Source of the DNA: Escherichia coli
Lineage (GTDB): Bacteria > Pseudomonadota > Gammaproteobacteria > Enterobacterales > Enterobacteriaceae
Assembly (NCBI RefSeq): GCF_003018115.1
Contig: NZ_CP027457.1
DNA: 64,000 nt
Strand: one strand, 5' to 3'
In this document: positions 1 to 64,000 of the stretch, piece after piece
How positions within the stretch are numbered: position 1 is the first letter of the stretch
Layout of the letters: the number at the start of each line of letters is the position of its first letter
Notes under the pieces: model-generated
The model's input: only the letters and a program-made list of their open reading frames with translations
What the model was told of the DNA's origin: nothing
Database searches by the model: none
Made by a program: the position numbers and the translations under genes

Positions 1-1313
1 ACTCTTCCAGCCTGTTGTTGAAAATTATCAGCGATATTCTCGATTTCTCGAAGATTGAATCGGAACAGTTGAAGATCGAACCGCGTGAGTTTTCACCGCG
101 TGAAGTGATGAACCACATCACCGCCAACTATTTACCGCTGGTGGTACGCAAGCAGTTAGGCTTGTACTGCTTTATTGAACCGGATGTGCCAGTGGCCTTA
201 AATGGCGACCCGATGCGTTTACAGCAGGTCATCTCCAACCTGTTGAGTAACGCCATAAAATTCACCGATACCGGCTGTATAGTTTTGCATGTCCGCGCTG
301 ATGGCGATTATCTCTCTATCCGTGTTCGCGATACCGGCGTGGGGATTCCGGCGAAAGAAGTGGTGCGCTTGTTTGATCCCTTCTTCCAGGTCGGAACGGG
401 CGTACAGCGAAACTTCCAGGGGACCGGTCTGGGTCTGGCGATTTGTGAAAAACTGATCAGCATGATGGACGGCGATATCTCGGTAGATTCAGAACCGGGA
501 ATGGGCAGTCAGTTTACCGTGCGTATTCCGTTGTATGGCGCTCAGTACCCGCAGAAAAAAGGCGTGGAAGGGTTGAGTGGTAAACGCTGCTGGCTGGCGG
601 TCCGCAATGCGTCGCTCTGTCAGTTCCTGGAATCCAGTTTGCAGCGCAGCGGCATCGTCGTAACAACATACGAAGGGCAGGAACCGACTCCCGAAGATGT
701 GTTAATCACTGATGAGGTAGTGAGTAAAAAATGGCAGGGCAGAGCGGTAGTGACCTTCTGTCGTCGACATATTGGTATTCCGCTGGAGAAAGCGCCAGGG
801 GAGTGGGTACACAGTGTGGCTGCTCCGCATGAGCTACCGGCATTGTTGGCGCGTATTTATTTAATCGAGATGGAGAGCGACGATCCTGCTAACGCTCTGC
901 CGTCGACGGACAAAGCGGTCAGCGATAATGACGATATGATGATTCTGGTCGTGGATGATCATCCGATTAACCGACGTCTGCTGGCAGATCAGTTGGGATC
1001 GTTGGGCTATCAATGTAAAACCGCGAATGATGGCGTCGATGCGCTTAATGTACTTAGCAAGAATCATATTGATATCGTGCTTAGCGACGTCAACATGCCA
1101 AATATGGATGGTTACCGCTTGACGCAACGCATTCGTCAGTTGGGACTGACGTTACCGGTAATCGGAGTAACTGCTAATGCGTTGGCTGAAGAGAAGCAGC
1201 GGTGTCTGGAGTCCGGTATGGACAGCTGCCTGTCGAAGCCGGTAACGCTGGATGTGATAAAACAGACGCTGACGGTATATGCCGAGAGGGTCAGGAAATC
1301 GCGGGAATCGTAG
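1..1313 (+). CDS. rcsC: Hybrid sensor kinase RcsC, C-terminal ~435 aa (5' end outside window)
   Basis: Frame is open from base 3 (SSSLLLKIISDILDFSKIE). HATPase motifs (NLLSNAIKFT, RDTGVGIP, GTGLGLAI) are followed by a receiver domain (ILVVDDHPINRRLL..DVNMPNMDGY..SKP). Convergent with rcsB. Confidence 0.95.
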   Translation, partial: SSSLLLKIISDILDFSKIESEQLKIEPREFSPREVMNHITANYLPLVVRKQLGLYCFIEPDVPVALNGDPMRLQQVISNLLSNAIKFTDTGCIVLHVRADGDYLSIRVRDTGVGIPAKEVVRLFDPFFQVGTGVQRNFQGTGLGLAICEKLISMMDGDISVDSEPGMGSQFTVRIPLYGAQYPQKKGVEGLSGKRCWLAVRNASLCQFLESSLQRSGIVVTTYEGQEPTPEDVLITDEVVSKKWQGRAVVTFCRRHIGIPLEKAPGEWVHSVAAPHELPALLARIYLIEMESDDPANALPSTDKAVSDNDDMMILVVDDHPINRRLLADQLGSLGYQCKTANDGVDALNVLSKNHIDIVLSDVNMPNMDGYRLTQRIRQLGLTLPVIGVTANALAEEKQRCLESGMDSCLSKPVTLDVIKQTLTVYAERVRKSRES

Positions 1314-1494
<181 letters not shown>

Positions 1495-2145
1495 TTAGTC
1501 TTTATCTGCCGGACTTAAGGTCACAGAAGAGAGATAATTCAGCAGGGCGATATCGTTCTCGACACCCAGCTTCATCATCGCAGATTTCTTCTGGCTACTG
1601 ATGGTTTTAATACTGCGGTTCAGCTTTTTAGCGATCTCGGTCACCAGGAAGCCTTCCGCAAACAGGCGCAGAACTTCACTCTCTTTTGGCGAGAGACGCT
1701 TGTCACCGTAACCACCAGCACTGATTTTTTCCAACAGGCGAGAAACGCTTTCCGGGGTAAATTTCTTCCCTTTCTGCAGCGCGGCGAGAGCTTTCGGCAG
1801 ATCGGTCGGTGCACCTTGTTTCAGCACGATCCCTTCGATATCCAGATCCAATACCGCACTAAGAATCGCCGGGTTGTTGTTCATGGTCAGAACAATAATC
1901 GACAGGCTTGGGAAATGGCGCTTGATGTACTTAATTAAGGTAATGCCATCGCCGTACTTATCGCCAGGCATGGAGAGATCGGTAATCAACACATGCGCAT
2001 CCAGTTTCGGCAGGTTGTTGATCAGTGCTGTAGAGTCTTCAAATTCGCCGACAACATTCACCCACTCAATTTGCTCAAGTGATTTGCGAATACCGAACAA
2101 GACTATCGGATGGTCATCGGCAATAATTACGTTCATATTGTTCAT
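1495..2145 (-). CDS. rcsB: Response regulator RcsB (216 aa)
   Basis: ORF 1495..2190. The internal Met giving MNNMNVIIADDHPIVLFGIR matches the remembered RcsB N-terminus. Receiver domain plus LuxR-type HTH (SPKESEVLRLFAEGFLVTEIAKKLNRSIKTISSQK). Confidence 0.95.
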   Translation of the reverse strand: MNNMNVIIADDHPIVLFGIRKSLEQIEWVNVVGEFEDSTALINNLPKLDAHVLITDLSMPGDKYGDGITLIKYIKRHFPSLSIIVLTMNNNPAILSAVLDLDIEGIVLKQGAPTDLPKALAALQKGKKFTPESVSRLLEKISAGGYGDKRLSPKESEVLRLFAEGFLVTEIAKKLNRSIKTISSQKKSAMMKLGVENDIALLNYLSSVTLSPADKD

Positions 2146-2161
2146 GTAATAGGCTACCTTG

Positions 2162-4834
2162 CTACAGCAAGCTCTTGACATAACTGTCAATGTCGCTGAT
2201 GTATTTTTCTATTCCTGGAACATCCTTCTCACGAATCAGATGTTCCAGCGTTTCACATAACTGCTTGCCGGGTACCAGATTTAGCATGGCAAATACGCCT
2301 TTAAGACGATGAGCCGTTTGGGCTAACGCAGCAAAGTCACTGGTTGCTGCTTCAGTATACAGCCTCTTAACATCATCCGGTACTGTGTCTACAAAGAGCG
2401 CATAATAGCCGCTGGCATGGAGTTGCGCATTTTCATCTCCGCCCAGAGGCGATTCTGTCACCTCTTCCTGCGCCAGTTGCACTTCAATTAATTGTAAGAC
2501 CGCTTCCTGCATAGCGTTGCTCATATTGAAGTTGACGCACAATTGACCAGGCCCAATTTCCCGTACGCCAGACTCATCATCGCTTAAAAGCAAGCCAGAG
2601 GCAGTAAGATTAGACGGATTATCCGTTAAAAAGATATCATAATCTTGACTAATTAATCTTTCATCGGGTGTGATACAGGTTGCACCCCAATTTTCTAACT
2701 GGCGAGTGACAATATTCCGAATTTCTGCCGAAGTAACATCCACCATTACGCAGACATCATCCAGTAAACGCTCTTCTTCCTCTTCAACTTCCGGGTCAGC
2801 TGCGAGCATTTTGATATGCACAGAGTAGCGTGTACCAAGCCCATCCCGCGTTTTGATGTTTAAATGACCGCCCAGTTTACGTGCCAGTTGATCGCTCAGC
2901 CAGAATGCCAGCGGGTCCGCCTTGCCATAGCGATCGTTTTGGGTCTGGTTGATAAACGGGAAGTGCAAATTATCCATTTCATGAATGCTTACGCCTTCTC
3001 CGGTGTCCAGAATGCGGAACGTCAGGCGGTCTTCGGAGGACTCATCCTGATCAACCTCAAGGGTGATTTTTCCCAATTGCGTTGAGGTCACGGCATATTG
3101 CATCAGTAGCAGCAAAATACGTCGTAAGGCATCGCGATCGCCACGGCGCATATCGTGTGCTTTCAGATGATTGTTAATCAGCAGTTGCAGACCTTTACGC
3201 TTGATGGCAGGCAACACTGAAGGCACAACTTCATCAATTAAATCCTGCACGGAGAACAGCACCGTCTCACTTTTCCAGCTATCGTCCGCAAGCATGTTCG
3301 CTAACTGTATTTCATCGACCAGCCGCACCAGCACATCTGCCTGATTCGCCAGTTGTTTGCTTTCCGGGGCGTTGAGTTTAGCCGCGCTCTCCGCCAGGGA
3401 CTGTGCAGGTTCTTTCAGCGCATCGCCAATGTTTTTCATAAAGGTCATCCGCCCCTGCTGGTTTTTCTCATACAGACGCTGCGCCTGCTTGAGTTTCTTG
3501 TTTACCAGCACTTCGCGATCCTGATCGCGAATAATGAAAATTTGTGTGCGCGGCGCGACCTGGCTGCGGAACATGCGGATCTCATACAGCTCGTTATTGA
3601 TCGTCGCCTGAATAATCCCCTGATGCTGTTCCGCCATGGTGGTGATGTTTTGCAGATTCAAATGCGGCAGCAAATGATCGGCAATTTTGTTACTTATGAC
3701 AGTGCGGTTCGATTCCTGATCGTGAACCAGCAGGCCGAGCGGCAGCAGTGAGACTATCTCTTCATTGATTGCCCGTAAAATGCGCAATTCGTTATTGACC
3801 GCCGTGTTGGGTAGACTTTCTGTACTGCGACTGGAGAAATGGCGGAATGTGGTATAGCCAAATAACGCCAGCGCCAGCAAACCGATGTTCAGCAGCAGTG
3901 GCAGCAGAATGTTTTGCAACGTATCCAGCAATAAGGTGCCATAAGGAACCTGCCAGACCAGTCGCATATCGGTAGAGTTGAGTGCCGAGGAGATTTCAAT
4001 CTTCGTACTGTTAAAGTGGATACTGACGCTATCCGTCCCTTCTTTCTTATTATCATTGTCTCCCGTTGCCGTCGCGTCTGGCTCAAGGCGGAAACTGTCC
4101 AGCGGCATACCCGGTGGGATCAAATCATTAATCGGCAGATCAAAAGCCACGACCGTTGCCAGATGTCCCGGCTGGTTGAACGTGGTACGCAAGGTAAAGT
4201 AATGACCGTTCTGCCAGGCCAGGCGGCGCATGTTAGAAAAACTTTCGCGTTCATCGAGGGCGTTGGCCTGTTGCAACATCTCTGCACGACGTGAATCAAC
4301 AATGTCACTGACGGTCGATTCTTTAAATCCGGAGGTGAGATCTTTGAGGGGCAGGGTTGAGATCAGTACCAGACTGTTATCCTGACCATTCAGGTAATAC
4401 ATTGACCACGGTACATTTTCTGCGCCCCACAATGTGTCCAGATAGGTGGACATCCGTTGAGTCATCTCAAGCGTTGAGTTGTCGTGAGAGCCAAAGATTA
4501 ACGCTTCCGTTTTGCGGCGCGGTTTTTCCAGATAGTAGACATCCTGTTTCAGGCGCGTCTCTTGTAAACCTTCGCCGGAGGAGGGGGAGGTCGTCGCGGC
4601 AATGTTGTCGTAGATCTGCCAGGTCACGTAACGCCAGGTATCGACGCGCTTTTGGATAGCGTGGGTAATGTCGACAATCTGGTAACTTTTATCTTTCAGC
4701 CAGGCGTTAACGGCGCTTTGTACCATTACACCCATCGTCACCAGTAACACAATGATCAACAGTAAAAAGAAGCGGGTAATGCTCCCCGGTAGGAGTGAAA
4801 AGCGGGTCGTGGCCGTTGTCTCTTTCTGACGCAT
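2162..4834 (-). CDS. rcsD: Phosphotransfer intermediate RcsD (YojN), 890 aa
   Basis: Full-length ORF directly upstream of rcsB. N-terminal TM segments, degenerate kinase-like core and a C-terminal HPt-like region (AHRLKGVFAMLNL). Confidence 0.93.
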   Translation of the reverse strand: MRQKETTATTRFSLLPGSITRFFLLLIIVLLVTMGVMVQSAVNAWLKDKSYQIVDITHAIQKRVDTWRYVTWQIYDNIAATTSPSSGEGLQETRLKQDVYYLEKPRRKTEALIFGSHDNSTLEMTQRMSTYLDTLWGAENVPWSMYYLNGQDNSLVLISTLPLKDLTSGFKESTVSDIVDSRRAEMLQQANALDERESFSNMRRLAWQNGHYFTLRTTFNQPGHLATVVAFDLPINDLIPPGMPLDSFRLEPDATATGDNDNKKEGTDSVSIHFNSTKIEISSALNSTDMRLVWQVPYGTLLLDTLQNILLPLLLNIGLLALALFGYTTFRHFSSRSTESLPNTAVNNELRILRAINEEIVSLLPLGLLVHDQESNRTVISNKIADHLLPHLNLQNITTMAEQHQGIIQATINNELYEIRMFRSQVAPRTQIFIIRDQDREVLVNKKLKQAQRLYEKNQQGRMTFMKNIGDALKEPAQSLAESAAKLNAPESKQLANQADVLVRLVDEIQLANMLADDSWKSETVLFSVQDLIDEVVPSVLPAIKRKGLQLLINNHLKAHDMRRGDRDALRRILLLLMQYAVTSTQLGKITLEVDQDESSEDRLTFRILDTGEGVSIHEMDNLHFPFINQTQNDRYGKADPLAFWLSDQLARKLGGHLNIKTRDGLGTRYSVHIKMLAADPEVEEEEERLLDDVCVMVDVTSAEIRNIVTRQLENWGATCITPDERLISQDYDIFLTDNPSNLTASGLLLSDDESGVREIGPGQLCVNFNMSNAMQEAVLQLIEVQLAQEEVTESPLGGDENAQLHASGYYALFVDTVPDDVKRLYTEAATSDFAALAQTAHRLKGVFAMLNLVPGKQLCETLEHLIREKDVPGIEKYISDIDSYVKSLL

Positions 4835-5145
4835 TCGTGTTTATGACCTGTTAAAACTTCGCGAAGTGATAGGGCAGTATAAAGGGTACAGTGTGAAATT
4901 CCAGACTCTTACCTGATTGATGATTCTCTATTCTCCTGTGATATTTATCATCCTGTATGGGGGGAAATAGATGTACAAGCGCCATTTTGCTGTACAAATA
5001 ACCTACGAAAAGCCCAACGAAATTAATTGCAAATAAACGAAAATTGCTGGAAATTATGCTGATGTTAATTATTTGTGAAATAGTTAACAAGCGTTATAGT
5101 TTTTCTCTGGTAGCACAGAATAATGAAAAGTGTGTAAAGAAGGGT

Positions 5146-5238
5146 AAAAAAAACCGGATGCGAGGCATCCGGTTGAAATAGGGGTAAACAGACATTCAGA
5201 AATGAATGACGGTAATAAATAAAGTTAATGATGATAGC
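5146..5238 (-). ncRNA. micF: MicF antisense sRNA
   Basis: Reverse complement reads GCTATCATCATTAACTTTATTTATTACCGTCATTCATTTCTGAATGTCTGTTTACCCCTATTTCAACCGGATGCCTCGCATCCGGTTTTTTTT, which is the remembered micF sequence. Divergent from ompC. Terminator hairpin plus U-run present. Confidence 0.9.
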
Positions 5239-5393
5239 GGGAGTTATTCTAGTTGCGAGTGAAGGTTTTGTTTTGACATTCAGTGCTGTCAAATACTTAA
5301 GAATAAGTTATTGATTTTAACCTTGAATTATTATTGCTTGATGTTGGGTGCTTATTTCGCCATTCCGTAATAATCTTAAAAAGTTCCCTTGCA

Positions 5394-5457
5394 TTTACAT
5401 TTTGAAACATCTATAGCGATAAATGAAACATCTTAAAAGTTTTAGTATCATATTCGT
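5394..5457 (+). promoter_or_regulatory. OmpR-binding boxes C1-C3 of the ompC promoter
   Basis: TTTACATTTTGAAACATCTA, then ..AATGAAACATCTT.. and ..AGTTTTAGTATCATATTCGT, ~120-180 bp upstream of the ompC ATG. Matches the remembered C1-C3 arrangement. Confidence 0.7.
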
Positions 5458-5572
5458 GTTGGATTATTCTGCATTTTTGGGGAGAATGGACTTGCCGACT
5501 GATTAATGAGGGTTAATCAGTATGCAGTGGCATAAAAAAGCAAATAAAGGCATATAACAGAGGGTTAATAAC

Positions 5573-6685
5573 ATGAAAGTTAAAGTACTGTCCCTCCTGG
5601 TCCCAGCTCTGCTGGTAGCAGGCGCAGCAAACGCTGCTGAAGTTTACAACAAAGACGGCAACAAATTAGATCTGTACGGTAAAGTAGACGGCCTGCACTA
5701 TTTCTCCGACAACGATAAGGTTGATGGCGACAAGACCTACATGCGTCTTGGCTTCAAAGGTGAAACTCAGGTTACTGACCAGCTGACCGGTTACGGCCAG
5801 TGGGAATATCAGATCCAGGGCAACGCTCCGGAAAGCGAAAACAACTCCTGGACCCGTGTGGCATTTGCTGGTCTGAAATTCCAGGACGTTGGTTCTTTCG
5901 ACTACGGTCGTAACTACGGCGTTGTTTACGACGTAACCTCTTGGACCGACGTGCTGCCAGAATTCGGTGGCGACACCTACGGTTCTGACAACTTCATGCA
6001 GCAGCGTGGTAACGGCTTCGCGACCTACCGTAACACCGACTTCTTCGGTCTGGTTGACGGCCTGAACTTTGCTGTTCAGTACCAGGGCAAAAACGGTAGC
6101 GTAAGCGGCGAAGGCATGACCAACAACGGTCGTGATGCTCTTGAGCAGAACGGTGACGGTGTTGGTGGTTCTATCACTTATGACATCGGTGAAGGCTTCA
6201 GCTTCGGTGGTGCGATCTCCAGCTCCAAACGCACCGCAGAGCAGAACAACAGTGCTCGTTTCATCGGTAATGGTGATCGTGCAGAAACCTACACTGGTGG
6301 TCTGAAATACGACGCTAACAACATCTACCTGGCTGCTCAGTACACCCAGACTTATAACGCAACTCTGGCTGGTGATTTAGGCTGGGCGAACAAAGCCCAG
6401 AACTTTGAAGTGGTTGCCCAGTATCAGTTCGACTTCGGTCTGCGTCCTTCTGTTGCTTACCTGCAGTCCAAAGGTAAAAATCTGAATGCCAACATCGCTG
6501 GTCGTACTTACGACGACGAAGATCTGGTGAAATATGTTGATGTTGGTGCTACCTACTACTTCAACAAAAACATGTCCACCTATGTTGATTACAAAATCAA
6601 CCTGCTGGACGACAATAACTTCACCCGCGCTGCTGGCATCAACACTGATGACATCGTAGCTCTGGGTCTGGTTTACCAGTTCTAA
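5573..6685 (+). CDS. ompC: Outer membrane porin OmpC (370 aa; non-K-12 loop allele)
   Basis: [45 protein letters not shown] ... ALGLVYQF, with signal peptide and C-terminal beta-barrel motif. Several surface-loop stretches differ from the K-12 protein as I remember it. Confidence 0.95.
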
Positions 6686-6705
6686 TCTCGATTGATATCG
6701 AACAA

Positions 6706-6727
6706 AGGGCCTGCGGGCCCTTTTTTC
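6706..6727 (+). terminator. Rho-independent terminator of ompC
   Basis: GGGCC-tgc-GGGCCC hairpin followed by TTTTTT. Confidence 0.75.
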
Positions 6728-6796
6728 ATTGTTTTCAGCGTACAAACTCAGTTTTTTGGTGTACTCTTGCGACCGTTCGCATGAGGATAATCACGT

Positions 6797-7852
6797 ATGG
6801 AAATAAGCTTTACCCGCGTGGCACTGCTGGCTGCCGCGCTCTTCTTTGTTGGTTGCGATCAAAAACCACAACCCGCCAAAACCCACGCTACTGAAGTTAC
6901 CGTTCTTGAAGGCAAAACCATGGGTACCTTCTGGCGTGCCAGCATCCCGGGCATTGATGCCAAACGCAGTGCCGAACTTAAAGAAAAGATTCAGACCCAG
7001 CTGGACGCCGACGATCAGCTGCTTTCGACCTATAAAAAAGATTCCGCGCTGATGCGCTTTAACGACTCGCAAAGTTTGTCGCCGTGGCCAGTAAGTGAAG
7101 CGATGGCCGAAATCGTCACTACCTCGCTGCGCATTGGCGCGAAGACCGATGGTGCGATGGATATTACCGTCGGGCCGCTGGTGAATCTGTGGGGCTTTGG
7201 CCCGGAACAACAGCCGGTTCAAATTCCGAGCCAGGAACAGATCGATGCGATGAAAGCCAAAACCGGCTTACAGCACCTGACGGTCATTAATCAGTCGCAT
7301 CAGCAATATCTGCAAAAAGACCTGCCGGATTTATATGTCGATCTCTCTACCGTCGGCGAAGGTTATGCGGCGGATCACCTGGCACGCTTGATGGAGCAGG
7401 AAGGGATTTCCCGCTATCTGGTGTCGGTGGGCGGCGCGCTGAACAGCCGTGGTATGAACGGTGAAGGCCTGCCGTGGCGGGTAGCGATTCAAAAACCAAC
7501 CGATAAAGAAAACGCAGTTCAGGCTGTGGTGGATATCAACGGTCATGGGATTAGCACCTCTGGCAGCTACCGTAACTATTACGAACTGGACGGCAAACGT
7601 CTTTCCCATGTTATCGATCCGCAAACCGGGCGTCCCATCGAACACAATCTGGTATCCGTGACGGTGATTGCTCCGACGGCGCTGGAAGCCGATGCCTGGG
7701 ATACTGGCTTGATGGTACTCGGGCCGGAGAAAGCCAAAGAGGTTGTTCGCCGGGAAGGGCTGGCGGTTTATATGATCACCAAAGAAGGCGATAGCTTTAA
7801 AACCTGGATGTCACCACAGTTTAAAAGCTTCCTTGTCAGCGAAAAAAATTAA
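6797..7852 (+). CDS. apbE: FAD:protein FMN transferase ApbE (lipoprotein)
   Basis: 351-aa ORF with lipobox (LFFVGC). Matches remembered ApbE. Sits between ompC and ada. Confidence 0.9.
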   Translation: MEISFTRVALLAAALFFVGCDQKPQPAKTHATEVTVLEGKTMGTFWRASIPGIDAKRSAELKEKIQTQLDADDQLLSTYKKDSALMRFNDSQSLSPWPVSEAMAEIVTTSLRIGAKTDGAMDITVGPLVNLWGFGPEQQPVQIPSQEQIDAMKAKTGLQHLTVINQSHQQYLQKDLPDLYVDLSTVGEGYAADHLARLMEQEGISRYLVSVGGALNSRGMNGEGLPWRVAIQKPTDKENAVQAVVDINGHGISTSGSYRNYYELDGKRLSHVIDPQTGRPIEHNLVSVTVIAPTALEADAWDTGLMVLGPEKAKEVVRREGLAVYMITKEGDSFKTWMSPQFKSFLVSEKN

Positions 7853-7858
7853 AGCGCA
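7846..7858 (+). promoter_or_regulatory. Ada box of the ada-alkB promoter
   Basis: AAATTAAAGCGCA (AAAnnAAAGCGCA consensus) ~70 bp upstream of the ada ATG. Confidence 0.7.
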
Positions 7859-7925
7859 AGATTGTTGGTTTTTGCGTGATGGTGACCGGGCAGACTAAAG
7901 GCTATCCTTAACCAGGGAGCTGATT

Positions 7926-8990
7926 ATGAAAAACGCCACATGCTTAACTGACGATCAACGCTGGCAATCTGTCTTAGCCCGCGACCCGAATGCCGACGGC
8001 GAATTCGTTTTCGCCGTGCGCACCACAGGCATCTTTTGCCGTCCGTCTTGCCGCGCCAGACATGCCTTGCGGGAAAATGTCTCCTTCTACGCAAATGCCA
8101 GCGAGGCACTCGCCGCCGGATTTCGCCCCTGCAAACGTTGTCAGCCAGACAAAGCCAATGCCCAGCAACATCGGTTGGATAAAATCACCCACGCGTGTCG
8201 ACTGCTGGAACAGGAAACGCCTGTAACGTTGGAAGCCTTAGCCGACCAGGTGGCGATGAGTCCATTTTATCTACATCGGTTGTTTAAAGCGACTACCGGA
8301 ATGACGCCTAAAGCCTGGCAACAGGCCTGGCGCGCTCGCCGTTTGCGCGAATCGCTGGCGAAAGGGGAGAGCGTGACGACGTCTATTCTTAACGCCGGAT
8401 TCCCCGACAGCAGCAGTTACTACCGCAAAGCCGATGAAACGCTGGGCATGACGGCTAAACAATTCCGTCACGGTGGCGAAAATCTGGCGGTGCGTTACGC
8501 GCTGGCTGATTGTGCGCTGGGGCGTTGCCTGGTGGCAGAAAGCGAGCGGGGGATTTGCGCGATATTGCTGGGCGATGATGACGCGACACTAATCAGCGAG
8601 TTGCAGCAGATGTTTCCCGCTGCCGACAACGCGCCTGCCGATCTGACGTTTCAGCAACATGTGCGTGAAGTGATCGCCAGCCTCAATCAACGCGATACGC
8701 CGCTGACGTTACCGCTGGATATTCGCGGCACTGCTTTTCAGCAACAAGTCTGGCAGGCACTGCGCACGATACCTTGCGGTGAAACCGTCAGTTATCAGCA
8801 ACTGGCTAACGCCATCGGCAAACCGAAAGCGGTACGGGCCGTTGCAAGTGCCTGTGCCGCCAACAAGCTGGCTATCGTTATACCCTGTCATCGGGTAGTA
8901 CGCGATGATGGATCGCTTTCAGGTTACCGCTGGGGCGCGTCGCGCAAAGCGCAACTGCTGCGCCGCGAAGCTGAGAATGAGGAGAGGTAA
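7926..8990 (+). CDS. ada: Ada methyltransferase / transcriptional activator
   Basis: 354 aa. N-terminal Cys cluster (FCRPSCRAR..PCKRCQP), AraC-type HTH and C-terminal PCHRV active site. Confidence 0.95.
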   Translation: MKNATCLTDDQRWQSVLARDPNADGEFVFAVRTTGIFCRPSCRARHALRENVSFYANASEALAAGFRPCKRCQPDKANAQQHRLDKITHACRLLEQETPVTLEALADQVAMSPFYLHRLFKATTGMTPKAWQQAWRARRLRESLAKGESVTTSILNAGFPDSSSYYRKADETLGMTAKQFRHGGENLAVRYALADCALGRCLVAESERGICAILLGDDDATLISELQQMFPAADNAPADLTFQQHVREVIASLNQRDTPLTLPLDIRGTAFQQQVWQALRTIPCGETVSYQQLANAIGKPKAVRAVASACAANKLAIVIPCHRVVRDDGSLSGYRWGASRKAQLLRREAENEER

Positions 8991-9640
8991 TGTTGGATCT
9001 GTTTGCCGATGCTGAACCGTGGCAAGAGCCACTGGCGGCTGGTGCGGTAATTTTACGGCGTTTTGCTTTTAATGCTGCGGAGCAACTGATCCGCGATATT
9101 AATGACGTTGCCAGCCAGTCGCCGTTTCGCCAGATGGTCACCCCCGGGGGATATACCATGTCGGTGGCGATGACCAACTGTGGGCATCTGGGCTGGACGA
9201 CTCATCGGCAAGGTTATCTCTATTCGCCCATTGATCCGCAAACAAATAAACCGTGGCCCGCCATGCCTCAGAGTTTTCATAATTTATGTCAACGTGCGGC
9301 TACGGCGGCTGGCTATCCAGATTTCCAGCCAGATGCTTGTCTTATCAACCGCTACGCTCCTGGCGCGAAACTGTCGCTGCATCAGGATAAAGACGAACCG
9401 GATCTGCGCGCGCCAATTGTTTCTGTTTCTCTGGGCTTACCCGCGATTTTTCAATTTGGTGGCCTGAAACGTAATGATCCGCTCAAACGTTTGTTGTTGG
9501 AACATGGCGATGTGGTGGTATGGGGCGGTGAATCGCGGCTGTTTTATCACGGTATTCAACCGTTGAAAGCGGGGTTTCATCCACTCACCACCGACTGCCG
9601 CTACAACCTGACATTCCGTCAGGCAGGTAAAAAAGAATAA
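8990..9640 (+). CDS. alkB: Alpha-ketoglutarate/Fe(II) dioxygenase AlkB
   Basis: 216 aa. Start overlaps the ada stop (TAATG). HQDKDE and RYNLTFRQ motifs. Confidence 0.95.
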   Translation: MLDLFADAEPWQEPLAAGAVILRRFAFNAAEQLIRDINDVASQSPFRQMVTPGGYTMSVAMTNCGHLGWTTHRQGYLYSPIDPQTNKPWPAMPQSFHNLCQRAATAAGYPDFQPDACLINRYAPGAKLSLHQDKDEPDLRAPIVSVSLGLPAIFQFGGLKRNDPLKRLLLEHGDVVVWGGESRLFYHGIQPLKAGFHPLTTDCRYNLTFRQAGKKE

Positions 9641-9715
9641 AAATAAGAATTATTATTGCTGTGCGCGCGAAGATGTTTAAACTGCGGGCTGTAATTCATT
9701 GTCCGGGTTTTCTGC

Positions 9716-11359
9716 ATGGAACTTCTTATACTTGTCTGGCGGCAGTATCGCTGGCCATTTATCAGTGTGATGGCGCTAAGCCTCGCCAGTGCGGCATTAG
9801 GCATTGGCTTAATTGCTTTTATCAATCAGCGCCTTATCGAAACGGCGGATACCAGTCTGCTGGTGTTGCCGGAGTTTCTGGGATTATTGCTGCTGTTGAT
9901 GGCAGTCACTCTCGGATCGCAACTGGCGCTCACCACTTTGGGGCATCACTTCGTTTACCGACTGCGTAGTGAATTTATCAAGCGGATTCTGGATACTCAC
10001 GTCGAGCGCATTGAACAACTCGGTAGCGCCTCGTTGCTGGCGGGATTAACCAGCGATGTGCGCAATATCACCATTGCTTTTGTGCGTCTGCCGGAACTTG
10101 TGCAGGGGATCATTCTCACTATCGGTTCCGCGGCGTATCTGTGGATGCTGTCGGGCAAAATGTTGCTGGTAACGGCTATCTGGATGGCGATCACCATCTG
10201 GGGCGGTTTTTTGCTGGTGGCGCGGGTGTACAAACATATGGCGACCCTGCGTGAAACCGAAGACAAGCTGTACACGGATTTTCAAACTGTACTTGAAGGG
10301 CGCAAAGAGCTGACTCTGAACCGGGAACGCGCCGAGTATGTGTTTAACAACCTCTACATTCCTGATGCGCAAGAGTATCGCCATCATATTATTCGCGCAG
10401 ACACCTTCCATCTTAGTGCCGTGAACTGGTCAAACATCATGATGCTGGGCGCAATCGGCCTGGTGTTCTGGATGGCGAACAGCCTCGGTTGGGCTGATAC
10501 CAACGTTGCCGCGACCTATTCGTTGACGCTTTTATTCCTGCGTACGCCGCTGCTTTCGGCGGTTGGCGCATTGCCGACGCTGCTGACGGCGCAGGTGGCG
10601 TTTAACAAGCTGAACAAATTCGCGCTCGCGCCTTTCAAAGCAGAGTTTCCGCGCCCGCAGGCGTTTCCCAACTGGCAAACGCTGGAGCTGCGTAACGTGA
10701 CGTTTAGCTATCAGGATAACGCGTTTTCCGTTGGGCCGATTAACCTCACCATTAAACGTGGCGAGCTGCTGTTTCTGATTGGTGGCAACGGTAGTGGAAA
10801 ATCGACGCTGGCGATGTTGTTGACGGGCTTGTATCAGCCACAAAGCGGCGAAATCTTGCTGGATGGCAAACCTGTCAGCGGCGAACAACCGGAAGATTAT
10901 CGCAAACTGTTTTCGGCAGTGTTTACCGATGTCTGGCTGTTTGATCAACTGCTGGGGCCGGAGGGTAAACCCGCTAACTCGCAACTGGTTGAGAAGTGGC
11001 TGGCGCAGCTGAAAATGGCTCATAAGCTTGAGTTAAGCAACGGGCGTATTGTTAACCTGAAGTTATCAAAAGGGCAGAAAAAACGCGTGGCGCTGTTGCT
11101 GGCGCTGGCAGAAGAACGCGATATTATCCTGCTGGATGAATGGGCGGCGGATCAGGATCCACACTTCCGTCGTGAGTTTTATCAGGTGTTGCTGCCGCTG
11201 ATGCAGGAGATGGGTAAAACTATTTTCGCCATCAGTCATGATGATCATTACTTTATCCACGCCGACCGCCTGCTGGAAATGCGCAACGGGCAACTTAGCG
11301 AGCTGACGGGCGAAGAGCGCGATGCTGCTTCGCGTGATGCCGTTGCCCGGACGGCATAA
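9716..11359 (+). CDS. yojI: ABC transporter YojI (microcin J25 efflux), fused TMD-NBD
   Basis: 547 aa. Walker [10 protein letters not shown], signature LSKGQKKR and Walker [13 protein letters not shown]. Confidence 0.9.
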
Positions 11360-11564
11360 TATTACGACGCTGACCTGGCGGACTGCTGCCGCCAGGTCAA
11401 TATGCTAAAAATCCCTTCATTTCTAATAACCCTATAATTAATCAACGAAATTATAATGTTTCTAAAATTAGAATATAATTTATAAACATTATTTCAATGT
11501 TGTTACTTAAGTGTTACCGTTGATGCCGCGCAAATCTCACCTGCAATAAAGCGACTAAAAGTAA

Positions 11565-13223
<1,659 letters not shown>

Positions 13224-13598
13224 TGATGTGCCACATCCGGCATGGTATGCCGGATGTGGCGTATGCTGATAAGACGCGCCAGCGTCGCATCAGGCAACCG
13301 GCTCGGGCGTTGGATGTCGGATGCGGCGTAACCGCCTTATCCGACCTACGGGGTGGAGCACTTCACAGCGGTGTAGGCCTGATAAGACGCGTCAGCGTCG
13401 CATCAGGCAACCGGCTCGGACGTTGGATGTCGGATGCGGCGTAACCGCCTTATCCGACCTACGGGGTGGAGCACTTCACAGCGGTGTAGGCCTGATAAGA
13501 CGCGCCAGCGTCGCATCAGGCAACCGGCTCGGGCGTTAGATGTTGGATGCGGCGTAACCGCCTTATCCAACCTATGGGGTGCCGCACTTCACGGCAGT
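13224..13598. repeat. BIME cluster: about three tandem ~113-bp units of REP palindromes
   Basis: Near-identical blocks (GCCGGATGTGGCG.. / GCCTGATAAGACGCG(C/T)CAGCGTCGCATCAGGCAACCGGCTCGG..). ORF-track peptides repeat with a 113-bp offset (13321 vs 13434). Confidence 0.85.
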
Positions 13599-14087
13599 TT
13601 AGCGAACTTCCGCGTTGTTAATTTTCTCTTCTGCCTTCCAGACGCGGTATTTCACATCTACATTGTCTGGCGTATACACCACGATCGGCAGCTTGCTGTT
13701 GTAACGCAGCATTCCAGCATCGCCCAGATACGCGGTGACAAATTTCTTCTCTTTCTTGCCATCCGGGCAGGCCATCATCGTGGAAACCGGCGAGCTAACT
13801 TTATCAAAGACATAATAATCATAGCCCCAGCCTTCCAGCGTTTTGCTTTCCAGCTTCCCGCCGAGACGATGCAAATTGCAATCGACTTCCAGCGTCTGAC
13901 CGATTAACAGTTCTACTTTCAGGGTAGATTCATCTTCTTGCGGGGTTAACTGAATCACCTGACGCTTCATGCCTTTTTCAGCTTGTGGATAAGGCGCGAT
14001 TTTTTCCAGTGGCTGGACGCTCTCTGCCGCCCAGGCGGAAGTGGTGGCAAAAGCGGCAAACAATACTGCAGGTAGAATGGTCTTCAT
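13599..14087 (-). CDS. eco: Ecotin (periplasmic serine protease inhibitor)
   Basis: 162 aa with signal peptide [20 protein letters not shown]. Remembered ecotin sequence. Confidence 0.93.
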
Positions 14088-14345
14088 TTTTTGCTTTCCT
14101 TCTTCATTTATAGGTTTGCACCGATGATGTCGCTGAAGGTTAACATATTCATCAGATTTATTAATTTGCTTTATGAATAACTTAAAGAATATTCAGACAA
14201 TTTTACCTTCTCTTTTAGTGTTAAATTCTGATGAGAGAGCAAACCAGCAGAAATATCTCTGGTGAATTAATCGCTATATAAATATATTTATAACCATTTG
14301 AAATGTGAGCAAAAGCCCGTTTTTGCCACGCTTCCCGCCACTCTT

Positions 14346-14380
14346 TTGATCCTGCTACAGGTTTTACCTCGATCGGGGTA
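14346..14380 (+). promoter_or_regulatory. napF promoter control region: FNR-like half site plus NarP/NarL 7-2-7 site
   Basis: TTGATcctgCTACA (partial FNR consensus) followed by TACCTCG-AT-CGGGGTA (inverted heptamers), ~115-150 bp upstream of napF. Confidence 0.55.
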
Positions 14381-14493
14381 TGCATCTTTGACACATCCTT
14401 TAATATCTTAGCGGCTATAAAAATGGCTTATTAATTATGCGGTTTATTTGGTCGCTCTCAATTTTCAGAGCGCGTTAATGATGGAAGGTCAAT

Positions 14494-14988
14494 GTGAAGA
14501 TTGATGCATCCCGTCGGGGCATACTCACTGGTCGCTGGCGCAAAGCCAGTAACGGTATCCGTCCGCCCTGGTCCGGTGATGAATCTCATTTTCTGACCCA
14601 TTGCACCCGCTGCGACGCCTGTATTAATGCTTGTGAAAACAACATTCTGCAACGCGGCGCGGGCGGCTATCCGAGCGTTAATTTCAAAAATAACGAGTGC
14701 AGCTTCTGTTACGCCTGCGCGCAGGCTTGCCCCGAATCGCTATTTTCTCCGCGCCACACCAGGGCCTGGGATTTGCAGTTCACCATTGGGGACGCGTGCC
14801 TGGCGTATCAGTCAGTTGAATGCCGCCGCTGTCAGGATAGCTGTGAGCCAATGGCAATTATCTTTCGCCCGACGCTCTCCGGGATCTACCAGCCGCAACT
14901 TAATAGCCAACTTTGCAACGGATGTGGAGCATGTGCAGCCAGCTGTCCGGTATCAGCCATAACTGCGGAGTATCTCCATGCACACTAA
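14494..14988 (+). CDS. napF: Ferredoxin-type protein NapF
   Basis: 164 aa, GTG start, multiple CxxCxxCxxxC clusters. Confidence 0.92.
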   Translation: MKIDASRRGILTGRWRKASNGIRPPWSGDESHFLTHCTRCDACINACENNILQRGAGGYPSVNFKNNECSFCYACAQACPESLFSPRHTRAWDLQFTIGDACLAYQSVECRRCQDSCEPMAIIFRPTLSGIYQPQLNSQLCNGCGACAASCPVSAITAEYLHAH

Positions 14989-15241
14989 CTGGCAAGTTTG
15001 CAGCCTGGTCGTGCAGGCCAAAAGCGAACGAATTTCAGACATCAGCACCCAACTGAACGCCTTTCCCGGCTGTGAAGTTGCTGTCAGCGACGCGCCGAGC
15101 GGTCAGTTGATTGTGGTGGTGGAAGCAGAAGACAGCGAAACGCTGATCCAAACCATTGAGTCAGTACGCAACGTAGAGGGCGTGCTGGCGGTGTCGCTGG
15201 TTTATCACCAGCAGGAAGAGCAAGGTGAGGAAACACCATGA
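14978..15241 (+). CDS. napD: NapA chaperone NapD
   Basis: 87 aa, overlapping napF and napA. Confidence 0.9.
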
Positions 15242-17724
15242 AACTCAGTCGTCGTAGCTTTATGAAAGCTAACGCCGTTGCGGCCGCTGCGGCGGCTGCC
15301 GGTCTCAGCGTGCCGGGCGTTGCCCGCGCCGTTGTTGGTCAGCAGGAAGCCATTAAATGGGACAAAGCGCCGTGCCGTTTCTGCGGTACTGGTTGCGGCG
15401 TTCTGGTCGGAACGCAGCAGGGGCGTGTGGTGGCCTGTCAGGGCGACCCGGACGCACCGGTTAACCGTGGCCTGAACTGCATTAAGGGCTATTTCCTGCC
15501 CAAGATCATGTACGGTAAAGACCGTTTGACGCAGCCGCTGCTGCGTATGAAAAACGGTAAATATGACAAAGAAGGCGAATTTACCCCAATCACCTGGGAT
15601 CAAGCCTTTGATGTGATGGAAGAGAAATTCAAAACCGCCCTGAAAGAAAAAGGGCCGGAATCGATCGGTATGTTCGGTTCTGGTCAGTGGACTATCTGGG
15701 AAGGTTATGCCGCGTCCAAGCTGTTTAAAGCGGGCTTCCGTTCGAACAACATCGACCCGAACGCGCGTCACTGTATGGCGTCGGCAGTAGTTGGCTTTAT
15801 GCGTACCTTTGGTATGGATGAGCCGATGGGCTGCTATGACGACATCGAGCAGGCTGACGCGTTTGTGCTGTGGGGCGCAAACATGGCGGAGATGCACCCG
15901 ATCCTCTGGTCACGCATCACTAACCGTCGTCTCTCTAACCAGGACGTCACCGTGGCGGTGCTTTCAACCTACCAGCATCGTAGCTTCGAGCTGGCGGATA
16001 ACGGCATCATCTTTACGCCGCAATCTGACCTGGTGATCCTGAACTACATCGCCAACTATATCATTCAAAACAATGCGATAAATCAGGACTTCTTTAGCAA
16101 ACACGTTAACCTGCGCAAAGGGGCGACGGACATCGGCTACGGTTTACGTCCGACCCATCCGCTGGAAAAAGCAGCGAAGAATCCGGGTTCTGACGCCTCC
16201 GAACCGATGAGCTTTGAAGATTACAAAGCCTTCGTTGCTGAGTATACGCTGGAAAAAACCGCTGAAATGACTGGCGTACCAAAAGATCAGCTGGAACAAC
16301 TGGCGCAGCTGTATGCCGATCCGAACAAGAAAGTCATCTCCTACTGGACGATGGGCTTCAACCAGCATACCCGTGGCGTGTGGGCCAACAACCTGGTCTA
16401 CAACCTGCACCTGCTGACCGGCAAAATTTCCCAGCCGGGTTGCGGTCCGTTCTCCCTGACCGGGCAGCCTTCTGCGTGTGGTACAGCGCGTGAAGTGGGC
16501 ACCTTTGCTCACCGTCTGCCTGCGGACATGGTGGTGACCAACGAGAAACATCGTGATATCTGCGAGAAGAAGTGGAATATCCCGAGCGGTACCATTCCGG
16601 CGAAAATCGGTCTGCACGCGGTGGCACAAGACCGTGCGCTGAAAGACGGCAAGCTGAATGTTTACTGGACCATGTGTACCAACAACATGCAGGCCGGGCC
16701 GAACATTAATGAAGAGCGTATGCCGGGCTGGCGCGATCCGCGCAACTTCATCATCGTCTCCGATCCGTATCCGACAGTCAGTGCGCTGGCCGCCGACTTG
16801 ATCCTGCCGACCGCAATGTGGGTAGAGAAAGAGGGCGCTTACGGTAACGCCGAACGCCGTACTCAGTTCTGGCGTCAGCAGGTACAGGCACCGGGCGAAG
16901 CGAAATCGGATCTCTGGCAGTTAGTCCAGTTCTCCCGCCGCTTCAAAACTGAAGAAGTATGGCCGGAAGAGCTGCTGGCGAAGAAACCGGAACTGCGTGG
17001 CAAAACGCTGTACGAAGTTCTGTATGCCACCCCCGAAGTGAGCAAATTCCCGGTATCCGAACTGGCGGAAGATCAGCTGAACGATGAATCCCGCGAGCTG
17101 GGCTTCTATCTGCAAAAAGGGCTGTTCGAAGAGTACGCATGGTTTGGTCGCGGTCACGGTCACGATCTGGCACCGTTCGATGACTACCACAAAGCACGCG
17201 GTCTGCGCTGGCCGGTGGTGAACGGTAAAGAAACGCAGTGGCGTTACAGCGAAGGTAACGACCCGTACGTGAAAGCGGGCGAAGGCTATAAGTTCTACGG
17301 TAAACCGGATGGCAAAGCGGTGATCTTCGCACTGCCGTTCGAACCTGCGGCGGAAGCACCGGATGAAGAGTACGACCTGTGGCTCTCTACCGGACGCGTC
17401 CTGGAGCACTGGCACACCGGCAGTATGACTCGCCGTGTGCCGGAACTGCACCGCGCCTTCCCGGAAGCGGTCCTGTTTATTCACCCGCTGGATGCGAAAG
17501 CGCGCGATCTGCGCCGTGGCGACAAAGTGAAAGTGGTTTCTCGCCGTGGCGAAGTCATCTCGATTGTTGAAACGCGCGGTCGTAACCGTCCGCCACAGGG
17601 CCTGGTGTACATGCCGTTCTTCGACGCCGCACAGCTGGTTAACAAACTGACGCTGGACGCGACCGATCCGCTCTCGAAAGAGACGGACTTCAAGAAGTGC
17701 GCGGTCAAACTGGAGAAGGTGTAA
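15238..17724 (+). CDS. napA: Periplasmic nitrate reductase catalytic subunit NapA
   Basis: 828 aa. Tat signal ([19 protein letters not shown]) and CRFCGTGC 4Fe-4S motif. Molybdopterin oxidoreductase. Confidence 0.97.
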
Positions 17725-17730
17725 GCCATT

Positions 17731-18426
17731 ATGTCCCGGTCAGCGAAACCTCAAAATGGTCGCCGCCGCTTTCTGCGCGATGTCGTTCGCACAGCAGGCG
17801 GGCTGGCTGCCGTGGGTGTGGCGCTGGGGTTACAACAGCAAACCGCACGCGCATCTGGCGTGCGGTTGCGCCCGCCCGGAGCCATAAACGAGAACGCCTT
17901 TGCCAGTGCCTGTGTGCGTTGTGGTCAGTGTGTTCAGGCTTGCCCTTACGACACCTTAAAACTGGCGACGCTGGCCTCTGGTCTGTCGGCGGGCACGCCA
18001 TATTTTGTCGCACGGGATATTCCTTGCGAAATGTGTGAGGACATTCCGTGCGCCAAAGTGTGCCCGAGCGGTGCGCTGGATCGTGAGATCGAATCGATCG
18101 ACGACGCGCGGATGGGCTTGGCGGTACTGGTAGACCAGGAAAACTGTCTCAACTTTCAGGGGCTGCGCTGCGATGTTTGTTATCGCGAATGCCCGAAAAT
18201 TGATGAGGCCATCACCCTGGAGCTGGAGCGCAACACGCGTACCGGTAAGCACGCCCGCTTTCTGCCGACAGTTCACAGCGACGCCTGTACCGGCTGCGGT
18301 AAGTGCGAAAAAGTGTGCGTGCTGGAACAACCGGCAATCAAGGTGTTACCGTTGTCACTGGCGAAAGGGGAGTTAGGTCACCATTACCGCTTCGGCTGGC
18401 TGGAGGGGAACAATGGCAAATCGTAA
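17731..18426 (+). CDS. napG: Ferredoxin-type protein NapG
   Basis: 231 aa. Tat-like signal (GRRRFLRD) and four Cys clusters. Confidence 0.93.
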
Positions 18427-19276
18427 ACGTGACGCCGGGCGCGAGGCGCTGGAGAAAAAAGGCTGGTGGCGCAGTCACCGTTGGCTGGTGTTACGTCGCC
18501 TTTGTCAGTTCTTCGTGCTGGGGATGTTTTTGAGCGGTCCGTGGTTTGGTGTGTGGATCTTGCACGGCAACTACAGCAGTAGCCTGTTATTCGACACCGT
18601 TCCGCTGACCGATCCGCTGATGACGCTGCAAAGTCTTGCCAGTGGTCATCTGCCTGCCACGGTGGCGTTGACCGGTGCGGTGATTATCACCGTGCTCTAC
18701 GCCCTGGCGGGAAAGCGATTATTTTGCAGCTGGGTCTGCCCGCTGAACCCGATTACCGACTTAGCGAACTGGTTACGCAGGCGCTTTGACCTCAATCAGT
18801 CTGCGACGATCCCTCGCCACATTCGCTACGTGCTGTTGGTGGTCATTCTGGTGGGATCGGCCTTAACTGGCACGCTCATCTGGGAATGGATCAACCCCGT
18901 TTCCCTGATGGGGCGTAGCCTGGTAATGGGCTTCGGCAGCGGCGCGCTGCTTATTCTCGCGCTGTTTTTATTTGATCTACTGGTCGTTGAACACGGCTGG
19001 TGCGGGCACATTTGTCCGGTTGGCGCGCTGTATGGCGTGCTGGGTAGCAAAGGTGTGATTACCGTTGCGGCCAGCGATCGGCAGAAATGTAACCGCTGTA
19101 TGGATTGTTTTCATGTTTGCCCGGAACCGCATGTGCTACGTGCCCCGGTGCTGGATGAACAAAGCCCGGTGCAGGTCACCAGCCGCGATTGCATGACGTG
19201 CGGTCGCTGCGTGGATGTCTGTTCTGAGGATGTATTTACAATAACTACACGATGGAGTTCGGGAGCGAAATCATGA
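18413..19276 (+). CDS. napH: Membrane ferredoxin-type protein NapH
   Basis: 287 aa. TM helices plus C-terminal CxxCxxCxxxC motifs. Confidence 0.93.
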
Positions 19277-19722
19277 AAAGCCATGACCTGAAGAAAGCGC
19301 TGTGTCAATGGACGGCGATGCTGGCCCTGGTGGTAAGCGGCGCGGTTTGGGCGGCTAATGGCGTCGATTTTAGCCAGTCGCCGGAAGTATCCGGGACGCA
19401 GGAAGGGGCCATTCGGATGCCAAAAGAGCAGGATCGGATGCCGCTGAACTATGTGAATCAGCCGCCAATGATCCCGCATAGCGTTGAAGGTTATCAGGTA
19501 ACGACCAATACCAACCGCTGCTTGCAGTGCCACGGTGTCGAAAGCTATCGCACCACTGGCGCGCCGCGTATCAGTCCTACTCACTTTATGGACAGCGACG
19601 GCAAAGTGGGCGCAGAAGTGGCTCCGCGTCGTTATTTCTGTCTGCAATGTCACGTACCGCAGGCCGATACCGCGCCAATCGTGGGGAATACCTTTACCCC
19701 ATCAAAAGGTTACGGGAAATAA
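19273..19722 (+). CDS. napB: Diheme cytochrome c NapB (149 aa)
   Basis: The internal Met [13 protein letters not shown] matches remembered NapB. Two CxxCH motifs (CLQCH twice). ATGA overlap with napH. Confidence 0.92.
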   Translation: MKSHDLKKALCQWTAMLALVVSGAVWAANGVDFSQSPEVSGTQEGAIRMPKEQDRMPLNYVNQPPMIPHSVEGYQVTTNTNRCLQCHGVESYRTTGAPRISPTHFMDSDGKVGAEVAPRRYFCLQCHVPQADTAPIVGNTFTPSKGYGK

Positions 19723-19731
19723 GAGGTTATT

Positions 19732-20334
19732 ATGGGAAATTCTGACCGTAAGCCTGGTCTGATTAAGCGCCTGTGGAAATGGTGGCGTACCCCCAGCCGT
19801 CTGGCGCTGGGGACGCTGCTGTTGATCGGTTTTGTTGGCGGCATCGTCTTCTGGGGTGGTTTTAACACCGGGATGGAAAAAGCCAATACCGAAGAGTTCT
19901 GCATTAGCTGCCACGAAATGCGCAACACGGTGTATCAGGAATACATGGATTCCGTGCACTACAACAACCGTAGCGGCGTCCGTGCGACCTGTCCGGATTG
20001 TCACGTTCCGCACGAGTTTGTGCCGAAGATGATACGCAAGCTCAAAGCAAGTAAAGAGCTGTATGGTAAAATTTTTGGCGTTATTGACACGCCGCAGAAA
20101 TTTGAAGCTCATCGTCTGACGATGGCACAGAATGAGTGGCGGCGCATGAAGGACAATAACTCGCAGGAGTGCCGTAACTGTCACAACTTCGAGTATATGG
20201 ATACAACCGCCCAGAAATCGGTTGCCGCGAAGATGCATGACCAGGCGGTGAAAGATGGGCAAACCTGTATTGATTGCCATAAAGGGATAGCGCACAAGCT
20301 GCCCGATATGCGTGAAGTCGAGCCAGGTTTTTAA
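19732..20334 (+). CDS. napC: Tetraheme cytochrome c NapC
   Basis: 200 aa. Four CxxCH motifs (CISCH, CPDCH, CRNCH, CIDCH). Confidence 0.95.
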   Translation: MGNSDRKPGLIKRLWKWWRTPSRLALGTLLLIGFVGGIVFWGGFNTGMEKANTEEFCISCHEMRNTVYQEYMDSVHYNNRSGVRATCPDCHVPHEFVPKMIRKLKASKELYGKIFGVIDTPQKFEAHRLTMAQNEWRRMKDNNSQECRNCHNFEYMDTTAQKSVAAKMHDQAVKDGQTCIDCHKGIAHKLPDMREVEPGF

Positions 20335-20346
20335 CAGGGTTATTGC

Positions 20347-20970
20347 GTGGGTATGCTTGAAGCCAGAGAGTTACTTTGTGAGCGGGATGAACGAACCTTA
20401 TTTAGTGGCTTGTCATTTACGCTGAACGCAGGAGAGTGGGTACAAATCACCGGTAGCAACGGCGCGGGGAAGACAACGCTTCTCCGTTTGCTGACGGGGT
20501 TGTCTCGCCCTGACGCTGGCGAGGTTCTCTGGCAAGGGCAGCCCTTGCATCAGGTACGCGACAGCTACCATCAAAACCTGTTATGGATAGGCCATCAGCC
20601 GGGGATCAAAACCCGGCTGACGGCGTTAGAAAATCTGCACTTTTATCATCGCGATGGCGATACCGCACAATGTCTGGAAGCCCTGGCGCAGGCCGGGCTT
20701 GCCGGATTCGAAGATATTCCGGTAAATCAACTTTCTGCCGGGCAACAACGCCGCGTTGCTTTAGCGCGTCTGTGGCTGGCCCGTGCCACGTTATGGATCC
20801 TCGACGAGCCTTTTACCGCGATTGACGTCAACGGCGTCGATCGTCTGACCCAGCGTATGGCGCAGCATACGGAGCAGGGGGGGATTGTGATTCTGACTAC
20901 CCACCAGCCGCTCAACGTTGCTGAAAGTAAAATTCGCCGCATTTCACTGACGCAAACGAGGGCCGCATGA
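20347..20970 (+). CDS. ccmA: Heme exporter ATPase CcmA
   Basis: 207 aa. Walker [10 protein letters not shown] and signature LSAGQQRR. Confidence 0.93.
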
Positions 20971-21629
20971 TGTTCTGGCGCATTTTCCGTCTTGAGCTGC
21001 GCGTAGCGTTTCGCCATAGCGCCGAAATCGCCAACCCGCTGTGGTTCTTCCTGATTGTAATTACCCTTTTTCCGCTCAGTATCGGTCCGGAGCCGCAACT
21101 GCTGGCGCGTATTGCACCGGGCATTATCTGGGTTGCAGCGCTGCTTTCATCCTTGCTGGCGCTGGAACGACTGTTCCGTGACGATTTGCAGGACGGCAGT
21201 CTTGAACAATTGATGTTGTTGCCGTTACCCTTGCCCGCCGTTGTGCTGGCGAAGGTGATGGCGCACTGGATGGTAACCGGTCTGCCGTTACTCATCCTTT
21301 CGCCACTGGTAGCAATGCTACTGGGAATGGATGTTTATGGCTGGCAAGTGATGGCGCTGACGCTGCTGCTGGGAACGCCTACGCTTGGCTTTCTCGGTGC
21401 ACCGGGCGTGGCGCTGACTGTGGGACTTAAGCGCGGTGGTGTGCTGCTCAGCATACTGGTGTTACCGCTGACTATCCCATTACTCATCTTTGCCACCGCC
21501 GCGATGGACGCGGCTTCCATGCATTTGCCTGTTGACGGGTATCTGGCAATTTTAGGCGCGTTGCTGGCAGGCACCGCGACATTAAGTCCTTTTGCGACGG
21601 CGGCAGCGTTACGAATCAGCATTCAATAA
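20967..21629 (+). CDS. ccmB: Heme exporter permease CcmB
   Basis: 220 aa polytopic membrane protein; overlaps the ccmA stop. Confidence 0.93.
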
Positions 21630-21670
21630 CGCTGGATTACTGATTTTTGTTCGAGTCTGGTATCGAAACT

Positions 21671-22408
21671 ATGTGGAAAACACTGCATCAACTGGCGATC
21701 CCACCACGGCTGTATCAAATCTGTGGCTGGTTTATACCGTGGCTGGCAATTGCCAGTGTGGTCGTGCTTACCGTCGGCTGGATCTGGGGATTCGGCTTTG
21801 CTCCGGCTGATTATCAGCAGGGAAATAGCTACCGCATTATCTACCTGCATGTGCCTGCGGCGATCTGGTCGATGGGCATTTATGCATCAATGGCAGTGGC
21901 AGCGTTTATTGGCCTTGTCTGGCAGATGAAAATGGCCAACCTGGCGGTGGCGGCGATGGCCCCCATTGGTGCCGTGTTTACCTTTATTGCCCTGGTTACC
22001 GGCTCTGCATGGGGAAAACCGATGTGGGGCACCTGGTGGGTATGGGATGCACGTCTGACTTCTGAACTGGTGCTGCTGTTTCTGTATGTTGGTGTGATTG
22101 CCCTGTGGCACGCCTTCGACGACCGCCGTCTGGCGGGCCGTGCGGCAGGTATCCTGGTGCTGATTGGCGTGGTGAATCTGCCGATTATTCATTACTCCGT
22201 GGAGTGGTGGAACACCCTGCATCAGGGATCAACGCGGATGCAGCAAAGTATCGATCCGGCGATGCGTTCGCCGCTGCGCTGGTCGATTTTTGGCTTCCTG
22301 CTCCTGTCTGCCACGCTGACGCTGATGCGGATGCGTAATTTGATTTTGCTGATGGAAAAACGCCGTCCGTGGGTGAGTGAACTGATACTGAAAAGAGGCC
22401 GTAAATGA
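21671..22408 (+). CDS. ccmC: Heme exporter protein CcmC (245 aa)
   Basis: Internal Met MWKTLHQLAIPPRLYQ. WGxxWxWD tryptophan-rich motif (WGKPMWGTWWVWDARL). Confidence 0.93.
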   Translation: MWKTLHQLAIPPRLYQICGWFIPWLAIASVVVLTVGWIWGFGFAPADYQQGNSYRIIYLHVPAAIWSMGIYASMAVAAFIGLVWQMKMANLAVAAMAPIGAVFTFIALVTGSAWGKPMWGTWWVWDARLTSELVLLFLYVGVIALWHAFDDRRLAGRAAGILVLIGVVNLPIIHYSVEWWNTLHQGSTRMQQSIDPAMRSPLRWSIFGFLLLSATLTLMRMRNLILLMEKRRPWVSELILKRGRK

Positions 22409-22614
22409 CCCCTGCATTTGCTTCCTGGAATGAATTTTTCGCAATGGGCGGTTATGCCTTTTTTGTCTGGCTGGCGGTGGTGATGACCGTTATTCCGCTG
22501 GTGGTTTTGGTCGTGCACTCGGTGATGCAACATCGCGCAATTCTGCGTGGCGTGGCGCAACAGCGGGCGCGTGAGGCGCGTTTACGTGCTGCGCAACAGC
22601 AGGAGGCTGCATGA
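22405..22614 (+). CDS. ccmD: Heme exporter protein CcmD
   Basis: 69 aa single-TM protein coupled to ccmC and ccmE. Confidence 0.9.
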
Positions 22615-23090
22615 ATATTCGCCGTAAAAACCGCTTGTGGATTGCCTGTGCCGTGTTGGCAGGGCTGGTGCTGACTATCGGTCTGGTGCTATATGCGCTG
22701 CGCTCGAATATCGATCTCTTTTATACGCCGGGGGAAATTCTCTACGGCAAGCGTGAAACTCAGCAAATGCCGGAAGTCGGTCAGCGTCTGCGCGTTGGCG
22801 GGATGGTGATGCCGGGTAGTGTGCAGCGCGATCCAAATTCGCTGAAAGTGACCTTCACCATTTACGACGCTGAAGGCTCAGTGGATGTCTCTTACGAAGG
22901 CATTTTGCCGGATCTGTTCCGTGAAGGGCAGGGCGTTGTGGTGCAGGGCGAGCTGGAAAAAGGCAATCATATCCTCGCGAAAGAAGTGCTGGCGAAACAC
23001 GACGAAAACTACACGCCGCCAGAAGTTGAGAAAGCGATGGAAGCTAACCACCGTCGCCCGGCGAGTGTTTATAAGGACCCAGCATCATGA
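22611..23090 (+). CDS. ccmE: Heme chaperone CcmE
   Basis: 159 aa with the [13 protein letters not shown] heme-binding His region. Confidence 0.95.
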
Positions 23091-25030
23091 TGCCGGAAAT
23101 TGGAAACGGGCTGCTGTGCCTGGCGTTAGGGATTGCGCTGCTGCTGTCCGTGTATCCGCTATGGGGCGTGGCGCGCGGAGATGCGCGCATGATGGCGTCT
23201 TCCCGCTTGTTTGCCTGGCTGCTGTTTATGTCTGTGGCTGGCGCATTTCTGGTGCTGGTCAATGCTTTCGTGGTCAACGACTTTACCGTCACCTATGTTG
23301 CCAGCAACTCCAATACCCAGCTTCCGGTGTGGTATCGCGTGGCGGCTACCTGGGGCGCACATGAAGGCTCACTGCTGCTGTGGGTGCTGCTGATGAGCGG
23401 CTGGACCTTTGCGGTGGCGATTTTTAGTCAGCGTATTCCGCTGGATATTGTGGCCCGCGTACTGGCGATAATGGGGATGGTCAGCGTCGGCTTTTTGCTG
23501 TTCATTCTCTTTACCTCTAACCCATTCTCACGCACGCTGCCGAACTTCCCGATTGAAGGGCGCGATCTTAACCCGCTGTTACAGGATCCGGGGCTGATCT
23601 TCCATCCGCCTCTGCTCTATATGGGGTACGTGGGTTTCTCGGTGGCGTTTGCTTTTGCCATTGCTTCTTTGCTGAGCGGGCGTCTGGACAGCACTTATGC
23701 GCGTTTTACTCGCCCGTGGACGCTGGCGGCGTGGATTTTCCTGACGCTCGGCATTGTGCTCGGTTCCGCATGGGCCTATTACGAACTCGGCTGGGGTGGC
23801 TGGTGGTTCTGGGATCCGGTAGAAAACGCCTCGTTTATGCCGTGGCTGGTGGGGACTGCGCTGATGCACTCACTGGCGGTCACTGAACAACGCGCCAGCT
23901 TCAAAGCGTGGACATTACTGCTGGCAATCAGTGCCTTCTCGTTGTGTCTGCTAGGGACTTTCCTGGTGCGTTCCGGCGTGCTGGTATCGGTACACGCGTT
24001 TGCCTCTGATCCGGCACGCGGTATGTTTATCCTCGCCTTTATGGTACTGGTGATTGGTGGTTCGCTGCTGCTGTTTGCCGCGCGTGGACACAAAGTTCGC
24101 TCACGCGTAAACAATGCGCTGTGGTCGCGGGAATCTCTGCTGTTAGCGAACAACGTTTTGCTGGTCGCCGCGATGCTGGTGGTATTACTGGGGACGCTGC
24201 TGCCGCTGGTGCACAAGCAACTGGGACTGGGCAGTATTTCGATTGGCGAACCGTTCTTCAACACCATGTTTACCTGGCTGATGGTGCCGTTTGCGCTGCT
24301 GCTTGGTGTCGGTCCTCTGGTGCGCTGGGGGCGCGATCGCCCACGTAAAATCCGCAATTTATTGATTATCGCCTTCATCTCAACGCTGGTGCTGTCTCTG
24401 CTGTTGCCGTGGCTGTTCGAAAGCAAAGTGGTGGCGATGACGGTGCTCGGCCTGGCAATGGCCTGCTGGATTGCGGTGCTGGCAATTGCGGAAGCTGCGC
24501 TACGTATTTCACGCGGCACGAAAACCACCTTCAGTTATTGGGGGATGGTGGCGGCTCACCTGGGGCTGGCAGTGACAATTGTTGGCATTGCCTTTAGCCA
24601 GAATTATAGCGTTGAGCGTGATGTGCGCATGAAGTCCGGCGATAGCGTCGATATTCATGAATATCGCTTCACCTTCCGTGATGTCAAAGAGGTGACTGGC
24701 CCGAACTGGCGCGGCGGTGTGGCGACTATTGGCGTAACGCGAGAGGGTAAACCGGAAACGGTGCTGTATGCGGAAAAACGTTATTACAACACTGCCGGGT
24801 CGATGATGACCGAAGCGGCAATTGACGGCGGCATCACGCGTGACCTGTACGCCGCGCTCGGTGAAGAGCTGGAAAACGGCGCGTGGGCTGTGCGTCTTTA
24901 CTACAAACCGTTTGTTCGCTGGATTTGGGCGGGCGGGCTGATGATGGCGTTGGGCGGACTGCTGTGTCTGTTTGATCCTCGCTATCGTAAGCGCGTGAGC
25001 CCGCAAAAAACTGCGCCGGAGGCTGTATGA
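23087..25030 (+). CDS. ccmF: Cytochrome c heme lyase subunit CcmF
   Basis: 647 aa polytopic protein with [12 protein letters not shown] motif. Confidence 0.95.
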
Positions 25031-25584
25031 AGCGCAAAGTATTGTTAATTCCGTTGATTATCTTCCTGGCGATTGCCGCGGCGCTGCTGTGGCAGCTGGC
25101 GCGTAATGCCGAAGGGGATGATCCGACCAATCTGGAATCGGCGCTCATTGGCAAGCCTGTGCCGAAGTTTCGTCTCGAATCACTGGACAATCCGGGGCAG
25201 TTTTATCAGGCGGATGTGCTGACTCAGGGCAAACCTGTGCTGCTTAACGTCTGGGCGACCTGGTGTCCGACCTGCCGTGCGGAACATCAATATCTGAATC
25301 AGCTTTCTGCGCAGGGCATCCGCGTGGTCGGCATGAACTATAAAGACGATCGCCAGAAGGCAATCAGCTGGCTGAAAGAGCTGGGCAATCCTTACGCGCT
25401 AAGCCTGTTTGATGGCGACGGCATGTTAGGGCTGGATCTCGGTGTCTATGGCGCGCCAGAAACGTTTCTTATTGACGGCAACGGTATCATTCGCTATCGC
25501 CATGCGGGCGATCTGAATCCTCGCGTCTGGGAAGAAGAGATCAAGCCGCTGTGGGAGAAATACAGTAAGGAGGCCGCACAATGA
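25027..25584 (+). CDS. ccmG: Thiol:disulfide interchange protein CcmG/DsbE
   Basis: 185 aa with WCPTC active site. Confidence 0.95.
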   Translation: MKRKVLLIPLIIFLAIAAALLWQLARNAEGDDPTNLESALIGKPVPKFRLESLDNPGQFYQADVLTQGKPVLLNVWATWCPTCRAEHQYLNQLSAQGIRVVGMNYKDDRQKAISWLKELGNPYALSLFDGDGMLGLDLGVYGAPETFLIDGNGIIRYRHAGDLNPRVWEEEIKPLWEKYSKEAAQ

Positions 25585-26633
25585 GGTTTTTATTGGGCGT
25601 GCTGATGCTGATGATCTCCGGCTCAGCGCTGGCGACCATCGATGTGTTGCAGTTTAAAGATGAAGCACAGGAACAACAGTTCCGTCAGCTCACTGAAGAA
25701 CTGCGTTGCCCGAAATGCCAGAACAACAGCATTGCCGATTCCAACTCGATGATTGCCACCGACCTGCGTCAGAAAGTGTATGAACTGATGCAGGAAGGCA
25801 AAAGTAAGAAAGAGATTGTCTATTATATGGTGGCGCGTTACGGCAACTTCGTCACTTACGATCCGCCGTTAACGCCGCTGACCGTGCTGCTGTGGGTGCT
25901 TCCCGTAGTGGCTATTGGCATTGGCGGTTGGGTCATATACGCCCGCTCGCGGCGTCGGGTACGCGTGGTGCCGGAAGCGTTTCCTGAACAAAGCGTGCCG
26001 GAAGGTAAGCGTGCCGGATATGTTGTTTATCTGCCGGGTATTGTGGTGGCGTTAATTGTGGCTGGCGTCAGCTACTACCAGACTGGCAATTATCAGCAGG
26101 TGAAAATCTGGCAGCAGGCCACGGCACAGGCTCCGGCGTTGCTGGACAGGGCGCTGGATCCGAAAGCCGATCCGCTCAACGAAGAAGAGATGTCGCGCCT
26201 TGCGCTGGGGATGCGTACTCAACTGCAAAAAAATCCGGGAGATATAGAAGGTTGGATTATGTTGGGCCGCGTTGGCATGGCGCTGGGGAACGCCAGTATC
26301 GCCACCGATGCATACGCTACTGCGTATCGCCTCGATCCGAAAAACAGCGATGCCGCACTGGGATACGCTGAAGCGTTGACACGTTCATCTGATCCCAACG
26401 ACAACCGCCTCGGCGGCGAACTGCTGCGCCAGTTGGTGAGAAGCGACCACAGCAATATCCGTGTGTTAAGCATGTATGCGTTTAATGCCTTTGAGCAGCA
26501 GCGATTTGGCGAAGCCGTTGCCGCGTGGGAGATGATGTTGAAACTCTTACCTGCCAACGATACTCGCCGTGCGGTGATTGAACGTAGTATCGCGCAGGCG
26601 ATGCAACATTTGTCGCTGCAGGAGAGTAAATAA
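25581..26633 (+). CDS. ccmH: Cytochrome c maturation protein CcmH (fused CcmH/CcmI type)
   Basis: 350 aa with LRCPKCQN motif and C-terminal TPR-like region. Confidence 0.93.
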   Translation: MRFLLGVLMLMISGSALATIDVLQFKDEAQEQQFRQLTEELRCPKCQNNSIADSNSMIATDLRQKVYELMQEGKSKKEIVYYMVARYGNFVTYDPPLTPLTVLLWVLPVVAIGIGGWVIYARSRRRVRVVPEAFPEQSVPEGKRAGYVVYLPGIVVALIVAGVSYYQTGNYQQVKIWQQATAQAPALLDRALDPKADPLNEEEMSRLALGMRTQLQKNPGDIEGWIMLGRVGMALGNASIATDAYATAYRLDPKNSDAALGYAEALTRSSDPNDNRLGGELLRQLVRSDHSNIRVLSMYAFNAFEQQRFGEAVAAWEMMLKLLPANDTRRAVIERSIAQAMQHLSLQESK

Positions 26634-26689
26634 AAAGTGGCCCGATGGTGATTCCATCAGGCCAGACTGATGACAAAGTGCGCTTAGTT

Positions 26690-26800
26690 TATGCCGGATG
26701 CGGCGTGAACGCCTTATCCGGCCTACACAATCGTGTGAATTCAATAAATTGATCGATCCGCGTAGGCCTGATAAGCGTAGCGCATCAGGCAGTTTTGCGT
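26690..26800. repeat. REP elements between convergent ccmH and narP
   Basis: GCCGGATGCGGCGTGAACGCCTTATCCGGCCTAC and TAGGCCTGATAAGCGTAGCGCATCAGGC units. Confidence 0.8.
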
Positions 26801-26843
26801 TTGTCATAAATCTCAGCCCGATGATAAATCCATCGGGCTATTT

Positions 26844-27491
26844 TTATTGTGCCCCGCGTTGTTGCAGGAACAGAATGGTGGCCGCCACGCGTGAGCGGAC
26901 ATTGAGTTTGCGCAGCAGATTGCGAATATGTACTTTTACTGTCTGCTCGGAAATATTCAACACCGAGGCAATCTGTTTATTTGACAGCCCCTGTGCCAGC
27001 TCGTGCAGAACATCCAGCTCGCGCTCCGTCAGCACGCTGAAGGGATCTTCTTCCGCGCCAAACATTTCACGTTCATGTAAGTACTGATTGACGCGTTCGC
27101 TAAAGACTTTGCTGCCTTTCGCTCCGGCACGAATCGCTTCCAGCAACACTTCCGGGTCGCTGTCTTTCAACAGATAACCGTCTGCGCCTGCGTCTATCAG
27201 CGCAAAGACATCGCTGGAGGCATCTGATACGGTCAGGATAATAATTTGCGCGGTAACGCCATCCCTGCGCAAGGCATTGAGGGTATCCAGGCCACTCATA
27301 CCTTTCATATTGAGATCCAGCAAGATCACGTCGATATCCAGTCTATTAGCCAGATCGATAGCACTCGCGCCGTCGCCCGCTTCGGCGACCACTTCAAAGC
27401 CAGGATCAAGCTCCAGTAACTGACGAACACCGCGTCGCATAAGTGGATGATCATCCACAATCATCACCTGAAAAGGCGTTGCTTCAGGCAT
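26844..27491 (-). CDS. narP: Nitrate/nitrite response regulator NarP (215 aa)
   Basis: Internal Met MPEATPFQVMIVDDHPLMRRG. Receiver domain plus LuxR HTH (LTERELDVLHELAQGLSNKQIA). Confidence 0.93.
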   Translation of the reverse strand: MPEATPFQVMIVDDHPLMRRGVRQLLELDPGFEVVAEAGDGASAIDLANRLDIDVILLDLNMKGMSGLDTLNALRRDGVTAQIIILTVSDASSDVFALIDAGADGYLLKDSDPEVLLEAIRAGAKGSKVFSERVNQYLHEREMFGAEEDPFSVLTERELDVLHELAQGLSNKQIASVLNISEQTVKVHIRNLLRKLNVRSRVAATILFLQQRGAQ

Positions 27492-27810
27492 AGTAGTCTC
27501 CTGAGGTTTTATTAGAATCATTATGTTTGAGCGTAGCGTTGGTATCGCTACCAGGCGCGTGAATGTTACCCCATTTTATGTATGGACATGTAGTGAAAAC
27601 TACAACCTTGCCGTTCGCTTTGGCATCATTTTCATTATAAAGACGGAATTTTGCATCAGCTTCTCATCAAGAAAAACAACTAAAAAATCAATCACAATAC
27701 TTGTGCATTTCTTTAAACAGTTTTTAAAAACTGACTCCGGGTATGGAGCTATGGGTATTTTCTGTACCCAATGCTTTTAACAGCAATTAATTTCATAGGA
27801 TGAAAGCTCA

Positions 27811-30402
27811 ATGCATCAATCTGGTTCTGTTTCTCTTTGTCGTTCCGCAATATCTGTTCTGGTGGCTACAGCGTTATATTCACCCATAGCATTGGCATCA
27901 ACAGTTGAGTATGGTGAGACAGTTGATGGTGTTGTCCTGGAAAAAGATATCCAGCTGGTTTATGGGACCGCCAATAATACGAAAATCAATCCTGGCGGAG
28001 AACAGCATATTAAAGAATTTGGTATAAGTAGTAATACTGAAATTAACGGCGGGTATCAGTACATTGAAATGAATGGCACCGCAGAATACTCCGTATTAAA
28101 TGATGGTTATCAAATTGTTCAAATGGGTGGCGCGGCAAACCAGACTACCCTCAATAATGGTGTGCTACAGGTTTATGGCGCAGCGAATGATCCCACGATT
28201 AAAGGCGGGCGCTTAATTGTTGAAAAAGATGGGATTGCCGTCTTTGCCGCTATCGAAAAGGGAGGATTACTGGAGGTTAAAGACGGGGGATTAGCATTTG
28301 CGGTAGATCAGAAAGCAGGCGGTGCTATTAAAGCAAGCACGCGGGTCATGGAGGTATTCGGAACAAACCGTCTCGGTCAGTTCGAAATCAAGAATGGTAT
28401 TGCTAACAATATGCTGTTGGAAAACGGCGGAAGTTTGCGAGTTGAAGAAAATGACTTCGCTTATAATACTACTGTAGATAGTGGCGGCTTACTGGAGGTT
28501 ATGGATGGCGGGACTGCAACTGGCGTTGATAAAAAAGCAGGCGGAAAATTAATTGTCTCAACGAATGCGCTGGAAGTGAGTGGTACAAACAGTAAAGGCC
28601 AATTTAGTATAAAAGATGGTGTGTCAAAAAATTATGAACTGGATGATGGTTCTGGGCTTATTGTTATGGAGGACACGCAGGCCATTGACACTATCCTCGA
28701 TGAGCATGCCACTATGCAATCGCTGGGAAAGGATACTGGTACGAGAGTGCAGGCAAATGCGGTATATGATCTCGGTCGATCAGATCAGAATGGAAGTATA
28801 ACGTATTCCTCTAAAGCCATCTCTGAAAATATGGTTATCAACAATGGCCGCGCTAATGTCTGGGCTGGCACAATGGTTAACGTTTCAGTCAGAGGGAATG
28901 ATGGCATTCTTGAGGTCATGAAGCCGCAAATAAATTATGCACCCGCTATGTTGGTGGGTAAGGTAGTGGTTTCTGAGGGCGCTTCTTTTAGAACGCATGG
29001 TGCCGTGGATACCAGCAAAGCGGATGTTTCGCTCGAAAATAGCGCATGGACCATCATTGCCGATATCACTACGACGAACCAAAACACCCGCCTTAACTTA
29101 GCCAACCTTGCGATGTCTGGCGCAAATGTGATTATGATGGATGAGCCAGTGACTCGTTCATCTGTGACGGCAAGTGCGGAAAATTTCACTACGTTGACCA
29201 CCAATACCCTGTCGGGAAACGGCAATTTTTATATGCGTACCGATATGGCGAATCATCAGAGCGATCAGCTCAACGTCACCGGTCAGGCAACAGGTGATTT
29301 CAAAATATTCGTGACGGACACCGGTGCCAGCCCGGCAGCAGGAGATAGCCTTACACTGGTAACAACGGGCGGCGGTGATGCTGCATTTACGTTGGGCAAT
29401 GCCGGAGGCGTTGTTGATATCGGTACGTATGAATATACCTTGCTGGATAATGGCAACCATAGCTGGAGTTTGGCAGAGAATCGCGCGCAAATTACCCCTT
29501 CAACCACTGATGTGCTGAATATGGCGGCCGCACAACCGCTGGTATTTGATGCAGAACTGGACACCGTGCGTGAGCGTCTTGGTAGCGTAAAAGGCGTTAG
29601 TTACGATACGGCGATGTGGAGTTCGGCAATTAACACCCGCAACAACGTGACCACTGATGCGGGAGCTGGTTTTGAGCAAACATTGACGGGCCTGACGCTC
29701 GGTATCGATAGCCGTTTCTCCCGTGAAGAAAGCAGTACAATTCGCGGCTTGTTCTTTGGTTACTCTCATTCTGATATTGGTTTTGATCGCGGCGGAAAAG
29801 GTAATATCGATAGCTATACCCTGGGGGCTTATGCCGGTTGGGAGCATCAGAACGGTGCCTATGTTGATGGAGTGCTGAAAGTTGACCGTTTTGCCAACAC
29901 CATCCATGGCAAGATGAGTAATGGGGCAACAGCGTTTGGCGATTACAGTAGTAACGGCGCAGGTGCTCATGTCGAGAGCGGGTTCCGTTGGGTTGACGGA
30001 TTGTGGAGTGTTAGACCCTATCTCGCCTTTACCGGCTTTACCACAGATGGTCAGGACTACACGTTATCAAACGGCATGCGCGCGGATGTGGGAAATACCC
30101 GGATATTACGCGCTGAAGCGGGAACGGCGGTAAGCTATCACATGGACCTGCAAAACGGTACGACGCTGGAACCCTGGCTGAAAGCCGCCGTGCGTCAGGA
30201 ATACGCCGATTCTAACCAGGTGAAAGTTAATGACGATGGCAAATTTAATAATGATGTGGCTGGAACCCGTGGCGTTTATCAGGCTGGGATAAGGTCATCG
30301 TTTACCCCGACGTTAAGCGGTCATTTGTCAGTCAGCTATGGCAATGGCGCAGGGGTAGAATCGCCGTGGAATACCCAGGCTGGTGTGGTCTGGACGTTCT
30401 GA
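27811..30402 (+). CDS. yejO: Autotransporter adhesin-like protein YejO (intact, 863 aa)
   Basis: Signal peptide, repetitive G/N/T-rich passenger, and a C-terminal beta-barrel ending ..AGVVWTF. No IS interruption seen. Confidence 0.85.
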   Translation: MHQSGSVSLCRSAISVLVATALYSPIALASTVEYGETVDGVVLEKDIQLVYGTANNTKINPGGEQHIKEFGISSNTEINGGYQYIEMNGTAEYSVLNDGYQIVQMGGAANQTTLNNGVLQVYGAANDPTIKGGRLIVEKDGIAVFAAIEKGGLLEVKDGGLAFAVDQKAGGAIKASTRVMEVFGTNRLGQFEIKNGIANNMLLENGGSLRVEENDFAYNTTVDSGGLLEVMDGGTATGVDKKAGGKLIVSTNALEVSGTNSKGQFSIKDGVSKNYELDDGSGLIVMEDTQAIDTILDEHATMQSLGKDTGTRVQANAVYDLGRSDQNGSITYSSKAISENMVINNGRANVWAGTMVNVSVRGNDGILEVMKPQINYAPAMLVGKVVVSEGASFRTHGAVDTSKADVSLENSAWTIIADITTTNQNTRLNLANLAMSGANVIMMDEPVTRSSVTASAENFTTLTTNTLSGNGNFYMRTDMANHQSDQLNVTGQATGDFKIFVTDTGASPAAGDSLTLVTTGGGDAAFTLGNAGGVVDIGTYEYTLLDNGNHSWSLAENRAQITPSTTDVLNMAAAQPLVFDAELDTVRERLGSVKGVSYDTAMWSSAINTRNNVTTDAGAGFEQTLTGLTLGIDSRFSREESSTIRGLFFGYSHSDIGFDRGGKGNIDSYTLGAYAGWEHQNGAYVDGVLKVDRFANTIHGKMSNGATAFGDYSSNGAGAHVESGFRWVDGLWSVRPYLAFTGFTTDGQDYTLSNGMRADVGNTRILRAEAGTAVSYHMDLQNGTTLEPWLKAAVRQEYADSNQVKVNDDGKFNNDVAGTRGVYQAGIRSSFTPTLSGHLSVSYGNGAGVESPWNTQAGVVWTF

Positions 30403-30463
30403 TAACAGACAATAAACAGGCCGTGATGTGTCGCGGTCTGTTTATCGAATTAAATGCAGATAT

Positions 30464-30495
30464 AAAAAAACCAACCTTTACGGTTGGTTTTTTTT
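30464..30495. terminator. Bidirectional hairpin terminator (yejO end; probably the original proL terminator displaced by the island)
   Basis: AAAAAAA-CCAACC-tttac-GGTTGG-TTTTTTTT. On the minus strand it directly follows the partial tRNA 3'-end repeat. Confidence 0.7.
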
Positions 30496-30517
30496 GGGAT
30501 TTTTGGTCGCACGAGAG
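30496..30517. repeat. Island-distal att repeat (partial copy of tRNA-Pro 3' end)
   Basis: GGGATTTTTGGTCGCACGAGAG versus GGCGATTTGGTCGGCACGAGAG at 41337-41358. Confidence 0.75.
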
Positions 30518-30578
30518 TAGTTTAATTGAACGTGTAACTTAATGATTTAAAAGAATGAGTCTGATTCAACTTTTAAGC

Positions 30579-30602
30579 CGTATAACCAAACGTATAGCTA
30601 AA
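30579..30602. promoter_or_regulatory. Tandem 12-mers CGTATAACCAAA CGTATAGCTAAA (candidate integrase arm-type sites, distal arm)
   Basis: Same motif and orientation as CGTATAACTAAA CGTATAACTAAA at 41189-41212 next to int. Confidence 0.55.
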
Positions 30603-30772
30603 TTTATTTGCTGAAAAAATGTACAATTTAGAGTCAGATTTTCCCAGATGTTTAATTTATAAAACGAAGCTGGCGGCTGTTCTCTGATATGTGGATCCCC
30701 ATATCTGGAACCCTACCGGAATTTTTTTCCGGTTACCCTTTAATCAGGCTGGTGGGCTTTACCTGTTCGGTA

Positions 30773-30795
30773 GGTATGATCATTATGATCATACC
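30773..30795. repeat. Perfect 23-bp palindrome GGTATGATCAT-T-ATGATCATACC
   Basis: 11-bp arms read directly from the sequence. The nearby hairpin ACCGGAA-ttttt-TTCCGGT lies at 30715-30733. Confidence 0.9.
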
Positions 30796-30848
30796 TTTCG
30801 CCCCAATGGGAGGTAAAAGCGCCAACTGGACGGTTAAACCGTCTTTTT

Positions 30849-30883
30849 GTCACATCGTGTCACTGGTTGTCACTCTCCGTCAC
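30849..30883. repeat. Four GTCAC repeats with exact 10-bp phasing
   Basis: GTCACatcgt GTCACtggtt GTCACtctcc GTCAC, starting at 30849, 30859, 30869 and 30879. Preceded by hairpin GACGGTT-a-AACCGTC plus TTTTT. Confidence 0.9.
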
Positions 30884-30910
30884 GATGTCCGCTCGCCTGG
30901 CTGTAAATCA

Positions 30911-31139
30911 AACTACGAAATTTTCGTAGTTGTGAGTAAGCCCCAAAATATGGGGATTACTCTTACTACCCAAACTACGGGTAGTTTCCGTAGTTTCATA
31001 GTCGAGTTGCAGATCTGCAACTCCCCCACCAGCCAGCGCAATTTTGCGCTTTGCTTTAAGTTCAGCGAGTTACAGCGCCGACTTCCTCAAATTGAGGTTG
31101 CCGGAAATATCAACCAGTTACGAGGCTCAAAATTGAGCC
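30911..31139. repeat. Train of seven short palindromes/hairpins in non-coding DNA
   Basis: 30911-31 AACTACGAAAtTTTCGTAGTT; 30941-55 CCCCAaaataTGGGG; 30972-87 AAACTACggGTAGTTT (plus CGTAGTTT at 30989-96); 31004-23 GAGTTGCAGATCTGCAACTC (perfect 20-mer); 31035-50 AGCGCAAttTTGCGCT; 31085-97 CCTCAAaTTGAGG; 31124-39 GGCTCAAaaTTGAGCC. Confidence 0.9.
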
Positions 31140-31156
31140 GCCTTTAAATCAACACG

Positions 31157-31438
31157 TTACCGCCGTAACCGCTCCGGCTTCTTCCAGTTGTACGTAATTT
31201 TCTCTTTCTCCCTGTACATCTCTACACGGCGATTGTAGGCCAGCATTTCAAGAACGCGGATCCGTATGTCGCGCATATCAACGCCATTAAGTTCTATACC
31301 ATCACGGCGCATCACCTCCACCACTACACGCACATAATTATCTGCGGTCATGCTGTCCGGCTGCGTGGCCTGTTCGTCAACCTGCTGGCTGATTCCGGCG
31401 ACGCGGCGGATTAATCCCAGTATTTCGGCTTCTGTCAT
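31157..31438 (-). CDS. Hypothetical island protein (93 aa)
   Basis: ORF with ATG preceded by a G-rich SD-like stretch. Follows repeat copy 1. No recognisable motif. Confidence 0.5.
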   Translation of the reverse strand: MTEAEILGLIRRVAGISQQVDEQATQPDSMTADNYVRVVVEVMRRDGIELNGVDMRDIRIRVLEMLAYNRRVEMYREKEKITYNWKKPERLRR

Positions 31439-31475
31439 TGTGCCCCCATCGCGCTGGTGAAGAAAACAAGCTCAG

Positions 31476-31690
31476 ATTTTTTGTAAAGAATCTGTCACGC
31501 TAAAAGATGTCGAACAAAAAACAACCTTCTTCATCATCTTTTTTACATCAAAGCAATTAAAAACAATCACTTACGAACATGATGATGATGACGATAAAAT
31601 CAAAAAAATGCGTTTTTTTCCGCGCCGCCCGCCCCGTGTTCAGGCCCACCCCACCAGGAGGACCCGCAAAAAAGGCGGCTGGTGCCGCCT
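31476..31690 (-). repeat. Copy 1 of ~215-bp island repeat (terminator + G-rich cos-like core + A/T tracts)
   Basis: Aligns block by block with 34015-34228. Shared blocks: TTTTTGTAAA, GAACAAAAAACAACC, ATAAAATCAAAAAAATGCG, TTTTTCCGCGCC, CCGCCCCGTG, CAGGCCC..CCCCACCAGGAG and the terminator hairpin. Confidence 0.85.
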
Positions 31691-31695
31691 TGTTG

Positions 31696-33585
31696 TCATA
31701 GTGAATCGGTACCGCCTGATTTGACCATACCGCGATAATCCAGAGCTGCCACACCTGCATCAATACGGACTTTCCAGGCCACGCCGTCAACGATAAAACC
31801 TTCCTGCTGTTCAAGGTAAGGCTCGTCATTGCCATCAAGATAAGCCACCTCGATTGTGTCCGTTCCCTGTGCGGAAAGCATGTACCATTGTTTTTCGCTG
31901 ATATCATCAAGGCGGGGATCGACGATGATATCAAGTAGCTTGTGGTACGGGTTAAAGATCCCGCTGTTTTTATCAGCCCCGAAAGGTGCGGTTGAGTTAA
32001 TCATCTGCAACGCGCGATCTTCCAGTGCTGCCGGAACTAAAAGGAATTTAGGCGCAATATTCAGCACTTCGCCATTTTTGTCCTTCTGTGTGCGCATCAG
32101 GTGACGTGCTGCACTAAGTCCCGGTGTTGTCAGTCCTGCTTCAATCAGGTTGCTGTGTTTTTTGTCAAACAGCGTTATTCCGTCAGAAAGTTTTACGTTG
32201 CCTGTAAGCACCAGATTAACCAGATTTCCCACCGTTCTTGATGCTGCACGGCCCATAGCCATTGGCACCGTTGATAACTGATCAAGGTCATCATTGATTA
32301 TCGCCTGGCGGGTAATGCTGAAAATATTCCCGTAAGTAGCCAGCGCGATGGGTTCACCGCGATCGCTGGTGGTGATGTATTTATATTCTGCCCCTTCCGG
32401 CACTTTGTTTAACGTTGAGAAGCCATTCATACCAACGCGGCGGGCTTCCCGGAAGTTTGAAAGGGAACCTTTTTTCGTCCACTGGCGGAATGTTTCGCCG
32501 CTGTGCTCCCAGCCTGCAAGCACTGATTTTTCAGCGCCACCAGCAAGGATATCGGTAAAATCGCTGCTGCTGTGGGTGAATGCCGCGTTTACTATCTGCG
32601 AGCGTGTGCCGTAGCTGCCCGTGCTTATACCACGATGGGTTAATGATGCCTGTGCCATATCGAAAAGGCTCATCATGGCGTAAGGATTACCGCGTTCGGC
32701 CCGTTCGTGACCAAGACGCGCATTAAGCCCCTGACGCATGGCATCGCCGGTTATATTGCCGTTATCCGTGTACGCGTAGTAAAGATTTGCGGGGGTGGTT
32801 TTGTTTGTTGGCGTTGATTCTTTACCCATAGCGAGTAAAAGGCGTTCGCGTGCATTCTCAACGCTACATTCTGAATCCGCAAGACAACTTATAGCCAGGT
32901 CGTTATATCTTCCGTTGAAGGTGCCAAACAATTCACGGATTCCGTTAAGTCGTTCCTGTTCGCCACTGCCAGTTTTCTGGCTGATCATGCTTTTAATTTT
33001 TTCCGGCATATTTGAAAAATCTCCGATTCGTTTTGATTCAATTCGGGCCATTGCTGTAATCGCGGGTATAACCTCATCTGCGAAGCCGTTAGCCTTACAC
33101 TCATTGCCATCCATCCAGGTTTCCGCCTCCATCATTGAGGTGATCTCCTGTTTGCTCCTGCCCGTTCTTCCGGCATAGGTTTCTGCCATCGTGTCGCCCA
33201 GCTTGTCCATCAGATCAGCAAAGCGGCGAACGTCGCCCGACACTCCGGCAGTAACACCACGGGGGGCATGTATCATCATCATCGCGTTTTCAGGCATAAC
33301 GATGTGATCTCCACACATGGCAATAAACGACGCCATAGAAGCCGCCATGCCTTCAATGTGTACGATTTTTTTTGCCGGATGATTTTTCAGGGCGTTATAG
33401 ATAGCCAGCCCTTCAAAGATGTCGCCACCAGGTGAATGAATGCTCAGATGGATTTCAGACGCATTACCACACGCGTTGATCTCGTCAGTAAGTGCCGATG
33501 CTTTTACACCGTACCCGCCGATCTCGTCATAAATGCGCACATAGACAACATCTGCCATAGCCTTAATGGAAAACCATGTTTTCAT
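31696..33585 (-). CDS. ClpP-family prohead protease fused to phage major capsid protein (629 aa)
   Basis: N-terminus: IHSPGGDIFEGLAIYNAL..GMAASMASFIAMCGD..MMMIHAPRG (ClpP/S14-like Ser and His motifs). The C-terminal ~330 aa resembles HK97-fold/Mu gpT-like capsid proteins (..ALATYGNIFSITRQAIINDDL..WYMLSAQGTDTIEVAYLDG..). Assignment is from memory of the family, not from a search. Confidence 0.75.
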   Translation of the reverse strand: MKTWFSIKAMADVVYVRIYDEIGGYGVKASALTDEINACGNASEIHLSIHSPGGDIFEGLAIYNALKNHPAKKIVHIEGMAASMASFIAMCGDHIVMPENAMMMIHAPRGVTAGVSGDVRRFADLMDKLGDTMAETYAGRTGRSKQEITSMMEAETWMDGNECKANGFADEVIPAITAMARIESKRIGDFSNMPEKIKSMISQKTGSGEQERLNGIRELFGTFNGRYNDLAISCLADSECSVENARERLLLAMGKESTPTNKTTPANLYYAYTDNGNITGDAMRQGLNARLGHERAERGNPYAMMSLFDMAQASLTHRGISTGSYGTRSQIVNAAFTHSSSDFTDILAGGAEKSVLAGWEHSGETFRQWTKKGSLSNFREARRVGMNGFSTLNKVPEGAEYKYITTSDRGEPIALATYGNIFSITRQAIINDDLDQLSTVPMAMGRAASRTVGNLVNLVLTGNVKLSDGITLFDKKHSNLIEAGLTTPGLSAARHLMRTQKDKNGEVLNIAPKFLLVPAALEDRALQMINSTAPFGADKNSGIFNPYHKLLDIIVDPRLDDISEKQWYMLSAQGTDTIEVAYLDGNDEPYLEQQEGFIVDGVAWKVRIDAGVAALDYRGMVKSGGTDSL

Positions 33586-33776
33586 AGCCAGGCTCCTAAC
33601 GTTGCCTGGTACCAGTATTCAACCGCGCTGCGTGTGATTTGTCCTTTCGTGGGCACTGGCATACCCGGGTGATTATCTTTGATGAACTGCTGATAGCGTT
33701 CGATCTTCTCCATAGTTCCGGCGTCTATGTGCACAGTGGCACTTTTATCCGGCTTTCTGGTGTTGTTCTCTGGCAT
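33582..33776 (-). CDS. Small protein (64 aa from second Met), possibly ribbon-helix-helix-like, translationally coupled to the capsid fusion
   Basis: GGAGG lies 7 nt before the ATG at 33776 (MPENNTRK..). The stop overlaps the capsid-fusion start (ATGA). The pattern TVHIDAGTMEKIERY..TKGQITRSAVEYWY suggests a beta-alpha-alpha fold. Confidence 0.55.
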   Translation of the reverse strand: MPENNTRKPDKSATVHIDAGTMEKIERYQQFIKDNHPGMPVPTKGQITRSAVEYWYQATLGAWL

Positions 33777-33970
33777 AAATCCGCCTCCGTTTTGATTAAC
33801 GGGCATCATTATTGATCGATAAAAGTAATAGATAAATCATTTTCTACCTGAAAATCAGATTATGTTTTTTCTGATTATCCTCAGAGAGGCAAAGCCATTG
33901 ACGCATTTTTGCTATTGAAGCAATATTAAGACTCGTCATCCTGGCGATAAAAACTCCTTTGTCGTGTAAA

Positions 33971-34008
33971 AGCGCCTCCGGTAACAGCAATCGGGGGCGC
34001 TTTTTTTT
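33971..34008. terminator. Strong hairpin flanked by A8/T8 in the leader of the capsid operon (bidirectional terminator-like)
   Basis: GCGCCTCCG-11 nt-CGGGGGCGC (9 bp, one G.T) followed by TTTTTTTT on the plus strand. On the minus strand the same stem is followed by TTTTAC. Confidence 0.6.
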
Positions 34009-34014
34009 GCGCCT

Positions 34015-34228
34015 GTTTTTTGTAAATGTTTTCGGGAACGTTCCAGTGATGAACAAAAAACAACCCGATTCGACACTAAAAATTTTTATTCCTCAATATA
34101 TCAATAGCTTATAGTGGTGGTGATGGTGCCATAAAAATCAAAAAATGCGCCTTTTTCCGCGCCCCTCCGCCCCGTGGACAGGCCCCCCCCACCAGGAGTA
34201 CCTACAAAAAAGCCGGATTGCTCCGGCT
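34015..34228 (-). repeat. Copy 2 of ~215-bp island repeat
   Basis: See copy 1. The terminator AGCCGGA-ttgc-TCCGGCT plus a T-run (minus strand) lies immediately after the PerC-like gene. Confidence 0.85.
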
Positions 34229-34234
34229 GTGTGA

Positions 34235-34507
34235 TTAGCTGTCTTGGTAATTACACCATATTTCATCGCTTACACCATCTATACCCATTTCAGCATAAGT
34301 GCGATCTACTGCCTTTCTCAGGTCTCCGAAGTTATCCGGCGGCTCCGGTGGCCTCTGTGCCTTCCTGGAACATTCCAGCCGTCGCATCGTAACCTGATGC
34401 CGTTCCTTGTCTGTCTCCACCAGCTGCATGACTTCACCCCATCGCGCCGCCGCCCTCCGGTAAAATCCTTTCGCCTCGAGTTCCTCCGCTATGCGGTCAT
34501 GTATCAT
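34235..34507 (-). CDS. PerC-family-like transcriptional regulator (90 aa)
   Basis: The N-terminal pattern IAEELEAKGFYRRAAARWGEVM resembles the AE.LE..G..RRAA.RW signature I recall for PerC/Pch proteins. Confidence 0.5.
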   Translation of the reverse strand: MIHDRIAEELEAKGFYRRAAARWGEVMQLVETDKERHQVTMRRLECSRKAQRPPEPPDNFGDLRKAVDRTYAEMGIDGVSDEIWCNYQDS

Positions 34508-34772
34508 CGCCTGACTCTCCGGTTTTTACGTTGATGGTTGTTACCTGTTCCGCTTCGGCAATCTCCCGTTCTGTCAACGTGGCAAAGTTTGCCGCCGCTG
34601 TGGTCATGAATGCGCTTATCAGTTCGGGATGCTCCTTCGCGTATCCTTCCCCCGCGTGGCGGTCTATTACCCTGATTGCCACCTTTAAGGCGTGCTCTGT
34701 CATGTCTAACGCTTTATATTTCGGCTCTGTTCTGTCTCTGCGCATTTTGGTTATCTCCTCACTCATGCTCAC
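34497..34772 (-). CDS. Hypothetical island protein (91 aa, GTG start)
   Basis: ORF overlaps the downstream gene by 11 nt. Part of the tightly packed operon. Confidence 0.5.
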   Translation of the reverse strand: MSMSEEITKMRRDRTEPKYKALDMTEHALKVAIRVIDRHAGEGYAKEHPELISAFMTTAAANFATLTEREIAEAEQVTTINVKTGESGDDT

Positions 34773-34958
34773 TTTTACACCTCACTTTTTAAAGCGTCTC
34801 GCTTCGTCTCACTTGATATTTTTTGATGCTTTATGTGTGTGTTTCATAAGGATTTTTTTACTCCTCACTTTTGAGCATGTATACAGGTGAGAAAGTGAGT
34901 AATCGTGTTAATATTTTGTAAAAACCTCACCATTACTCACTTTTGCTACTCACTTTTT
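34758..34958. repeat. Iteron cluster (CTCACTTTT family) flanking an AT-rich core: candidate island replication origin
   Basis: CTCACT(T) copies at 34758, 34768, 34781, 34808, 34864, 34936 and 34949; CTCACC at 34926; inverted GGTGAG/AAAGTGAG at 34886-34899. The AT-rich stretch is 34815-34862. Lies immediately 3' of the replication ATPase gene. Confidence 0.6.
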
Positions 34959-36366
34959 ACAGTGGTCCTACATCATCACCATCAATGTAAATCACGGCGT
35001 CTTTTTCCAGTTTGGCTAACCATCGCCGCATATTTTTCACGTCATACCCAAGCCGTTTCATGTCATCACGTAACAGCGGGATCGTGCACTTGTCGCCGTT
35101 CTGTGTGCGTGAACGGATGCACCCCCATAGTGCGGTATGGTTTTCCGTCTTGTTGCCTGCCTCCTCGATGCGTTCCAGTTCAACGGGAGGGCGCGGCTTA
35201 TCCACCACCACCAGCGACGTGATTAACTCCCCGTCAGCGTCGGTAAACAGCTCCACCACGCGTAAGTCATATGCGGCTTCTTTGAGTTCCTCCGCGTCCT
35301 TCATTTTGGTGCATGAGATAACCAGCGCTTCGCTTCCTGCGTCCTCCCTGCGTATCCGGTATTCAGCATCCAGTGATGCACGAAATGCACTGGAACCGCG
35401 CGCGCCTTTCGTCTCATCCTTGCCGGAATGGTGAACCACCAGCACCGTGGCCCCTGTGCGTCGTTTCAGTTCGTCACAACCACGGATAAACGCCCCCATA
35501 TCACGGGAATCATTTTCATCATTCCCACCAAAGCAACGCGCCAGCGTATCCAGAATAATCATGCGTACAGGTTTACCCGTTTCCCGCTCCACCTGACGGG
35601 CAGCGATAACCATTTCATCAACATCAAGCGGGACCGCCGGAAAGATGGGACGGTTTACCAGATACAGATTTTTCACCTGCTCACCGTGCACAACCTCCCA
35701 GGCTTTTACACGACGCGGAACGCCGATACCGCCTTCACCAACCACATAGAGAACAGCGCCATGCGCCACCCTGCGGCCTCCCCACTGGCGGCCCGTGGAA
35801 ACGTGACACGCCCACGATCCGGCAAGGAATGATTTATAGGAACCGCTCGCCCCGTATATGCTGCAAAGCGACGATGCCGGAATAATCCCCTTTACCACGT
35901 AATCAAGCTGTGTGTCGTATCCGGTAGATCCAACGCTCATCGGTAGCGTGGTTTTTCGCTGGGGGATTTTTTTCATGACCAGGCTTTCCCCGCGTTCCCA
36001 TGCCTCCCTAAGCCGTGGAAGCTGGTCGCTCCATTCCTCCAGCAATTCGAAATTTTCAGAAAGTAGCCGCGCCTCCTGGACTCCGGCGATCGCCAGTTTC
36101 GTGGCGATGGTTAACAGCTGCGGCTCTTCAATATTTCCGGCGCGTATCACCGTCGCCCTGTATCGCCCATCATCAACAATCTGGAGGTTATCCAGTTTGC
36201 TTAACTGATAACGCCCCAGATAAACGGGAGGGACTGGATCGCCTGCTTTTTTGGCCTGTGCAATGATGTAATGCTCTGCGAATGAGTGAGCATCAATACC
36301 CGCAAAAATAATCGCATCGGTGTATTTATCTTTCGGTAATCGTTTTACGTTCGGTGCCAGTTTCAT
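34957..36366 (-). CDS. Replication ATPase, RepA/AAA_25 (RecA-like helicase) family, 469 aa
   Basis: Walker A GASGSYKS, Walker B RMIILDT and VVHHSGKD motif, typical of RepA-like helicases of plasmids and satellites. N-terminal ~140 aa unassigned. No zinc-finger or Toprim primase motifs seen. Confidence 0.7.
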   Translation of the reverse strand: MKLAPNVKRLPKDKYTDAIIFAGIDAHSFAEHYIIAQAKKAGDPVPPVYLGRYQLSKLDNLQIVDDGRYRATVIRAGNIEEPQLLTIATKLAIAGVQEARLLSENFELLEEWSDQLPRLREAWERGESLVMKKIPQRKTTLPMSVGSTGYDTQLDYVVKGIIPASSLCSIYGASGSYKSFLAGSWACHVSTGRQWGGRRVAHGAVLYVVGEGGIGVPRRVKAWEVVHGEQVKNLYLVNRPIFPAVPLDVDEMVIAARQVERETGKPVRMIILDTLARCFGGNDENDSRDMGAFIRGCDELKRRTGATVLVVHHSGKDETKGARGSSAFRASLDAEYRIRREDAGSEALVISCTKMKDAEELKEAAYDLRVVELFTDADGELITSLVVVDKPRPPVELERIEEAGNKTENHTALWGCIRSRTQNGDKCTIPLLRDDMKRLGYDVKNMRRWLAKLEKDAVIYIDGDDVGPL

Positions 36367-36662
36367 TTTTTACCCCTGAATCCGTTAATCATGGTTTTCA
36401 GCTTCTGGATGTTTGCCCGTGCCCTGGCGTTGCTGGTGGGCACGTTATGCGGCGCGGTCTGTACCAGAGAAAAATCACGCCGGAACTGATAAACAGGCAT
36501 CACGCAATCATATTCGTAACCTTCACGGCGGTAAGTTACGCACCGTCCCGCCACGCCCTTAATCATTACCGTGCCGCCGTACTGGTCGCGGTAAATATCA
36601 CCGCGCGTAAATTTAGGGTGAGTGTTGCCACTGGCAGTTAAGCCAGAATATTTAAGTTTCAT
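36363..36662 (-). CDS. Small protein, DUF4222-like (99 aa)
   Basis: The pattern YRDQYGGTVMIKGVAGRCVTYRREGYEYDCVMP resembles remembered DUF4222 proteins found upstream of satellite replication genes. ATGA overlap with the ATPase gene. Confidence 0.45.
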   Translation of the reverse strand: MKLKYSGLTASGNTHPKFTRGDIYRDQYGGTVMIKGVAGRCVTYRREGYEYDCVMPVYQFRRDFSLVQTAPHNVPTSNARARANIQKLKTMINGFRGKK

Positions 36663-36667
36663 TATTT

Positions 36668-36901
36668 TTATTCTCCGGTGTGCTGTTCGTTATATCTGTC
36701 GTGCAATGTCTCTATTTCCTGCAACTCATTTATTACAGGCTCAAGAAGCGTTATTAATGCCGTGGCAATTCTTGATTTTTGTTTGTCGCGTTCATTGTCG
36801 CCAAGTGTTTCAAGCCATATGCGCAATATTTCCATCATATTTTCACTGTGAGAAAGTGCAAGAAATACGCGATCTGTTGTTTCGTGGTAAATATCACGCA
36901 T
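36668..36901 (-). CDS. Hypothetical small helical protein (77 aa)
   Basis: ORF packed 1 nt after the upstream stop. Confidence 0.5.
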   Translation of the reverse strand: MRDIYHETTDRVFLALSHSENMMEILRIWLETLGDNERDKQKSRIATALITLLEPVINELQEIETLHDRYNEQHTGE

Positions 36902-36902
36902 A

Positions 36903-37124
36903 TTAATTACCGTCCGTTGTTTTTCTTAAAACAGCTTCTGTCACGAAATCGGCATAGTTAGCGGCAATATCAAGAATATTTAGCCCTGTATCTCTGTGCT
37001 CATCAGTGCAAAGAAAGAAAAAAGCCACCCGCATAATTTCAGATATTGACGAAAGCGCATCAGCCGCATCATCAGGAACGCCGGAAAATTCTTGTTTCAG
37101 GGAATAAAAACGATCATCACGCAT
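36903..37124 (-). CDS. Hypothetical small protein (73 aa from MRDDRFY)
   Basis: The ATG at 37124 overlaps the upstream stop (ATGCGTGA) and is preceded by a GGGGGGG SD-like run. Confidence 0.5.
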   Translation of the reverse strand: MRDDRFYSLKQEFSGVPDDAADALSSISEIMRVAFFFLCTDEHRDTGLNILDIAANYADFVTEAVLRKTTDGN

Positions 37125-37356
37125 AACCCCCCCCATTTTCACAATCAGTAATCAGGATGGTTTTAGCCTCATTCAGTGCCATATCAGCACTAAATTGCAT
37201 AACAGCCAGTGAGTGAGGAACGAAAGCCCCGGTATATTCTGTTTCGCTGGTGGCGTGCTTATGTGCCCTGTCCGCGATAACAGAAATATCAATCAGCGCG
37301 TGCATCAGCGTTTTGATGGCTTCGGCGGCTGCGTCCGGTGTGGTTTTATTGTGCAT
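37117..37356 (-). CDS. Hypothetical small protein (79 aa)
   Basis: ORF overlaps the upstream ORF by 11 nt. Confidence 0.5.
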   Translation of the reverse strand: MHNKTTPDAAAEAIKTLMHALIDISVIADRAHKHATSETEYTGAFVPHSLAVMQFSADMALNEAKTILITDCENGGGYA

Positions 37357-37675
37357 AAAGCATCCCCTGAATATTCGTGTTAATCATTCCGGCACGTTTT
37401 GTGATTTCCTGTAATGATTCCCTTGTGGCGACAATTGCTTCATCTGGTAAGTGGTAATTACACACCACGCGACCTTTATCCACATTGACCAGTAGCTGCC
37501 CTGTGAATTTCTCACGAAACTGAATGCGGTTAAGGTCAGTAAGTGACAGATTAATAATGGCGCACCTCCTGACGAATACGGGCGGCAAATACAGCAACAC
37601 AACCGGACGGGCAACGGTTACGCGCTTCGCGTTCCGTCCAGGCGGTGACGTGGATGATTTGAGATTCTCCGGCAC
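37346..37675 (-). CDS. Hypothetical protein, start uncertain (109 aa from GTG 37675; ~71 aa if initiated at ATT 37558 after AGGAGG)
   Basis: Long open frame overlapping the icd-like ORF out of frame. A strong AGGAGG (37570-37565) has no canonical start codon at proper spacing, only ATT. Confidence 0.4.
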   Translation of the reverse strand: MPENLKSSTSPPGRNAKRVTVARPVVLLYLPPVFVRRCAIINLSLTDLNRIQFREKFTGQLLVNVDKGRVVCNYHLPDEAIVATRESLQEITKRAGMINTNIQGMLYAQ

Positions 37676-37748
37676 TCAGGGCCAGAAAACGCCACACAAA
37701 GGCAGTTTGTGTGTGTACAAGGTGTGGTATATGATTTACGGCAACCAT
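37551..37748 (-). CDS. Small protein (65 aa), tentatively Icd-like (host cell division inhibitor family)
   Basis: GAGGAG SD 5 nt before the ATG. First gene of the leftward operon. The pattern FVWRFLALS..IIHVTAWTEREARNR..VFAARIRQEV resembles my recollection of Icd-like proteins of P4-like elements. Unverified. Confidence 0.5.
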   Translation of the reverse strand: MVAVNHIPHLVHTQTAFVWRFLALSAGESQIIHVTAWTEREARNRCPSGCVAVFAARIRQEVRHY

Positions 37749-37812
37749 AACGGCTCCTCGTTTACGTTGTTGGTTAGAAGCCCCGTTACTGCTCCTACAG
37801 TGCGGGGTTTCG
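37742..37812 (+). ncRNA. Candidate small RNA A (cis-antisense to the RBS/start of the icd-like gene)
   Basis: Promoter-like TTGTGT (37707-12) -17 bp- TATGAT (37730-35). Hairpin GCCCCG-17 nt-CGGGG (37780-37807) followed by TTTCGTCGTTTC. A homologous unit lies at 38453-38565. Confidence 0.35.
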
Positions 37813-37837
37813 TCGTTTCAACACCTTGCCTAAATAA

Positions 37838-37891
37838 GGTGTTGAACACCAATTTAAATCGAGGTGTTAAACACGTCAAGTGTTGAACACT
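37838..37891. promoter_or_regulatory. Three palindromic operators (GGTGTTGAACACC family) overlapping divergent promoter-like hexamers
   Basis: 37838-50 GGTGTTgAACACC (perfect); 37863-75 GGTGTTaAACACG; 37879-91 AGTGTTgAACACT (perfect). Minus strand: TTGACG (37879-74) -17- TAAATT (37856-51). Plus strand: TTGAAC (37883-88) -17- CATACT. Confidence 0.6.
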
Positions 37892-37940
37892 TATTTTTTT
37901 TCCTGCATACTGCATTTGTTTTTTATGAGGGGTGCTCAAC

Positions 37941-38120
37941 ATGGCGACAAAAGCAGTAAACGCAAAATCACAAACAGTTGCGGCAAGGGTTCCACATGAA
38001 GTTATGAACAATGTTGAGGCGGTAAAAATGCCCGGCGAAAGTACAGGGCAGTTTGTTACAGCTGCATTAAAGCGGGAAGTTGAATACCGCCAGCGTCGCA
38101 AGGCCAAAGAATCAGAATAA
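37941..38120 (+). CDS. Ribbon-helix-helix DNA-binding protein 1 (59 aa)
   Basis: ATG preceded by GAGGGG. TVAARVPHEVMNNVEAV..STGQFVTAALKREV fits a beta-strand/helix/helix (CopG/Arc/MetJ) layout. Confidence 0.65.
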   Translation: MATKAVNAKSQTVAARVPHEVMNNVEAVKMPGESTGQFVTAALKREVEYRQRRKAKESE

Positions 38121-38177
38121 TCACTATCAGCGCCGTGGTGTGAGGTACTACGGCGCATTGCTTTACAGGGCAGTATC

Positions 38178-38405
38178 ATGACCAACAACACACTATCACC
38201 AATACAAGACACGCAAACGCAAGATGATGAAATCATCCGGCAAAGGCAGTCAGAAGCCTGCGCCAGACTTGAGGAAGAACTAACCAGAACAAAAATACCA
38301 CCACCAGCGCCGCGCTTAGTGCCACCAGAAAAATTTGCCCTTGAAGATTTTGTCGATAAATACCCACGGCGGCTTAAATCCGGCAAAAACCGACCGCCTG
38401 GCTGA
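38178..38405 (+). CDS. Small protein (75 aa), paralog of 38856..39059
   Basis: MTNN.. start. Shares the motif F.L(E/D)(D/E)F(V/L).KY.R with the second copy. Confidence 0.5.
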   Translation: MTNNTLSPIQDTQTQDDEIIRQRQSEACARLEEELTRTKIPPPAPRLVPPEKFALEDFVDKYPRRLKSGKNRPPG

Positions 38406-38487
38406 GTGCACAAAACCGAACTATGAAACGGATTATTCCGTTTCCGGGGCGTTTGTGTGTGTATAAAGAGTAAGCTATGCTCTTTTA

Positions 38488-38565
38488 TAGCCATAATCGT
38501 TACCTCAATTAATGGTTTGGTTAGACGCCCCGTATGTGAGCCACCACTGCGGGGCGTTGTTTTTT
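38488..38565 (+). ncRNA. Candidate small RNA B (homolog of RNA A with a strong intrinsic terminator)
   Basis: TTGTGT (38453-58) -17 bp- TATGCT (38476-81). TTGGTTAGA, then stem ACGCCCCG (38525-32) / CGGGGCGT (38550-57), then TTGTTTTTTG. Confidence 0.4.
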
Positions 38566-38583
38566 GTATAACGGTAAGTACAA

Positions 38584-38624
38584 TGGTAATTACCATGTAA
38601 CTATAGTAATTAAGGGTAATTACC
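38584..38624. promoter_or_regulatory. Palindromic operators GGTAATTACC (x2, plus a degenerate middle copy) at the RHH-2 start
   Basis: TGGTAATTACCA at 38584-95, AGTAATTAAG at 38605-14, GGTAATTACC at 38615-24, abutting the ATG at 38625. Confidence 0.55.
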
Positions 38625-38798
38625 ATGTCAACACCATTGGAAAAGCGATCGCCTCCATACCAAATGCGGCTACCAGAAGAATTCAGAGCACAACTTGAAG
38701 AGGCAGCGAAAGCAGACGGTGACACTTCTTTAGCCACCTGGATCAAGCGAGTACTCCGAAAAGAATTACAGCAACGCGGTATTGAACCCAAAGGATAA
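38625..38798 (+). CDS. Ribbon-helix-helix (Arc-like) DNA-binding protein 2 (57 aa; below the ORF-track cutoff)
   Basis: Manual translation gives MSTPLEKRSPPYQMRLPEEFRAQLEEAAKADGDTSLATWIKRVLRKELQQRGIEPKG. The MRLPEE..L..AA...G.S....I pattern is typical of Arc/MetJ-type repressors. AAGGG SD lies 8 nt upstream. Confidence 0.6.
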   Translation: MSTPLEKRSPPYQMRLPEEFRAQLEEAAKADGDTSLATWIKRVLRKELQQRGIEPKG

Positions 38799-38855
38799 AA
38801 AACATCAGCGCCGTGGCGTGAGGAACTCCGGCGCATTGCTTTACAGGTACACACA

Positions 38856-39059
38856 ATGACCAACAAAGAATCAACCAATACACCATCGCAAAAAACGAAC
38901 AGAGAGCACGAAAATATGGCGTTCGAGCATGAATCAGAAAGATTCGCACCATGCGCTTTTGTCCTTGATGAGTTTCTAAAAAAATATTCACGTTCTGAAC
39001 GGATGAAAATGGCAGCACAATACGGCCCCAACAAGCAAGATAATTGCCCACCAGCCTGA
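38856..39059 (+). CDS. Small protein (67 aa), paralog of 38178..38405
   Basis: MTNK.. start with FVLDEFLKKYSRSERMK motif. Preceded by the conserved 44-nt hairpin block. Confidence 0.5.
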   Translation: MTNKESTNTPSQKTNREHENMAFEHESERFAPCAFVLDEFLKKYSRSERMKMAAQYGPNKQDNCPPA

Positions 39060-39127
39060 TCGCGGTTATCATGCCCGGGCTTATGATTGTTGACACATAC
39101 GGCGCAGCGGGTTAATTGTTCAGAAAG

Positions 39128-39156
39128 GTGGCTCCATTTCGGGGCCGCTTTTTTTA
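39128..39156 (+). terminator. Rho-independent terminator ending the rightward RHH operon
   Basis: GGCTCC-atttc-GGGGCC stem, then GC and TTTTTTT. Confidence 0.6.
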
Positions 39157-39180
39157 TGTTCATCATTTGCCCTATATATG

Positions 39181-39387
39181 TTAAGCGGTCGTTCCGCGCG
39201 CTTCTTGTTCGCGTTCTTTCATCCATGCGATTACGTCTTCCTCATACCATCCGCGACGGCGCAAACCGACACGAAAACCCTGCGGGAATTCTCCGGCGTT
39301 GATCATGCTTTGCAGCGTGCTGTCTGCCTTAATGTGGATAAGTTTTTTTACTTCCTGGCGAAAGATGACTTTTTTGATTGCTTCCAT
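39181..39387 (-). CDS. AlpA-family phage regulatory protein / excisionase-like (68 aa)
   Basis: The pattern ..LIHIKADSTLQSMINAGEFPQGFRVGLRRRGWYEEDVIAWM.. matches the MerR-like wHTH AlpA/Xis family signature (R.v.W...dV..W). Confidence 0.8.
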   Translation of the reverse strand: MEAIKKVIFRQEVKKLIHIKADSTLQSMINAGEFPQGFRVGLRRRGWYEEDVIAWMKEREQEARGTTA

Positions 39388-39406
39388 CGTGATTTACCTC
39401 ATTAAT

Positions 39407-39488
39407 CCGGTGTATTCCGGTGAGAAATACGGTAAATCATCGGATGCAGGGAAAAACAGTACTCACCGTTTTTAAACGGTATACACCG
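39407..39488. promoter_or_regulatory. Nested inverted repeat across the alpA promoter region
   Basis: CCGGTGTAT (39407-15) and CCGGTGAG (39417-24) pair with CTCACCG (39462-68) and ATACACCG (39481-88). Confidence 0.55.
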
Positions 39489-39520
39489 TTTTTTATATTG
39501 ATGATTTGAAAGGGATTTAT

Positions 39521-39546
39521 AAAAAAAGCGGCATTTCTGCCGCTTT
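39521..39546 (-). terminator. Rho-independent terminator after orf83
   Basis: Minus strand: GCGGCA-gaaa-TGCCGC followed by TTTTTTT. Confidence 0.7.
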
Positions 39547-39554
39547 CAGGATTG

Positions 39555-39806
39555 TTACCGCCATTTTTTTGGCCTGCCTCCGGTCTTCATGGATGCCGGA
39601 CGTACAACCTTATCAATACTTACAGCCAGATTTCTGGAAGCCCCACGGGATACCAGGAAATCTACTACCTGTTTTTTTGATGGGGCCGTCGTTCTGTCCT
39701 CCGGATCGTAGGTTGACCAAAATTCATGCTGAACCATCAGGGCCAGTTGCAGCCCGTCGCAATTGCATCTGAAATTTGTTTGCATCTTAACAGTTTCATT
39801 TTTCAA
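39555..39806 (-). CDS. Hypothetical protein (83 aa) downstream of int, basic C-terminus (GGRPKKWR)
   Basis: ORF between int and its terminator. No confident family assignment. Confidence 0.45.
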   Translation of the reverse strand: MKNETVKMQTNFRCNCDGLQLALMVQHEFWSTYDPEDRTTAPSKKQVVDFLVSRGASRNLAVSIDKVVRPASMKTGGRPKKWR

Positions 39807-39883
39807 GGCCTCGTCGTTAAATGTGATGCAATTATACGACGGTTTTAAATGGTTTTCGTAGTTTTTACTGGTTTTCTGTACAG

Positions 39884-41125
39884 CTAAACGGCTCGGATAC
39901 CCCTTTTACCACTGGCGAGGGTTACGCCCGTCGCCGCAGCCTCGACAAATTCGCCCCACCAGCGCATAAGCACGATGCGTTTTTCTATGTAGTTGCTCCG
40001 GTTGTATGCCCGTCTGACTTCGTTGGTGTCGACGTGGGCAAGTGCGGCCTCTATTACGTCCGGCTCAAAGCCTTCTTCGTTCGCTGCTGTGCTGAATATG
40101 GCGCGTAATCCATGAGACACCAGCACGCCAGCGAATCCCATGCGTCGTAATGCTGCGTTAGCGGTCTGGCTGTTCATCGGCTGCTGTGGGTCTTTCAGAC
40201 TCGGGAAAACATAATCGCGGTGGTGGCTGATTGGTTTCATAGCCTCCAGCACTGCCATAGCCTGGTCACAAAGCGGGATAACGTGGTCGCGGCGCATCTT
40301 CATGCGTCCGGCGGGTATGGTCCAGCGTTGCGCTTCCATGTCGATTTCTTCCCAGCGTGCCGACGATGCTTCAACGGGACGGGTTACGGTCAGTAACTGC
40401 CATTCAATCAGTAATCTGGTCTGCCGTTCTGTTGCCGATACTGATAAAGCCTGCATAAGCTCCGGCAGCTGTTCGGGGCGGATTGTTGGCATATGTTTTT
40501 TTACAGGGGAGGGGAACGCCTTACGCACATTCATAGCCGGATTGGCATCAATCATCCCACTATTGGCGGCGTAATCCATTACCTCATTTATACGCTGTAA
40601 AACTCGCTTGAGCGTTTCCAGGTTGCCACGTTCCTTGATGGGGGTAAGCACCTCAACGAACCTGCGAGCGGTCAGGGTGTCTATTGGCGTGTTGCCGATG
40701 AACGGGAATACATATTTTTCCAGCGATCGCCAGATGTCTTTAATCGTATTGGGGGCCAGATTCTGGCTGATTTTCACCTGGTACCATGCTGTTGCCACAT
40801 TTTCGAACGTGTTCCCTTGTCTTCGGGCCTCTGTCTCTCTTTTTTGCCTCTCGTGGTCCTGCGGGTCAGTTCCGGCACGAATTAACGCCCTGTACTCGCT
40901 ACGGCGTTTTCTGGCATCAGCCAGGGAAACATCATCAAGCGATCCAAAACTCAGCAATATTCTTTTTTTGTCCGATGGTCGGTAGTAGGAAAATCTCCAG
41001 AGTTTTGATCCGGACGGTTTGATCAGGAGAAAAAGCCCTCCGCCGTCCTGTAGGGTGTATTCCTTTTCTGCTGGTCTGGCTGCTTTGATCTGTACTGTGG
41101 TTAATGGGGGTGTTTTTCTCGCCAT
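39884..41125 (-). CDS. Tyrosine integrase, P4-type (413 aa)
   Basis: N-terminal DUF4102-like arm-binding region (LTTVQIKAARPAEKEYTLQDGGGLFLLIKPSGSKLWRF). C-terminal catalytic motifs (HGLRAIFST..AHVDTNEVRRAYNRSNY). Adjacent to the tRNA. Confidence 0.92.
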   Translation of the reverse strand: MARKTPPLTTVQIKAARPAEKEYTLQDGGGLFLLIKPSGSKLWRFSYYRPSDKKRILLSFGSLDDVSLADARKRRSEYRALIRAGTDPQDHERQKRETEARRQGNTFENVATAWYQVKISQNLAPNTIKDIWRSLEKYVFPFIGNTPIDTLTARRFVEVLTPIKERGNLETLKRVLQRINEVMDYAANSGMIDANPAMNVRKAFPSPVKKHMPTIRPEQLPELMQALSVSATERQTRLLIEWQLLTVTRPVEASSARWEEIDMEAQRWTIPAGRMKMRRDHVIPLCDQAMAVLEAMKPISHHRDYVFPSLKDPQQPMNSQTANAALRRMGFAGVLVSHGLRAIFSTAANEEGFEPDVIEAALAHVDTNEVRRAYNRSNYIEKRIVLMRWWGEFVEAAATGVTLASGKRGIRAV

Positions 41126-41156
41126 ATGCTTATGATTCCAAACGAAAAAACAGGGT

Positions 41157-41212
41157 TTTAGTTATACGGCTTTAGTTATACGTCAGCCCGTATAACTAAA
41201 CGTATAACTAAA
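41157..41212. promoter_or_regulatory. Four 12-mers (2 direct TTTAGTTATACG + 2 inverted CGTATAACTAAA) upstream of int
   Basis: Copies at 41157-68, 41171-82, 41189-200 and 41201-12. Same motif as 30579-30602 at the other island end. Confidence 0.6.
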
Positions 41213-41215
41213 AAA

Positions 41216-41336
41216 TCCGGCTGATAGCTTATAAATCCGGTGATGTTCGGTGACTAAAAACCATAAAAAAACCCGCCAATCAAGTAATTGGCGGGCTATC
41301 CCTGTCTTATTCGATGATTTCCGGTGGTATCCGGTG
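41216..41336. promoter_or_regulatory. Cluster of TCCGGTG-type motifs between int and the att core
   Basis: TCCGGCTG at 41216, TCCGGTG at 41236, TTCGGTG at 41246, TCCGGTG at 41320 and 41330. The same heptamer occurs twice in the alpA promoter (39406-39424). Confidence 0.5.
41264..41295 (-). terminator. Rho-independent terminator downstream of proL (supplied by island DNA)
   Basis: Minus strand: CCCGCCAAT-loop-ATTGGCGGG followed by TTTTTTT. Confidence 0.7.
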
Positions 41337-41358
41337 GGCGATTTGGTCGGCACGAGAG
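41337..41358. repeat. tRNA-proximal att repeat
   Basis: GGCGATTTGGTCGGCACGAGAG. Pairs with 30496-30517. Confidence 0.75.
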
Positions 41359-41420
41359 GATTTGAACCTCCGACCCCCGACACCCCATGACGGTGCGCTA
41401 CCAGGCTGCGCTACGTGCCG
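41344..41420 (-). tRNA. proL: tRNA-Pro (anticodon GGG)
   Basis: Reverse complement is CGGCACGTAGCGCAGCCTGGTAGCGCACCGTCATGGGGTGTCGGGGGTCGGAGGTTCAAATCCTCTCGTGCCGACCA (77 nt, encoded CCA, T-loop GGTTCAAATCC, U-GGG-G anticodon loop). Confidence 0.93.
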
Positions 41421-41494
41421 ACTCGTGGCTGTTAATACTACCGTTTTCCACACCGATTGCAAGTAAGATATTTCGCTAACTGATTTATAATTAA

Positions 41495-43255
41495 TCAGTT
41501 AGCGATAAAACGCTTCTCGTCTGTCAGCACTTGCAATAACAAACTTAACTGTGGTTTTTCATCTTTCACTCTTTCACCACGTAAGTTGTAAGTGCGGTAT
41601 TTACCGTTATTGTTCAGCACCAGCGTCTTTTTCGGGGTGGTAATTGCCAGCGTATCGTTATCCGCTGCGGTAACCCAGTAATGACGGCGTTGAGGGTTGA
41701 ACAAATCCTGACCTTGCGAATATTCGCTGGCAGGTGTGCTGACATGTAGCAGGCGTTGCATCAGCGTCGTCATCAGATCGGTATGATCAGTCAGCGCATT
41801 AATACGCTGCGCCGGCGTGCCTGGCCAGTGAATCACTAATGGCACCTGCAGATGACCGTGGGACCAGTCAAAGGTTTCTTCCTCTTCGCTCAGTGGAATA
41901 CCCCGACCGGCAGTGATAATCACTACCGTATTGTCCAGTTTGCCAGAATCACGCAGTGCATTGAGCACGCGGTTGATCTGGTCATCGACATTGCCTGCCG
42001 CCCGGCTATATTTCCGTGCAAAAGCCTGCTGATTGCTGTCGTCAATGTTAGTACCATTGAAAGAGACCCACGAGAACCAGCGGTTATCTTCTTGTGCGTA
42101 GCGGCCCAGCCAGTTGATCCACTGCGTGGCGGTCTGCTCGTCGGATTGGGTGCGTACGCTCGGCATCGAGAAATCTGACAACAATGCCTGGCGATACAGC
42201 GGGCTGGTAAAGCCATCTGATGAGAATAACCCCAGCTGATAGCCTTGCTGATTAAGCGCAGTAATTAATGCCGCAGGCGTACGGGTCGACAGAATGCCGT
42301 CCATATAGCTCGGCGAGATGCCATAGAACAGGCCAAAGATGCCGTTGTCTGTAGTGTTGCCGGAGCTCATATGGCGCGTGAACGAAATATTTTGCTCAGC
42401 AAAACCTGCCAGCGCAGGCATCTGCTTCTCGAAGCGTGAGTAGTTCAGGCCATCGACAGTAATCAACAGCACATTCTGCCCGGTGCCCATATCGCGATAG
42501 CGCAGTTCGCTTAACGGATACTGAACGGAAACGGCGTCTGGATTACCTTGCTCAATAAGACGGCGTTGATACTCCTGCGCATCAAGCAGGCCATGCTTCT
42601 CAAGAAAACGTCGCGCCGTCATCGGGTACGAAAGCGGCAGGTTAGCGCGCTGCATGGTGATCGGGCGATAGAAGTTGGCATCGGCCCAGATATACACCAC
42701 ATGCGAGGCGATAAAGGCGATAAATAAGAATGCGGCCAGCGGGCGCGCGAAGCGTCGACGACGCGTCAGGCTGCGCAGCTTTTGCCAGCTCCACGTCGCA
42801 AACACCAGTTCAAGCAATAAAATAACCGGAACGCTGATGAACATCAGCTGCCAGTCGCGCGCCATCTCATTTTCGTCTGGGTTGATAACCAGTTGCCAGA
42901 CGATGGGATTAAGATGGAGATGGAAACGAGTAAAGACTTCGCTATCGATCAGTAATAGCGTCATTCCCGCCGTTGCCAGAATGACGGACAAAAACCTCAT
43001 CAGCCTCTGGGAGCCGACGATAAAGGTCAGCGGGAAGAGGATCAGCAAGTAGGCGGCGAACACCAGGAAGCTGAAATGGCCGATGATGCTTACGTAGGAA
43101 TAAATGCGACCAGCAAGCGTGGTCGGCCAGTCGGCGATAAACAGGTAACGGCTGCCAATGACGAGCGAAAGCAGAATATTGAACAGTGCAAACCAGTGCC
43201 CCCAACTGACCATCTGGGAGACTTTTTCACGGTAGCGCTGACGATGAGTTACCAT
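41495..43255 (-). CDS. yejM: Inner membrane protein YejM (PbgA/LapC), sulfatase-like periplasmic domain
   Basis: 586 aa with five N-terminal TM helices plus a C-terminal domain. Remembered sequence and context. Confidence 0.93.
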   Translation of the reverse strand: MVTHRQRYREKVSQMVSWGHWFALFNILLSLVIGSRYLFIADWPTTLAGRIYSYVSIIGHFSFLVFAAYLLILFPLTFIVGSQRLMRFLSVILATAGMTLLLIDSEVFTRFHLHLNPIVWQLVINPDENEMARDWQLMFISVPVILLLELVFATWSWQKLRSLTRRRRFARPLAAFLFIAFIASHVVYIWADANFYRPITMQRANLPLSYPMTARRFLEKHGLLDAQEYQRRLIEQGNPDAVSVQYPLSELRYRDMGTGQNVLLITVDGLNYSRFEKQMPALAGFAEQNISFTRHMSSGNTTDNGIFGLFYGISPSYMDGILSTRTPAALITALNQQGYQLGLFSSDGFTSPLYRQALLSDFSMPSVRTQSDEQTATQWINWLGRYAQEDNRWFSWVSFNGTNIDDSNQQAFARKYSRAAGNVDDQINRVLNALRDSGKLDNTVVIITAGRGIPLSEEEETFDWSHGHLQVPLVIHWPGTPAQRINALTDHTDLMTTLMQRLLHVSTPASEYSQGQDLFNPQRRHYWVTAADNDTLAITTPKKTLVLNNNGKYRTYNLRGERVKDEKPQLSLLLQVLTDEKRFIAN

Positions 43256-43274
43256 AACCTGTTATCTGTTTCCC

Positions 43275-43502
43275 TTAGTGCGCTTTGTCTTCGTTGATAG
43301 AGGACTGTAAGGCGCGGGCAAAAGAGTTGGCAATTGCCTGGCGTTGGGCCGGGGCAATGCTGGTGTTGATAAGGTTAGTGACCATGTTGCCTAACACCAT
43401 CAGGGAAAGGTCGGTCGGAGCCTTATGTTTTTCCAGTACGTTGAGCAGCTCTGCGAGCAATTGTTCAACCTGTTCATCACTGTAGCGGGAAATTTGTGGC
43501 AT
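43275..43502 (-). CDS. yejL: UPF0352 protein YejL
   Basis: 75 aa, [39 protein letters not shown].. Confidence 0.9.
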
Positions 43503-43683
43503 AAATCGAAATCAGTTAGTTGATGAAAGGGCAACATATTACCGTAGCAACGGTTTTTTTTCTGCTTTTTTATGCGTTAAATCATTCTCGTTACGCTGCC
43601 TTCTGTAAAATGACCGCCATCTTTTATTGCGTCGCTTAACCGGCGGTGGTTGAATACCGCCCGGTCTTAAAGGAGAGTTTATC

Positions 43684-44691
43684 ATGAGTCTGGATATCAA
43701 CCAGATTGCTCTGCACCAGCTTATCAAGCGTGATGAGCAGAACCTTGAGCTGGTGTTGCGCGATTCATTGCTGGAACCGACAGAAACCGTCGTTGAGATG
43801 GTGGCAGAACTGCATCGGGTCTATAGCGCCAAAAATAAAGCTTACGGCTTGTTTAGCGAAGAGAGTGAACTGGCGCAGACGCTGCGCTTACAGCGTCAGG
43901 GCGAAGAGGACTTTCTGGCATTTAGCCGCGCGGCAACCGGTCGCCTGCGTGACGAATTAGCGAAATATCCTTTTGCTGACGGTGGATTCGTGCTGTTTTG
44001 CCACTACCGTTATCTGGCGGTGGAGTATCTGCTGGTGGCAGTCCTGAGCAACCTGAGCAGTATGCGCGTTAACGAAAATCTCGACATCAACCCAACCCAT
44101 TATCTTGATATCAATCATGCGGATATTGTTGCGCGTATCGATTTAACCGAATGGGAAACCAATCCAGAGTCCACCCGCTATCTCACTTTCCTGAAAGGGC
44201 GAGTAGGGCGCAAAGTGGCGGATTTCTTTATGGATTTCCTCGGGGCCAGCGAAGGGTTAAACGCGAAAGCGCAAAACCGTGGGCTGTTGCAAGCGGTTGA
44301 TGATTTCACTGCCGAAGCACAACTGGATAAAGCAGAGCGACAGAACGTGCGCCAGCAGGTTTATAGCTACTGTAATGAGCAGCTGCAGGCAGGCGAAGAG
44401 ATCGAACTGGAATCGCTGTCGAAAGAGCTGGCAGGCGTCAGCGAAGTGAGCTTCACGGAGTTTGCGGCTGAAAAAGGCTACGAACTGGAAGAGAGCTTCC
44501 CGGCAGACCGTAGCACACTGCGTCAGTTGACGAAGTTTGCCGGTAGCGGCGGTGGCTTGACTATTAATTTTGATGCGATGCTGTTGGGCGAACGGATTTT
44601 CTGGGATCCGGCGACCGATACCCTGACTATTAAAGGCACGCCGCCGAATTTGCGCGATCAATTGCAGCGCCGGACGTCCGGCGGCAATTAA
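43684..44691 (+). CDS. yejK: Nucleoid-associated protein YejK (NdpA)
   Basis: 335 aa, [30 protein letters not shown].. Confidence 0.93.
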
Positions 44692-44702
44692 TCGGTTTTG
44701 TG

Positions 44703-44745
44703 TTCTGAATGCCAGATGCGGCGTGAACGCCTTATCTGGCCTGCA
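44703..44745. repeat. REP element
   Basis: GCCAGATGCGGCGTGAACGCCTTATCTGGCCTGC. Confidence 0.75.
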
Positions 44746-44785
44746 AAAAATAGCAATACCGTAATCAGGCATAATCTGCAGATAC

Positions 44786-44813
44786 AAAAAACCCCGCCGG
44801 AGCGGGGTTTTTT
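44786..44813. terminator. Bidirectional terminator between yejK and rplY
   Basis: AAAAAA-CCCCGC-cgga-GCGGGG-TTTTTT. Confidence 0.75.
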
Positions 44814-44829
44814 ACAACTTATTCAGCAA

Positions 44830-45222
<393 letters not shown>

Positions 45223-45238
45223 TCAATCAAAACTACCA

Positions 45239-46999
45239 TTAACCGCGTAATTCGTGCGCCCGACGAAAACGACCTTCGTAATCGAACACTTTTTCACGCA
45301 CTTGCCAGTACTGACCTTTCATGCGGGCAACGACAAAATCCGGGTGTCGCAATAAGGCTTGCTGGGCGAGGATATCGGCGGCGGTGATCCAGCGCAGAGG
45401 GATGCCCGGTGTGCGCGTATGCGGGCGGATAAAAAGCTGCTCGAAGGCAGTTCGCTGGGCGGGCGTTTGCAGACGGAAACGCTCACTCACATCCGCACCG
45501 TCTTCATCGTAATAGGTGATTTTCAACCATTCGCCTTTCTCGTCGTGCCCATGCTGCAAAGACATGCCGCTACAGCGTAATACCAGCGCATCTTTCAGTC
45601 GTAGCGCCGCTTTTAACATATCATCCGGATCAACCAGTACCGTGTCACATTCGCGGCAGCGGCGGGCGGCAATATCGTTTTCCGCGTTACATTGCGGGCA
45701 ATTTTTAAAACGGAAACGGAAATCACACTGTTCGCGATGACCGTCGTCATCTTCAAACCATCCCTGACAACGACGACCAAAGTGTTCAATCAATGTCCCG
45801 TCAGCGGTCGTTTTCCCCCAAAAGGTGTTGGCAAAACCGCAGGCAGGGCAGAAAACTTGTACCGGGACGTTGTCACTTTTGCCTTTCGGTGTACCAACTT
45901 CCGGCGCGTAGAGATCGTGAGGATTACCCGCATAATCAAGAATTAAACAATCAGTCTTGCCCGGAGCGAGACGCAGACCGCGCCCGACAATTTGTTGGTA
46001 AAGACTCACTGATTCGGTAGGGCGCAGAATGGCGATAAGATCGACGTGCGGGGCGTCAAATCCGGTGGTCAGTACTGCGACGTTGACCAGATAGCGAAAA
46101 CGCTGGGCTTTAAAATCTTCAATTAACACATCGCGCTCAGCGCCGGGGGTGTCGCCAGTAATCAGTGCAGCATCTTCGGCGGGTAGTAATCCCACAATCT
46201 CTTTTGCGTGTTCAACGGTGGCGGCGAAAATCATCACCCCTTTGCGCGTTGCAGCAAACTCCATAATCTGGCTGATGATGTGCGGGGTAATACGTTGTTG
46301 TTTTTTTAGCTCGCGGTTGAGATCGGCTTCGCTGAATAGCCCGTTACTCTGTGCCTGCAAGCGGCTGAAATCGTATTGCACTACTGGCATATCCAGTCGT
46401 TCTGGCGGCGTCAGATAGCCGTGTTTAATCATATAACGCAGCGGCAGTTCATAAATGCAGTCACGGAAAAGGGCTTTCTCATCGCCGCGTACCATGCCGT
46501 GATAATGGAACTGGTAGATCCAGCCTTTGCCCAGTCGAAAAGGCGTGGCAGTCAGCCCCAGCAGGCGTAAGTGGGGATTCACTTTTGTCAGGTGAGTGAG
46601 GATTTGCTGATACTGGCTCTCTTCATCGTCACCAATACGGTGGCATTCATCGACAATCAACAGCGAAAATTCACCCTGAAAGGCATCAAGATTACGGGCG
46701 ACCGACTGCACGCTGCCAAATACCACTTTACCATGGCTCTCTTTGCGCTTTAGCCCGGCGGCAAAAATATCGGCTTCCAGCCCCAGCGCCTGATACTTTG
46801 CATGGTTTTGCGCCACCAGTTCTTTAACGTGTGCCAGCACCAGCACGCGACCACGAGCCAGCCGCGCAAGTTCCGCTATCACCAGGCTTTTACCTGCACC
46901 GGTGGGCAGCACGATAACGGCAGGGGTTTTATGATGACGAAAATGGTTGAGCGTGGCATCCACGGCTTCTTGCTGATATGGGCGGAGTGTAAAAATCAT
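45239..46999 (-). CDS. radD: ATP-dependent helicase RadD (YejH)
   Basis: 586 aa SF2 helicase (PTGAGKS, DECH) with a C-terminal zinc-finger region (CPACG..CPQC). Confidence 0.93.
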
Positions 47000-47147
47000 G
47001 ATCTCGCGTAGGTAGATTATTCTGCTAATAGTATGCCACGGTTCTTTTTCCCTTGAGGGAAGTTATTAGACCGCTATACTGGGCAGACAACAGTTCAGAT
47101 TTTCGGGTCAATGCCCGACCTCCGTTTTTACAGGCAAAATCACACAC

Positions 47148-47843
47148 ATGCGACTTGATAAATTTATCGCACAGCAACTCGGCGTTAGCCGTGCTATTGC
47201 CGGGCGTGAAATCCGCGGCAATCGTGTCACCGTCGATGGCGAAATCGTCCGTAATGCAGCGTTCAAACTGCTTCCTGAACATGATGTCGCTTATGATGGC
47301 AACCCGCTGGCGCAGCAACACGGTCCACGTTACTTCATGCTCAATAAGCCTCAGGGCTATGTTTGCTCCACGGACGACCCTGATCACCCAACGGTGCTCT
47401 ATTTTCTGGATGAACCAGTGGCGTGGAAACTGCACGCCGCAGGGCGGCTGGATATCGATACCACCGGTCTGGTACTAATGACAGATGATGGTCAGTGGTC
47501 GCACCGCATTACTTCTCCGCGCCATCATTGCGAGAAGACCTATCTGGTGACGCTGGAATCGCCCGTAGCTGACGATACGGCAGAGCAATTTGCTAAAGGC
47601 GTGCAGCTGCATAACGAAAAAGATCTCACTAAGCCGGCGGTGCTGGAAGTGATTACCCCAACGCAGGTTCGTCTGACCATCAGCGAAGGGCGTTATCATC
47701 AGGTGAAACGCATGTTCGCCGCTGTGGGTAACCATGTGGTTGAGCTGCATCGTGAACGTATTGGCGGCATTACGCTGGATGCTGATTTAGCCCCCGGTGA
47801 ATATCGTCCGTTAACTGAAGAAGAAATTGCCAGCGTCGTCTAA
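47148..47843 (+). CDS. rsuA: 16S rRNA pseudouridine516 synthase RsuA
   Basis: 231 aa. S4 domain plus [16 protein letters not shown] catalytic motif. Confidence 0.95.
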
Positions 47844-47870
47844 TTTTTCAATGACTTTCAGGAGCCCGTT

Positions 47871-49061
47871 GTGACCACCCGACAGCATTCGTCGTTTGCT
47901 ATTGTTTTTATCCTTGGCCTGCTGGCCATGTTGATGCCGCTGTCGATTGATATGTATCTGCCCGCGCTACCGGTAATTTCAGCGCAGTTTGGCGTACCGG
48001 CGGGCAGTACGCAGATGACCCTCAGTACTTATATTCTGGGCTTTGCGTTGGGGCAGTTAATCTACGGGCCGATGGCAGACAGCTTCGGGCGTAAGCCGGT
48101 GGTTCTTGGCGGTACGCTGGTGTTTGCCGCCGCCGCGGTGGCGTGTGCGTTGGCACAAACCATCGATCAGCTGATTGTGATGCGTTTCTTCCACGGGCTG
48201 GCGGCGGCTGCGGCCAGCGTGGTTATCAACGCTTTGATGCGTGATATCTACCCGAAAGAAGAGTTCTCGCGGATGATGTCGTTTGTCATGCTGGTGACAA
48301 CCATTGCACCGCTGATGGCACCGATAGTTGGCGGCTGGGTGCTGGTGTGGCTGAGCTGGCATTACATCTTCTGGATCCTCGCCGTGGCGGCGATTCTGGC
48401 TTCGGCAATGATCTTCTTTCTGATCAAAGAAACCTTACCACCGGAGCGTCGCCAGCCTTTTCACATTCGTACCACTATTGGTAACTTTGCGGCGCTGTTC
48501 CGTCATAAGCGTGTCCTGAGTTATATGCTGGCCAGTGGTTTCAGCTTTGCCGGGATGTTCTCGTTCTTAAGCGCCGGACCGTTTGTCTACATTGAAATTA
48601 ACCACGTCGCGCCGGAAAACTTTGGTTATTACTTTGCACTAAACATTGTCTTCCTGTTCGTGATGACCATCTTTAATAGCCGCTTCGTTCGCCGCATTGG
48701 CGCGTTAAATATGTTCCGCTCGGGGTTGTGGATACAATTTATTATGGCAGCGTGGATGGTCATCAGTGCGCTGCTGGGGCTGGGATTCTGGTCGCTGGTG
48801 GTTGGCGTTGCGGCGTTTGTGGGCTGCGTGTCGATGGTGTCATCCAATGCGATGGCGGTCATTCTTGATGAGTTTCCCCATATGGCGGGAACGGCATCTT
48901 CGCTGGCAGGAACCTTCCGTTTTGGCATAGGGGCAATTGTTGGCGCATTGCTTTCTCTTGCGACCTTTAACTCTGCATGGCCGATGATTTGGTCAATTGC
49001 ATTCTGCGCAACCAGCTCCATTCTCTTCTGTCTGTACGCCAGTCGGCCGAAAAAACGGTGA
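47871..49061 (+). CDS. bcr: MFS efflux transporter Bcr (bicyclomycin/multidrug)
   Basis: 396 aa, 12-TM MFS with [11 protein letters not shown] motif. GTG start. Confidence 0.93.
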
Positions 49062-49393
49062 TCTATTGCACAACGAGGAAGCTAAAAGGCTTCCTTTGTT
49101 GATGCATGTCAACCACAAATCTATCATTCCCCCGATATATGTTTATTTTATGTAAAATCAATTTATGTAAAAAGTCACATCATTGTAGTTAAAAAGGTTG
49201 AGTTAGATCGCAGAAACGGGTACATATAGCCCCGCAAACGTGACCACGCCCGCAGATATTACTTAAATCAGAGCCATAGAGGCCACGCAGGCGAGGCATC
49301 AATCTTTACGATCTGTATAAAGACGGATTGTTGATGATGTGTTAAAATTGATGTAAACAAATTGTGAAGTAAATGTGCTTCCGGGGAAAATAA

Positions 49394-49738
49394 GTGACTT
49401 CATTACAACTCTCAATCGTCCATCGACTGCCGCAGAACTATCGCTGGTCTGCTGGTTTCGCAGGTTCGAAGGTTGAACCGATTCCGCAAAATGGACCGTG
49501 CGGTGACAACAGCCTGGTGGCGCTTAAATTGCTTAGCCCGGATGGTGATAATGCATGGTCGGTGATGTATAAACTAAGCCAGGCGTTAAGCGACATCGAA
49601 GTTCCATGTTCGGTGCTGGAGTGTGAAGGTGAGCCGTGCCTGTTTGTAAATCGCCAGGACGAGTTTGCTGCAACATGCCGATTGAAAAATTTTGGTGTGG
49701 CAATTGCCGAACCCTTTTCAAACTACAATCCTTTTTAA
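49394..49738 (+). CDS. yejG: Uncharacterized protein YejG
   Basis: 114 aa, [24 protein letters not shown].. Sits between bcr and yejF. Confidence 0.85.
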
Positions 49739-49741
49739 GCG

Positions 49742-51331
49742 TCAGCTCAACGCCAGTAGCTGACGCGTATACTCCTGCTGCGGTATGGCAAACACGCGCG
49801 CGCACGGTCCTTGTTCCACTACTTCCCCTTGTCGCAGTACGATAACCTGATGACATAACGCGCGGACAACGTGCAAATCATGGCTGATAAACAAATAGGC
49901 CAGTTGATGCTTTTGTTGCAATGATTTCAATAGCGTCAATATTTGCGCCTGTACCGTTTTGTCGAGTGATGATGTCGGTTCATCAAGTATGATCAGCGAG
50001 GGCTTAAGAATTAATGCCCTGGCAATCGCAATACGTTGTCGCTGACCACCAGAGAACTCCGCCGGATAACGGTGGCGTGTTTCAGGATCTAATCCCACTT
50101 CATGCATCACGGCTATCACTTGTTGTTCGCGTTGTGCGGCAGATAGCGTCGGCTGGTGAACCCGTAAGCCTTCCTCAATAATCTGCAAAACGTTGAGTCG
50201 TGGGTTGAGCGAGGAGTTTGGATCCTGAAATACCACCTGAATGCGATGACGAATAGGTAACAGCTGGCGGCGATTTAAATTTTGCAGTGGCTGACCGTCA
50301 AAGATGATGCTGCCCTGAGAATTAATCAGTCGCAGCAGCGCCAGTCCCGTCGTGCTTTTCCCGGAACCGGACTCGCCCACTAAACCCAGTGTTTCACCCG
50401 CCCGTAACGTAAAACTGATGTTTTTCACCACCACATTATGATCCACAATGCGCTTCAAAATCCCTTTGCGAATGGGGAAGGCAACCTGAAGCTGTTCAAC
50501 ATCCAGCAACGTTGAGGCAGGTTCTGGCAATGGTACCGGGTCGCCTGACGGTTCACTGTTGAGTAGCTTTTGTGTGTAAGGATGAGTGGGTGAGGCAAAT
50601 AGCGTAGCGGCGTTATTTTGCTCGACACAGCGACCGTTTTGCATTACCGCCACGCGATGGGCCAGTTTTCTGACAATGCTGAGGTTATGAGTAATAAACA
50701 GCATACCCATATTCAGCTCGCCTTGCAGTTCGCGCAACAGCTGTAAAATCTGCGCCTGGACAGAGACGTCCAGTGCGGTGGTCGGTTCATCGGCAATTAA
50801 TAATTCCGGTCGCGTTAACAGCGCCATCGCAATCATCACCCGCTGGCGTTCGCCGCCGGAGAGCTGATGTGGATAATCTGTCAGCCGTTTTGCCGCCTGG
50901 CGGATACCAACGCGATCAAGGCAGTTAAGAATTTCGCCACGAGCCGCTTCCCGACGCATCCCGCGGTGGAGTGAAAGCACTTCATAAAGCTGTTTTTCCA
51001 GGGTATGCAATGGATTTAACGACACCATCGGCTCCTGAAAAATCATGGCGATCTTATTACCACGTACGCCGCGCAACGTTTGATCGCTGGCATGAAGCAG
51101 CGATTCGCCATGAAAACGAATATCGCCGGAGAGATATTCAACCGGCGGGGAAGGGAGCAGGCGTAAAATTGACAGCGCGGTAACGCTTTTGCCTGAACCT
51201 GACTCACCCACCAGCGCCAGCGTTTCGCCAGCCTCAATCTGTAGTGAAACATCATTTACTACTGTACGTACGGTTTGCTGATGGCGAAAACCCACCGACA
51301 AATTTTCAATCGCTAACAGAGTTTGCGTCAT
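49742..51331 (-). CDS. yejF: Peptide/microcin C ABC importer, double ATPase YejF (529 aa)
   Basis: Internal Met [15 protein letters not shown]. Two Walker A motifs (GESGSGKS twice) and two LSGG signatures. Confidence 0.93.
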
Positions 51332-51332
51332 G

Positions 51333-52358
51333 CTACACCGCCTTATTAGGATCAAATGCGTCGCGGACGGCTTCACCAATAAAGATCAGCAAAGACAATA
51401 ATATCGCCACCGACAAGAAGGCGGTGATCCCAAGCCACGGAGCCTGAAGGTTATTTTTCCCTTGTAACAGCAGTTCACCGAGTGACGGTGAACCGAGCGG
51501 CAGACCGAAGCCGAGGAAATCGAGTGAGGTCAGGGTGGTAATCGAACTACATAAAATAAACGGTAAAAAGGTGAGGGTCGCGACCATGGCATTTGGCAAC
51601 ATATGACGCAGGATGATACTGCGATCGCTGACGCCAAGCGCCTGCGCCGCACGAATGTAGTCGAAATTACGGGTACGTAAAAACTCCGCCCGCACCACGC
51701 CGACCAGACTCATCCAGCCAAACAAGACAGTAATTGCCAGCAGCCACCAGAAGTTAGGCTGTACGACGCTGGAAAGTAAAATAATCAAAAACAGCGTCGG
51801 CATCCCCGACCATACTTCAATAAAGCGTTGCCCCCAGAGATCGACTTTACCGCCGTAATAGCCTTGTAGCGCCCCCGCCAGCACGCCCATCACGCTGGAA
51901 CAGAGAGTCAGCATCAGGCCAAACAGAACCGAGATCCGCGTGCCATAGAGAATGCGTGCCAGCACATCGCCGCCGTTGGCATCCGTTCCCAGCCAGTTTT
52001 GCCGGGAGGGTGGAGAAGGGAAGGGCTTATCGGTAGCAAAGTTGATACTGGTAGCACCAAAGCGAATCGGTGCCCACAGTACCCAGCCATTATTTTCCAG
52101 CCGTTGTTTCAGCCACGGGTCCTGATAATCAGCCTGACTTGCCAGCGGGCCGCCAAAATCGCTTTCGCTGTAGTTTTTCAACAACGGGAAATACCAACTG
52201 CCGTCATAACGCACCAGCAACGGTTTATCGTTGGCGATAAGTTCAGAACACAAACTCAAACCAAACAAAACGAGGAAAATCCATAACGACCAGTAGCCGC
52301 GACGGTTATGGCGAAAACGCGCCCAACGGGCCTGATTGACGGGGCTGAGTCGCGACAT
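51333..52358 (-). CDS. yejE: ABC importer permease YejE
   Basis: 341 aa permease of the BPD-transporter family. Confidence 0.92.
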   Translation of the reverse strand: MSRLSPVNQARWARFRHNRRGYWSLWIFLVLFGLSLCSELIANDKPLLVRYDGSWYFPLLKNYSESDFGGPLASQADYQDPWLKQRLENNGWVLWAPIRFGATSINFATDKPFPSPPSRQNWLGTDANGGDVLARILYGTRISVLFGLMLTLCSSVMGVLAGALQGYYGGKVDLWGQRFIEVWSGMPTLFLIILLSSVVQPNFWWLLAITVLFGWMSLVGVVRAEFLRTRNFDYIRAAQALGVSDRSIILRHMLPNAMVATLTFLPFILCSSITTLTSLDFLGFGLPLGSPSLGELLLQGKNNLQAPWLGITAFLSVAILLSLLIFIGEAVRDAFDPNKAV

Positions 52359-53452
52359 TAACGTCCCTCAAAATCTATACGCGGATCGACCAGCGTATAG
52401 CTGATATCACTGACAATATTCAGCAGCAGGCCAATCAGGGTGAAAATATACAAGGTACCAAACATTACAGGATAATCGCGCGAGACGGTCGCTTCGTAGC
52501 CCAGTAAGCCAAGACCATTGAGTGAAAACATCACCTCAATCAGCAGCGATCCGGTAAAAAACATGCTGATAAACGTCGCCGGAAAACCGGCAATCACCAG
52601 CAGCATGGCGTTGCGGAACACATGTTTCCAGAGAATATTTTTTTCACTTACCCCTTTCGCACGCGCGGTCACCACGTATTGCTTGCGCACTTCATCAAGG
52701 AATGAGTTTTTTGTCAGCATAGTCAGCGCCGCAAAGCCACCAATCACCGTCGCCAGCACCGGCAGCGTGATATGCCACAGATAATCGGTGATTTTCTGAT
52801 ACCACGGCAGCGAATCAAAGTTAGCGGAAACCAGGCCGCGTAGAGGGAACAGGTCGAAATAGCTGCCGCCTGCGAAGAAGACAATCAGCAGGATGGCAAA
52901 CAAAAAGGCCGGAATGGCGTAGCCGATGATGATAAATGCGCTACTCCAGACGTCAAAGCGGCTCCCATTATAAACAGCTTTGCGAATGCCTAACGGAATC
53001 GACACCAGATAGATAATCAGCGTGCTCCATAATCCGAGGGTGATGGAAACCGGCAGACTGTCTTTAATCAGCGTCAGCACCGAGGCGCTGCGAAACAGGC
53101 TATCGCCAAAATCAAAGCGGATGTAGTCCCAGAGCATTTTGAAGTAACGTTCGTGGATCGGCTTATCGAAACCGTAGCGATGAGTGATCTCGGCGATCAC
53201 TTCTGGATCTAATCCGCGTCCGCCACGGTAATTACTGTCGCTGATATTACCGACGCCCGTTTGCGCATGGCTGGCGCGAACGCCTTCACCGCCTGCGCCG
53301 GGTAATACTCCGGCATTACCAAACTCAATGGCGGCGATGGCCTGGTCGACCGGACCGCCAGGCGCAATTTGCACGATGAAAAAGTTGATAGTGATAATCG
53401 CCCATAACGTTGGGATCACCAGCAACAGACGGCGAATCAGATAAGCGCCCAT
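52358..53452 (-). CDS. yejB: ABC importer permease YejB
   Basis: 364 aa permease. Start and stop abut the neighbouring genes. Confidence 0.92.
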
Positions 53453-55273
53453 CTACTCTCCCTGATGTCTGGCTGACGGCAGTTTGGCCGCTTTATTAAC
53501 GTCATACCACCAGGTATCGATACCCAGGCTGTAAACAGGGCGTACAGCGGGTTGGGAGAATTTATCCCACCAGGCGAGACGGTCTTCCGCCATGTACCAC
53601 ATTGGCAGCATGTAATAATTCCACGTTAATACGCGATCCAGTGCTCGCCCCAACGGCAGTAATTTTTCTTTATTTCCCTGCGCGGCAATAATTTGGTTGA
53701 TCAGCGAGTCGATAACCGGGCTTTGCACGCCGGGGGCATTATAAGTGGAATTGATATATTCCGATGACCAGGAAATCTGTAAATCGGAACTGGGCCACGG
53801 CATCGCCCGCCATAGGCGCGGCATCATGTCATAGTCGCGACTGCGCATGCGGTTGGTGATTTGCGAGTTATCCACCTTGCGAATGTCCATGTTGATACCC
53901 AGCCGTTGCAGGCTGTGCTGGAACGGCAATACCCACTGACTATTGCTGCTTGCGGGAAGCAATAATTCAAAGCTGAGTGGCTGACCCGTTGTGGCATTAA
54001 CGCGTTTCTGACCCTTCAGCACCCAGCCCGCTTCGTTGAGAAGTTTGTCGGCTTTTAACAGGTTGTCACGATCGTAGCCATCGCCTTTAGATACCGGCGG
54101 CTGGTAGATTTGTGTGAAGACTTCTGACGGTAGATCTTTTTTCATTGGTGCCAGAAGCACCAGCTCCGCGGCGTCGGGGTAATTTCTGGCCGCGTATTCG
54201 GTAGTCTGAAAATAACTGTTCGTGCGACTCCAGGCATTGTAAAACAACGCCTTGTTCATCCATTCAAAGTCAAAGGCGAGGGTGATTGCTTCCCGGACCC
54301 GGCGATCGCTGAATACCGGACGTTGGATATTAAACGCCAGCCAGCGCGTATCCTGGGCTGATTCGTTCTTTTGCTCATCTTTGATGATGTATTTTTTATC
54401 GAAATTTTTACCGGTATAACGCGTGGCCCAGTTTTTAGCGTCGTTTTCCATACGCAAATCAAAAGCACCTGCTTTAAACGCTTCAAAGGCGACATTATCA
54501 TCGAGGTAATAATCGTAGCGAATGGTGTCGAAATTCCAGCGTCCACGGTTTACCGGTAAGTTTGCTGCCCAGTAATCTTTCACGCGGGAATAGACAATAT
54601 TTTGCCCCATTTTCCAGGACGTAATTCGGTACGGACCACTGGCAAGCGGAGGCGTGGCGAGCGGATCGCTAAGTTTGTGATCCTTCCAGTACTTTTCTGG
54701 AAATACCGGCAGCGAAAACAGACTCAACATATCTTCTTTGCCGGGTTTAGCTAACTCAATGCGCACGGTTAACGGCGCAATGGCTTTGACGGTGGTGCCT
54801 TTGTAGACCAGACGAAATTGCGGCACGCCTTCAGTCATAAATTTTTGAAAAGTAAACTCTACATCGCGGGCAGTAATGGGCGAACCATCATGAAAACGGG
54901 CGCGCGGATTAATAGCGACCTCCACCCAGGAATAATCGTCAGCATAGCGTGCGCTTTCAGCAATCAGCGGGTAATAACTGCCTGGTTCGTCATCGGAAGT
55001 CGTAAATAGCGTGTCGTACAGCTGCTCGGTGCGTGCGCCCGGGTTGCCGCGCAGTGCATAGCGGTTGAAATTATCGAAGGTACCGAGGGCTGACAACGTT
55101 ATCTGCCCACCTTTTGGCGCGGCGGGGTTCACATAATCAAAATGGTTGAAATTAAACGCGTACCGGGGTTCGCCCAGCACGGCAAAGGCATAGCTTTCCT
55201 TGATAGCCTGCGCCTGCGCACCAAAGGTGAACAGAGCGATAAACAGCAGCAGTATGCGCACAATCATCTGCAA
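53453..55273 (-). CDS. yejA: Periplasmic substrate-binding protein YejA
   Basis: 606-aa ORF. The annotated start may be the third codon ([19 protein letters not shown], start 55267). SBP family 5. Confidence 0.92.
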
Positions 55274-55348
55274 CGGATTTCCTTTTACTCATCATTAGCC
55301 GCAATCCGGCATGCTTTCACTATGAATAATAAGGGACGTAAGCACACC

Positions 55349-56905
55349 TTACCACTGCGGCGTATACGGTTTCTTCAGCCAGCGGACAAAATCGTCCAGC
55401 GGTAACGGGCGACTAATCCAGTAGCCTTGCATGAAATTAACGCCGCGTTCGCTTAGCCATCGCGCTTGTTCCGGCGTTTCGACCCCTTCAGCAACTGTCA
55501 GCATATTGAGACGTTTCGCCAGCGTCAGCACCGCGTCAAGTACGGGTGAAGTGATCGTTTCCGTACCGATGGCGTTGATAAATCCACGGTCAATTTTCAG
55601 ATAATCGAGCGTAAAACGCTCAAGATAGATAAGCGCGCTGTGCCCGGTGCCGAAGTCATCAATAGCAATTTCTACGCCGACCGAGTGCAGCCAGGCGAAG
55701 AGTTGTGTGGCTTCTTGCTCTTTCAGCATATCGCGCTCGGTAATTTCCAGCACAATCTGGAAATGGTGTGCGGGCAGGGAAGTGAGCAGTTTCTGGATAT
55801 CTGCTTTAAAGCTTTCGCTGTGCAGATGGTCCGGCGCAATGTTAATGCCAAATTTGACGCCTACCGGCAGTACTTTTTCTAATTCTGCGGCATCGCGGGC
55901 AATCAACTCAAACAGGTGCTGAGTCAGCGGCACAATCATCTTTTGCGATTCGGCAAAGTTAATGAAGGCATCCGGGGGAACTTCTCCCGCTACAGGATGC
56001 CGCCAGCGTAGCAGTACTTCCAGGCCCGTTACTCGCAAAGCTTGTGTATCCACCACCGGTTGATACGCCACGTAAAATTGTTCGCGCTTGATGGCGGTCA
56101 TGATTTCTCTGCCGGGGCGCATACGTACGCTCATCAGGTAATAGCAGAGCAGGCCAACGACAGTTCCACTCATGCCGCCCAGTAAAAATGCGTACCACAC
56201 ATCGTTCCATGTCCAGTCATCCGCATAAAGCCGAACGGTCAGAGGAATGCCCGCAATTTTAGTTTCACGGACCGGCATGTCGGTTAATTCATTAACGTTC
56301 ATCAAACGTGAAGAAAAGGTAGATAGCGCAGTATTGCCAATAATGAGGGCGACGCCATCGTAATCTTCCTGCCGTGAACTATAAAAGAGAGAAGGCGTCA
56401 GGTTGAGATTCAGAGCGGCAAACACACCGCTATTTTTCAGCAAAGGGTTGCGATACCAGATGACGATTGCGGGTTTGTTCGGCACCATCGGCGTGCCGGG
56501 TAAGATCGCCATATCGACGTTTTTATTAATGTCGAGCGCCGGAATCAATTCATTGAGTGGAATGTCCATCTCACCAGTCGCAGATGAACAGAATGTTTTT
56601 TTATCTTTCACCAGCACAAACGTACGGACATTCATGCTAAACGCCGCGCGAGCGGTCAGTTCGGGGTTAGCCTGCTGGCAGGTATCTAAGGTCAGCGGCT
56701 GAAGCCGGTCAGTAGTGGATTTCAGGTCGGCAAAATAGGTATCGAGATACTTTTGTACGTCGATAATCAGTTTGTCGTATTTGACTTCGTGCTTATGCCA
56801 GGCCACTAAAAATTGAAGGCAACTCACCAGTATCGCAATCATCACGCCTGCAACAATGCAGGTAAGCAGGAGCTTACGTCCAGAATTGGGAGCGCGTATG
56901 AACAT
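55349..56905 (-). CDS. pdeN: c-di-GMP phosphodiesterase PdeN (Rtn), CSS-EAL type
   Basis: 518 aa. N-terminal TM plus periplasmic domain and C-terminal EAL domain (EVLLRW.., EITERD, DDFGTGHS). Confidence 0.9.
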   Translation of the reverse strand: MFIRAPNSGRKLLLTCIVAGVMIAILVSCLQFLVAWHKHEVKYDKLIIDVQKYLDTYFADLKSTTDRLQPLTLDTCQQANPELTARAAFSMNVRTFVLVKDKKTFCSSATGEMDIPLNELIPALDINKNVDMAILPGTPMVPNKPAIVIWYRNPLLKNSGVFAALNLNLTPSLFYSSRQEDYDGVALIIGNTALSTFSSRLMNVNELTDMPVRETKIAGIPLTVRLYADDWTWNDVWYAFLLGGMSGTVVGLLCYYLMSVRMRPGREIMTAIKREQFYVAYQPVVDTQALRVTGLEVLLRWRHPVAGEVPPDAFINFAESQKMIVPLTQHLFELIARDAAELEKVLPVGVKFGINIAPDHLHSESFKADIQKLLTSLPAHHFQIVLEITERDMLKEQEATQLFAWLHSVGVEIAIDDFGTGHSALIYLERFTLDYLKIDRGFINAIGTETITSPVLDAVLTLAKRLNMLTVAEGVETPEQARWLSERGVNFMQGYWISRPLPLDDFVRWLKKPYTPQW

Positions 56906-57085
56906 GATTCCGTTAATTTCCTGAAATTACGACAACATTTAAAAGATAACAATGACCGGACTATAGCCTGGATCAAGACGCGGAAACATCATTTTCTCTG
57001 ATGAATGAAAACAAAAAAGCACTGCCTAAGCAGTGCTTTCAGTTAACTCGTCAGGATAGCCAAGGGATTGCATCCAAACGGTTTA

Positions 57086-57652
57086 TTAGCTGCGGCTGAG
57101 AACCCGGCGTGCTTCGTTGTAACGCTTCTTCCAGTACGGTTCATTCATGCTGGAAATAATAACACCACTGCTGGTGGAAGCATGGACAAACTGATTGTTG
57201 CCGATATAAATACCGACATGGCGTCCCGTCGAACCGGCACGGAACAGAACTAAATCACCCGTACGCAAATTACTGCGAGAAACAGATTTACCCATTTCCT
57301 GCTGTTCGTAAGTCGAACGCGGAAGTTCTAAGCCAAATTGCTCACGGAATGTACGCTGTACGAAACCAGAACAATCGATACCTTTTTTAGTGCTGCCGCC
57401 CAGACGATAACGTACGCCTTTCCAGTCAGCATACTGATCCATAATTCGCGATTTTACGTCGACATTACGAACCAGGTTTTCAAATTCATCCTGAGAAGCT
57501 TGCAGTGATGATGTTTCACTACCCACTGCACGTGTCTCAGGATGCATATTCTTTGCGGTGTTATTTGCACTACATGCAGAAAGCAGAACCGCTACTGCAA
57601 TCGCGGGGATCCCGCGCAAGATATATCTCAAAATCGGTTGAGATTTGACCAT
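57086..57652 (-). CDS. mepS: Murein DD-endopeptidase MepS (Spr), NlpC/P60 lipoprotein
   Basis: 188 aa. Lipobox LLSAC. NlpC/P60 motifs (DCSGFV, HVGIY). Confidence 0.95.
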
Positions 57653-58063
57653 GTTGTTTGTTTTCCCTTGAAGTCCTTAACGACAAATATCGTTATAAAA
57701 AAATGCCAAGCGACACGAGACTAATTACCTGGGCATGTTGAAACAATTCCTTAAGGCCAAATCTGTGGACTAACGCACAAAATTATATGCTGTGAGGATA
57801 ATCTACCGCCGAGGCAAAACGAGTTCGAGATTACCCGATTGGTGCGGTCTTGGCGAGCGGTTTTACATGATTTTTTATAAGAAAAAGTGATACAGAAAGT
57901 TAATAAGCGGGATTGGTCAATTAAAGTACGATTGAGTGAAACGCATGCAATCCATTCATTTACTTAGAGAATGATTTTTGCTTTCGATGGATGAAAGCAC
58001 GGTGCGCATCATCAGGATTATCCTCACTATAAAAATAAACCTGATGATGTTAATTACTGTGAG

Positions 58064-58777
58064 TTATTTGTTTTGGAAATGTTTGTTTTTTCCCGGTAGT
58101 GATTTGTCAAAAAAGGTGATTAATCGATCACTTAATGGCGTCAGCAACACCCAGGGCAAACCGATCAATATCACGGTCATCGAACCGACAATGATGTCAG
58201 TAAACCAGTGTGCGCCAATCATTACTCTGGGAAACGCAAAAACCACAAAAATAATAAGGGCGATAAGACCTGCAACTTTGCCGAAATAACGCCACATGAA
58301 TGCCGAAAAAATAAGCAGCATCATGCCGTGATCGCCGGGAAAGCTATCTCGTGAGGCATCTTTCGTGGGGACAGAGAGCAGTTCGCTGACGCGGTTAATA
58401 TCGGCAAAAGTCAATGTTGGGCTGGCCCGTTTTACAGGAATTAATGCCTGACCCAGCTGGTTTAATACCACTGCAGTTAATAGCATGACCAGACCAATAA
58501 TCACGATACGTCGTCTGCCTGGGGCGTTTTCTTTCAGCCAGAAACTCAGCATCAACATTCCCATCGCCAGCAGTGAACAACCGTCGAAAGCGCGATTGTT
58601 GGTCAATGCAACCAGCCATAAAAAGGCCTTACTTTCGACCAGTTTCTGATTAAAGAAATAAAAAATATCCGCATCAATCGGCAACCAGAACCCATGATTA
58701 ACGGGAATATACCAGGAAAGAAACAGCGCGAGGCCGACAATATTCAACAACACTATTTGCGGCAAATTTTTAATCAT
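58064..58777 (-). CDS. lpxT: Lipid A 1-diphosphate synthase LpxT (YeiU), PAP2 family (237 aa)
   Basis: Internal Met MIKNLPQIVLLNIVGLALFLSW. PAP2 motifs (SFPGDHG, HWFTD). Confidence 0.9.
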   Translation of the reverse strand: MIKNLPQIVLLNIVGLALFLSWYIPVNHGFWLPIDADIFYFFNQKLVESKAFLWLVALTNNRAFDGCSLLAMGMLMLSFWLKENAPGRRRIVIIGLVMLLTAVVLNQLGQALIPVKRASPTLTFADINRVSELLSVPTKDASRDSFPGDHGMMLLIFSAFMWRYFGKVAGLIALIIFVVFAFPRVMIGAHWFTDIIVGSMTVILIGLPWVLLTPLSDRLITFFDKSLPGKNKHFQNK

Positions 58778-58815
58778 ATTTTCTCTAATTATCTTACTGA
58801 AAAACGCAGGCAACC

Positions 58816-59802
58816 TTACGCGGTAGTCGCTAAACGAAGCTTCAACAGCGCGCTCTGCAAGGCATTCCAGTCAGCTTCGCTGCTGGAAATCAGCTCAATA
58901 CGGCTGTCCGGTGGCGCAACGTTTTGCGTTTCAATGTGCAGGTCATCGCCCTGACGGTTGATTCGCACCAGCCCTTCGGGAATACGCAGCACGCCTTTGA
59001 CGCGTTCCACCGGTGCAAGTCGCGCCCATTCCAGAATGCCAATGGTGTCGAATACCGTATCAGCGTCGAATATCCAGCCGCAGGCCTGATGTCCTTGTCC
59101 ACTGTTCAGACTGCGACGCCAGCGTTGATGCTCTGGCAGGCTTAACGCTGCTAACCCTTTTTTCACGACATGCTGATGAGAATGCGCGGCGCTGGCGGGC
59201 AACTCGGCTAAATTGCGACGCGGCAAATCCAGAAGATGACCGTCAACTTTCCCATGCTCACTGTGAATTAATTGCCGATCGCCACCATTTTGCTGCCACC
59301 AGCGCTGTAGCGCTTGCTCGCTTTCAGGTGTCGCACGGTCGGATTTATTGGCGACAATGATGTCTGCGGCAGCCAGCTGGTCACGGAAGTTTTCATTGCT
59401 GGCGCTTTTTTCGTCCAGCAGCAGGCGTGGATCGAGAATGCACAACGTGGCGCGTAGATCTATCCACGGTTCATAGACTGGTGCGGTTAAGAGATCGAGG
59501 ATCTGTTTCGGATGGCCCAGCCCGGTCGGCTCTATCAACAAGCGGTCTGGTTTTCCCTGACGCAGTAAGGTATTCAACCCTACCTGCATGGGTAAACCAT
59601 TAACGCAGCACATGCAGCCGCCGGGGATCTCTTTCAGCAGTGCGCCGCTATCGGCGAGCAAAGCACCATCAATTCCGACTTCCCCAAATTCATTAACCAG
59701 TACCGCCCATTTTTCGTTGGGATCTTTATGGGCTAACAGATGAAGAATCGACGTAGTTTTCCCGCTGCCGAGAAAACCGGTGATGAGGTTGGTCCTGGTC
59801 AC
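58816..59802 (-). CDS. yeiR: Zinc-binding GTPase YeiR (COG0523 family)
   Basis: 328 aa. GFLGSGKTT P-loop and GCMCC metal motif. Confidence 0.92.
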   Translation of the reverse strand: MTRTNLITGFLGSGKTTSILHLLAHKDPNEKWAVLVNEFGEVGIDGALLADSGALLKEIPGGCMCCVNGLPMQVGLNTLLRQGKPDRLLIEPTGLGHPKQILDLLTAPVYEPWIDLRATLCILDPRLLLDEKSASNENFRDQLAAADIIVANKSDRATPESEQALQRWWQQNGGDRQLIHSEHGKVDGHLLDLPRRNLAELPASAAHSHQHVVKKGLAALSLPEHQRWRRSLNSGQGHQACGWIFDADTVFDTIGILEWARLAPVERVKGVLRIPEGLVRINRQGDDLHIETQNVAPPDSRIELISSSEADWNALQSALLKLRLATTA

Positions 59803-59919
59803 AACGGCTCCGCAATACTCTGGTAAGTTAACTGAGCGTTAATCCTGGCTAAAAACGGCAGAAAAGAGAAGGGGAGAGCGGACGAAGGCGAGCTTCATCC
59901 GCTTTAACCGCAGAAATCG

Positions 59920-61386
59920 TTAAATTTTGAGGGTGTTTAATAGCGCCTGATGCGCGCCGAATTGTGCGATTTGTTGCCAGGCTTGTTCGATGGCCTGCAC
60001 AAAATGCGGGTTATCTGGCAGATCATCACCGAAAACTTCACGCAGGGAAAGCAGGGCGGTGACGCGTTGTTCACTGCTGCTGCCCGCAACAAGTTCGCGA
60101 ATTTTATCGCTAAGCGGATCGCGAACATCAATGGCATTTCCGGCATCATCAACGCCGCTGACGTAACGCATCCAGCCTGCAACGCCTAATGCCAGCAACG
60201 ACCAGTCCGTTTCGCGCCCCAGATGTATGCGAATACCTGCCAGCATGCGTTGCGGTAATTTCTGGCTGCCATCCATCGCGATTTGCCAGGTCTTATGTTT
60301 CAGCGCCGGATTAGCAAAACGTGCAATTAACTTATCCGCATATTGTGTTAAATCGACATCTTTAATCCGCAGTGTCGGCGCTTGCTCATCCAGCATTAAT
60401 GTTCTGGCGGCATGGCGAAATGCGCGATCCTGCATGCAATCACTGATATGGGCGAATCCTGAGAGGTAACCCAGATAAGCGAGAAAAGAGTGGCTGCCAT
60501 TAAGCATCCGCAGTTTCATCTCTTCCCATGGCAGGACATCATTCACCATTTGTACACCTGCGACTTCCCAGGCAGGACGCCCAGCGACGAAGTTATCTTC
60601 CACCACCCACTGGATAAACGGTTCGCAGCTAATCGCGCAGGGATCATTTACCCCCAGATGCTGGCTGATTTCTGCCAGTGATTCGGCGGTTGCAGCCGGA
60701 ACAATGCGGTCGACCATGGTTCCCGGAAAACTGACGTGTTCTTTTATCCACCCGGCGAGTTCTGGCGAACGTTTTTCTGCCATTCCCAGCACCGCGTTTT
60801 TCACCACATGGCCATTGTCGGGAATATTGTCGCAGGAGAGCACGGTAAACGGTGTAAGGCCGCGCTCACGGCGGCGTTTCAGTGCTTCGACGAGAATACC
60901 TGGCGCGGAGTGAGGTTCTTCAGGGGTTTGTAGATCGTGAATAATCCGCGGATTGCTGGTGTCGAGTGCACCGGTGGCCGGGTCAATACAATAGCCTTTT
61001 TCGGTAATCGTCAGGGAAACAATTGCCACCTGTGGCTCGCAAAATTTCTCAATAATTGCCGCTAAGGAATCCAGTTTTGCATTCAGGCATTCGTGAACGG
61101 CACCGACGATTATCGCCTGATTGCCGTCCGCCCCTTTCTCCAGCACGGTATATAAATGGTTCTGTGCGCGGAGCTGGCTCATCAGTTGATCACCGCTGAA
61201 CAAGCTGATTTCACAGATCCCCCAGTCGCCGCCCTGGGCATTCAGCACACGATCGGTCAGTAACGCCTGATGTGCGCGGTGAAAGGCTCCAAAGCCAAAA
61301 TGAACGATACGTGATTGCAACTGCTGGCGATCGTAGCGTGGAGCGTGTACATGATGCGGGAGCGTAACGGAGGCGATTGTATTCAT
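59920..61386 (-). CDS. yeiQ: Mannitol-dehydrogenase-family oxidoreductase YeiQ (488 aa)
   Basis: Internal Met MNTIASVTLPHHVHAPRYDR. HFGFGAFHRAH motif. Confidence 0.9.
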   Translation of the reverse strand: MNTIASVTLPHHVHAPRYDRQQLQSRIVHFGFGAFHRAHQALLTDRVLNAQGGDWGICEISLFSGDQLMSQLRAQNHLYTVLEKGADGNQAIIVGAVHECLNAKLDSLAAIIEKFCEPQVAIVSLTITEKGYCIDPATGALDTSNPRIIHDLQTPEEPHSAPGILVEALKRRRERGLTPFTVLSCDNIPDNGHVVKNAVLGMAEKRSPELAGWIKEHVSFPGTMVDRIVPAATAESLAEISQHLGVNDPCAISCEPFIQWVVEDNFVAGRPAWEVAGVQMVNDVLPWEEMKLRMLNGSHSFLAYLGYLSGFAHISDCMQDRAFRHAARTLMLDEQAPTLRIKDVDLTQYADKLIARFANPALKHKTWQIAMDGSQKLPQRMLAGIRIHLGRETDWSLLALGVAGWMRYVSGVDDAGNAIDVRDPLSDKIRELVAGSSSEQRVTALLSLREVFGDDLPDNPHFVQAIEQAWQQIAQFGAHQALLNTLKI

Positions 61387-61608
61387 AGGAGTCACGTCTT
61401 AGTAACGATTAATTAACAATGACAGTGTAAAGTTATATGACAGCAATTGAAATTGGTCTGGATTGTTAATGCGATGAAGTGTGAGGGCGATCAATCAACG
61501 AGTGAAAATTGCGGGCATAAGGTGTTCAGGAAGCGCAAAATAGAAGATTGGTATAATAAATTAAAAAAGGGACAGCCTGAGCTATCCCTTTTCTGCATGC
61601 GGCTGAAG

Positions 61609-62181
61609 TTAGTCAGCACGCCCCATATAACGGCGTTCTTCGATATGGATACGAATTTTTTCGCCCGGGCTTAAGTATTCTGGTACCTGAATCACCAGAC
61701 CAGTGCTCAATGTCGCCGGTTTGTTACGGGCGCTGGCAGATGCCCCTTTGATGCCTGGTGCGGTTTCAACGATTTCCAGATCAACGGTCTGCGGCAGCTC
61801 AAGCGCCAGCAGTTGACCGTCCCAGGTCAGCACCTGCATGTCCGGCATGCCGCCTTCTGGCATAAACAGCAACTCTTCTTCAATCTGATCTTTGGTGAAG
61901 GTATACGGGGTATAGTCTTCTTTATCCATAAAGACATATTCGTTGCCATCGACATAGGAGAAGTCAACGTAACGGCGGGTCAGCGTCACGGTGTCAACGA
62001 TATCATCTCCTTTGAAACGCTCTTCTACTTTCAGCCCGGTACGGACATCAGAAAAACGCATTTTGTACAGCGTAGCGGCACCGCGGGCAGTGGGCGACTG
62101 AATATCAATGTCCTTAACCAGCAGCAGTTTGCCGTTGTAATTCAGTACCATACCTTTTTTAATTTCGTTCGCTCTTGGCAT
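61609..62181 (-). CDS. yeiP: Elongation factor P-like protein YeiP (EfpL), 190 aa
   Basis: Internal Met [30 protein letters not shown].. The 85-codon upstream extension of the ORF is spurious. Confidence 0.93.
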
Positions 62182-62335
62182 CGAAAAATTCCTGTAGTCG
62201 AAAATGTCAAAAATATCGCGACAAAGTACTCGCGACGGGCCTTTCGGGCAAGTGGTATTCGCACTTTTGCTGGTGCAAAAAAGGTGGTACTGTGCGCGCT
62301 CATCAATCCGGTGGTTAACCTTAAGAGAACAACGT

Positions 62336-62590
62336 ATGGAATGCCGTCCGGGTTGCGGGGCGTGTTGCACTGCCCCTTCAATTTCCAGCCCTATTCCCGG
62401 TATGCCAGATGGCAAGCCCGCCAATACGCCCTGCATTCAGCTTGATGAACAGCAACGCTGTAAAATTTTCACCTCGCCACTGCGGCCGAAAGTCTGTGCA
62501 GGCTTACAAGCCAGCGCTGAAATGTGCGGTAACTCGCGTCAGCAGGCAATGACCTGGCTTATCGATCTGGAAATGCTGACCGCGCCTTAA
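62336..62590 (+). CDS. yeiW: UPF0153 Cys-cluster protein YeiW (84 aa)
   Basis: Internal Met [33 protein letters not shown].. Overlaps the setB 3' end by 4 nt. Confidence 0.85.
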
Positions 62591-63768
62591 ACATCTTTAA
62601 TCCGCAGTAAGCAAAACAGAGTGGCGATAATCATCACCATCGCAAACCAGAACACAGCGTGATAATTCCAGATCTCGGCGACGATGCCCGCTACAGATCC
62701 TGCGATGATCCAGCCCACGCGCGACGTGTTGGTATAGAGCGTGGTGGCTGAACCTGCCTGACCGGGCATCAAATCCTGAAAATAGAGCATCCCGATGCCG
62801 CCCAGAATGCCAATAAAAATAGCATTTAGCAGCTGCAAGCCCAACAGAATGGCAGGTGAATGCGCCATCAGCATTCCTGCGTAAAAACAGACGCCACCCA
62901 CGGCAGCAACGCGCATTAAGAAACGCTTACCCAGACGTTTGGCGAAATATCCGGCAATCAACATCGTCGGGATTTCCAGCCCGGCGGCGGTCCCCATCAT
63001 CACACCGGCCAGTTTCTCGGGAAGATGCAGTTCGTTGATAATAAATAGCGGCATGTTGATGATGTACAGGCTGTTCGAGCCCCACATCAATGTACAAATG
63101 ACAAACAGCAGCAGCGTATCGCGACGGTTACGGCGCGGCGCTTCGATCGTGCCGGTCGCCAGCGGAAGCTCTTTTTGCATCGACGGTAAAAACAGCCACA
63201 CCATCACACCGCAAACAATAAACGCTACCGCTGCGCTCAGATACATTACCGTAAAGCTGAAACCCATCGCTAAGGCATAAGCCAGCGGTGGGCCAATGAC
63301 CCATGCCAGTGAAACCTGAGCGCGTAAAAAAGAGCTGAACATCACCGCCTCACGTCCGGTTTTGTCGGCATGTTCACGGGCAAGGGCAAACATTTGCGGG
63401 TTAGCGGTCGAGCCAAAGCTGCTAAGAAAGACGCCAATGAATAGCAAAACAAAGTAGTTACGATTCCAGGCAAAAAGGGTGCAGGCCAGCACGCCTAACA
63501 GGCAGCAAAAGACAATCAGCGATTTGCGATCGCCGCGCTTATCAGAGCGCCCGGCGAGAAACTGACTCACCAGAATTCCAATGACAGCGCTGCCGGTAAA
63601 GAAGAATCCCACCATCGCCGGACGGGCATGTACTTCATCGGTAAGAAAAATACTGAGTGTCGGGGTTTGCAGAGCGCCCGCAATACCGGTGAGAAAGGCA
63701 ACGATTAAAAACGCCGTCGAGGTCAGGTCAAACGATTTCGCGCTGGAGACTGCGGGGGAGTTATGCAT
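62587..63768 (-). CDS. setB: Sugar efflux MFS transporter SetB
   Basis: 393 aa, [46 protein letters not shown].. Confidence 0.92.
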
Positions 63769-64000
63769 GCTGGTCGATCACTGGAAGAGGAAGACGCGGA
63801 GTTTACGCTGCTTGTCAGAAAATAAACAGACAGCGAAATCAAAAGCGCCACGAATAATCAAAATGCTATTTCACTGTTGCTGATTGGCTGCTGACGCTGC
63901 TGAAATGAAATTGCTGATAACGGATTTTCCCATCAGCAATTAGGAAAAATGACAAAAAATTGTGCAGCACATCAAACTTTTGCTCATAACTTTACGGCTT

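Follow-up and report, generated by a model that had tools for sequence, protein, structure and literature searches.

A very probable lambda-type packaging site in a PICI-like satellite of Escherichia coli

We describe here, in an island of E. coli, a cos site that is in all likelihood a genuine DNA-packaging site of lambda type. Judging from sequence, we consider it likely that a G-rich core picked out in the initial annotation is cosN within a full cohesive-end site of the lambda kind, with cosQ, cosN and cosB in order (approximately 31503–31665, minus strand), and that this site belongs to a helper-packaged, PICI-like satellite at tRNA-Pro. Mimicry of cos by a phage-parasitic island is a known trick, of which this is a new example; the kind of element itself is not new. 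E. coli PICIs bear functional cos sites and rely on the helper TerS (PMC6092414, PMC6739421), and cos sites in these islands, including two per island, have already been published for EcCICFT073 (Fillol-Salom et al. 2018, 2019; Murialdo & Feiss 2022). The evidence consists of the homology of the site, its anatomy, its place in phages and its pattern of conservation, all of which are observed directly.

The island and the anatomy of its cos site

The island lies in a 64-kb window, by which we mean the whole stretch of DNA that was analysed. Its genes run in the order integrase, AlpA-like HTH, DUF4222, RepA, PerC, cos copy 2, 75-aa ORF, ClpP/MCP fusion, cos copy 1 and 93-aa ORF (Table 1). This agrees with the Gram-negative PICI layout, in which the island spans about 10–15 kb (Fillol-Salom et al. 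2018): the element measures about 10.2 kb, int is terminal, and integrase, DUF4222, RepA and PerC share one strand. The left boundary is an estimate, set at the point from which islands of other genomes show homology. RefSeq names the ortholog of the weak AlpA-like protein a ‘helix-turn-helix transcriptional regulator’. The island holds no tail, lysis or terminase genes, an Rfam search returned nothing in it, and the 64-kb window contains no helper prophage. Comparing the tRNA-Pro end with the left island end, we found no exact att repeat of at least 12 nt and no 16–24-mer at up to two mismatches. The initial annotation had overlooked both the PICI-type satellite nature of the element and the different cosB specificity of its ‘repeat copy 2’.

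Table 1. Features of the island and of its two cos copies (positions in the window).
Feature	Position	Strand	Sequence or evidence
PICI-like satellite, ~10.2 kb, at tRNA-Pro(GGG)	31150..41343	-	gene content and homology
93-aa ORF, conserved	31157..31438	-	phrog_1561 (unknown function)
Copy 1 cosB, R1-like repeat, R3 orientation	31503..31519	-	TTTTGTTCGACATCTTT; inverted-repeat analysis
Copy 1 cosB, R2-like repeat, inverted orientation	31532..31544	-	AAAAAAGATGATG; inverted-repeat analysis
Copy 1 IHF-consensus-like site	31561..31573	+	AAACAATCACTTA, one position off WATCAANNNNTTR; in the I1 position, R3 and R2 on either side, bp 62-74
Copy 1 cosB, R3-like repeat	31578..31595	-	ATCGTCATCATCATCATG; bp 40-57 from left nick; inverted-repeat partner of R2
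Copy 1 segment between cosN and cosB, position of lambda I2	31596..31622	-	CGGAAAAAAACGCATTTTTTTGATTTT; holds the ‘hairpin’ of the initial annotation
Copy 1 cosN	31621..31636	-	predicted 12-nt 5' cohesive end GGGCGGGCGGCG (31623-31634), CG/GGGCGGGCGGCG/CG; slashes, predicted nicks
Copy 1 cosQ	31659..31665	-	GGGTCCT, as lambda cosQ; begins 31 nt upstream of predicted left nick
Terminator-like hairpin	31668..31691	-	AAGGCGGC-ACCA-GCCGCCTT plus T-run, just past ClpP/MCP stop codon; inverted repeat
Fused ClpP-like prohead protease/HK97-fold major capsid protein (ClpP/MCP), 629 aa, between both cos copies	31696..33585	-	Pfam CLP_protease + Phage_capsid_4; phrog_133
75-aa ORF, conserved, downstream of cos copy 2	33582..33809	-	phrog_4934
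Second cos (copy 2), diverged, 2.5 kb upstream of copy 1	34043..34203	-	sequence and phage alignment
Copy 2 R1	34043-34058
Copy 2 R2	34068-34082
Copy 2 perfect IHF consensus	34099-34111
Copy 2 R3	34114-34133	-	TATGGCACCATCACCACCAC
Copy 2 cosN	34161-34172	-	GGGCGGAGGGGC; CG on left, GC on right at 12 nt
Copy 2 cosQ, degenerate	34197-34203	-	AGGTACT; departs from conserved cosQ
Terminator-like hairpin past perC, directly upstream of copy 2	34206..34228	-	terminator scan
PerC	34235-34507	-
RepA/AAA_25 helicase	34957-36366	-
DUF4222	36363-36662	-
AlpA-like HTH, weak, 68 aa	39181-39387	-	Phage_AlpA 17.8 bits, below 21-bit cut-off
Integrase	39884-41125	-

The 61-nt string quoted in the initial annotation has an exact match in the minus strand, at 31584–31644, overlapping the interval then given for it (31596–31660) and displaced from it by about 12–16 nt. 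Checked against NC_001416, the lambda ends given there (...CAGGTTACG/GGGCGGCGACCT/CGCGGGTTTTCGC..., with cosB ...TTCGTCATAACTTAATGTTTTTA...) are correct. The 9-mer said to be shared with lambda, ACGGGGCGG, is also present, but alone it is not significant: the window holds two matches against 0.63 expected, and at least two occurred in 16 of 100 shuffles. We therefore adopted a composite motif drawn from the rules of lambda-like cos sites, which have a conserved 7-bp cosQ, the left half GGGCGG and CG at both nicks (PMC4669245). The motif GGGTCCT-N18-24-CG GGGCGG N6 CG matched once in the window (31621–31665, minus strand) and in none of 100 shuffles.

Copy 1 shows these features of a lambda-like cos: CG flanks at the predicted nicks, cosQ, a cosB with R3, IHF, R2 and R1, and, in phages with a gpA-type TerL, a place just before terS-terL. 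The functional unit, from cosQ to R1, exceeds the interval first proposed. Within cosN, the left half of the predicted end (GGGCGG, bp 1–6) is identical to that of lambda; 7 of 12 positions match, and the differences, at bp 7, 8, 9, 10 and 12, are confined to bp 7–12. The segment that follows occupies the position of I2, which has a role in termination in lambda-like cos sites (PMC4669245). The cosB of copy 1 is made up of R3, an IHF-like site, an inverted R2 and R1, the R repeats being putative TerS-binding sites. The place of R3 is comparable to that in lambda (bp 50–65) and N15 (bp 48–60) (PMC9026076), and the IHF-like site overlaps an invariant A/T tract, TTGTTTTTAAT.

Two further likenesses to lambda put forward at the outset proved positional or coincidental. 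CGTCAT in lambda belongs to the I1 region after R3 (bp 68–73), whereas its island counterpart, CGTCATCATC, makes up the centre of R3 (bp 42–51). The ‘hairpin’ CGCGG-A7-CGC has a stem of just 3 bp. Overall, lambda and copy 1 share GGGTCCT, a similar cosQ-to-nick spacing (30 nt in lambda, 31 nt here), GGGCGG, the CG flanks and the R3-IHF-inverted R2-R1 arrangement. They differ in that the R repeats are unrelated (TCATCATC-type in the island, CGTTTCC-type in lambda), that CGCGG is followed by an A-run in the island and a T-run in lambda, and that the cognate small terminase would be of DUF1441 type for the island's cos and is of the Phage_Nu1 family in lambda.

Just upstream of cosQ, in satellites, a terminator-like hairpin whose T-run runs into cosQ stands where phages have GATAACCATTATCA, according to the satellite-versus-phage alignment. 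The terminator scanner did not list this hairpin, probably because its longest stem takes in part of the T-run.

A cos of P2 type was also considered and rejected. The P2/P4-type 19-nt cohesive end, which we take to be GGCGAGGCGGGGAAAGCAC, has no match at up to three mismatches anywhere in the window, and homologs of P4 alpha-primase, sid, psu and delta are absent from the named matches of the island (Pfam, PHROGs).

The homologous site in lambdoid phages and its conservation

Alignment to phage cos regions, which the initial annotation had proposed as a check, gave a clear match: in VT1-Sakai and eight Stx2 lambdoid phages, the stretch from Rz to the small and large terminase genes, which bears no annotation, is approximately 84–86% identical over about 200 bp to 31471–31672 (minus strand; E down to 2e-56). 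The VT1-type TerL carries GpA_ATPase and GpA_nuclease domains and is thus of the lambda gpA type. The VT1 TerS was identified by PHROG 141, DUF1441 and gene position; compared with PDB sequences, it gave no match to lambda Nu1 or Rpp. In a scan of viral contigs we found 130 sites with the core, the large majority 160–240 bp upstream of TerS and TerL homologs. The exact copy 1 core occurs in 62 viral loci, some of them in phages with TerS/TerL downstream; among the loci are approximately 46 phage contexts and 12 satellites that have it in the same position. Together with the fit to the lambda rules, the R3-I1-R2-R1 cosB and the mismatch to the P2 end, this homology supports the earlier proposal of a cos of a lambdoid rather than P2-type helper, with a 12-nt end that departs from lambda within bp 7–12.

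Deposited genome ends bear on the left nick. Two independent records, those of cdtI (AB285204) and Tritos (OV696610), as deposited, start GGGCGGGAGCGT... and end ...CCACG, which is exactly the homologous left nick; the Tritos/LF82 paper makes no mention of cos. The mEp460_4F5 record opens 4 nt ahead of the nick and lacks 3 nt of the end region, which probably reflects an error of assembly, and the Ayreon record was set aside as evidence for ends because that genome was opened at an arbitrary point. Among viral contigs bearing the exact core, most of which are prophage calls, none breaks at the nick.

The right-hand nick is less easily placed. From the left nick to the A-run, apparently functional phages have 15, 16 or 17 nt, and the 16-nt variants lack the CG/N12/CG arrangement; 12 nt on, VT1-Sakai and copy 2 read GC, not CG. 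Given this variation of the core among phages, the right-hand nick, and hence the length of the overhang, is uncertain. The cos sites of cdtI, Tritos and mEp460 have the cosQ, the left half and the I2 segment of copy 1, but differ from it in the right half (GAGCGT or GAGCGG) and in the type of cosB. These phages have 2 nt more ahead of the A-run, for which a spacer between cosQ and nick that is 2 nt shorter compensates.

We also compared phage and satellite copies part by part. Identity is 0.93 in cosQ, 0.974 in R2, 0.993 in R1 and within 0.93–0.99 in the I1 tract, none of which played any part in retrieving the copies compared; it falls to 0.60–0.72 in the spacers and 0.39–0.46 in the flanks. 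The I2 segment is 0.97 identical, its first 9 nt having belonged to the retrieval pattern, and R3 is invariant, in part through ascertainment. This footprint-like conservation argues for selection on the cos sub-sites rather than recent capture. At least 80% of copy 1 is present in 454 genomes. With islands and prophages both counted, sequence of the copy 1 type occurs in some 10% of the complete genomes of E. coli. In strain 042 the same layout is found at cspD-clpS, so that the architecture is kept across many genomes and att sites. We do not equate this cspD-clpS element with the published EcCIO42: the supplement gives EcCIO42 genes as EC042_17xx, and the element at cspD-clpS may be a different island.

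These data bear on the idea that the site is a decaying, non-functional relic, captured from the late region of a helper together with the protease/capsid gene, a reading that we consider quite unlikely. Satellites of this class do take late-gene clusters from helpers (bioRxiv 10.1101/2022.07.18.500453), the captured capsid gene of EcCICFT073 is dispensable for transfer, and in copy 2 cosQ is degenerate and the CG flank on the right is missing. But the closest phage homologs of the ClpP/MCP fusion, which match it over its full length in phages sharing the cos, are only about 51% identical to it, while the cos sub-sites are 93–100% identical and the spacers have diverged; had both been captured together and then decayed neutrally, such a pattern would not have arisen. 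The retention of the architecture in so many genomes also speaks against a relic.

A second cos with a different cosB

Copy 2 differs from copy 1 in its 12-mer at bp 7, 8, 11 and 12, and its cosB matches another phage group, that of 1720a-02 and CP-1639. Phages of the VT1-Sakai and 1720a-02 types share cosQ and cosN, and their TerL proteins are 99.7% identical, but they differ in cosB. Their TerS proteins are 55% identical over residues 1–60 and 100% identical in the C-terminus. In the approximately 46 phage contexts, the type of cosB always goes with the allele of TerS, a pattern that linkage alone could also yield, as cosB adjoins the 5' end of terS. The relation resembles that between lambda and phage 21, which have the same cosQ and cosN, compatible TerL, and different cosB and TerS DNA-binding domains, although specificity is here read from sequence alone.

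It is conceivable, if somewhat short of probable, that copies 1 and 2 form a ‘dual-key’ cassette, in which a common left half of cosN and I2 are combined with two phage-derived cosBs, each fitting one TerS DNA-binding allele on a near-identical TerL. All the relatives with two cos sites that we examined show heterotypic pairing, among them a second lineage with two further cosB types. If the dual-key reading were true, helpers from two specificity groups could package one and the same satellite lacking Rpp, which would set this strategy apart from the redirection by Rpp in EcCICFT073. A point against copy 1 as a working cos is that copy 2 could compete with it or give mismatched ends, as the 12-mer of copy 2 is not identical and lies 2.5 kb off; in EcCICFT073, deletion of cos2 increased transfer (PMC6092414). 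Cores of 15–17 nt, compensating cosQ spacing and swapped cosB and TerS DNA-binding domains on one TerL make up a natural data set on how gpA-type terminases may measure the nick site.

Proposed packaging and comparison with known satellites

As to the cutting itself, the exact nicks, the helper concerned and how much DNA is packaged, we infer the following. The helper would be a VT1-Sakai/Stx-type lambdoid phage with a gpA-type TerL, a DUF1441-type TerS and heads of the Gifsy-2-like fused protease/capsid kind. Once it replicates, the island would excise and replicate as concatemers. The helper's own TerS would bind R3, R2 and R1 of the island, while IHF would bend the stretch from R3 to R2, and TerL would thereby be placed for staggered nicks at CG/GGGCGGGCGGCG/CG. 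Packaging would proceed toward the 93-aa ORF, att and int, and would terminate at a later cosQ and cosN when the head is full, probably with several island copies per phage-sized head; alternatively, small heads might be filled, should the island's own capsid protein build them. A redirecting protein of the Rpp type would not be needed, because the cosB of the island mimics that of the helper. The predicted helper group is thus the VT1-Sakai/Stx-converting lambdoid phages with an S-type small terminase. Since the likely helpers are Shiga-toxin phages, co-mobilisation or interference with toxin phages in STEC is possible.

We wondered whether the cos works but is served inefficiently by the helper TerS alone, an island factor such as the 93-aa protein redirecting or modulating the terminase as Rpp does in EcCICFT073. 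Such redirection has been described in print for PICIs of E. coli with cos sites (PMC6739421). The 93-aa ORF starts with an ATG at bp 197 past the nick, where lambda has Nu1 at bp 191, and a small conserved ORF follows the downstream cos at this Nu1/rpp position in all related satellites. In related lineages (L010, L024 and L099), a TerS-like gene (about 49% identity) lies between cos and the 93-aa ORF. No Rpp- or TerS-like gene was found in the island, however. Searches of Pfam, PHROGs, NCBIfam, PDB sequences and the VT1 TerS revealed no likeness of the 93-aa and 75-aa proteins to TerS or any named family, only PHROGs of unknown function or chance-level matches. An AlphaFold single-sequence model of the 93-aa protein (pLDDT 67.5, low confidence) has three helices and no beta wing, and Foldseek against the PDB gave nothing at E ≤ 0.001. 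Moreover, PICIs of the Rpp type combine a cosB unlike the helper's and lacking phage-like R sites with a 139–154-aa winged-HTH rpp about 100 bp downstream, whereas the island's cosB is phage-like, with R2, R1 and the I1 tract at 0.97–0.99 identity. We therefore regard an island-encoded factor as unlikely. The comparison instead indicates that a widespread island family probably pirates packaging by direct mimicry of the helper cosB, and it adds a well-defined case to the cos-bearing Gram-negative PICIs.

Packaging by direct mimicry has parallels. The satellites 11capE, SaPIbov5 and P4 have their own copy of the helper cos and are packaged by unmodified helper terminase; 11capE, embedded in its helper 50icd, shares 258 bp at 90% with the cos of that phage (bioRxiv 10.1101/2022.07.18.500453). 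Relatives of the window island (L010, L019, L067 and L094) are inserted in prophage TerL genes, much like the embedding of 11capE. In two of them (L019 and L067), which are of like architecture, the prophage TerL is of the VT1 type, so that satellite and helper type are physically linked; for dependence on a helper, such nesting is circumstantial evidence. The window island, by contrast, lies in the chromosome, at tRNA-Pro; the cos of P4 is the 19-nt one of P2, which is unrelated, and SaPIbov5 is a Gram-positive element with an HNH-dependent cos.

EcCICFT073 is also of PICI type and has two direct-orientation lambda-like cos sites and captured head gene(s). It depends on the gpA-type terminase of its helper, as we would expect of the window island. 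Its cosQ and cosN are near-identical to those of lambda, phage-like R sites are lacking, and rpp lies about 100 bp past cos1, whereas in the window island cosN differs from lambda in bp 7–12 and both cosBs are of the phage-like R3-I1-R2-R1 form. The head gene is a ClpP/MCP fusion in the window island and lambda E/D-like in EcCICFT073.

That the region is only a terminator or regulatory hairpin separating the capsid gene from the 93-aa ORF, fortuitously like lambda cosN, is very unlikely and already disfavoured: a T-run hairpin does lie immediately upstream, and a second weak GCG/CGC stem with a T-run lies within the interval, but the former is satellite-specific and outside the phage homology, the homologous 200 bp stand where phages have their cos, and chance would not be expected to produce the composite motif. 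A flank of EcCICFT073 cos1, GAGAAATCCGGCTTTTTTT, resembles GAGCAATCCGGCTTTTTT upstream of copy 2 in the window island; in both islands, a terminator hairpin peculiar to satellites runs into cosQ.

Phage counterparts of the probable copy 1 cos site

The stretch at 31471–31672 (minus strand), which contains the cos-like site that we call copy 1, matched VT1-Sakai and eight Stx2-converting lambdoid phages at 84–86% identity, with E-values down to 2e-56. The matched DNA is un-annotated in those phages. In VT1-Sakai it is flanked by Rz on one side and, on the other, by a 158-aa gene with the large terminase after it, the canonical position of cos, and phage 1720a-02 has a matching stretch in the equivalent position between Rz and terminase. 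The large terminase (TerL) of the matching phages carries GpA_ATPase and GpA_nuclease domains, and is therefore of the lambda A type; the 158-aa protein belongs to PHROG 141 ("terminase small subunit"; DUF1441). Scanning viral contigs with the key ACGGGGCGG-N3-9-GCGGAAAAA retrieved at least 120 loci, which contained 130 sites; the great majority of these lie 160–240 bp upstream of homologs of the small terminase (TerS) and TerL. The exact core of copy 1 was present in 62 loci, among them ~46 phage contexts and 12 satellites, with the core in the same position in the satellites.

The initial annotation had quoted a 61-nt string, which we recovered exactly on the minus strand at 31584–31644, overlapping its interval of 31596–31660, and the lambda sequences that it gave agree with NC_001416. 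The 9-mer ACGGGGCGG that it described as common to lambda is indeed present, but alone is not significant: the window has two copies where 0.63 would be expected, and 16 of 100 shuffles gave as many or more. A composite motif that follows the published lambda-like cos rules (GGGTCCT, 18–24 nt, CG GGGCGG N6 CG) did reach significance, with a single match in the window (31621–31665, minus) against none in 100 shuffles. As far as sequence comparison can tell, phage homology, the lambda rules and the terminase context support the proposal that this is a cos site of a lambdoid, non-P2 helper with a different 12-nt overhang; copy 1 would then belong to a known kind, with cutting, exact overhang and helper as predictions. 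A cos of the P2/P4 type was excluded; its 19-nt end had no match in the window at up to three mismatches.

Anatomy and predicted ends of copy 1

We numbered copy 1 from the predicted left nick (bp 1 = 31634). A survey of lambda-like phages by the Feiss laboratory found that the 7-bp cosQ is highly conserved, as are bp 1–6 of the end and the CG flanking both nicks, with natural variation at bp 7–12 (PMC4669245). Copy 1 follows all four rules; its 12-mer shares 7 of 12 positions with lambda, all differences falling within bp 7–12.

Features of the island and of copy 1 (slashes in cosN mark predicted nicks)
Feature	Window position	bp	Strand	Remark
tRNA-Pro(GGG) gene	41344–41420
Tyrosine integrase	39884–41125		minus	adjoins tRNA-Pro(GGG)
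AlpA-like HTH gene, weak	39181–39387		minus	17.8 bits, cut-off 21 bits
DUF4222 gene			minus	in island
RepA/AAA_25 helicase	34957–36366		minus
PerC-family gene (perC)	34235–34507		minus
Copy 2, diverged cos-like site	~34043–34203		minus	between perC and 75-aa ORF
75-aa ORF			minus	downstream of copy 2
ClpP-like prohead protease/HK97-fold major capsid protein fusion	31696–33585		minus	629 aa
cosQ	31659–31665	−31 to −25	minus	GGGTCCT, as in lambda
cosN	31621–31636		minus	CG/GGGCGGGCGGCG/CG
I2-like segment		13–39
R3		40–57		ATCGTCATCATCATCATG
IHF-consensus match		62–74		1 mismatch; overlaps invariant TTGTTTTTAAT tract
R2		91–103		inverted
R1		116–132
ATG of 93-aa ORF		197		lambda Nu1 start, bp 191
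93-aa ORF	31157–31438		minus

Two independent genome records of the same cos family, cdtI (AB285204) and Tritos (OV696610; LF82 prophage), start GGGCGGGAGCGTCGCGGAAAAA... and finish ...GGGTCCT...CCACG; as deposited, they thus break exactly at the homologous left nick. The mEp460_4F5 record (LR595868.1; loci L126/L127) begins 4 nt short of the predicted nick, on its upstream side, and compared with mEp460 its cohesive-end region is missing 3 nt, probably through an assembly artefact at physical ends.

Judged from the sequence, the position of the right-hand nick in copy 1 is uncertain. The left nick lies 17 bases from the A-run in the commonest variant (GGGCGGGAGCGT CGCGG), 15 in the variant of copy 1 and 16 in VT1-Sakai and copy 2; CG/N12/CG is kept in the 15- and 17-nt classes and broken in the 16-nt class. 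In the shorter-core classes the spacer from cosQ to the nick has 2 nt more, which leaves the distance from cosQ to the A-run nearly constant. This length polymorphism is natural among phages of one cos family (viral loci L006–L125). The cosQ–cosN interval is also very G-rich, with four runs of G3–4 in GGTGGGGTGGGCCTGAACACGGGGCGGGCGG (31623–31655, minus; 34161–34193 in copy 2). This tract is conserved across the cos family and absent from lambda, and is a possible G-quadruplex former on the strand that would provide the 5' overhang side.

A probable PICI-type satellite with two cosB types

By its predicted genes, the island is organised as a Gram-negative PICI-type satellite of ~10.2 kb, with no tail, lysis or terminase genes among them, and copy 1 lies in the 257 bp that separate the capsid-fusion gene from the 93-aa ORF. 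Eleven complete E. coli genomes carry near-full-length relatives, and 1,865 of 5,426 carry parts; in the RefSeq annotation of the closest relative the gene set is the same. The capsid fusion has ~51% identity to its closest phage homologs, which reside in the same phages that share the copy 1 cos, the predicted helpers. The fusion may redirect capsid size or, like capsid gene c1499 of EcCICFT073, may not be needed.

The surroundings are E. coli chromosome (ccm genes, narP, an autotransporter gene, yejM and others), with ordinary RNA features: MicF sRNA (5146–5239), REP/naRNA4 repeat arrays (1313–1389 and 13264–13572, with three tandem 113-nt units at 13266–13604) and the L25 leader (45136–45161). 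The left island boundary is an estimate; the ~750 bp between the autotransporter gene and that end (30403–31150) contain no recognisable gene and no att repeat. At 37932–39059 (plus), a module of a YlcI/YnfO- or Arc-like small gene and a hypothetical gene is tandemly duplicated, marked by a 75-nt repeat (38114–38188 and 38792–38866, 80% identity) and overlapped on the opposite strand by a spurious 496-aa ORF. The duplication probably accounts for at least part of the island's extra length relative to its closest relative, in strain 95-3322.

Copy 2 lies 2,538 bp upstream of copy 1 in island gene order. It has a degenerate cosQ (AGGTACT), the 12-mer GGGCGGAGGGGC with GC after it, and a perfect IHF consensus. 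Its best phage matches differ from those of copy 1, being 1720a-02 and CP-1639 (~90% over 168 bp). The copy 1 cosB is 82% identical to that of VT1-Sakai and 68% to that of 1720a-02, whereas the copy 2 cosB is 86% identical to 1720a-02 and 66% to VT1-Sakai; the cosQ and cosN core of 1720a-02 is that of copy 1. Between these two phages TerL is 99.7% identical, while TerS identity is 55% over residues 1–60, 82% over 61–110 and 100% over the rest. In all of the ~46 phage contexts that have the exact copy 1 core, cosB type and TerS allele vary together, although they lie side by side, so that linkage contributes. Lambda and phage 21 offer a parallel, with cosQ/cosN and TerL in common and specificity in cosB and the TerS DNA-binding domain.

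Upstream and downstream cosB types differ in every two-cos satellite sampled, and a second satellite lineage carries two further cosB types and its own TerS-like gene. The heterotypic pair could be read as a dual-specificity packaging cassette for two helper groups, but this reading is weakened by the degenerate cosQ of copy 2 and by 12-mers that differ at bp 7, 8, 11 and 12.

Conservation, packaging and known satellites

We aligned phage and satellite copies of the copy 1 cos type and measured identity between the two groups in each block. No weight was given to the stretches fixed by the search keys, namely the cosN left half, nt 1–9 of I2 and the greater part of R3. Identity between the groups was 0.93 in cosQ, 0.985 in the I1 tract, 0.974 in R2 and 0.993 in R1, against 0.60–0.72 in the three spacers and 0.39 and 0.46 in the flanks. 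High identity is thus confined to predicted protein-binding blocks, a pattern that argues for selection on function and disfavours both a recent wholesale capture and a decaying relic.

Extrapolating from established lambda and PICI biology, helper induction would lead to excision of the island and its replication as concatemers. The helper's own TerS would bind R3, R2 and R1 of copy 1, with the DNA bent by IHF, and a gpA-type TerL would nick cosN; packaging would proceed towards the 93-aa ORF, att and int, and stop at a later cosQ and cosN once the head is full. EcCICFT073 particles contain phage-sized DNA, several island copies per head (PMC6092414); four copies of the present island would make ~41 kb, compared with helper genomes of ~45–50 kb. 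Alternatively, the capsid fusion of the present island may build small heads. Since its cosB mimics the helper's, a terminase redirector of the Rpp type would not be required, and none was detected in the island. The 93-aa and 75-aa proteins fall in PHROGs labelled unknown function and resembled neither TerS nor any PDB chain or named family; modelled at low confidence, the 93-aa protein forms a bundle of three helices, for which no significant fold match was found.

E. coli PICIs with cos sites have been described before, and copy 1 is very probably a further case of that kind. EcCICFT073 has two functional cos sites and captured capsid genes (PMC6092414, PMC6739421), and its cos was analysed further by Murialdo and Feiss (PMC9026076). 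Its cosQ/cosN are almost identical to lambda, without a phage-like cosB and with an adjacent rpp gene (PMC9026076, PMC6739421). In contrast, the present site differs in the right half of cosN, both island copies have a phage-type cosB, and Rpp is apparently absent. Another satellite carries 258 bp at 90% identity to the cos of its own helper (bioRxiv 10.1101/2022.07.18.500453).

Some relatives of the present island sit inside prophage TerL genes: six satellites of the same architecture (L010, L019, L032, L067, L094, L104) lie within terL of lambdoid prophages, in the order cos, terS, 5' part of terL, int ... cos, 93-aa ORF, 3' part of terL. They correspond to "helper-embedded satellites" (bioRxiv 10.1101/2022.07.18.500453). 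Four satellites of another class (L017, L086, L098, L112) also carry this core motif, but turned around with respect to their own genes and with a lambda Nu1-like gene (34–55% identity) nearby on the other strand; they may be islands that encode Rpp/TerS and have an inverted cos. Finally, E. coli 042 carries a same-architecture island between cspD and clpS (L133; NZ_CP042934.2, 939312–948164), in the order int ... RepA, cos, ClpP/MCP, cos, 93-aa ORF. Since the genes of the published EcCIO42 are named EC042_17xx, the cspD–clpS island may be a different one, the second in strain 042.

What the first reader, a model, noticed from the sequence alone, without database searches (positions are those of the whole stretch)
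31696..33585. Single 629-aa ORF fusing a ClpP-type prohead protease, a linker and a major capsid protein; the only structural gene of the island
Seen: the N-terminal ~175 aa carry ClpP/S14-like motifs (IHSPGGDIFEG, GMAASMASFIAMCGD, MMMIHAPRG). Residues ~180-300 form a charged, low-complexity linker. The C-terminal ~330 aa read like an HK97-fold (Mu gpT-like) capsid protein. Established: prohead protease, scaffold and capsid are normally separate or nested genes, and they sit beside portal and terminase genes. Inference: a self-processing protease-scaffold-capsid polyprotein could let a satellite assemble its own, perhaps smaller, shell on a helper portal.
Basis: partly seen in the sequence, partly recalled or inferred. 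Interest (0 to 1): 0.7.

Follow-up and report, generated by a model that had tools for sequence, protein, structure and literature searches.

The report
Phage satellite's own fused capsid gene
The ORF is a known Gifsy-2-type fused protease-scaffold-capsid gene, sitting as the only virion gene of a small E. coli phage satellite; that arrangement has been noted before, but what the gene does for the satellite is still unknown.

Summary
The 629-aa ORF is real, on the minus strand (31696-33585). It has a ClpP-like protease domain (Pfam 3e-33), a roughly 110-aa middle domain and a Mu gpT-like capsid domain (Pfam 1e-54; profile hits to solved capsid chains).

It is not a new architecture. It scores 888 bits (cutoff 475) on NCBIfam NF045540, [quoted passage not shown]. 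The exact protein is already in public databases. The fused gene was studied in Salmonella phage Gifsy-2 (Effantin 2010), whose copy is 49.7% identical.

The context claim holds. The gene sits in a roughly 10.8-kb PICI-type satellite at tRNA-Pro with integrase, AlpA-like, RepA helicase and PerC genes, and no portal, terminase or tail genes. Lone capsid genes in Gram-negative PICIs are already documented; their function is unknown.

New here:
- Satellite copies form their own clade (200/200 bootstraps; about 50% identical to phage copies) across six genera.
- They are under purifying selection (dN/dS 0.05-0.15).
- They lack about 35 aa of the phage linker.
- They are translationally coupled to a satellite-only small ORF.
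- They are flanked by two helper-type cos sites.

Near-identical modules sit embedded in lambdoid prophages that carry the same gene type. A role in building satellite capsids is plausible but untested.

The parts
31696..33585 (-). Tripartite capsid gene: 629 aa, ClpP-like prohead protease, scaffold-like middle domain, major capsid protein
   Evidence: ORF. NCBIfam NF045540 scores 887.7 bits against a cutoff of 475. PHROG 133 scores 929 bits. Pfam domains. The identical protein is in public databases under that name (P0001).
33061..33585 (-). Protease domain, aa 1-175, with Ser83, His106 and Glu155 (Glu155 sits at the ClpP Asp position)
   Evidence: Pfam CLP_protease 3e-33. Aligns to solved ClpP chains at E=4e-15. 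AF2 pLDDT is mostly 65-92 in this domain only. The motifs are conserved in all satellite and phage copies.
32731..33060 (-). Middle (scaffold-like) domain, aa 176-285. It is about 35 aa shorter than in phage versions.
   Evidence: Alignment of 7 satellite and 7 phage copies: every satellite lacks the Pro/Ala-rich plus 'DENAIRxQV' stretch between aa 206 and 207. It is not low-complexity.
31699..32730 (-). Capsid domain, aa 286-629 (Mu gpT-like, HK97 class). It includes the satellite-specific block at aa 271-370.
   Evidence: Pfam PF25209 1e-54 and PF10124 7e-9. PDB profile hits 8rkc, 8rkx and 9jod. In sliding windows starting between aa 271 and 331, identity is 75-80% among satellites but 44-55% to phages.
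33582..33809 (-). Satellite-specific small ORF (75 aa, phrog_4934), overlapping the capsid gene start by ATGA
   Evidence: PHROG 4934 at 6e-51. Present with the same 4-nt overlap in all 11 satellite loci and absent from the phage loci. dN/dS 0.05-0.15. No Pfam hit.
34046..34228 (-). cos-like site A, just after the PerC stop and a terminator hairpin. Its cosB-side flank is phage-like; its core is mutated in this window.
   Evidence: Direct repeat D1/D11 and its alignment. The same sequence lies about 160 nt upstream of the TerS-like gene of lambdoid prophages L004 and L002. The 100-nt right flank is 91% identical to the phage.
31508..31690 (-). cos-like site B, just after the capsid gene stop and a GC hairpin followed by a T run. 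About 53 nt around the core (left side and cosN) match the phage exactly; the right flank is diverged.
   Evidence: The core GGGCGGCGCGGA matches the LLS/mEp213 cohesive end GGGCGGCGCGCT at 10 of 12 positions (PMC12315714).
31157..31438 (-). 93-aa ORF (phrog_1561) downstream of cos B, function unknown
   Evidence: PHROG 1561 at 5e-56. Conserved in satellites L001, L002 and L003. In L003 it follows a TerS-like DUF1441 gene.
34235..34507 (-). PerC-family transcriptional activator
   Evidence: Pfam PerC 1e-43.
34957..36366 (-). RepA-type helicase (replication module)
   Evidence: Pfam AAA_25 1e-43. PHROG 2850 plus primase/helicase families. PGAP names it 'helicase RepA family protein' in L001.
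36363..36662 (-). DUF4222 protein
   Evidence: Pfam 2e-23.
39181..39387 (-). AlpA-like HTH / excisionase-type regulator
   Evidence: Weak Pfam Phage_AlpA and HTH_17 hits. PHROG 66 and 2790, 'excisionase and transcriptional regulator'.
39884..41125 (-). Tyrosine integrase (P4-type domain set)
   Evidence: Pfam Arm-DNA-bind_3, Phage_int_M and Phage_integrase.
41342..41420 (-). tRNA-Pro(GGG), with the att core TTTGGTCGGCACGAGAG at its 3' end
   Evidence: ARAGORN, Rfam, sequence.
30502..30517 (.). Candidate distal att repeat TTTGGTCGCACGAGAG, giving an island of about 30518-41341 (10.8 kb)
   Evidence: Sequence read. It matches 16 of the 17 nt of the tRNA-end core, with one G missing. The boundary is inferred, not tested against an empty site.

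Best explanation
SHOWN. The ORF is a Gifsy-2-type tripartite capsid gene. It combines a ClpP-like prohead protease, a scaffold-like middle domain and a Mu gpT-like (HK97-class) major capsid protein.

It is the only recognisable virion gene of a roughly 10.8-kb Gram-negative PICI-type phage satellite. The satellite is integrated at tRNA-Pro(GGG), between yejM and yejO, in an E. coli chromosome.

The satellite carries two copies of the cos site of lambdoid prophages whose own head gene is of the same fused type. Near-identical satellite late modules are found embedded inside such prophages. Those phages are therefore the likely helpers.

The satellite copy is not a recent pick-up or a decaying remnant. 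It belongs to a satellite-only clade, is under purifying selection, and keeps the catalytic Ser/His/acid positions.

INFERRED. During helper induction the protein is made together with the translationally coupled small ORF. It assembles shells on the helper's portal, alone or mixed with helper capsid protein, and digests its own protease and scaffold part as in Gifsy-2. Helper terminase then fills the shell from the satellite cos sites, and helper connectors and tails complete the particle.

The shortened linker and the satellite-specific scaffold/capsid junction (aa 271-370) are the obvious candidates for making these shells private to the satellite, or smaller. I rate 'takes part in building the particles that carry the satellite' at about 0.55. 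I rate the sub-claim 'smaller capsids' at about 0.3.
For: - Identity. The exact protein is in databases under the fusion name. It is 49.7% identical over 99% of its length to the Gifsy-2 gene (H94). Gifsy-2's protease and coat genes are fused (PMC12315714, citing Effantin 2010).
- Satellite context: int, AlpA-like, RepA helicase and PerC genes, with no portal, terminase or tail genes. This matches the four-zone GN-PICI layout, with a 'Late zone' holding a capsid gene (PMC10111431).
- Helper link: about 53 nt of cos sequence are identical to the sequence upstream of the TerS-like gene of lambdoid prophages. The same late module (98.2-99.5% nucleotide identity to the window gene; the L002 protein is identical to L001's, WP_000860398.1) sits embedded in the TerL gene of prophages that carry portal plus a 659-aa fusion gene. 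In Kluyvera (L006) and Rahnella (L073), satellites lie just downstream of a prophage portal gene; in L006 the helper's own fusion gene is visibly interrupted.
- Function retained: satellite copies form a clade in 200/200 NJ bootstraps. The clade spans Escherichia, Kluyvera, Yersinia, Buttiauxella, Moellerella and Rahnella. dN/dS is 0.05-0.15 for unsaturated pairs, and all 12 copies are intact. The top 60 E. coli genomes all show full-length, single-piece matches.
- Satellite-specific features: a 30-40 aa linker deletion; a block at aa 271-370 that is conserved among satellites but diverged from phages; and a coupled small ORF that only satellites have.
- Mosaic pattern: the cos A flank is 91-93% identical to phage, while the capsid gene is only about 65% identical at nucleotide level. 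This fits selection to match the helper terminase while the capsid gene evolves on its own.
- Precedent: SaPIbov5 Ccm, a capsid-protein homologue in a cos satellite, redirects assembly to small capsids (summarised in bioRxiv 10.1101/2022.09.08.507074).
Against: - No experiment bears on this gene in a satellite.
- In EcCICFT073, deleting the lone capsid gene (lambda E family, not this one) did not restore normal lambda plaque formation. [quoted passage not shown] - Satellite size (about 10-11 kb) fits a small capsid. It fits equally well four copies in a roughly 45-kb helper head.
- No sigma-70-like promoter was found upstream of the module, so how it is expressed is unknown.
- 24 of the 60 best-matching genomes carry no second fusion-type gene, so the helper is often not resident.
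- The capsid domain could not be modelled with confidence. The structural meaning of the satellite-specific changes is therefore inferred from the usual N-to-C order of HK97-fold elements (my own knowledge).
Confidence: 0.55

Rival explanations
1. Interference only. The satellite protein mixes into helper procapsids as a poison subunit, or its protease acts on helper scaffold or capsid protein. This lowers helper yield, but the protein is not needed to make satellite-carrying particles.
For: PICIs generally interfere with helper assembly (PMC6092414, PMC6739421). The protein is about 50% identical to the helper's, close enough for co-assembly. The junction and N-terminal capsid block is the most diverged part relative to phages. 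The protease motifs are intact.
Against: A poison role alone does not obviously require keeping all three domains under purifying selection across six genera. In EcCICFT073, deleting the capsid gene did not relieve interference (PMC6092414), although that is a different capsid family. Nothing here separates this reading from the main one computationally.
Confidence: 0.2
2. A passenger. The gene is a captured helper late gene with no present function for the satellite: a relic of late-gene capture, or just a stretch between two cos sites.
For: PICI 'Late zones' are described as dynamic and filled by capture from helper prophages. PICI capsid genes are reported as not required for transfer (PMC10111431). 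Other parts of this particular island show decay: a split phrog_2512 gene and a rearranged Bro zone.
Against: dN/dS is 0.05-0.15 and all 12 copies are intact. The satellite clade has 200/200 bootstrap support across six genera. No sequenced phage is more than 52% identical, so this is not a recent capture. Satellite-wide shared indels and a coupled satellite-only ORF are present.
Confidence: 0.08
3. The element is not a satellite but the stump of a degraded lambdoid prophage that happens to retain its capsid gene.
For: It contains phage-derived cos sequence and a phage-type capsid gene. It lies next to a tRNA, as many prophages do.
Against: The same int / AlpA / (Bro) / replication / late layout recurs at about 10-11 kb at different integration sites with different integrases and replication modules. 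That includes sites inside intact prophages. The capsid gene clade is satellite-specific. There are no lysis, tail, portal or terminase remnants.
Confidence: 0.04
4. An assembly or sequencing frameshift artificially joined a protease gene and a capsid gene.
For: None found.
Against: The identical or near-identical full-length ORF occurs in 140 complete E. coli genomes and on 61 contigs for the exact protein. The same architecture is seen in about 50 loci from many genera. Curated full-length HMMs of 652 and 668 positions match from end to end.
Confidence: 0.01

Closest known systems
[quoted passage not shown] 2010, Virology 402:355) and its lambdoid relatives (mEp460, mEp043/213, cdtI, VT1-Sakai, CP-1639, Stx2 phages, LESphi3); NCBIfam NF045540
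   Same: The domain order is the same: ClpP-like protease, middle domain, Mu gpT-like capsid. Identity is 48-52% over 99% of the length. The Ser/His/acid motifs are conserved. The score is above the family cutoff.
   Different: In phages the gene follows TerS-TerL-W-portal and precedes DUF2190 and tail genes. Here it stands alone in a satellite, preceded by a satellite-only small ORF. The satellite version lacks about 35 aa of the linker, has its own conserved junction and N-terminal capsid block, and forms a separate clade.
Gram-negative PICIs with a lone capsid gene (EcCICFT073 and relatives: Fillol-Salom 2018, PMC6092414; Mageeney et al. 2023, PMC10111431)
   Same: The int, alpA, replication and late-zone layout. 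Size about 10-20 kb. Two cos sites resembling the helper's. Lambdoid cos helpers. A capsid gene as the commonest late gene. Helper-embedded variants.
   Different: EcCICFT073 carries a lambda E-type capsid gene plus a decoration gene and an Rpp protein. This island has the fused protease-scaffold-capsid type and no Rpp or TerS homologue. PICIs 'bearing a CLP_protease gene' are mentioned in PMC10111431 only as integration targets at tRNA-Ile2. The satellite-specific clade, the linker deletion and the coupled small ORF are not described there, as far as I could find.
SaPIbov5 Ccm (a capsid-protein homologue in a cos-packaged staphylococcal satellite)
   Same: A satellite-encoded homologue of the helper's HK97-fold capsid protein, in a satellite that is packaged through helper-type cos sites. 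This is the functional analogy for size redirection (10.1101/2022.09.08.507074).
   Different: It is a different family and host, and I did not test sequence similarity. To my knowledge Ccm is not fused to a protease.
cf-PICIs (capsid-forming PICIs, e.g. EcCIEDL933)
   Same: A PICI that encodes its own capsid protein and maturation protease and depends on helper tails.
   Different: cf-PICIs also encode portal, head-tail connectors, HNH, TerS and TerL (10.1101/2022.09.08.507074). None of these is present here. If this island makes its own shells, it would be an intermediate that still needs the helper's portal and terminase.

Membership tests
NCBIfam NF045540 (scaf_prot_MCP1: ClpP-like prohead protease / major capsid protein fusion) | Whole-protein score at or above the curated cutoff (475 bits) | tested here: met
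   887.7 bits; the best stretch covers aa 203-624 against model positions 231-651 of 652, and a second stretch covers the N-terminal part.
Gifsy-2-type tripartite capsid gene | N-terminal ClpP-like protease domain with catalytic Ser and His | tested here: met
   Pfam CLP_protease 3e-33. Ser83 and His106 are conserved in all copies, and Glu155 sits at the ClpP Asp position. Catalytic activity itself was not tested.
Gifsy-2-type tripartite capsid gene | Central non-protease, non-capsid domain between the two | tested here: met
   Present at aa 176-285, conserved and helical, but about 35 aa shorter than in phage copies.
Gifsy-2-type tripartite capsid gene | C-terminal HK97-fold major capsid protein | tested here: met
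   Met by homology: Pfam PF25209 1e-54 and PF10124 7e-9, and a profile hit to solved Mu GpT-domain capsid chains at E about 1e-10. A direct fold comparison failed because the AF2 capsid-domain pLDDT was below 35.
Gifsy-2-type tripartite capsid gene | Location in a phage head module next to portal and terminase | tested here: not met
   No portal, TerL, TerS or W homologue is present in the window. This is the satellite variant of the gene.
Gifsy-2-type tripartite capsid gene | Self-processing to a mature C-terminal capsid protein that forms a capsid | not testable with these tools
   Needs expression, mass spectrometry and EM.
Gram-negative PICI (phage-inducible chromosomal island) | Integrase plus AlpA-type regulator at one end; a unidirectional integration / (Bro) / replication / late layout; size about 10-20 kb | tested here: met
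   int 39884-41125, AlpA-like 39181-39387, RepA helicase 34957-36366 and the late module 31157-33809 are all on the minus strand. The island is about 10.8 kb. The layout is as described in PMC10111431.
Gram-negative PICI (phage-inducible chromosomal island) | No lysis, tail or full head-packaging genes | tested here: met
Gram-negative PICI (phage-inducible chromosomal island) | A packaging signal matching a helper (cos or own TerS) | tested here: met
   Two cos-like sites. About 53 nt around the core are identical to lambdoid prophage cos. Function was not tested.
Gram-negative PICI (phage-inducible chromosomal island) | Helper-induced excision, replication and high-frequency transfer; interference with the helper | not testable with these tools
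   Only circumstantial evidence: helper-embedded copies in L002, L082, L083, L006 and L073.
cf-PICI | Own portal, head-tail connectors and terminase (HNH, TerS, TerL) | tested here: not met
   None found by Pfam, PHROGs or tblastn.
P4-like satellite | Sid/Psu/Delta capsid-size and transactivation genes and an alpha-type primase | tested here: not met
   No such hits for any island ORF. Only a P4-type integrase domain set and AlpA-like and Icd-like genes are shared.

The most novel reading that the evidence does not exclude
This satellite lineage is a minimal 'capsid-forming' PICI. A single tripartite gene, helped by the coupled small ORF, is enough to build the satellite's own, probably smaller, shells on a stolen helper portal. 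The shortened scaffold linker and the altered scaffold/capsid junction set the size, or prevent mixing with helper capsid protein. That would place it as an evolutionary intermediate between classical PICIs, which steal whole capsids, and cf-PICIs, which steal only tails. It would also give a function to the widespread lone capsid genes of Gram-negative PICIs.
Probability: 0.3. Interest if true: 0.65.

Novelty: new member of a known kind. Interest (0 to 1): 0.35.

Why it matters
The fusion itself and the presence of lone capsid genes in Gram-negative PICIs are both known, so the finding as written is largely ordinary.

What remains open in the field is why most Gram-negative PICIs keep a capsid gene at all. 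In the one model tested, deleting it did not restore normal helper plaque formation, and such genes are reported as not required for transfer.

This lineage is a good test case, for four reasons:
- One gene supplies protease, scaffold and shell.
- The satellite copies are a distinct, selected clade with a diagnostic linker deletion.
- They carry a private, translationally coupled partner ORF.
- Natural helper-satellite pairs are available in sequenced strains, for example E. coli 2014C-3097 and 57_142493.

If the gene does build satellite-private or small capsids, it would show how little a satellite needs in order to own its capsid. It would also link classical PICIs to cf-PICIs.

Tried and rejected
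3. I looked for an Rpp- or TerS-like packaging redirector. There is no DUF1441/TerS homologue in this island. The TerS-like DUF1441 protein of the related satellite L003 has no sequence match to any solved structure, Rpp included.
4. I tested whether the small flanking ORFs derive from portal, TerL, TerS, W or DUF2190. No similarity was found.
5. Rfam scan of the island: only the tRNA was found.
6. Sigma-70 promoter scan upstream of the capsid module: nothing on the gene strand.
7. Literature search for PICI + satellite + Clp protease + capsid gave 0 papers. The Gifsy-2 paper itself is not held in the library, so what I say about it rests on its title and on how PMC12315714 and PMC8538268 cite it.
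8. Co-occurrence of the satellite gene with a second fusion-type gene in the same genome: 36 of the top 60 genomes, against about 40% of all genomes carrying any such gene. Many of the single-copy genomes are clonal, so I draw no conclusion.
9. The 496-aa ORF at 37736-39226 (minus strand) has no family hit and an odd composition. I treated it as spurious.
Full report
**1. The observation**

The window holds an uninterrupted ATG-to-stop ORF of 629 aa at 31696-33585, on the minus strand.

Domain evidence:
- Pfam finds CLP_protease at aa 41-173 (E=3e-33), Phage_capsid_4 (PF25209) at aa 331-623 (E=1e-54), and a partial Mu-like gpT match (E=7e-9).
- The N-terminal domain aligns to solved ClpP chains at E=4e-15. 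The ClpP Ser and His are matched by Ser83 and His106, and the ClpP Asp position is occupied by Glu155 in a conserved E-T-W motif.
- A profile built from 34 diverse C-terminal domains hits solved capsid chains named 'Bacteriophage Mu GpT domain-containing protein' (8rkc, 8rkx) and 'Major capsid protein' (9jod), at E about 1e-10.

The C-terminal half is an HK97-class (Mu gpT-like) capsid protein. The fusion is not a frameshift artefact, because the same architecture is present in 12 satellite copies and about 40 phage copies.

One detail is wrong. The middle region is not low-complexity or notably charged. It is a conserved, mostly helical domain.

**2. The fusion is a known family**

- The protein scores 887.7 bits on NCBIfam NF045540, 'ClpP-like prohead protease/major capsid protein fusion protein' (cutoff 475). 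It scores 929 bits on PHROG 133.
- The identical sequence is already in public databases under that name, on 61 contigs.
- DNA matches to the gene family occur in 2145 of 5426 complete E. coli genomes, all annotated with that product name. Of these, 140 are at least 95% identical to this copy.
- In the phage collection, 80 records hold a full-length homologue, always at 52% identity or less. They include Stx2 phages, CP-1639, VT1-Sakai, mEp460, cdtI, mEp043/213, Gifsy-2 (49.7%) and Pseudomonas LESphi3.
- The fused gene was characterised in Gifsy-2 (Effantin et al. [quoted passage not shown] I could not read that paper. [quoted passage not shown] PMC8538268 cites Gifsy-2 as a capsid with a trimeric decoration protein.

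**3. The surroundings**

The window is E. coli chromosome, with ccm genes, narP, yejO, yejM, yejL and yejK. A tRNA-Pro(GGG) lies at 41344-41420.

From the tRNA's 3' end leftwards, all on the minus strand, lie:
- a tyrosine integrase;
- an AlpA-like regulator;
- a rearranged 'Bro zone';
- Icd-like and small unknown ORFs;
- a DUF4222 protein;
- a RepA-type helicase;
- a phrog_1231 ORF;
- PerC;
- a 75-aa ORF;
- the tripartite gene;
- a 93-aa ORF.

The att core TTTGGTCGGCACGAGAG at the tRNA end recurs, with one G missing, at 30502-30517. This gives an island of about 10.8 kb. The boundary is inferred.

No portal, terminase, connector, tail or lysis gene is present by Pfam, PHROGs or tblastn with phage proteins. 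The 'only structural gene' statement is therefore correct.

The layout is the four-zone organisation of Gram-negative PICIs. In these, a capsid gene is the commonest late gene (21 of 29 reference PICIs), and PICIs 'bearing a CLP_protease gene' are mentioned (PMC10111431).

**4. Who the helper is**

A direct repeat of about 230 nt, spaced 2538 bp apart, brackets the small ORF and the capsid gene. Each copy starts right after a terminator-like hairpin.

Its core is GCGGGTCCTCCTGGTGGGGTGGGCCTGAACACGGGGCGGGCGGCGCGGAAAAA. This is identical to the sequence about 160 nt upstream of the TerS-like (DUF1441) gene of lambdoid prophages that have TerL-W-portal-fusion head modules (L004, L002). It contains GGGCGGCGCGGA, which matches the cohesive end reported for LLS/mEp213 (GGGCGGCGCGCT) at 10 of 12 positions (PMC12315714).

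The two copies differ in how phage-like they are:
- The copy after PerC keeps 91-93% identity to the phage's cosB-side flank, but its core is mutated in this window.
- The copy after the capsid gene has the exact phage core, but a diverged right flank (68%) of the kind also seen at cos B of the other satellite lineage (L003).

EcCICFT073 likewise has two functional cos sites (PMC6092414).

Three genomes carry the same late module (98.2-99.5% nucleotide identity to the window gene) in a satellite with a different integrase. In all three, the satellite is embedded in the TerL gene of a lambdoid prophage that has its own 659-aa fusion gene next to portal.

In Kluyvera (L006) and Rahnella (L073), related satellites lie just downstream of a prophage portal gene. 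In L006 the helper's own fusion gene is visibly interrupted at the protease domain. [quoted passage not shown]

**5. The satellite copy is a distinct, selected lineage (new here)**

In 77 loci fetched from species-representative genomes plus the E. coli loci, the contexts split cleanly:
- Copies at least 57% identical to ours are always in a satellite context. A primase or RepA gene lies upstream, no portal is adjacent, and a small ORF lies immediately upstream.
- Almost all copies 43-52% identical sit in phage head modules (TerS-TerL-W-portal-fusion-DUF2190), with a portal gene immediately upstream. The one exception is L041, where no portal was found upstream.

Supporting measurements:
- The ten satellite copies in the tree form one clade in 200 of 200 NJ bootstraps. 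That clade is sister to the Enterobacterales phage copies. It spans Escherichia, Kluyvera, Yersinia, Buttiauxella, Moellerella and Rahnella.
- dN/dS between unsaturated satellite pairs is 0.05-0.15, and all 12 copies are intact.
- All satellite copies lack a 30-40 aa stretch of the phage linker (Pro/Ala-rich plus 'DENAIRxQV').
- In sliding windows starting between aa 271 and 331, identity is 75-80% among satellites but only 44-55% to phages. Phage copies are 71-77% identical to each other in the overlapping 'capsid N part' region, aa 286-365.
- By its position, this block spans the end of the middle domain and the N-terminal part of the capsid domain. That it contains the maturation site and N-arm is my inference.
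- The upstream small ORF (phrog_4934) overlaps the capsid start codon by ATGA in all 11 satellite loci. Its dN/dS is 0.05-0.15. It has no counterpart in the phage loci and no Pfam family.

**6. How it most likely works**

Shown: the gene's identity, the satellite context, the helper-type cos sites, the physical association with lambdoid prophages of the same head type, and long-term retention under selection.

Inferred: on helper induction the satellite excises and replicates. The capsid module is then expressed. How is unknown, since no sigma-70-like promoter was found. The polyprotein assembles on the helper portal, alone or together with helper capsid protein, and removes its own protease and scaffold part as in Gifsy-2. 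Helper terminase packages satellite DNA from its cos sites, and helper connectors and tails finish the particle.

The shortened linker and the private junction block could set a smaller shell, or could keep satellite and helper subunits apart. The functional analogy is SaPIbov5 Ccm (10.1101/2022.09.08.507074).

Against this:
- In EcCICFT073, deleting the lone capsid gene (a different family) did not restore normal lambda plaque formation.
- Such PICI capsid genes are reported as not required for helper-assisted transfer.
- The DNA was packaged at phage size (PMC6092414; PMC10111431).
- A 10.8-kb genome fits four-per-head packaging as well as it fits a small head.

Rival readings, with my confidences: interference only (0.2), functionless passenger (0.08), prophage stump (0.04), artefact (0.01).

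**7. Comparison and novelty**

The gene is a member of NF045540 and of the Gifsy-2-type tripartite capsid genes. The exception is location: it is not in a head module.

The element meets every sequence-testable feature of a Gram-negative PICI. It is not a cf-PICI (no portal, connectors or terminase) and not P4-like (no Sid, Psu or Delta). I therefore file it as a new member of a known kind.

The satellite idea is reasonable but unproven.

The residual interest lies in the satellite-specific clade, its linker deletion, the coupled small ORF and the two-cos bracket. Together these make the old question 'what are lone PICI capsid genes for?' directly testable in this lineage.

**8. Limits**

No fold search was run, and the HK97 assignment rests on profile homology.
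- The trees are NJ on one alignment.
- The island boundary and the function of the cos sites are inferred from sequence only.

Noticed in passing
window 34046-34228 and 31508-31690 (minus strand): Two cos-like sites, 2538 bp apart, bracket the small ORF and the capsid gene. The copy after PerC keeps the phage cosB-side flank (91%), but its core is mutated in this window (GGGGGGGGCCTGTCC...GGAGGGGCGCGG). The copy after the capsid gene has the exact phage core and a satellite-type right flank. Which copy is cut, and why the capsid module sits between them, is unexplained.
   Followed up: partly
window 33582-33809 (minus strand): A 75-aa ORF (phrog_4934) is translationally coupled (ATGA) to the capsid gene. 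It is conserved in all 11 satellite loci (dN/dS 0.05-0.15) and absent from phage loci. PGAP does not annotate it in L001, L002 or L082. By eye, its conserved core (VHID..T...I..Y......HP..P.PTKGQI.R..V..W) looks like a ribbon-helix-helix DNA binder. It sits where the phage has TerS-to-portal. Its function is unknown.
   Followed up: partly
window 31157-31438 (minus strand); L003 12387-12668: A 93-aa ORF (phrog_1561) lies just downstream of the second cos site. It is conserved in E. coli satellites of two lineages. In L003 it follows a TerS-like DUF1441 gene that this island lacks. It shows no similarity to TerL, portal or other helper proteins.
   Followed up: partly
L002 1750-11795; L082 and L083, same layout: Near-identical late modules (capsid gene 98.2-99.5% identical at nucleotide level to the window's) sit in satellites with a different integrase. 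Two of the three also have a different replication module (primase plus SSB instead of RepA plus PerC). All three are embedded in the TerL gene of lambdoid prophages. The late module is thus shuffled among satellite backbones.
   Followed up: partly
L006 3700-14500 (Kluyvera); L073 (Rahnella): Satellites carrying their own tripartite capsid gene lie just downstream of a prophage portal gene. In L006 the helper's tripartite gene is interrupted at the protease 'MMIH' site, and the remaining fragment starts MGCMMIHKPWG. While integrated, the satellite therefore breaks the very gene it carries a copy of.
   Followed up: partly
window 37700-39230: The 'Bro zone' differs from the closest relative (L001). 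A 496-aa minus-strand ORF with odd composition and no family hit is probably spurious. A 75-nt repeat (38114-38188 and 38792-38866, 80% identical, 678 bp apart) marks a duplication. The region carries small plus-strand ORFs (phrog_949, YlcI/YnfO-like, at 37932-38120; phrog_21027 at 38856-39059).
   Followed up: no
window 36903-37356 (minus strand): Two overlapping 79-aa ORFs match the two halves of phrog_2512 (154 positions). L001 has a single 154-aa gene here. This island therefore seems to carry a frameshift in that gene, a sign of some decay even though the capsid gene is intact.
   Followed up: no
window 27811-30402 (plus strand): The yejO autotransporter ORF is intact here (863 aa), whereas PGAP flags it as a pseudogene with an internal stop in the closest genome (L001).
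   Followed up: no
window 31696-33585, aa 504-560: In this stretch the window-type protein resembles phage copies more than other satellite copies. It lacks the 8-14 aa insertion (SSSLFPIG...) that every other satellite lineage has. This hints at a past recombination within the capsid domain.
   Followed up: no

Follow-up and report, generated by a model that had tools for sequence, protein, structure and literature searches.

Why should a small satellite island carry two cos-like sites in the same orientation, one on either side of its capsid gene? The question was raised by a string at 34130-34200, on the minus strand of the window (the whole 64,000-nt stretch of DNA analysed here), which a preliminary description had read as a second, diverged cos-like core. 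The string was confirmed letter for letter, together with the run of eight G quoted as preceding it (34183-34190, within copy 2). A core common to two copies about 2.5 kb apart had also been described, and the 9-mer ACGGGGCGG was indeed found on the minus strand in two places of the 64-kb window, 34167-34175 and 31629-31637, at a distance of 2,538 nt. As stand-alone evidence the 9-mer was rejected, because its count was at the level expected by chance from shuffling (2 seen against 0.63 expected; two or more in 16 of 100 shuffles). The extended element lies far beyond chance, as indicated by a direct repeat of copies 1 and 2 over 111 nt without gaps, by a gapped alignment of about 200 nt with 78% column identity, and by an nhmmer cos profile, trained on phage and island cos sites, which had just two matches in the 64 kb, as follows.

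34045-34215, minus strand: cos copy 2, a complete lambdoid site with cosB of class B (1720a-02/CP-1639 type); nhmmer 143.9 bits, E=3e-43.
31505-31678, minus strand: cos copy 1, a complete lambdoid site with cosB of class A (VT1-Sakai type); nhmmer 142.5 bits, E=8e-43.

The centres of the two copies were unlike, as had been noticed, with GGGCGG-GCGGC in copy 1 and GGGCGG-AGGGGC in copy 2. The two cores bracket the capsid operon, also as described, with orf75 and the gene of a ClpP/major capsid protein (MCP) fusion lying between them. The 8-G run was particular to this window; other islands showed GGGGGTGG or GGGGTGGG at the same site.

Both copies are carried by an integrated element with the following features.

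30502-41358, minus strand: whole satellite of about 10.84 kb, delimited by att sites and gene content.
41342-41358: attL core, the 3' end of tRNA-Pro(GGG), found by local alignment with the tRNA 3' end.
39884-41125, minus strand: int, a P4-type integrase (gene calls).
39181-39387, minus strand: AlpA (gene calls).
36363-36662, minus strand: DUF4222 gene (gene calls).
34957-36366, minus strand: AAA_25 replicase (gene calls).
34235-34507, minus strand: PerC-family regulator gene, upstream of copy 2 (Pfam PF06069, E=1e-43).
33582-33809, minus strand: orf75, a small conserved ORF before the capsid gene (phrog_4934).
31696-33585, minus strand: ClpP-like prohead protease/major capsid fusion of 629 aa (Pfam CLP_protease and Phage_capsid_4, phrog_133).
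31157-31438, minus strand: orf93, the conserved last gene of Gram-negative PICIs, downstream of copy 1 (phrog_1561).
30502-30517: attR, a copy of the tRNA 3' end with a 1-nt deletion, found by local alignment with the tRNA 3' end.

These elements follow one another, all on the minus strand, in the order integrase, AlpA, small ORFs, DUF4222, AAA_25 replicase, a 91-aa ORF, PerC, copy 2, orf75, the ClpP/MCP fusion, copy 1, and orf93. Judged by its integrase, AlpA, replicase, one-strand genes, size within 10-20 kb, and att site, the island is a Gram-negative PICI. No terminase, portal, tail, or lysis gene was found in the island, and the lack of terS is as expected of a satellite. Searches of the window for Rpp/TerS homologues with RppA, lambda Nu1, and Sakai TerS as queries gave no tblastn match better than E=0.25. 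Only the ClpP/MCP fusion is present, without the full head and packaging module (terS, terL, HNH, portal, protease, capsid, and connectors) that marks a cf-PICI such as the one in contig L011; the regulatory part is common to the island and the O157:H7 cf-PICI. The fusion may build small heads, or it may poison the heads of the helper, as Ccm of SaPIbov5 does, or it may be dispensable, like c1499 of EcCICFT073.

A generic repeat search of the window for att sites detected none, and the local alignment with the tRNA 3' end succeeded. One base of attL (GTGCCGACCA) is deleted in attR (GTGCGACCA), a loss in keeping with the published observation that PICIs damage tRNA fragments at attR (PMC10111431). 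Repeats of TTTAG(T/C)TATACG inside both island ends, at 30578-30602 and 41154-41212, are probably integrase arm sites, and an AIDA/pertactin-type autotransporter adhesin gene lies directly outside attR at 27811-30402. Within the island, a 75-nt repeat (80% identical) at 38114-38188 and 38792-38866 precedes two small plus-strand ORFs, 38178-38405 and 38856-39059, both of which start with MTN… and are opposed to the other island genes; the 496-aa minus-strand ORF over both of them (37736-39226) looks spurious. Iteron-like repeats (CCTCAC…ACTCACTTTT…) were observed at 34746-34794 and 34914-34962, just downstream of the replicase gene. This is the usual place of PICI replication origins.

Alignment with the joined ends of lambda showed the full order of a cos site in both copies, namely cosQ, cosN, an R3-like element, an IHF-type site, and an inverted R2-like element, with a short GC hairpin and then a T run after cosN. 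What had been described as cos-like from its core was thus found to have the whole cosQ-cosN-I1-cosB order. The subsites are listed below.

34205-34228, minus strand: intrinsic-terminator hairpin of the PerC gene, AGCCGGAGCAATCCGGCT and a T run, abutting cosQ of copy 2 (terminator scan).
34197-34203, minus strand: heptamer AGGTACT at the cosQ position of copy 2 (alignment; lambda and Sakai have GGGTCCT).
34157-34176, minus strand: cosN of copy 2, CACG^GGGCGGAGGGG^CGCGG, aligned to lambda ACG^GGGCGGCGACCT^CGCGGG.
34114-34130, minus strand: candidate R3 of cosB in copy 2, GGCACCATCACCACCAC, at about bp 43-59 from the predicted end.
34099-34111, minus strand: candidate IHF site at the I1 position of copy 2, TAAGCTATTGATA (read from the sequence and by alignment with lambda I1).
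34051-34076, minus strand: candidate inverted R2 GTGTCGAAT and conserved block GGTTGTTTTTTGTTC of copy 2 (alignments).
31659-31665, minus strand: cosQ of copy 1, GGGTCCT (alignment with lambda).
31620-31638, minus strand: cosN of copy 1 (alignment with lambda).
31578-31593, minus strand: R3 of copy 1, CGTCATCATCATCATG (alignment).

In cosN of copy 2, the CG at both nick flanks and the left half GGGCGG are intact and the right half is variable. From its position in lambda, the top-strand nick of copy 2 is predicted to fall between 34173 and 34172, and the predicted cohesive-end segments are 34162-34172 in copy 2 and 31625-31634 in copy 1. In lambda-like phages selection acts on the left half of cosN and on the CG flanks; bp 7-12 of the cohesive end vary naturally with no measurable effect on nicking by terminase (Feiss et al., PMC4669245). 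The stress laid by the preliminary description on the roughly 8 diverged nucleotides was misplaced, since these fall in the naturally variable bp 7-12; the informative difference between the copies lies downstream, in cosB. Across the phages of this cos family (the window and L035-L114), the segment from CG to CG was 10, 11, or 12 nt long (GGGCGGGCGG, GGGCGGGCGGG, GGGCGGCAGCGG), which predicts cohesive ends of unequal length, the length being independent of cosB class.

The heptamer that aligns with cosQ in copy 2 differs from GGGTCCT at two positions; according to Feiss et al., natural variation of cosQ is not apparent in lambda-like phages (PMC4669245). The same AGGTACT variant was found in phage Fels-1 and in a Rahnella island, and GGGTCCT in some sister islands. 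The cosB of copy 2 is 110 nt long, the same length as that of 1720a-02, to which it is 93% identical, and the phage homology of copy 2 stops at the block GGTTGTTTTTTGTTC. The candidate IHF site fits the reverse strand of the IHF consensus, which we take to be WATCAANNNNTTR. The position of the R3 candidate agrees with that of R3 in lambda (bp 50-65) and in N15 (bp 48-60) (PMC9026076). The cosN and cosB characters of a lambdoid cos site (PMC4669245, PMC9026076) are present in the sequence of copy 2, which by this measure is a structurally complete lambdoid cos site.

A terminator hairpin like that at 34205-34228 also precedes cos in EcCICFT073 and in the contigs L022 and L025. The hairpin …CCGGAG(C/A)AATCCGGC with its T run was observed directly upstream of cosQ in the window, near 2500 in L012, near 6830 in L022, and near 2340 and 4770 in L025; in phages a different hairpin (GATGATAACCATTATCA) fills this position. 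Since hairpin and cosQ are paired in this way at several cos sites of PICIs, they may form a mobile "terminator-cos" cassette.

The phage homologues of the cos element sit between Rz and a 158-aa protein located upstream of a lambda-A-like large terminase, a position seen in VT1-Sakai, 1720a-02, CP-1639, and Fels-1 as well as in 81 viral contigs. The 158-aa protein is annotated as DUF1441 and as "terminase small subunit" (phrog_141/phrog_57), and its first 60 or so residues gave a weak profile match (probability 10%) to the winged helix of lambda gpNu1. When the copies were compared by BLAST with 50,697 phage records, the best matches of copy 1 were VT1-Sakai and several Stx2 phages (84-87% over 87% of its length), and those of copy 2 were 1720a-02 and CP-1639 (90% over 75% of its length). 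Segment alignment of cosB gave the following identities.

cosB of copy 1: 84% to Sakai, 69% to 1720a-02.
cosB of copy 2: 70% to Sakai, 93% to 1720a-02.

The two cosB segments of the island were 69% identical to each other. Among 49 phage cos sites, the cosB of copy 1 was 75-85% identical to class A and 66-70% to class B, and that of copy 2 was 72-95% identical to class B and 65-71% to class A, so that the ranges for the two classes did not overlap for either copy. A simple internal duplication was rejected, as each copy is nearer to its own phage class than to its partner. The identity of cosB to phage (84-93%) also stands against that of the capsid gene, the sole gene shared, whose ClpP/MCP fusion is 50-57% identical at the protein level to the equivalent gene of helper prophages.

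The small terminase subunits of the two phage classes differ in a corresponding manner. TerS of Sakai and TerS of 1720a-02 are near-identical from about residue 67 to the end and strongly divergent in the first 65 or so residues, and the divergence is greatest where, by a weak alignment, the recognition helix of gpNu1 ends and the wing lies (PMC9026076). In lambda, the C-terminus of TerS binds TerL, and specificity is attributed to cosB and the N-terminal winged helix (PMC4669245, PMC9026076). Our analysis showed that the TerS wing motif and the cosB R motif covaried in all 81 phage loci collected from IMG/VR and GenBank, which held 23 distinct TerS sequences, with no discordant case. TerS with APGxNEK went with CATCATCAT cosB in 49 loci, and TerS with GGHESNL went with CATCACC cosB in the other class (32 loci, CATCACC occurring with class B TerS in 32 of 32). 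The Fisher p value of 3e-23 for this covariation is only indicative, since the loci are related. The rule also held for distant TerS proteins, Fels-1 (58% identical to Sakai TerS) belonging to class A and mEp460 (52% identical) to class B. At the level of these motifs, the covariation has its counterpart in the cosB/Nu1 specificity classes of lambda and phage 21. Class B cosB with terS was found in 226 of 5,426 complete E. coli genomes and class A in about 401, and O157:H7 strains were among the matches listed for both classes.

Taken with the subsites, these class assignments argue for reading copy 2 as a genuine second cos, with a cosB class unlike that of copy 1, so that the two sites would serve two helper classes; we give this reading a probability of roughly 0.6. 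Binding, cleavage, and a widened helper range are what we infer from it. Upon induction of a helper, the island would be excised and replicated. TerS of a class B helper (1720a-02/CP-1639, lambdoid Stx-type), together with IHF, would then bind the cosB of copy 2, which is of the CACCATCACC type, and bring TerL into place for a nick at the GGGCGGAGGGG core, and packaging from copy 2 would run toward orf75 and the capsid gene. At copy 1, the CATCATCATC-type cosB would be used in like manner by a helper of the VT1-Sakai type (class A). An Rpp-type adaptor should not be needed, since the cosB of each site is a copy of the phage's own, and with two phage-type cosB classes the island would be packageable by two terminase classes without such an adaptor. 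That the copies may serve different helpers had been proposed at the outset, and the cosB classes and the TerS covariation lend this support. That one copy might be a relic or a decoy, also suggested there, keeps some probability. The accompanying doubt, that two cos sites would be odd for packaging, does not hold, as EcCICFT073 has two cos sites that function in experiments (PMC6092414, PMC6739421).

Copies 1 and 2 split the excised circle into two arcs, one of 2.5 and one of 8.3 kb. In lambda-like phages, termination does not need a matching cosB and is efficient at heterologous cos, and 2 mismatches among the 12 positions of the cohesive end cause only an approximately fourfold loss of yield (PMC4669245). 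Mixed copy 1/copy 2 ends would differ in both sequence and length, and chromosomes with mismatched cohesive ends could arise from a direct pair of cos sites that lie 2.5 kb from each other and have unlike ends.

At least 80% of the segment 31100-34600 was carried by 142 of 5,426 complete E. coli genomes, O157:H7 included. In O157:H7 strain ECP19-198 (contig L010, 2549-12967), the dual-cos capsid module lies in a PICI that splits the terL of a lambdoid prophage, and the prophage's own cos (about 832-1000 in the same contig) is of class A and identical to that of VT1-Sakai; a "helper-embedded PICI" configuration has already been described (PMC10111431). The exact centre of copy 2, ACGGGGCGGAGGGGCGCGGAA, was found in 19 IMG/VR contigs, all of them satellites; no phage with this exact cosN centre was found in IMG/VR, and in none of the 19 contigs does the site adjoin terS. 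[quoted passage not shown] In every contig that was long enough, the order was cos (class B, AGGGG), orf75, capsid gene, cos (class A), and orf93, and this order occurs on PICI backbones whose integrases are 22-100% identical to that of the present island. The dual-cos modules were about 97-99% identical to one another; on these identities they are one recent lineage, and their recurrence does not demonstrate selection.

An alternative, which we regard as less likely, is that copy 2 arose without selection, as a by-product when modules recombined between PICIs or phages. It would be a cassette carried with the orf75-capsid module, or a junction of that module, intact only through its youth and neutral or mildly harmful to transfer. 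The near-identity of the module in every dual-cos island is in keeping with this, and so are the distant relatives of the orf75-capsid module: in one-genome-per-species data only three were found, in Kluyvera, Trabulsiella, and Rahnella, and each has a single cos at the position of copy 1, downstream of the capsid gene. Mosaicism of cos points the same way, with swaps on the cosQ side in L016, L028, L029, and L031 and hybrid cos sites in two further contigs. In the first of these, L022 (IMGVR_UViG_2703718800_000016), a single hybrid cos at 6837-7010, with a left part of copy 2 type, an AGGGG centre, and a class A cosB, is followed directly by orf93, without orf75 or a capsid gene; it looks like a deletion of the capsid module by recombination between the direct repeats cos2 and cos1. 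The second, L025 (IMGVR_UViG_2778261349_000007), has three cos sites, at 2312-2485 (plus strand), about 4796 (plus strand), and about 5674 (minus strand). The site at 2312-2485 is of the Stx-phage class A with an AGGGG centre and lies upstream of a capsid module of the lambda E/D type; the remaining sites have lambda-type cosN (GGGCGGCGACCT) and are inverted around a 180-aa TerS/Rpp-like gene.

Experiment adds to the case for a by-product: the second cos of EcCICFT073 was dispensable with the helpers tested and its deletion raised transfer (PMC6092414), which counts against a need for copy 2. The absence of AGGGG from the 81 phage cos sites, the noncanonical cosQ, and the single cos of the distant relatives likewise count against the reading of two sites for two helpers. 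On the other side, the subsites of copy 2 are intact, with a variant heptamer at the cosQ position, its cosB is 93% identical to that of an abundant phage class while its flanks are unrelated to phage DNA, and the two copies were never of one class in at least 15 contigs showing both. A scar would not be expected to retain R3, I1, and R2 at the right spacing, an argument that is weakened by the young age of the module.

It is distinctly improbable, in our judgement, that copy 2 acts mainly as a sink for terminase, or as a site of termination or length adjustment, and not in initiation. As a sink, it would compete with the helper cos for class B terminase and thereby interfere with the helper, as a phage-type cosB on a replicating satellite would be placed to do for helper TerS. 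As a length-adjusting site, it would supply extra cut points and so more packageable lengths (the arcs of 2.5 and 8.3 kb in a unit of 10.8 kb), the island having about one quarter of the length of the helper genome. Termination requires cosQ and cosN and no matching cosB, and heterologous termination is efficient (PMC4669245), but in copy 2 it is cosQ that is least canonical and cosB, the part for initiation, that is best conserved; the mismatch of mixed cos1/cos2 ends in sequence and length also speaks against such a role.

Hardly credible is the last alternative, allowed for by the preliminary description, that the motif is no packaging site at all and is instead a G-quadruplex, an RNA element, or a promoter or activator site (of PerC, for example) for the capsid operon: the strand is G-rich, ViennaRNA with quadruplexes allowed placed a quadruplex in the GGTGGGGGGGG run of copy 2, and both copies come after a terminator and before genes that need a promoter, but the predicted quadruplex has only two tetrads and requires the strain-specific 8-G run that is missing from other islands, no canonical G4 (four G3+ tracts, loops of at most 7 nt) was found in either copy or in the phage sites, the Rfam scan gave no RNA family at either cos, the scan for sigma-70-like promoters gave none inside either element, and about 170 nt of homology connect the element to the phage sites between Rz and terS and to lambda cos.

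Reading copy 2 as a second cos for a second helper class invites comparison with EcCICFT073, the nearest known system. Both are PICIs with int, alpA, replicase, PerC, a capsid gene, and a terminal orf93 (84% identical) in syntenic arrangement, and both carry two lambda-type cos sites in the late region. In EcCICFT073, cos1 and cos2 are both functional, and cosB decides which of them a helper or adaptor uses (PMC6092414, PMC6739421). Its cos sites, however, are inverted and flank rppA (L012, 2556 on the plus strand and 3304 on the minus strand), whereas those of the present island are direct repeats flanking the capsid gene; its cosN centre is that of lambda (GGGCGGCGACCT); and its capsid gene is lambda E/D-like and not a ClpP/MCP fusion. 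The cosB segments of EcCICFT073 resemble no phage cosB, and for this reason the Rpp adaptor is needed, the non-phage cosB being read by an Rpp-TerS heterodimer (PMC6739421). In the present island, each cosB is of phage type (84-93% identical) and of a differing class, and neither mark of an Rpp-dependent cos, an island rpp gene or a non-phage cosB, was found.

The specificity classes of lambda, 21, and N15 share with the present sites the subsite order cosQ, cosN, R3, I1, R2 and the conserved CG flanks and GGGCGG (PMC4669245, PMC9026076). Unlike lambda, the helpers have a TerS of DUF1441/phrog_141 type whose similarity to gpNu1 is remote, and 10-11 nt separate the CG flanks here, against 12 nt in lambda. 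Unlike in all three phages, two specificity classes share one small replicon. The island 11capE and its relatives are also Gram-negative PICIs with a capsid gene, they contain a stretch of about 258 bp that is 90% identical to helper cos, and the O157:H7 version of the present module lies inside prophage terL as they do (PMC10111431). They differ in having one helper-like cos, and two classes are not discussed (PMC10111431); the present island is located at tRNA-Pro, outside a prophage.

SaPIbov5, SaPIbov4, and P4 are likewise satellites that carry the helper's own cos, and they differ in having unrelated sequences, hosts, or helper families. SaPIbov5 combines two packaging modes and hence has two usable helper types. 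For these three satellites, we know of no documented case of two cos sites matched to two TerS classes. Two putative cos sites have been mentioned for SaPIbov4 (as cited in PMC6092414). In the literature searched, no island was found whose two cos sites copy the cosB of two helper TerS classes, nor was a rule linking TerS wing and cosB motif for DUF1441-type terminases.

Two functional cos sites in a PICI, PICIs with helper-like cos and a capsid gene, and classes of cosB/TerS are already known (PMC6092414, PMC10111431, PMC4669245, PMC9026076). The occurrence of two cos sites in an E. coli PICI has been known since 2018, and the reason for the second was left open (PMC6092414). The present island family offers an answer from sequence that is testable in a week, namely that each site copies the cosB of a different class. 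A bolder idea, which we hold to be rather improbable, is that Gram-negative PICIs may gather swappable terminator-cosQ-cosN-cosB cassettes of different TerS specificity as the main determinant of helper range, and that the AGGGG half of the satellites may be adaptive; if so, it could prevent satellite ends from annealing with those of the helper or of the second cos on the island and leave only cyclisation of cos2 to cos2. If the reading of two sites for two helper classes is true, the helper range of a satellite would be readable from its sequence by the rule of cosB motif and TerS wing (81 of 81 loci concordant), which is of relevance to PICI-based DNA delivery particles that use more than one helper. 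Competition for packaging between these islands and Shiga-toxin phages may occur in EHEC, where phages of both classes are present alongside the islands.

What the first reader, a model, noticed from the sequence alone, without database searches (positions are those of the whole stretch)
34758..34958. Iteron cluster immediately 3' of the replication ATPase gene: candidate origin
Seen: seven direct CTCACT(T) copies (34758, 34768, 34781, 34808, 34864, 34936, 34949) and one CTCACC variant (34926), plus two inverted copies (34886-34899). They flank a ~48-bp AT-rich core (34815-34862) in the only sizeable gap of the leftward operon. Established: SaPI/PICI-type satellites place their ori as iterons around an AT-rich region just downstream of the rep/helicase gene. 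Inference: this is the island ori, recognised by the 469-aa ATPase.
Basis: partly seen in the sequence, partly recalled or inferred. Interest (0 to 1): 0.55.

Follow-up and report, generated by a model that had tools for sequence, protein, structure and literature searches.

The report
Replication origin of a phage satellite
The repeat cluster is very probably the replication origin of a roughly 10-kb phage-parasitic island (PICI) in E. coli, read by the DNA-binding tail of the helicase encoded next to it; this layout is already published for such islands, so it is a well-supported but ordinary example.

Summary
All listed CTCACT/CTCACC copies and both inverted copies sit at the stated coordinates. 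Ten units lie in 211 bp where 0.17 are expected. I add one degenerate copy (CTCGCT, 34798-34803) and a conserved palindrome, TGTATACA (34878-34885).

The window is E. coli. The cluster lies in a ~10-kb PICI-type satellite at the published yejM-narP attachment site, directly 3' of a RepA-family helicase gene.

Three results tie the repeats to that protein.
- A sister island whose RepA differs almost only in its last 60 residues carries GTGGG instead of GTGAG at the repeat positions, in the same layout.
- The published island EcCI11128 has a different RepA N-terminus but that same C-terminus, and it has the GTGGG repeats.
- In 72 RepA loci across Enterobacterales, one residue at the start of the predicted recognition helix tracks repeat base 4 without exception.

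The last 65 residues model confidently as a winged helix. Neighbouring genes do not covary with the repeats.

The layout (two iteron sets around an AT-rich region, 3' of rep) was described for E. coli PICIs in 2018, but tested only on a different Rep type. Verdict: a new member of a known kind, of modest interest.

The parts
34957..36366 (-). RepA-family helicase-initiator gene (469 aa). It has an N-terminal alpha/beta domain of unknown function (aa 1-125), a RecA-like AAA_25 ATPase core (aa ~150-390) and a C-terminal winged helix (aa ~405-469).
   Evidence: Pfam AAA_25, E = 1e-43. RefSeq names the identical protein WP_060612367.1 'helicase RepA family protein'. Weak PDB sequence match to RSF1010 RepA 1g8y. 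The full-length model matches RadA/Rad51/T7 gp4 folds weakly. Walker A (G172-S179), D273 and H312-K316 are invariant in alignment A2.
34960..35154 (-). Coding region for the C-terminal winged-helix domain (aa 405-469). The predicted recognition helix is aa 446-455. N445 at its N-terminal end is the proposed specificity residue.
   Evidence: AlphaFold2 domain model: pLDDT 92.4, topology H-H-H-beta-beta. Foldseek PDB top hits are winged-helix DNA-binding domains (DtxR/IdeR, MepR/SarZ, HrcA, Fur, ArsR), probability 0.98-0.99, rmsd about 2.5 A over about 64 residues. 18 of the 19 differences from the GTGGG-type allele lie in aa 411-469.
34926..34956 (-). Rep-proximal iteron triplet. On the coding strand it reads AAAGTGAG, AAAAGTGAG, GGTGAG (CTCACT at 34949 and 34936, CTCACC at 34926). 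It starts one base after the RepA stop codon, and the copies are spaced 13 and 10 bp.
34900..34925 (.). First A/T-rich spacer. It overlaps the least stable 30-mer of the gap, which starts at 34908.
34886..34899 (+). Two inverted iterons (GGTGAG and AAGTGAG on the + strand).
   Evidence: One to three inverted copies occur at the same relative position in RepA loci of other genera.
34878..34885 (.). Conserved palindrome TGTATACA at the centre of a dyad formed by the inverted pair and the next direct iteron.
   Evidence: A YRTATA/TATAYR element lies 56-83 nt after the RepA stop in 75 of 82 loci, mostly at 56-73; about 10 are expected by shuffling. It stays the same across alleles whose iterons differ.
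34864..34872 (-). Single direct iteron (AAAAGTGAG on the coding strand), the right arm of the dyad.
34815..34862 (.). A/T-rich core (75% A+T), the proposed DNA-unwinding region.
   Evidence: Top 0.8% of 48-mers in the window for A+T. Low nearest-neighbour duplex stability over 34806-34875. The sequence is poorly conserved between alleles, but its length and A/T-richness are kept.
34798..34814 (-). Two direct iterons 10 bp apart: CTCACT (34808-34813) and a degenerate CTCGCT (34798-34803).
   Evidence: Repeat family D6. In the sister allele both positions carry GTGGG-type copies.
34758..34789 (-). Rep-distal iteron triplet (CTCACT at 34781, 34768 and 34758, spaced 13 and 10 bp). The last copy, GTGAGGAG, also forms the Shine-Dalgarno sequence of the downstream gene.
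   Evidence: Reading of the minus strand: GTGAGGAGATAACCAAAATG.
34497..34745 (-). Downstream 82-aa gene of unknown function (phrog_1231). Its ribosome-binding site and possible alternative starts overlap the distal triplet.
   Evidence: It is 95% identical between islands with different iterons, and it was not found next to RepA in other genera.
39884..41125 (-). Island integrase (context).
   Evidence: Pfam Phage_integrase, Phage_int_M and Arm-DNA-bind_3.
39181..39387 (-). AlpA-like regulator (context).
   Evidence: Identical to WP_000387403.1, annotated as 'AlpA family transcriptional regulator' in L005. The Pfam Phage_AlpA hit is below threshold (E = 0.003).
41159..41210 (.). Four TAGTTATACG repeats (two direct, two inverted) at the island end next to tRNA-Pro. 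They match the published att core of yejM-luxR PICIs.
   Evidence: Table S1 of PMC6092414.

Best explanation
The interval 34758-34956 is the vegetative replication origin of a ~10-kb PICI-type phage satellite. The island spans about 31155-41215 and sits between yejO and tRNA-Pro/yejM in E. coli.

Proposed mechanism (inferred, not shown):
1. After the island is induced, the adjacent gene produces RepA. RepA has a RecA-fold (AAA_25, RSF1010-RepA-like) hexameric helicase core and carries its own origin-recognition module, a C-terminal winged helix.
2. The winged helices bind the 5'-(A)AAGTGAG-3' repeats: three next to the stop codon, a dyad of inverted and direct copies around TGTATACA, and five beyond the AT-rich core. 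Within the blocks the copies are spaced about one helical turn apart.
3. Binding concentrates RepA on both sides of the 48-bp, 75% A+T core. The core melts and the helicase loads itself, without DnaA.
4. The residue at the N-terminal end of the recognition helix (N445) reads base 4 of the repeat, the A in GTGAG.
5. This 469-aa form has no recognisable primase domain, so priming is presumably done by the host.

Shown here: the repeats, their layout, their conservation, and their covariation with the RepA C-terminus. Inferred: binding, melting, self-loading and the priming route.
For: 1. Position and layout match the published PICI origin: immediately 3' of rep, with two iteron sets flanking an AT-rich region (PMC6092414). 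The island has the PICI gene order int, alpA-like, icd-like, DUF4222, rep, gap, perC, capsid-related gene. It occupies the published yejM-luxR att site.

2. Concerted change. The sister island L002 has the same layout, but the units change from GTGAG to GTGGG in register. Its RepA is 96% identical, and 18 of the 19 substitutions lie in aa 411-469.

3. Natural domain swap. EcCI11128 (L087) has a divergent RepA N-terminal domain but the L002-type C-terminus, and it carries the GTGGG repeats.

4. Module swap. Islands at the same site with a primase-family or DUF5906 Rep carry unrelated GGTAGA-type repeats in the equivalent gap. The functionally tested EcCICFT073 origin is of that type.

5. Family-wide conservation. 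In 61 of 74 RepA-homolog loci from many genera of Enterobacterales, the 300 bp after the stop codon is the most 7-mer-repetitive stretch of the locus. The layout is stereotyped: direct copies plus 1-3 inverted ones, spanning roughly +4 to +225 (mostly about +12 to +195) after the stop.

6. Residue-base association with no exception in 72 loci: N goes with A (25 loci), H with G (12), K with G (27), S or G with C (8). In two closely matched pairs (L090/L087 and L093/L094) the recognition-helix region is nearly identical apart from N versus H, and the iteron core differs at base 4, A versus G.

7. The C-terminal domain models at pLDDT 92 as a winged helix and matches DNA-bound winged-helix repressors.

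8. Neighbouring proteins do not covary with the repeats (95-100% identical across iteron types) and are missing from most of the other RepA loci.

9. The gap has no sigma-70-like promoter or terminator.
Against: - There is no functional evidence. Replication of a RepA-type PICI origin was not tested in the papers read; the 2018 experiment used a different Rep family.
- The covariation is partly confounded by linkage, because the C-terminal coding region lies within 1-200 bp of the repeats and would travel with them in any recombination. The 72 loci are also not phylogenetically independent.
- The AT-rich core is not the least stable DNA in the island.
- The protein has no recognisable primase domain, unlike its 680-730-aa relatives, which carry zinc-ribbon and Toprim domains (P0119). 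The priming route is therefore unknown.
- The distal triplet overlaps the ribosome-binding site and start of the next gene, so some copies could serve regulation instead of, or as well as, initiation.
- The ATPase core of the full-length model is of low confidence.
Confidence: 0.85

Rival explanations
1. The repeats are RepA-binding sites whose main job is regulation rather than initiation. They would provide copy-number control or handcuffing, or repress translation or transcription of the downstream 82-aa/perC genes. The true initiation site would lie elsewhere.
For: The distal triplet overlaps the Shine-Dalgarno sequence and start region of the next gene (minus-strand reading). Iterons in plasmids are known to act in both initiation and control (general knowledge). 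Other AT-rich, gene-poor stretches exist in the island.
Against: No second CTCACTT cluster exists anywhere in the island or the window, so RepA has no other candidate site. The layout of two sets around an AT-rich core, 3' of rep, is the one shown to be needed for EcCICFT073 replication. In other genera the downstream gene differs but the cluster persists.
Confidence: 0.08
2. The repeats are operators for a different DNA-binding protein of the island (PerC, the 82-aa protein, DUF4222 or AlpA) that controls a promoter for the downstream genes.
For: The cluster lies in an intergenic gap upstream of perC and the capsid-related genes. PerC-family proteins are transcriptional activators (Pfam).
Against: PerC (99% identical), DUF4222 (99-100%) and the 82-aa protein (90-95%) are nearly the same in islands with GTGAG and with GTGGG repeats. 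They are absent from most of the other RepA loci, which still have the cluster. No sigma-70-like promoter was found on either strand. The repeat type tracks RepA aa 411-469.
Confidence: 0.03
3. The cluster is a packaging signal, that is, a cos or pac recognition site for a small terminase.
For: E. coli PICIs carry helper-type cos sites (PMC6092414), and terminase-binding sites can be repeated.
Against: The repeats swap together with the rep gene, not with the capsid or terminase genes. The same RepA and repeats occur in islands with quite different packaging modules: L003 has a portal, protease and capsid set, whereas the window has a protease-capsid fusion. There is no lambda-type cosN in the island. 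A better cos candidate is the G-rich tract after the perC terminator, about 34150-34200.
Confidence: 0.02
4. The cluster is a chance or low-complexity artefact of an A/T-rich intergenic region.
For: The gap is 64% A+T, against 49% for the window.
Against: Poisson P = 3.6e-15, and composition-matched shuffles never approach the observed count. The layout is conserved across genera.
Confidence: 0.01

Closest known systems
Replication origins of Gram-negative PICIs (EcCI elements; Fillol-Salom et al. 2018, ISME J, PMC6092414)
   Same: - The origin lies immediately 3' of rep, with two iteron sets flanking an AT-rich region.
- The island type and gene order are the same.
- The att site is the same (yejM-luxR/narP).
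- Published members EcCI11128, and probably the roxA-phoQ island of O157:H7/O55:H7, carry the same RepA family with sister iteron alleles (GTGGGGA and GTGAGG).
   Different: - The only functionally tested E. coli PICI origin (EcCICFT073) pairs a 584-aa primase-family Rep with unrelated GGTAGA-type repeats.
- The GTGAG allele seen here occurs, at 95% identity or more, in only 36 of 5426 complete E. coli genomes.
- I could not see Fig. 2a of that paper, so I cannot say whether this allele is drawn there.
SaPI Rep/ori of Staphylococcus aureus (self-loading helicases; PMC9371898)
   Same: The initiator is itself the helicase. A C-terminal winged-helix domain reads 5-6-nt iterons. Six to twelve iterons lie directly downstream of the rep ORF, with an AT-rich region near the centre, and specificity is cognate between Rep and ori.
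   Different: - The motor differs. SaPI Reps are described as AAA+ helicases related to the superfamily 3 and MCM groups and unwind 3'-5', whereas this protein is a RecA-fold AAA_25/RSF1010-RepA-like ATPase.
- In SaPIs at least two iterons on each side point in opposite directions. Here inverted copies occur only on the rep-proximal side, as a dyad around TGTATACA.
RSF1010/IncQ RepA helicase
   Same: Same Pfam family (AAA_25), with the same Walker A/B and HHxxK motifs. It is the only solved structure found by sequence (1g8y).
   Different: As far as I recall, IncQ RepA is a bare ~280-aa helicase, and origin iterons are read by a separate protein, RepC. Here the iteron reader is fused to the helicase, and an extra ~125-aa N-terminal domain is present.
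Satellite phage P4 alpha protein with ori and crr
   Same: An enterobacterial satellite whose multifunctional initiator-helicase binds short repeats through a C-terminal domain (my own knowledge; P4 alpha and its cognate ori are mentioned in PMC6092414).
   Different: As far as I recall, P4 alpha is a primase plus D5-type helicase, and it needs a second repeat cluster (crr) several kb from ori. Here there is a single cluster, a different motor and no primase domain.

Membership tests
PICI-type replication origin (iterons around an AT-rich region, 3' of rep) | Located immediately 3' of the replication initiator gene | tested here: met
   The first repeat (34949-34955/6) begins one base after the RepA stop codon at 34957-34959.
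PICI-type replication origin (iterons around an AT-rich region, 3' of rep) | Two sets of short repeats flanking an AT-rich region | tested here: met
   Four direct and two inverted copies lie on the rep side, and five direct copies (one degenerate) on the far side, of a 48-bp core that is 75% A+T.
PICI-type replication origin (iterons around an AT-rich region, 3' of rep) | Repeats are cognate to the adjacent Rep, so that specificity travels with Rep | tested here: met
   The repeat type follows RepA aa 411-469 in natural swaps. It also follows one helix-capping residue in 72 loci. This is comparative evidence only.
PICI-type replication origin (iterons around an AT-rich region, 3' of rep) | Supports Rep-dependent autonomous replication | not testable with these tools
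   This needs the plasmid-maintenance assay that was used for EcCICFT073.
Gram-negative PICI (EcCI-type phage satellite) | Size of about 8-12 kb, integrase at one end, specific att site not used by prophages | tested here: met
   The island spans about 31155-41215. The integrase is at 39884-41125. TAGTTATACG repeats at 41159-41210 match the published yejM-luxR att core.
Gram-negative PICI (EcCI-type phage satellite) | AlpA-type regulator and unidirectional transcription of the int-to-morphogenesis genes | tested here: met
   The 68-aa protein is identical to WP_000387403.1, annotated as AlpA family, although the Pfam AlpA hit is sub-threshold. All island genes lie on the minus strand.
Gram-negative PICI (EcCI-type phage satellite) | Capsid-morphogenesis or packaging-redirection genes present, with no tail or lysis genes | tested here: met
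   A ClpP-protease/major-capsid fusion lies at 31696-33585. No tail, holin or lysin gene is annotated in the near-identical island L002. No small terminase was recognised, which would make it 'Type B' in SatelliteFinder terms.
Gram-negative PICI (EcCI-type phage satellite) | Induction, packaging and transfer by a helper phage | not testable with these tools
   Experimental.
SaPI Rep family (AAA+ self-loading helicase with a C-terminal winged-helix domain) | AAA+ helicase motor (superfamily 3 / MCM-related) | tested here: not met
   The motor is Pfam AAA_25, i.e. RecA-like. The PDB sequence hit is RSF1010 RepA, and the fold hits are RadA/Rad51/T7 gp4.
SaPI Rep family (AAA+ self-loading helicase with a C-terminal winged-helix domain) | C-terminal winged-helix domain that reads the iterons | tested here: met
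   The fold is met by the model and fold search. The reading function is supported by covariation only.
SaPI Rep family (AAA+ self-loading helicase with a C-terminal winged-helix domain) | At least two iterons on each side of the AT-rich region pointing in opposite directions | tested here: not met
   The two inverted copies are both on the rep-proximal side, and all five distal copies are direct.
RSF1010/IncQ-type RepA helicase (Pfam AAA_25) | AAA_25 domain with intact Walker A, Walker B and HHxxK motifs | tested here: met
   E = 1e-43 against a 27-bit cut-off. G172-S179, D273 and H312-K316 are invariant in alignment A2.
P4-like satellite replicon (alpha protein, ori plus crr) | A second repeat cluster (crr) at a distance, and a primase domain in the initiator | tested here: not met
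   There is no other CTCACTT cluster in the island. The N-terminal 128 aa has no Pfam hit at E <= 1. Primase domains are present only in the longer relatives.
Classical iteron plasmids (Rep_3/RepA WH1-WH2 initiators with DnaA boxes) | Host DnaA boxes (often with IHF sites) next to the iterons, and a non-helicase Rep | tested here: not met
   There is no DnaA box with up to 2 mismatches, no IHF consensus and no GATC in 34700-35000. The initiator is itself a helicase-family ATPase.

The most novel reading that the evidence does not exclude
In RepA-type satellite replicons, origin specificity may be set by a very simple code. The residue capping the recognition helix of the C-terminal winged helix (N445 here) would read base 4 of the GTGNG iteron directly: Asn reads A, His or Lys reads G, Ser or Gly goes with C. 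If so, a single substitution plus homogenisation of the ~11 repeats would create a new, mutually exclusive replicon specificity. This would also be a RecA-fold (SF4-like) helicase that independently acquired the same 'self-loading, iteron-reading' design as the AAA+ Reps of SaPIs. I found no description of this residue-base pairing in the papers searched.
Probability: 0.5. Interest if true: 0.45.

Novelty: new member of a known kind. Interest (0 to 1): 0.3.

Why it matters
For annotation, the finding lets the island's replication module be labelled with confidence: RepA initiator-helicase plus its cognate origin.

More generally, E. coli satellites exchange 'C-terminal reader plus origin' cassettes as a unit. 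The RepA N-terminal domain, motor and reader each occur in several alleles that recombine. Origin specificity probably decides which co-resident satellites can cross-activate or compete for replication, so a predictable reader-to-repeat rule would be useful in two ways:
- typing satellites into replicon specificity groups from sequence alone;
- building orthogonal, inducible replicons.

It does not change the current picture of how PICIs replicate.

Tried and rejected
- Promoter and terminator scan of 34300-35300. No sigma-70-like promoter was found, and no terminator lies in the gap. The three terminator-like hits are inside coding sequence on the non-coding strand.
- DnaA box, IHF consensus and GATC search in 34700-35000: nothing.
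- Lambda cosN search. Only chance-level matches were found, none in the island.
- PADLOC scan of RepA and of the 496-aa and 109-aa ORFs: no hits.
- Pfam scan of the RepA N-terminal 128 aa. There were no hits at E <= 1. The C-terminal 72 aa gave only a sub-threshold HTH_36 hit (E = 0.13).
- Fold search with the full-length model. The model is poor in the ATPase core (pTM 0.47). It gave only weak RecA-family matches and nothing for the end domains, so I modelled the C-terminal domain separately.
- First shuffle null. It gave 13 of 5000 shuffles at or above the observed count, probably because of overlapping poly-A words (not inspected). I replaced it with a null that ignores near-pure A/T words.
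- A first regular-expression method for locating RepA missed 15 loci. I replaced it with tblastn plus ORF extension. Five loci with frameshifted genes were left out.
- ED1a (accession NC_011745) is not in the E. coli collection.
- Considered and rejected as explanations: operator for neighbouring regulators, packaging site, and chance (see the rival explanations).
Full report

Yes. Direct reading and exact matching place CTCACT at 34758, 34768, 34781, 34808, 34864, 34936 and 34949. CTCACC is at 34926. The inverted copies are GGTGAG at 34886-34891 and AAGTGAG at 34893-34899.

The enrichment is strong:
- Seven of the 14 CTCACTT matches in the whole 64-kb window fall within 34768-34955.
- Ten units of the CTCAC[TC]/[AG]GTGAG type lie in 211 bp, where the rest of the window predicts 0.17 (Poisson P = 3.6e-15).
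- A first-order Markov model of the gap itself predicts 0.2 CTCACT.
- Base shuffles of the gap never gave more than 4 copies of any 7-mer with fewer than 6 A/T bases, against 7 observed.

The core 34815-34862 is 75% A+T, in the top 0.8% of 48-mers.

I add three details:
- The outer copies form two 49-nt blocks, each with three copies spaced 10 and 13 bp.
- There is one degenerate extra copy, CTCGCT, at 34798-34803.
- A palindrome, TGTATACA, lies at 34878-34885.

One statement is wrong. This is not the only sizeable gap in the operon: 33810-34234 and 31439-31695 are also essentially gene-free.

**2. Context**

The window is E. coli. The nap, ccm and narP genes and yejO lie to the left. A tRNA-Pro(GGG) at 41344-41420 and yejM lie to the right.

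Between yejO and the tRNA is a ~10-kb island, about 31155-41215. All its genes are on the minus strand. In order they are:
- an integrase;
- a 68-aa AlpA-like regulator;
- a 496-aa ORF with no family match;
- an Icd-like gene and several small genes;
- a DUF4222 gene;
- a 469-aa RepA-family helicase (Pfam AAA_25, E = 1e-43);
- the repeat-bearing gap;
- an 82-aa gene;
- perC;
- a ClpP-protease/major-capsid fusion.

This is the gene order of the Gram-negative phage-inducible chromosomal islands (PICIs) described by Fillol-Salom et al. 2018 (PMC6092414). Their Table S1 lists several E. coli PICIs at exactly this yejM-luxR(narP) site, with an att core of TTTGTAGTTATACG.... The window has four TAGTTATACG copies at 41159-41210.

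**3. What the literature already says**

[quoted passage not shown] It also shows that a cloned EcCICFT073 rep-ori segment maintains a temperature-sensitive plasmid, while rep and ori deletions are impaired.

However, EcCICFT073 carries a different initiator, a 584-aa 'DNA primase family protein', with unrelated GGTAGA-type repeats.

**4. Are the repeats tied to this RepA?**

Four comparisons say yes.

(a) Island L002 (NZ_AP042512) sits at the same site. It has the same layout in the same register, but the units read GTGGG instead of GTGAG. Its RepA is 96% identical, and 18 of the 19 substitutions fall in aa 411-469.

(b) The published PICI EcCI11128 has a divergent RepA N-terminal domain and the L002-type C-terminus, and it carries the GTGGG repeats. 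The repeat type therefore follows the last ~60 residues, not the N-terminal domain or the motor.

(c) Islands at the same site whose rep gene is of the primase or DUF5906 type have GGTAGA-type repeats in the equivalent gap. The repeats move with the rep module.

(d) The neighbouring proteins are 90-100% identical across islands with different repeats. They are missing from most of the RepA loci in other genera, which nevertheless have the cluster.

**5. Conservation across the family**

A scan of one genome per species returned 80 RepA-homolog loci from many genera of Enterobacterales, among them Xenorhabdus, Pectobacterium, Serratia, Pantoea, Morganella, Kosakonia and Citrobacter.

In 61 of the 74 usable loci, the 300 bp after the stop codon is the most 7-mer-repetitive stretch of the locus. 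The median top count there is 6, against 2.3 elsewhere.

The layout is stereotyped. There are several direct copies plus one to three inverted ones, spanning roughly +4 to +225 (mostly about +12 to +195) after the stop. A YRTATA/TGTATACA element lies between the inverted copy and the next direct copy in 75 of 82 loci, where about 10 are expected.

All the repeat cores are variants of GTGNG:
- GTGAG in this window;
- GTGGG(G)A in other E. coli alleles and several genera;
- GTGAGGA in Xenorhabdus and Salmonella;
- GTGCGGCA in Kosakonia, Enterobacter and Kluyvera;
- GTGGGGGA in Pectobacterium, Serratia and Morganella.

**6. A candidate recognition rule**

RepA C-termini share an invariant Arg/Lys-Trp motif (...K-x-[FML]-x-[RK]-W-[LVI]...). 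The residue three positions before it, N445 here, tracks base 4 of the repeat without exception in the 72 loci that have at least four copies: Asn with A (25 loci), His with G (12), Lys with G (27), Ser or Gly with C (8).

These loci are related, so the counts are not independent events. Two closely matched pairs are more telling. In L090 versus EcCI11128, and in L093 versus L094, the recognition-helix region is nearly identical apart from Asn versus His, and the repeat core differs at base 4, A versus G. An O157:H7 PICI at roxA-phoQ follows the same rule, with MKNFRRW and GTGAGG.

**7. Protein architecture**

The full-length AlphaFold2 model is confident for aa 1-125, an alpha/beta domain with no family match, and for aa 405-469. 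It is poor for the ATPase core.

Its fold matches are weak and are to RadA/Rad51/T7 gp4. This agrees with the AAA_25 hit and with the weak sequence match to RSF1010 RepA.

The C-terminal domain modelled alone has pLDDT 92.4 and a helix-helix-helix-strand-strand topology. Its best structural matches are winged-helix DNA-binding domains, several solved on DNA: DtxR/IdeR, MepR/SarZ, HrcA, Fur and ArsR. Foldseek probabilities are 0.98-0.99, with rmsd about 2.5 A over about 64 residues. The E-values are only about 0.05-0.2 because the domain is short.

N445 precedes the third helix (aa 446-455), which is the usual recognition helix.

Longer relatives of 680-730 aa carry an N-terminal zinc-ribbon plus Toprim primase (P0119; ORF lengths). 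The E. coli 469-aa form does not.

**8. Most likely mechanism**

Shown here: a repeat array with conserved layout directly after the gene, and concerted covariation with the C-terminal domain of that gene's product.

Inferred:
1. RepA winged helices bind the repeats on both sides of the AT-rich core.
2. The dyad around TGTATACA may nucleate two oppositely oriented assemblies.
3. The core melts and the helicase loads itself.
4. DnaA is not required. No DnaA box, IHF consensus or GATC is present.
5. Priming is left to the host.

This is how SaPI Reps are described (PMC9371898): an initiator-helicase with a C-terminal winged-helix domain, 6-12 iterons directly after the rep ORF, and a central AT-rich region.

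The resemblance is functional, not a matter of shared ancestry of the motor. SaPI Reps are AAA+ helicases related to the superfamily 3 and MCM groups, while this protein is RecA-fold. The SaPI rule of opposed iterons on both sides of the core is also not met here.

**9. Rival explanations**

- A mainly regulatory role for the repeats cannot be excluded for the distal triplet, because its last copy (GTGAGGAG) is the Shine-Dalgarno sequence of the next gene. But there is no other RepA site in the island.
- An operator for a neighbouring regulator is contradicted.
- A packaging site is contradicted by the repeats travelling with rep across islands that have different packaging modules.
- Chance is excluded.

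The main caveat is linkage. The concerted homogenisation of the copies, and the two closely matched pairs, argue that a common reader selects them. Only binding and replication assays can prove it.

**10. Novelty and score**

The kind of element and its layout are published for E. coli PICIs, and published islands carry sister alleles. This instance is therefore a new member of a known kind. This particular allele (95% identity or more over the origin plus the reader domain) occurs in 36 of 5426 complete E. coli genomes.

I did not find the following points described:
- the winged-helix assignment for the RepA-type initiator;
- the residue-to-base rule;
- the conserved TATA-like dyad;

These are modest extensions. 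Interest: 0.3.

Noticed in passing
L001 (NZ_CP027449.1, 4523409-4541409); equivalent to window 31155-39400: In strain 2014C-3097 an island whose compared 2-kb RepA/origin segment is 100% identical to the window is not at yejM-narP. It is inserted inside a prophage large-terminase gene, which is split into an N-terminal and a C-terminal pseudogene fragment. That copy uses a different integrase (WP_249926382.1). The prophage carries its own ClpP-protease/capsid fusion, so this may be a satellite integrated into a likely helper.
   Followed up: no
window 37736-39226 (-): A 496-aa ORF between the AlpA-like and Icd-like genes has no match in Pfam, PADLOC or PHROGs. Sister islands carry other genes at this position (BRO-N, Ash, hypothetical proteins). 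It looks like the variable cargo slot of the island and could hold an undescribed accessory or defence gene.
   Followed up: partly
window 34130-34236: Directly after perC on the minus strand there is a stem-loop plus T-run (GCCGGAGCAATCCGGCTTTTTT). It is followed by a very G-rich tract (GGTGGGGGGGGCCTGTCCACGGGGCGGAGGGGCGCGG) and then A/T-rich DNA. This may be the end of the early operon followed by the island's packaging (cos) site. There is no lambda-type cosN.
   Followed up: partly
window 34878-34885, and 56-83 nt after the RepA stop (mostly 56-73) in L002-L094: A palindromic TGTATACA / YRTATA element is conserved between the inverted iteron(s) and the next direct iteron in 75 of 82 RepA loci, whatever the iteron sequence. 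It may be the nucleation or melting point of the origin, or a site for another factor.
   Followed up: partly
RepA aa 445 (window 35032-35034) and iteron base 4: The residue before the recognition helix tracks base 4 of GTGNG in all 72 loci tested: N with A, H or K with G, S or G with C.
   Followed up: yes
window 34957-36366, and proteins P0001-P0120: E. coli RepA proteins are mosaics. The N-terminal domain (aa 1-130), the ATPase core and the C-terminal reader each occur in several alleles that are combined in different ways. The same RepA-origin module is found in islands with a protease-capsid fusion and in islands with a full capsid/portal set.
   Followed up: partly
window 34752-34754 (start of the RefSeq CDS equivalent to L001 8098-8355): The RefSeq annotation of the identical sequence starts the downstream gene at an ATA codon, apparently carried over by homology. 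An ATG at 34745 with a GAGGAG Shine-Dalgarno sequence 9 nt upstream is a more plausible start. An ATG at 34766 and a GTG at 34772 are also in frame.
   Followed up: no
window 31696-33585 (-): The island encodes a 629-aa ClpP-like prohead protease fused to an HK97-type major capsid protein, as some lambdoid prophages do. No portal or terminase gene was recognised. How a satellite uses a lone protease-capsid fusion is unclear; it might co-assemble with, or remodel, helper capsids.
   Followed up: no
window 41159-41210: Four TAGTTATACG copies (two direct, then two inverted) lie between the integrase gene and tRNA-Pro. They resemble the published att core of yejM-luxR PICIs. No matching copy was found at the other island end near 31155, so the left junction was not defined.
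   Followed up: partly
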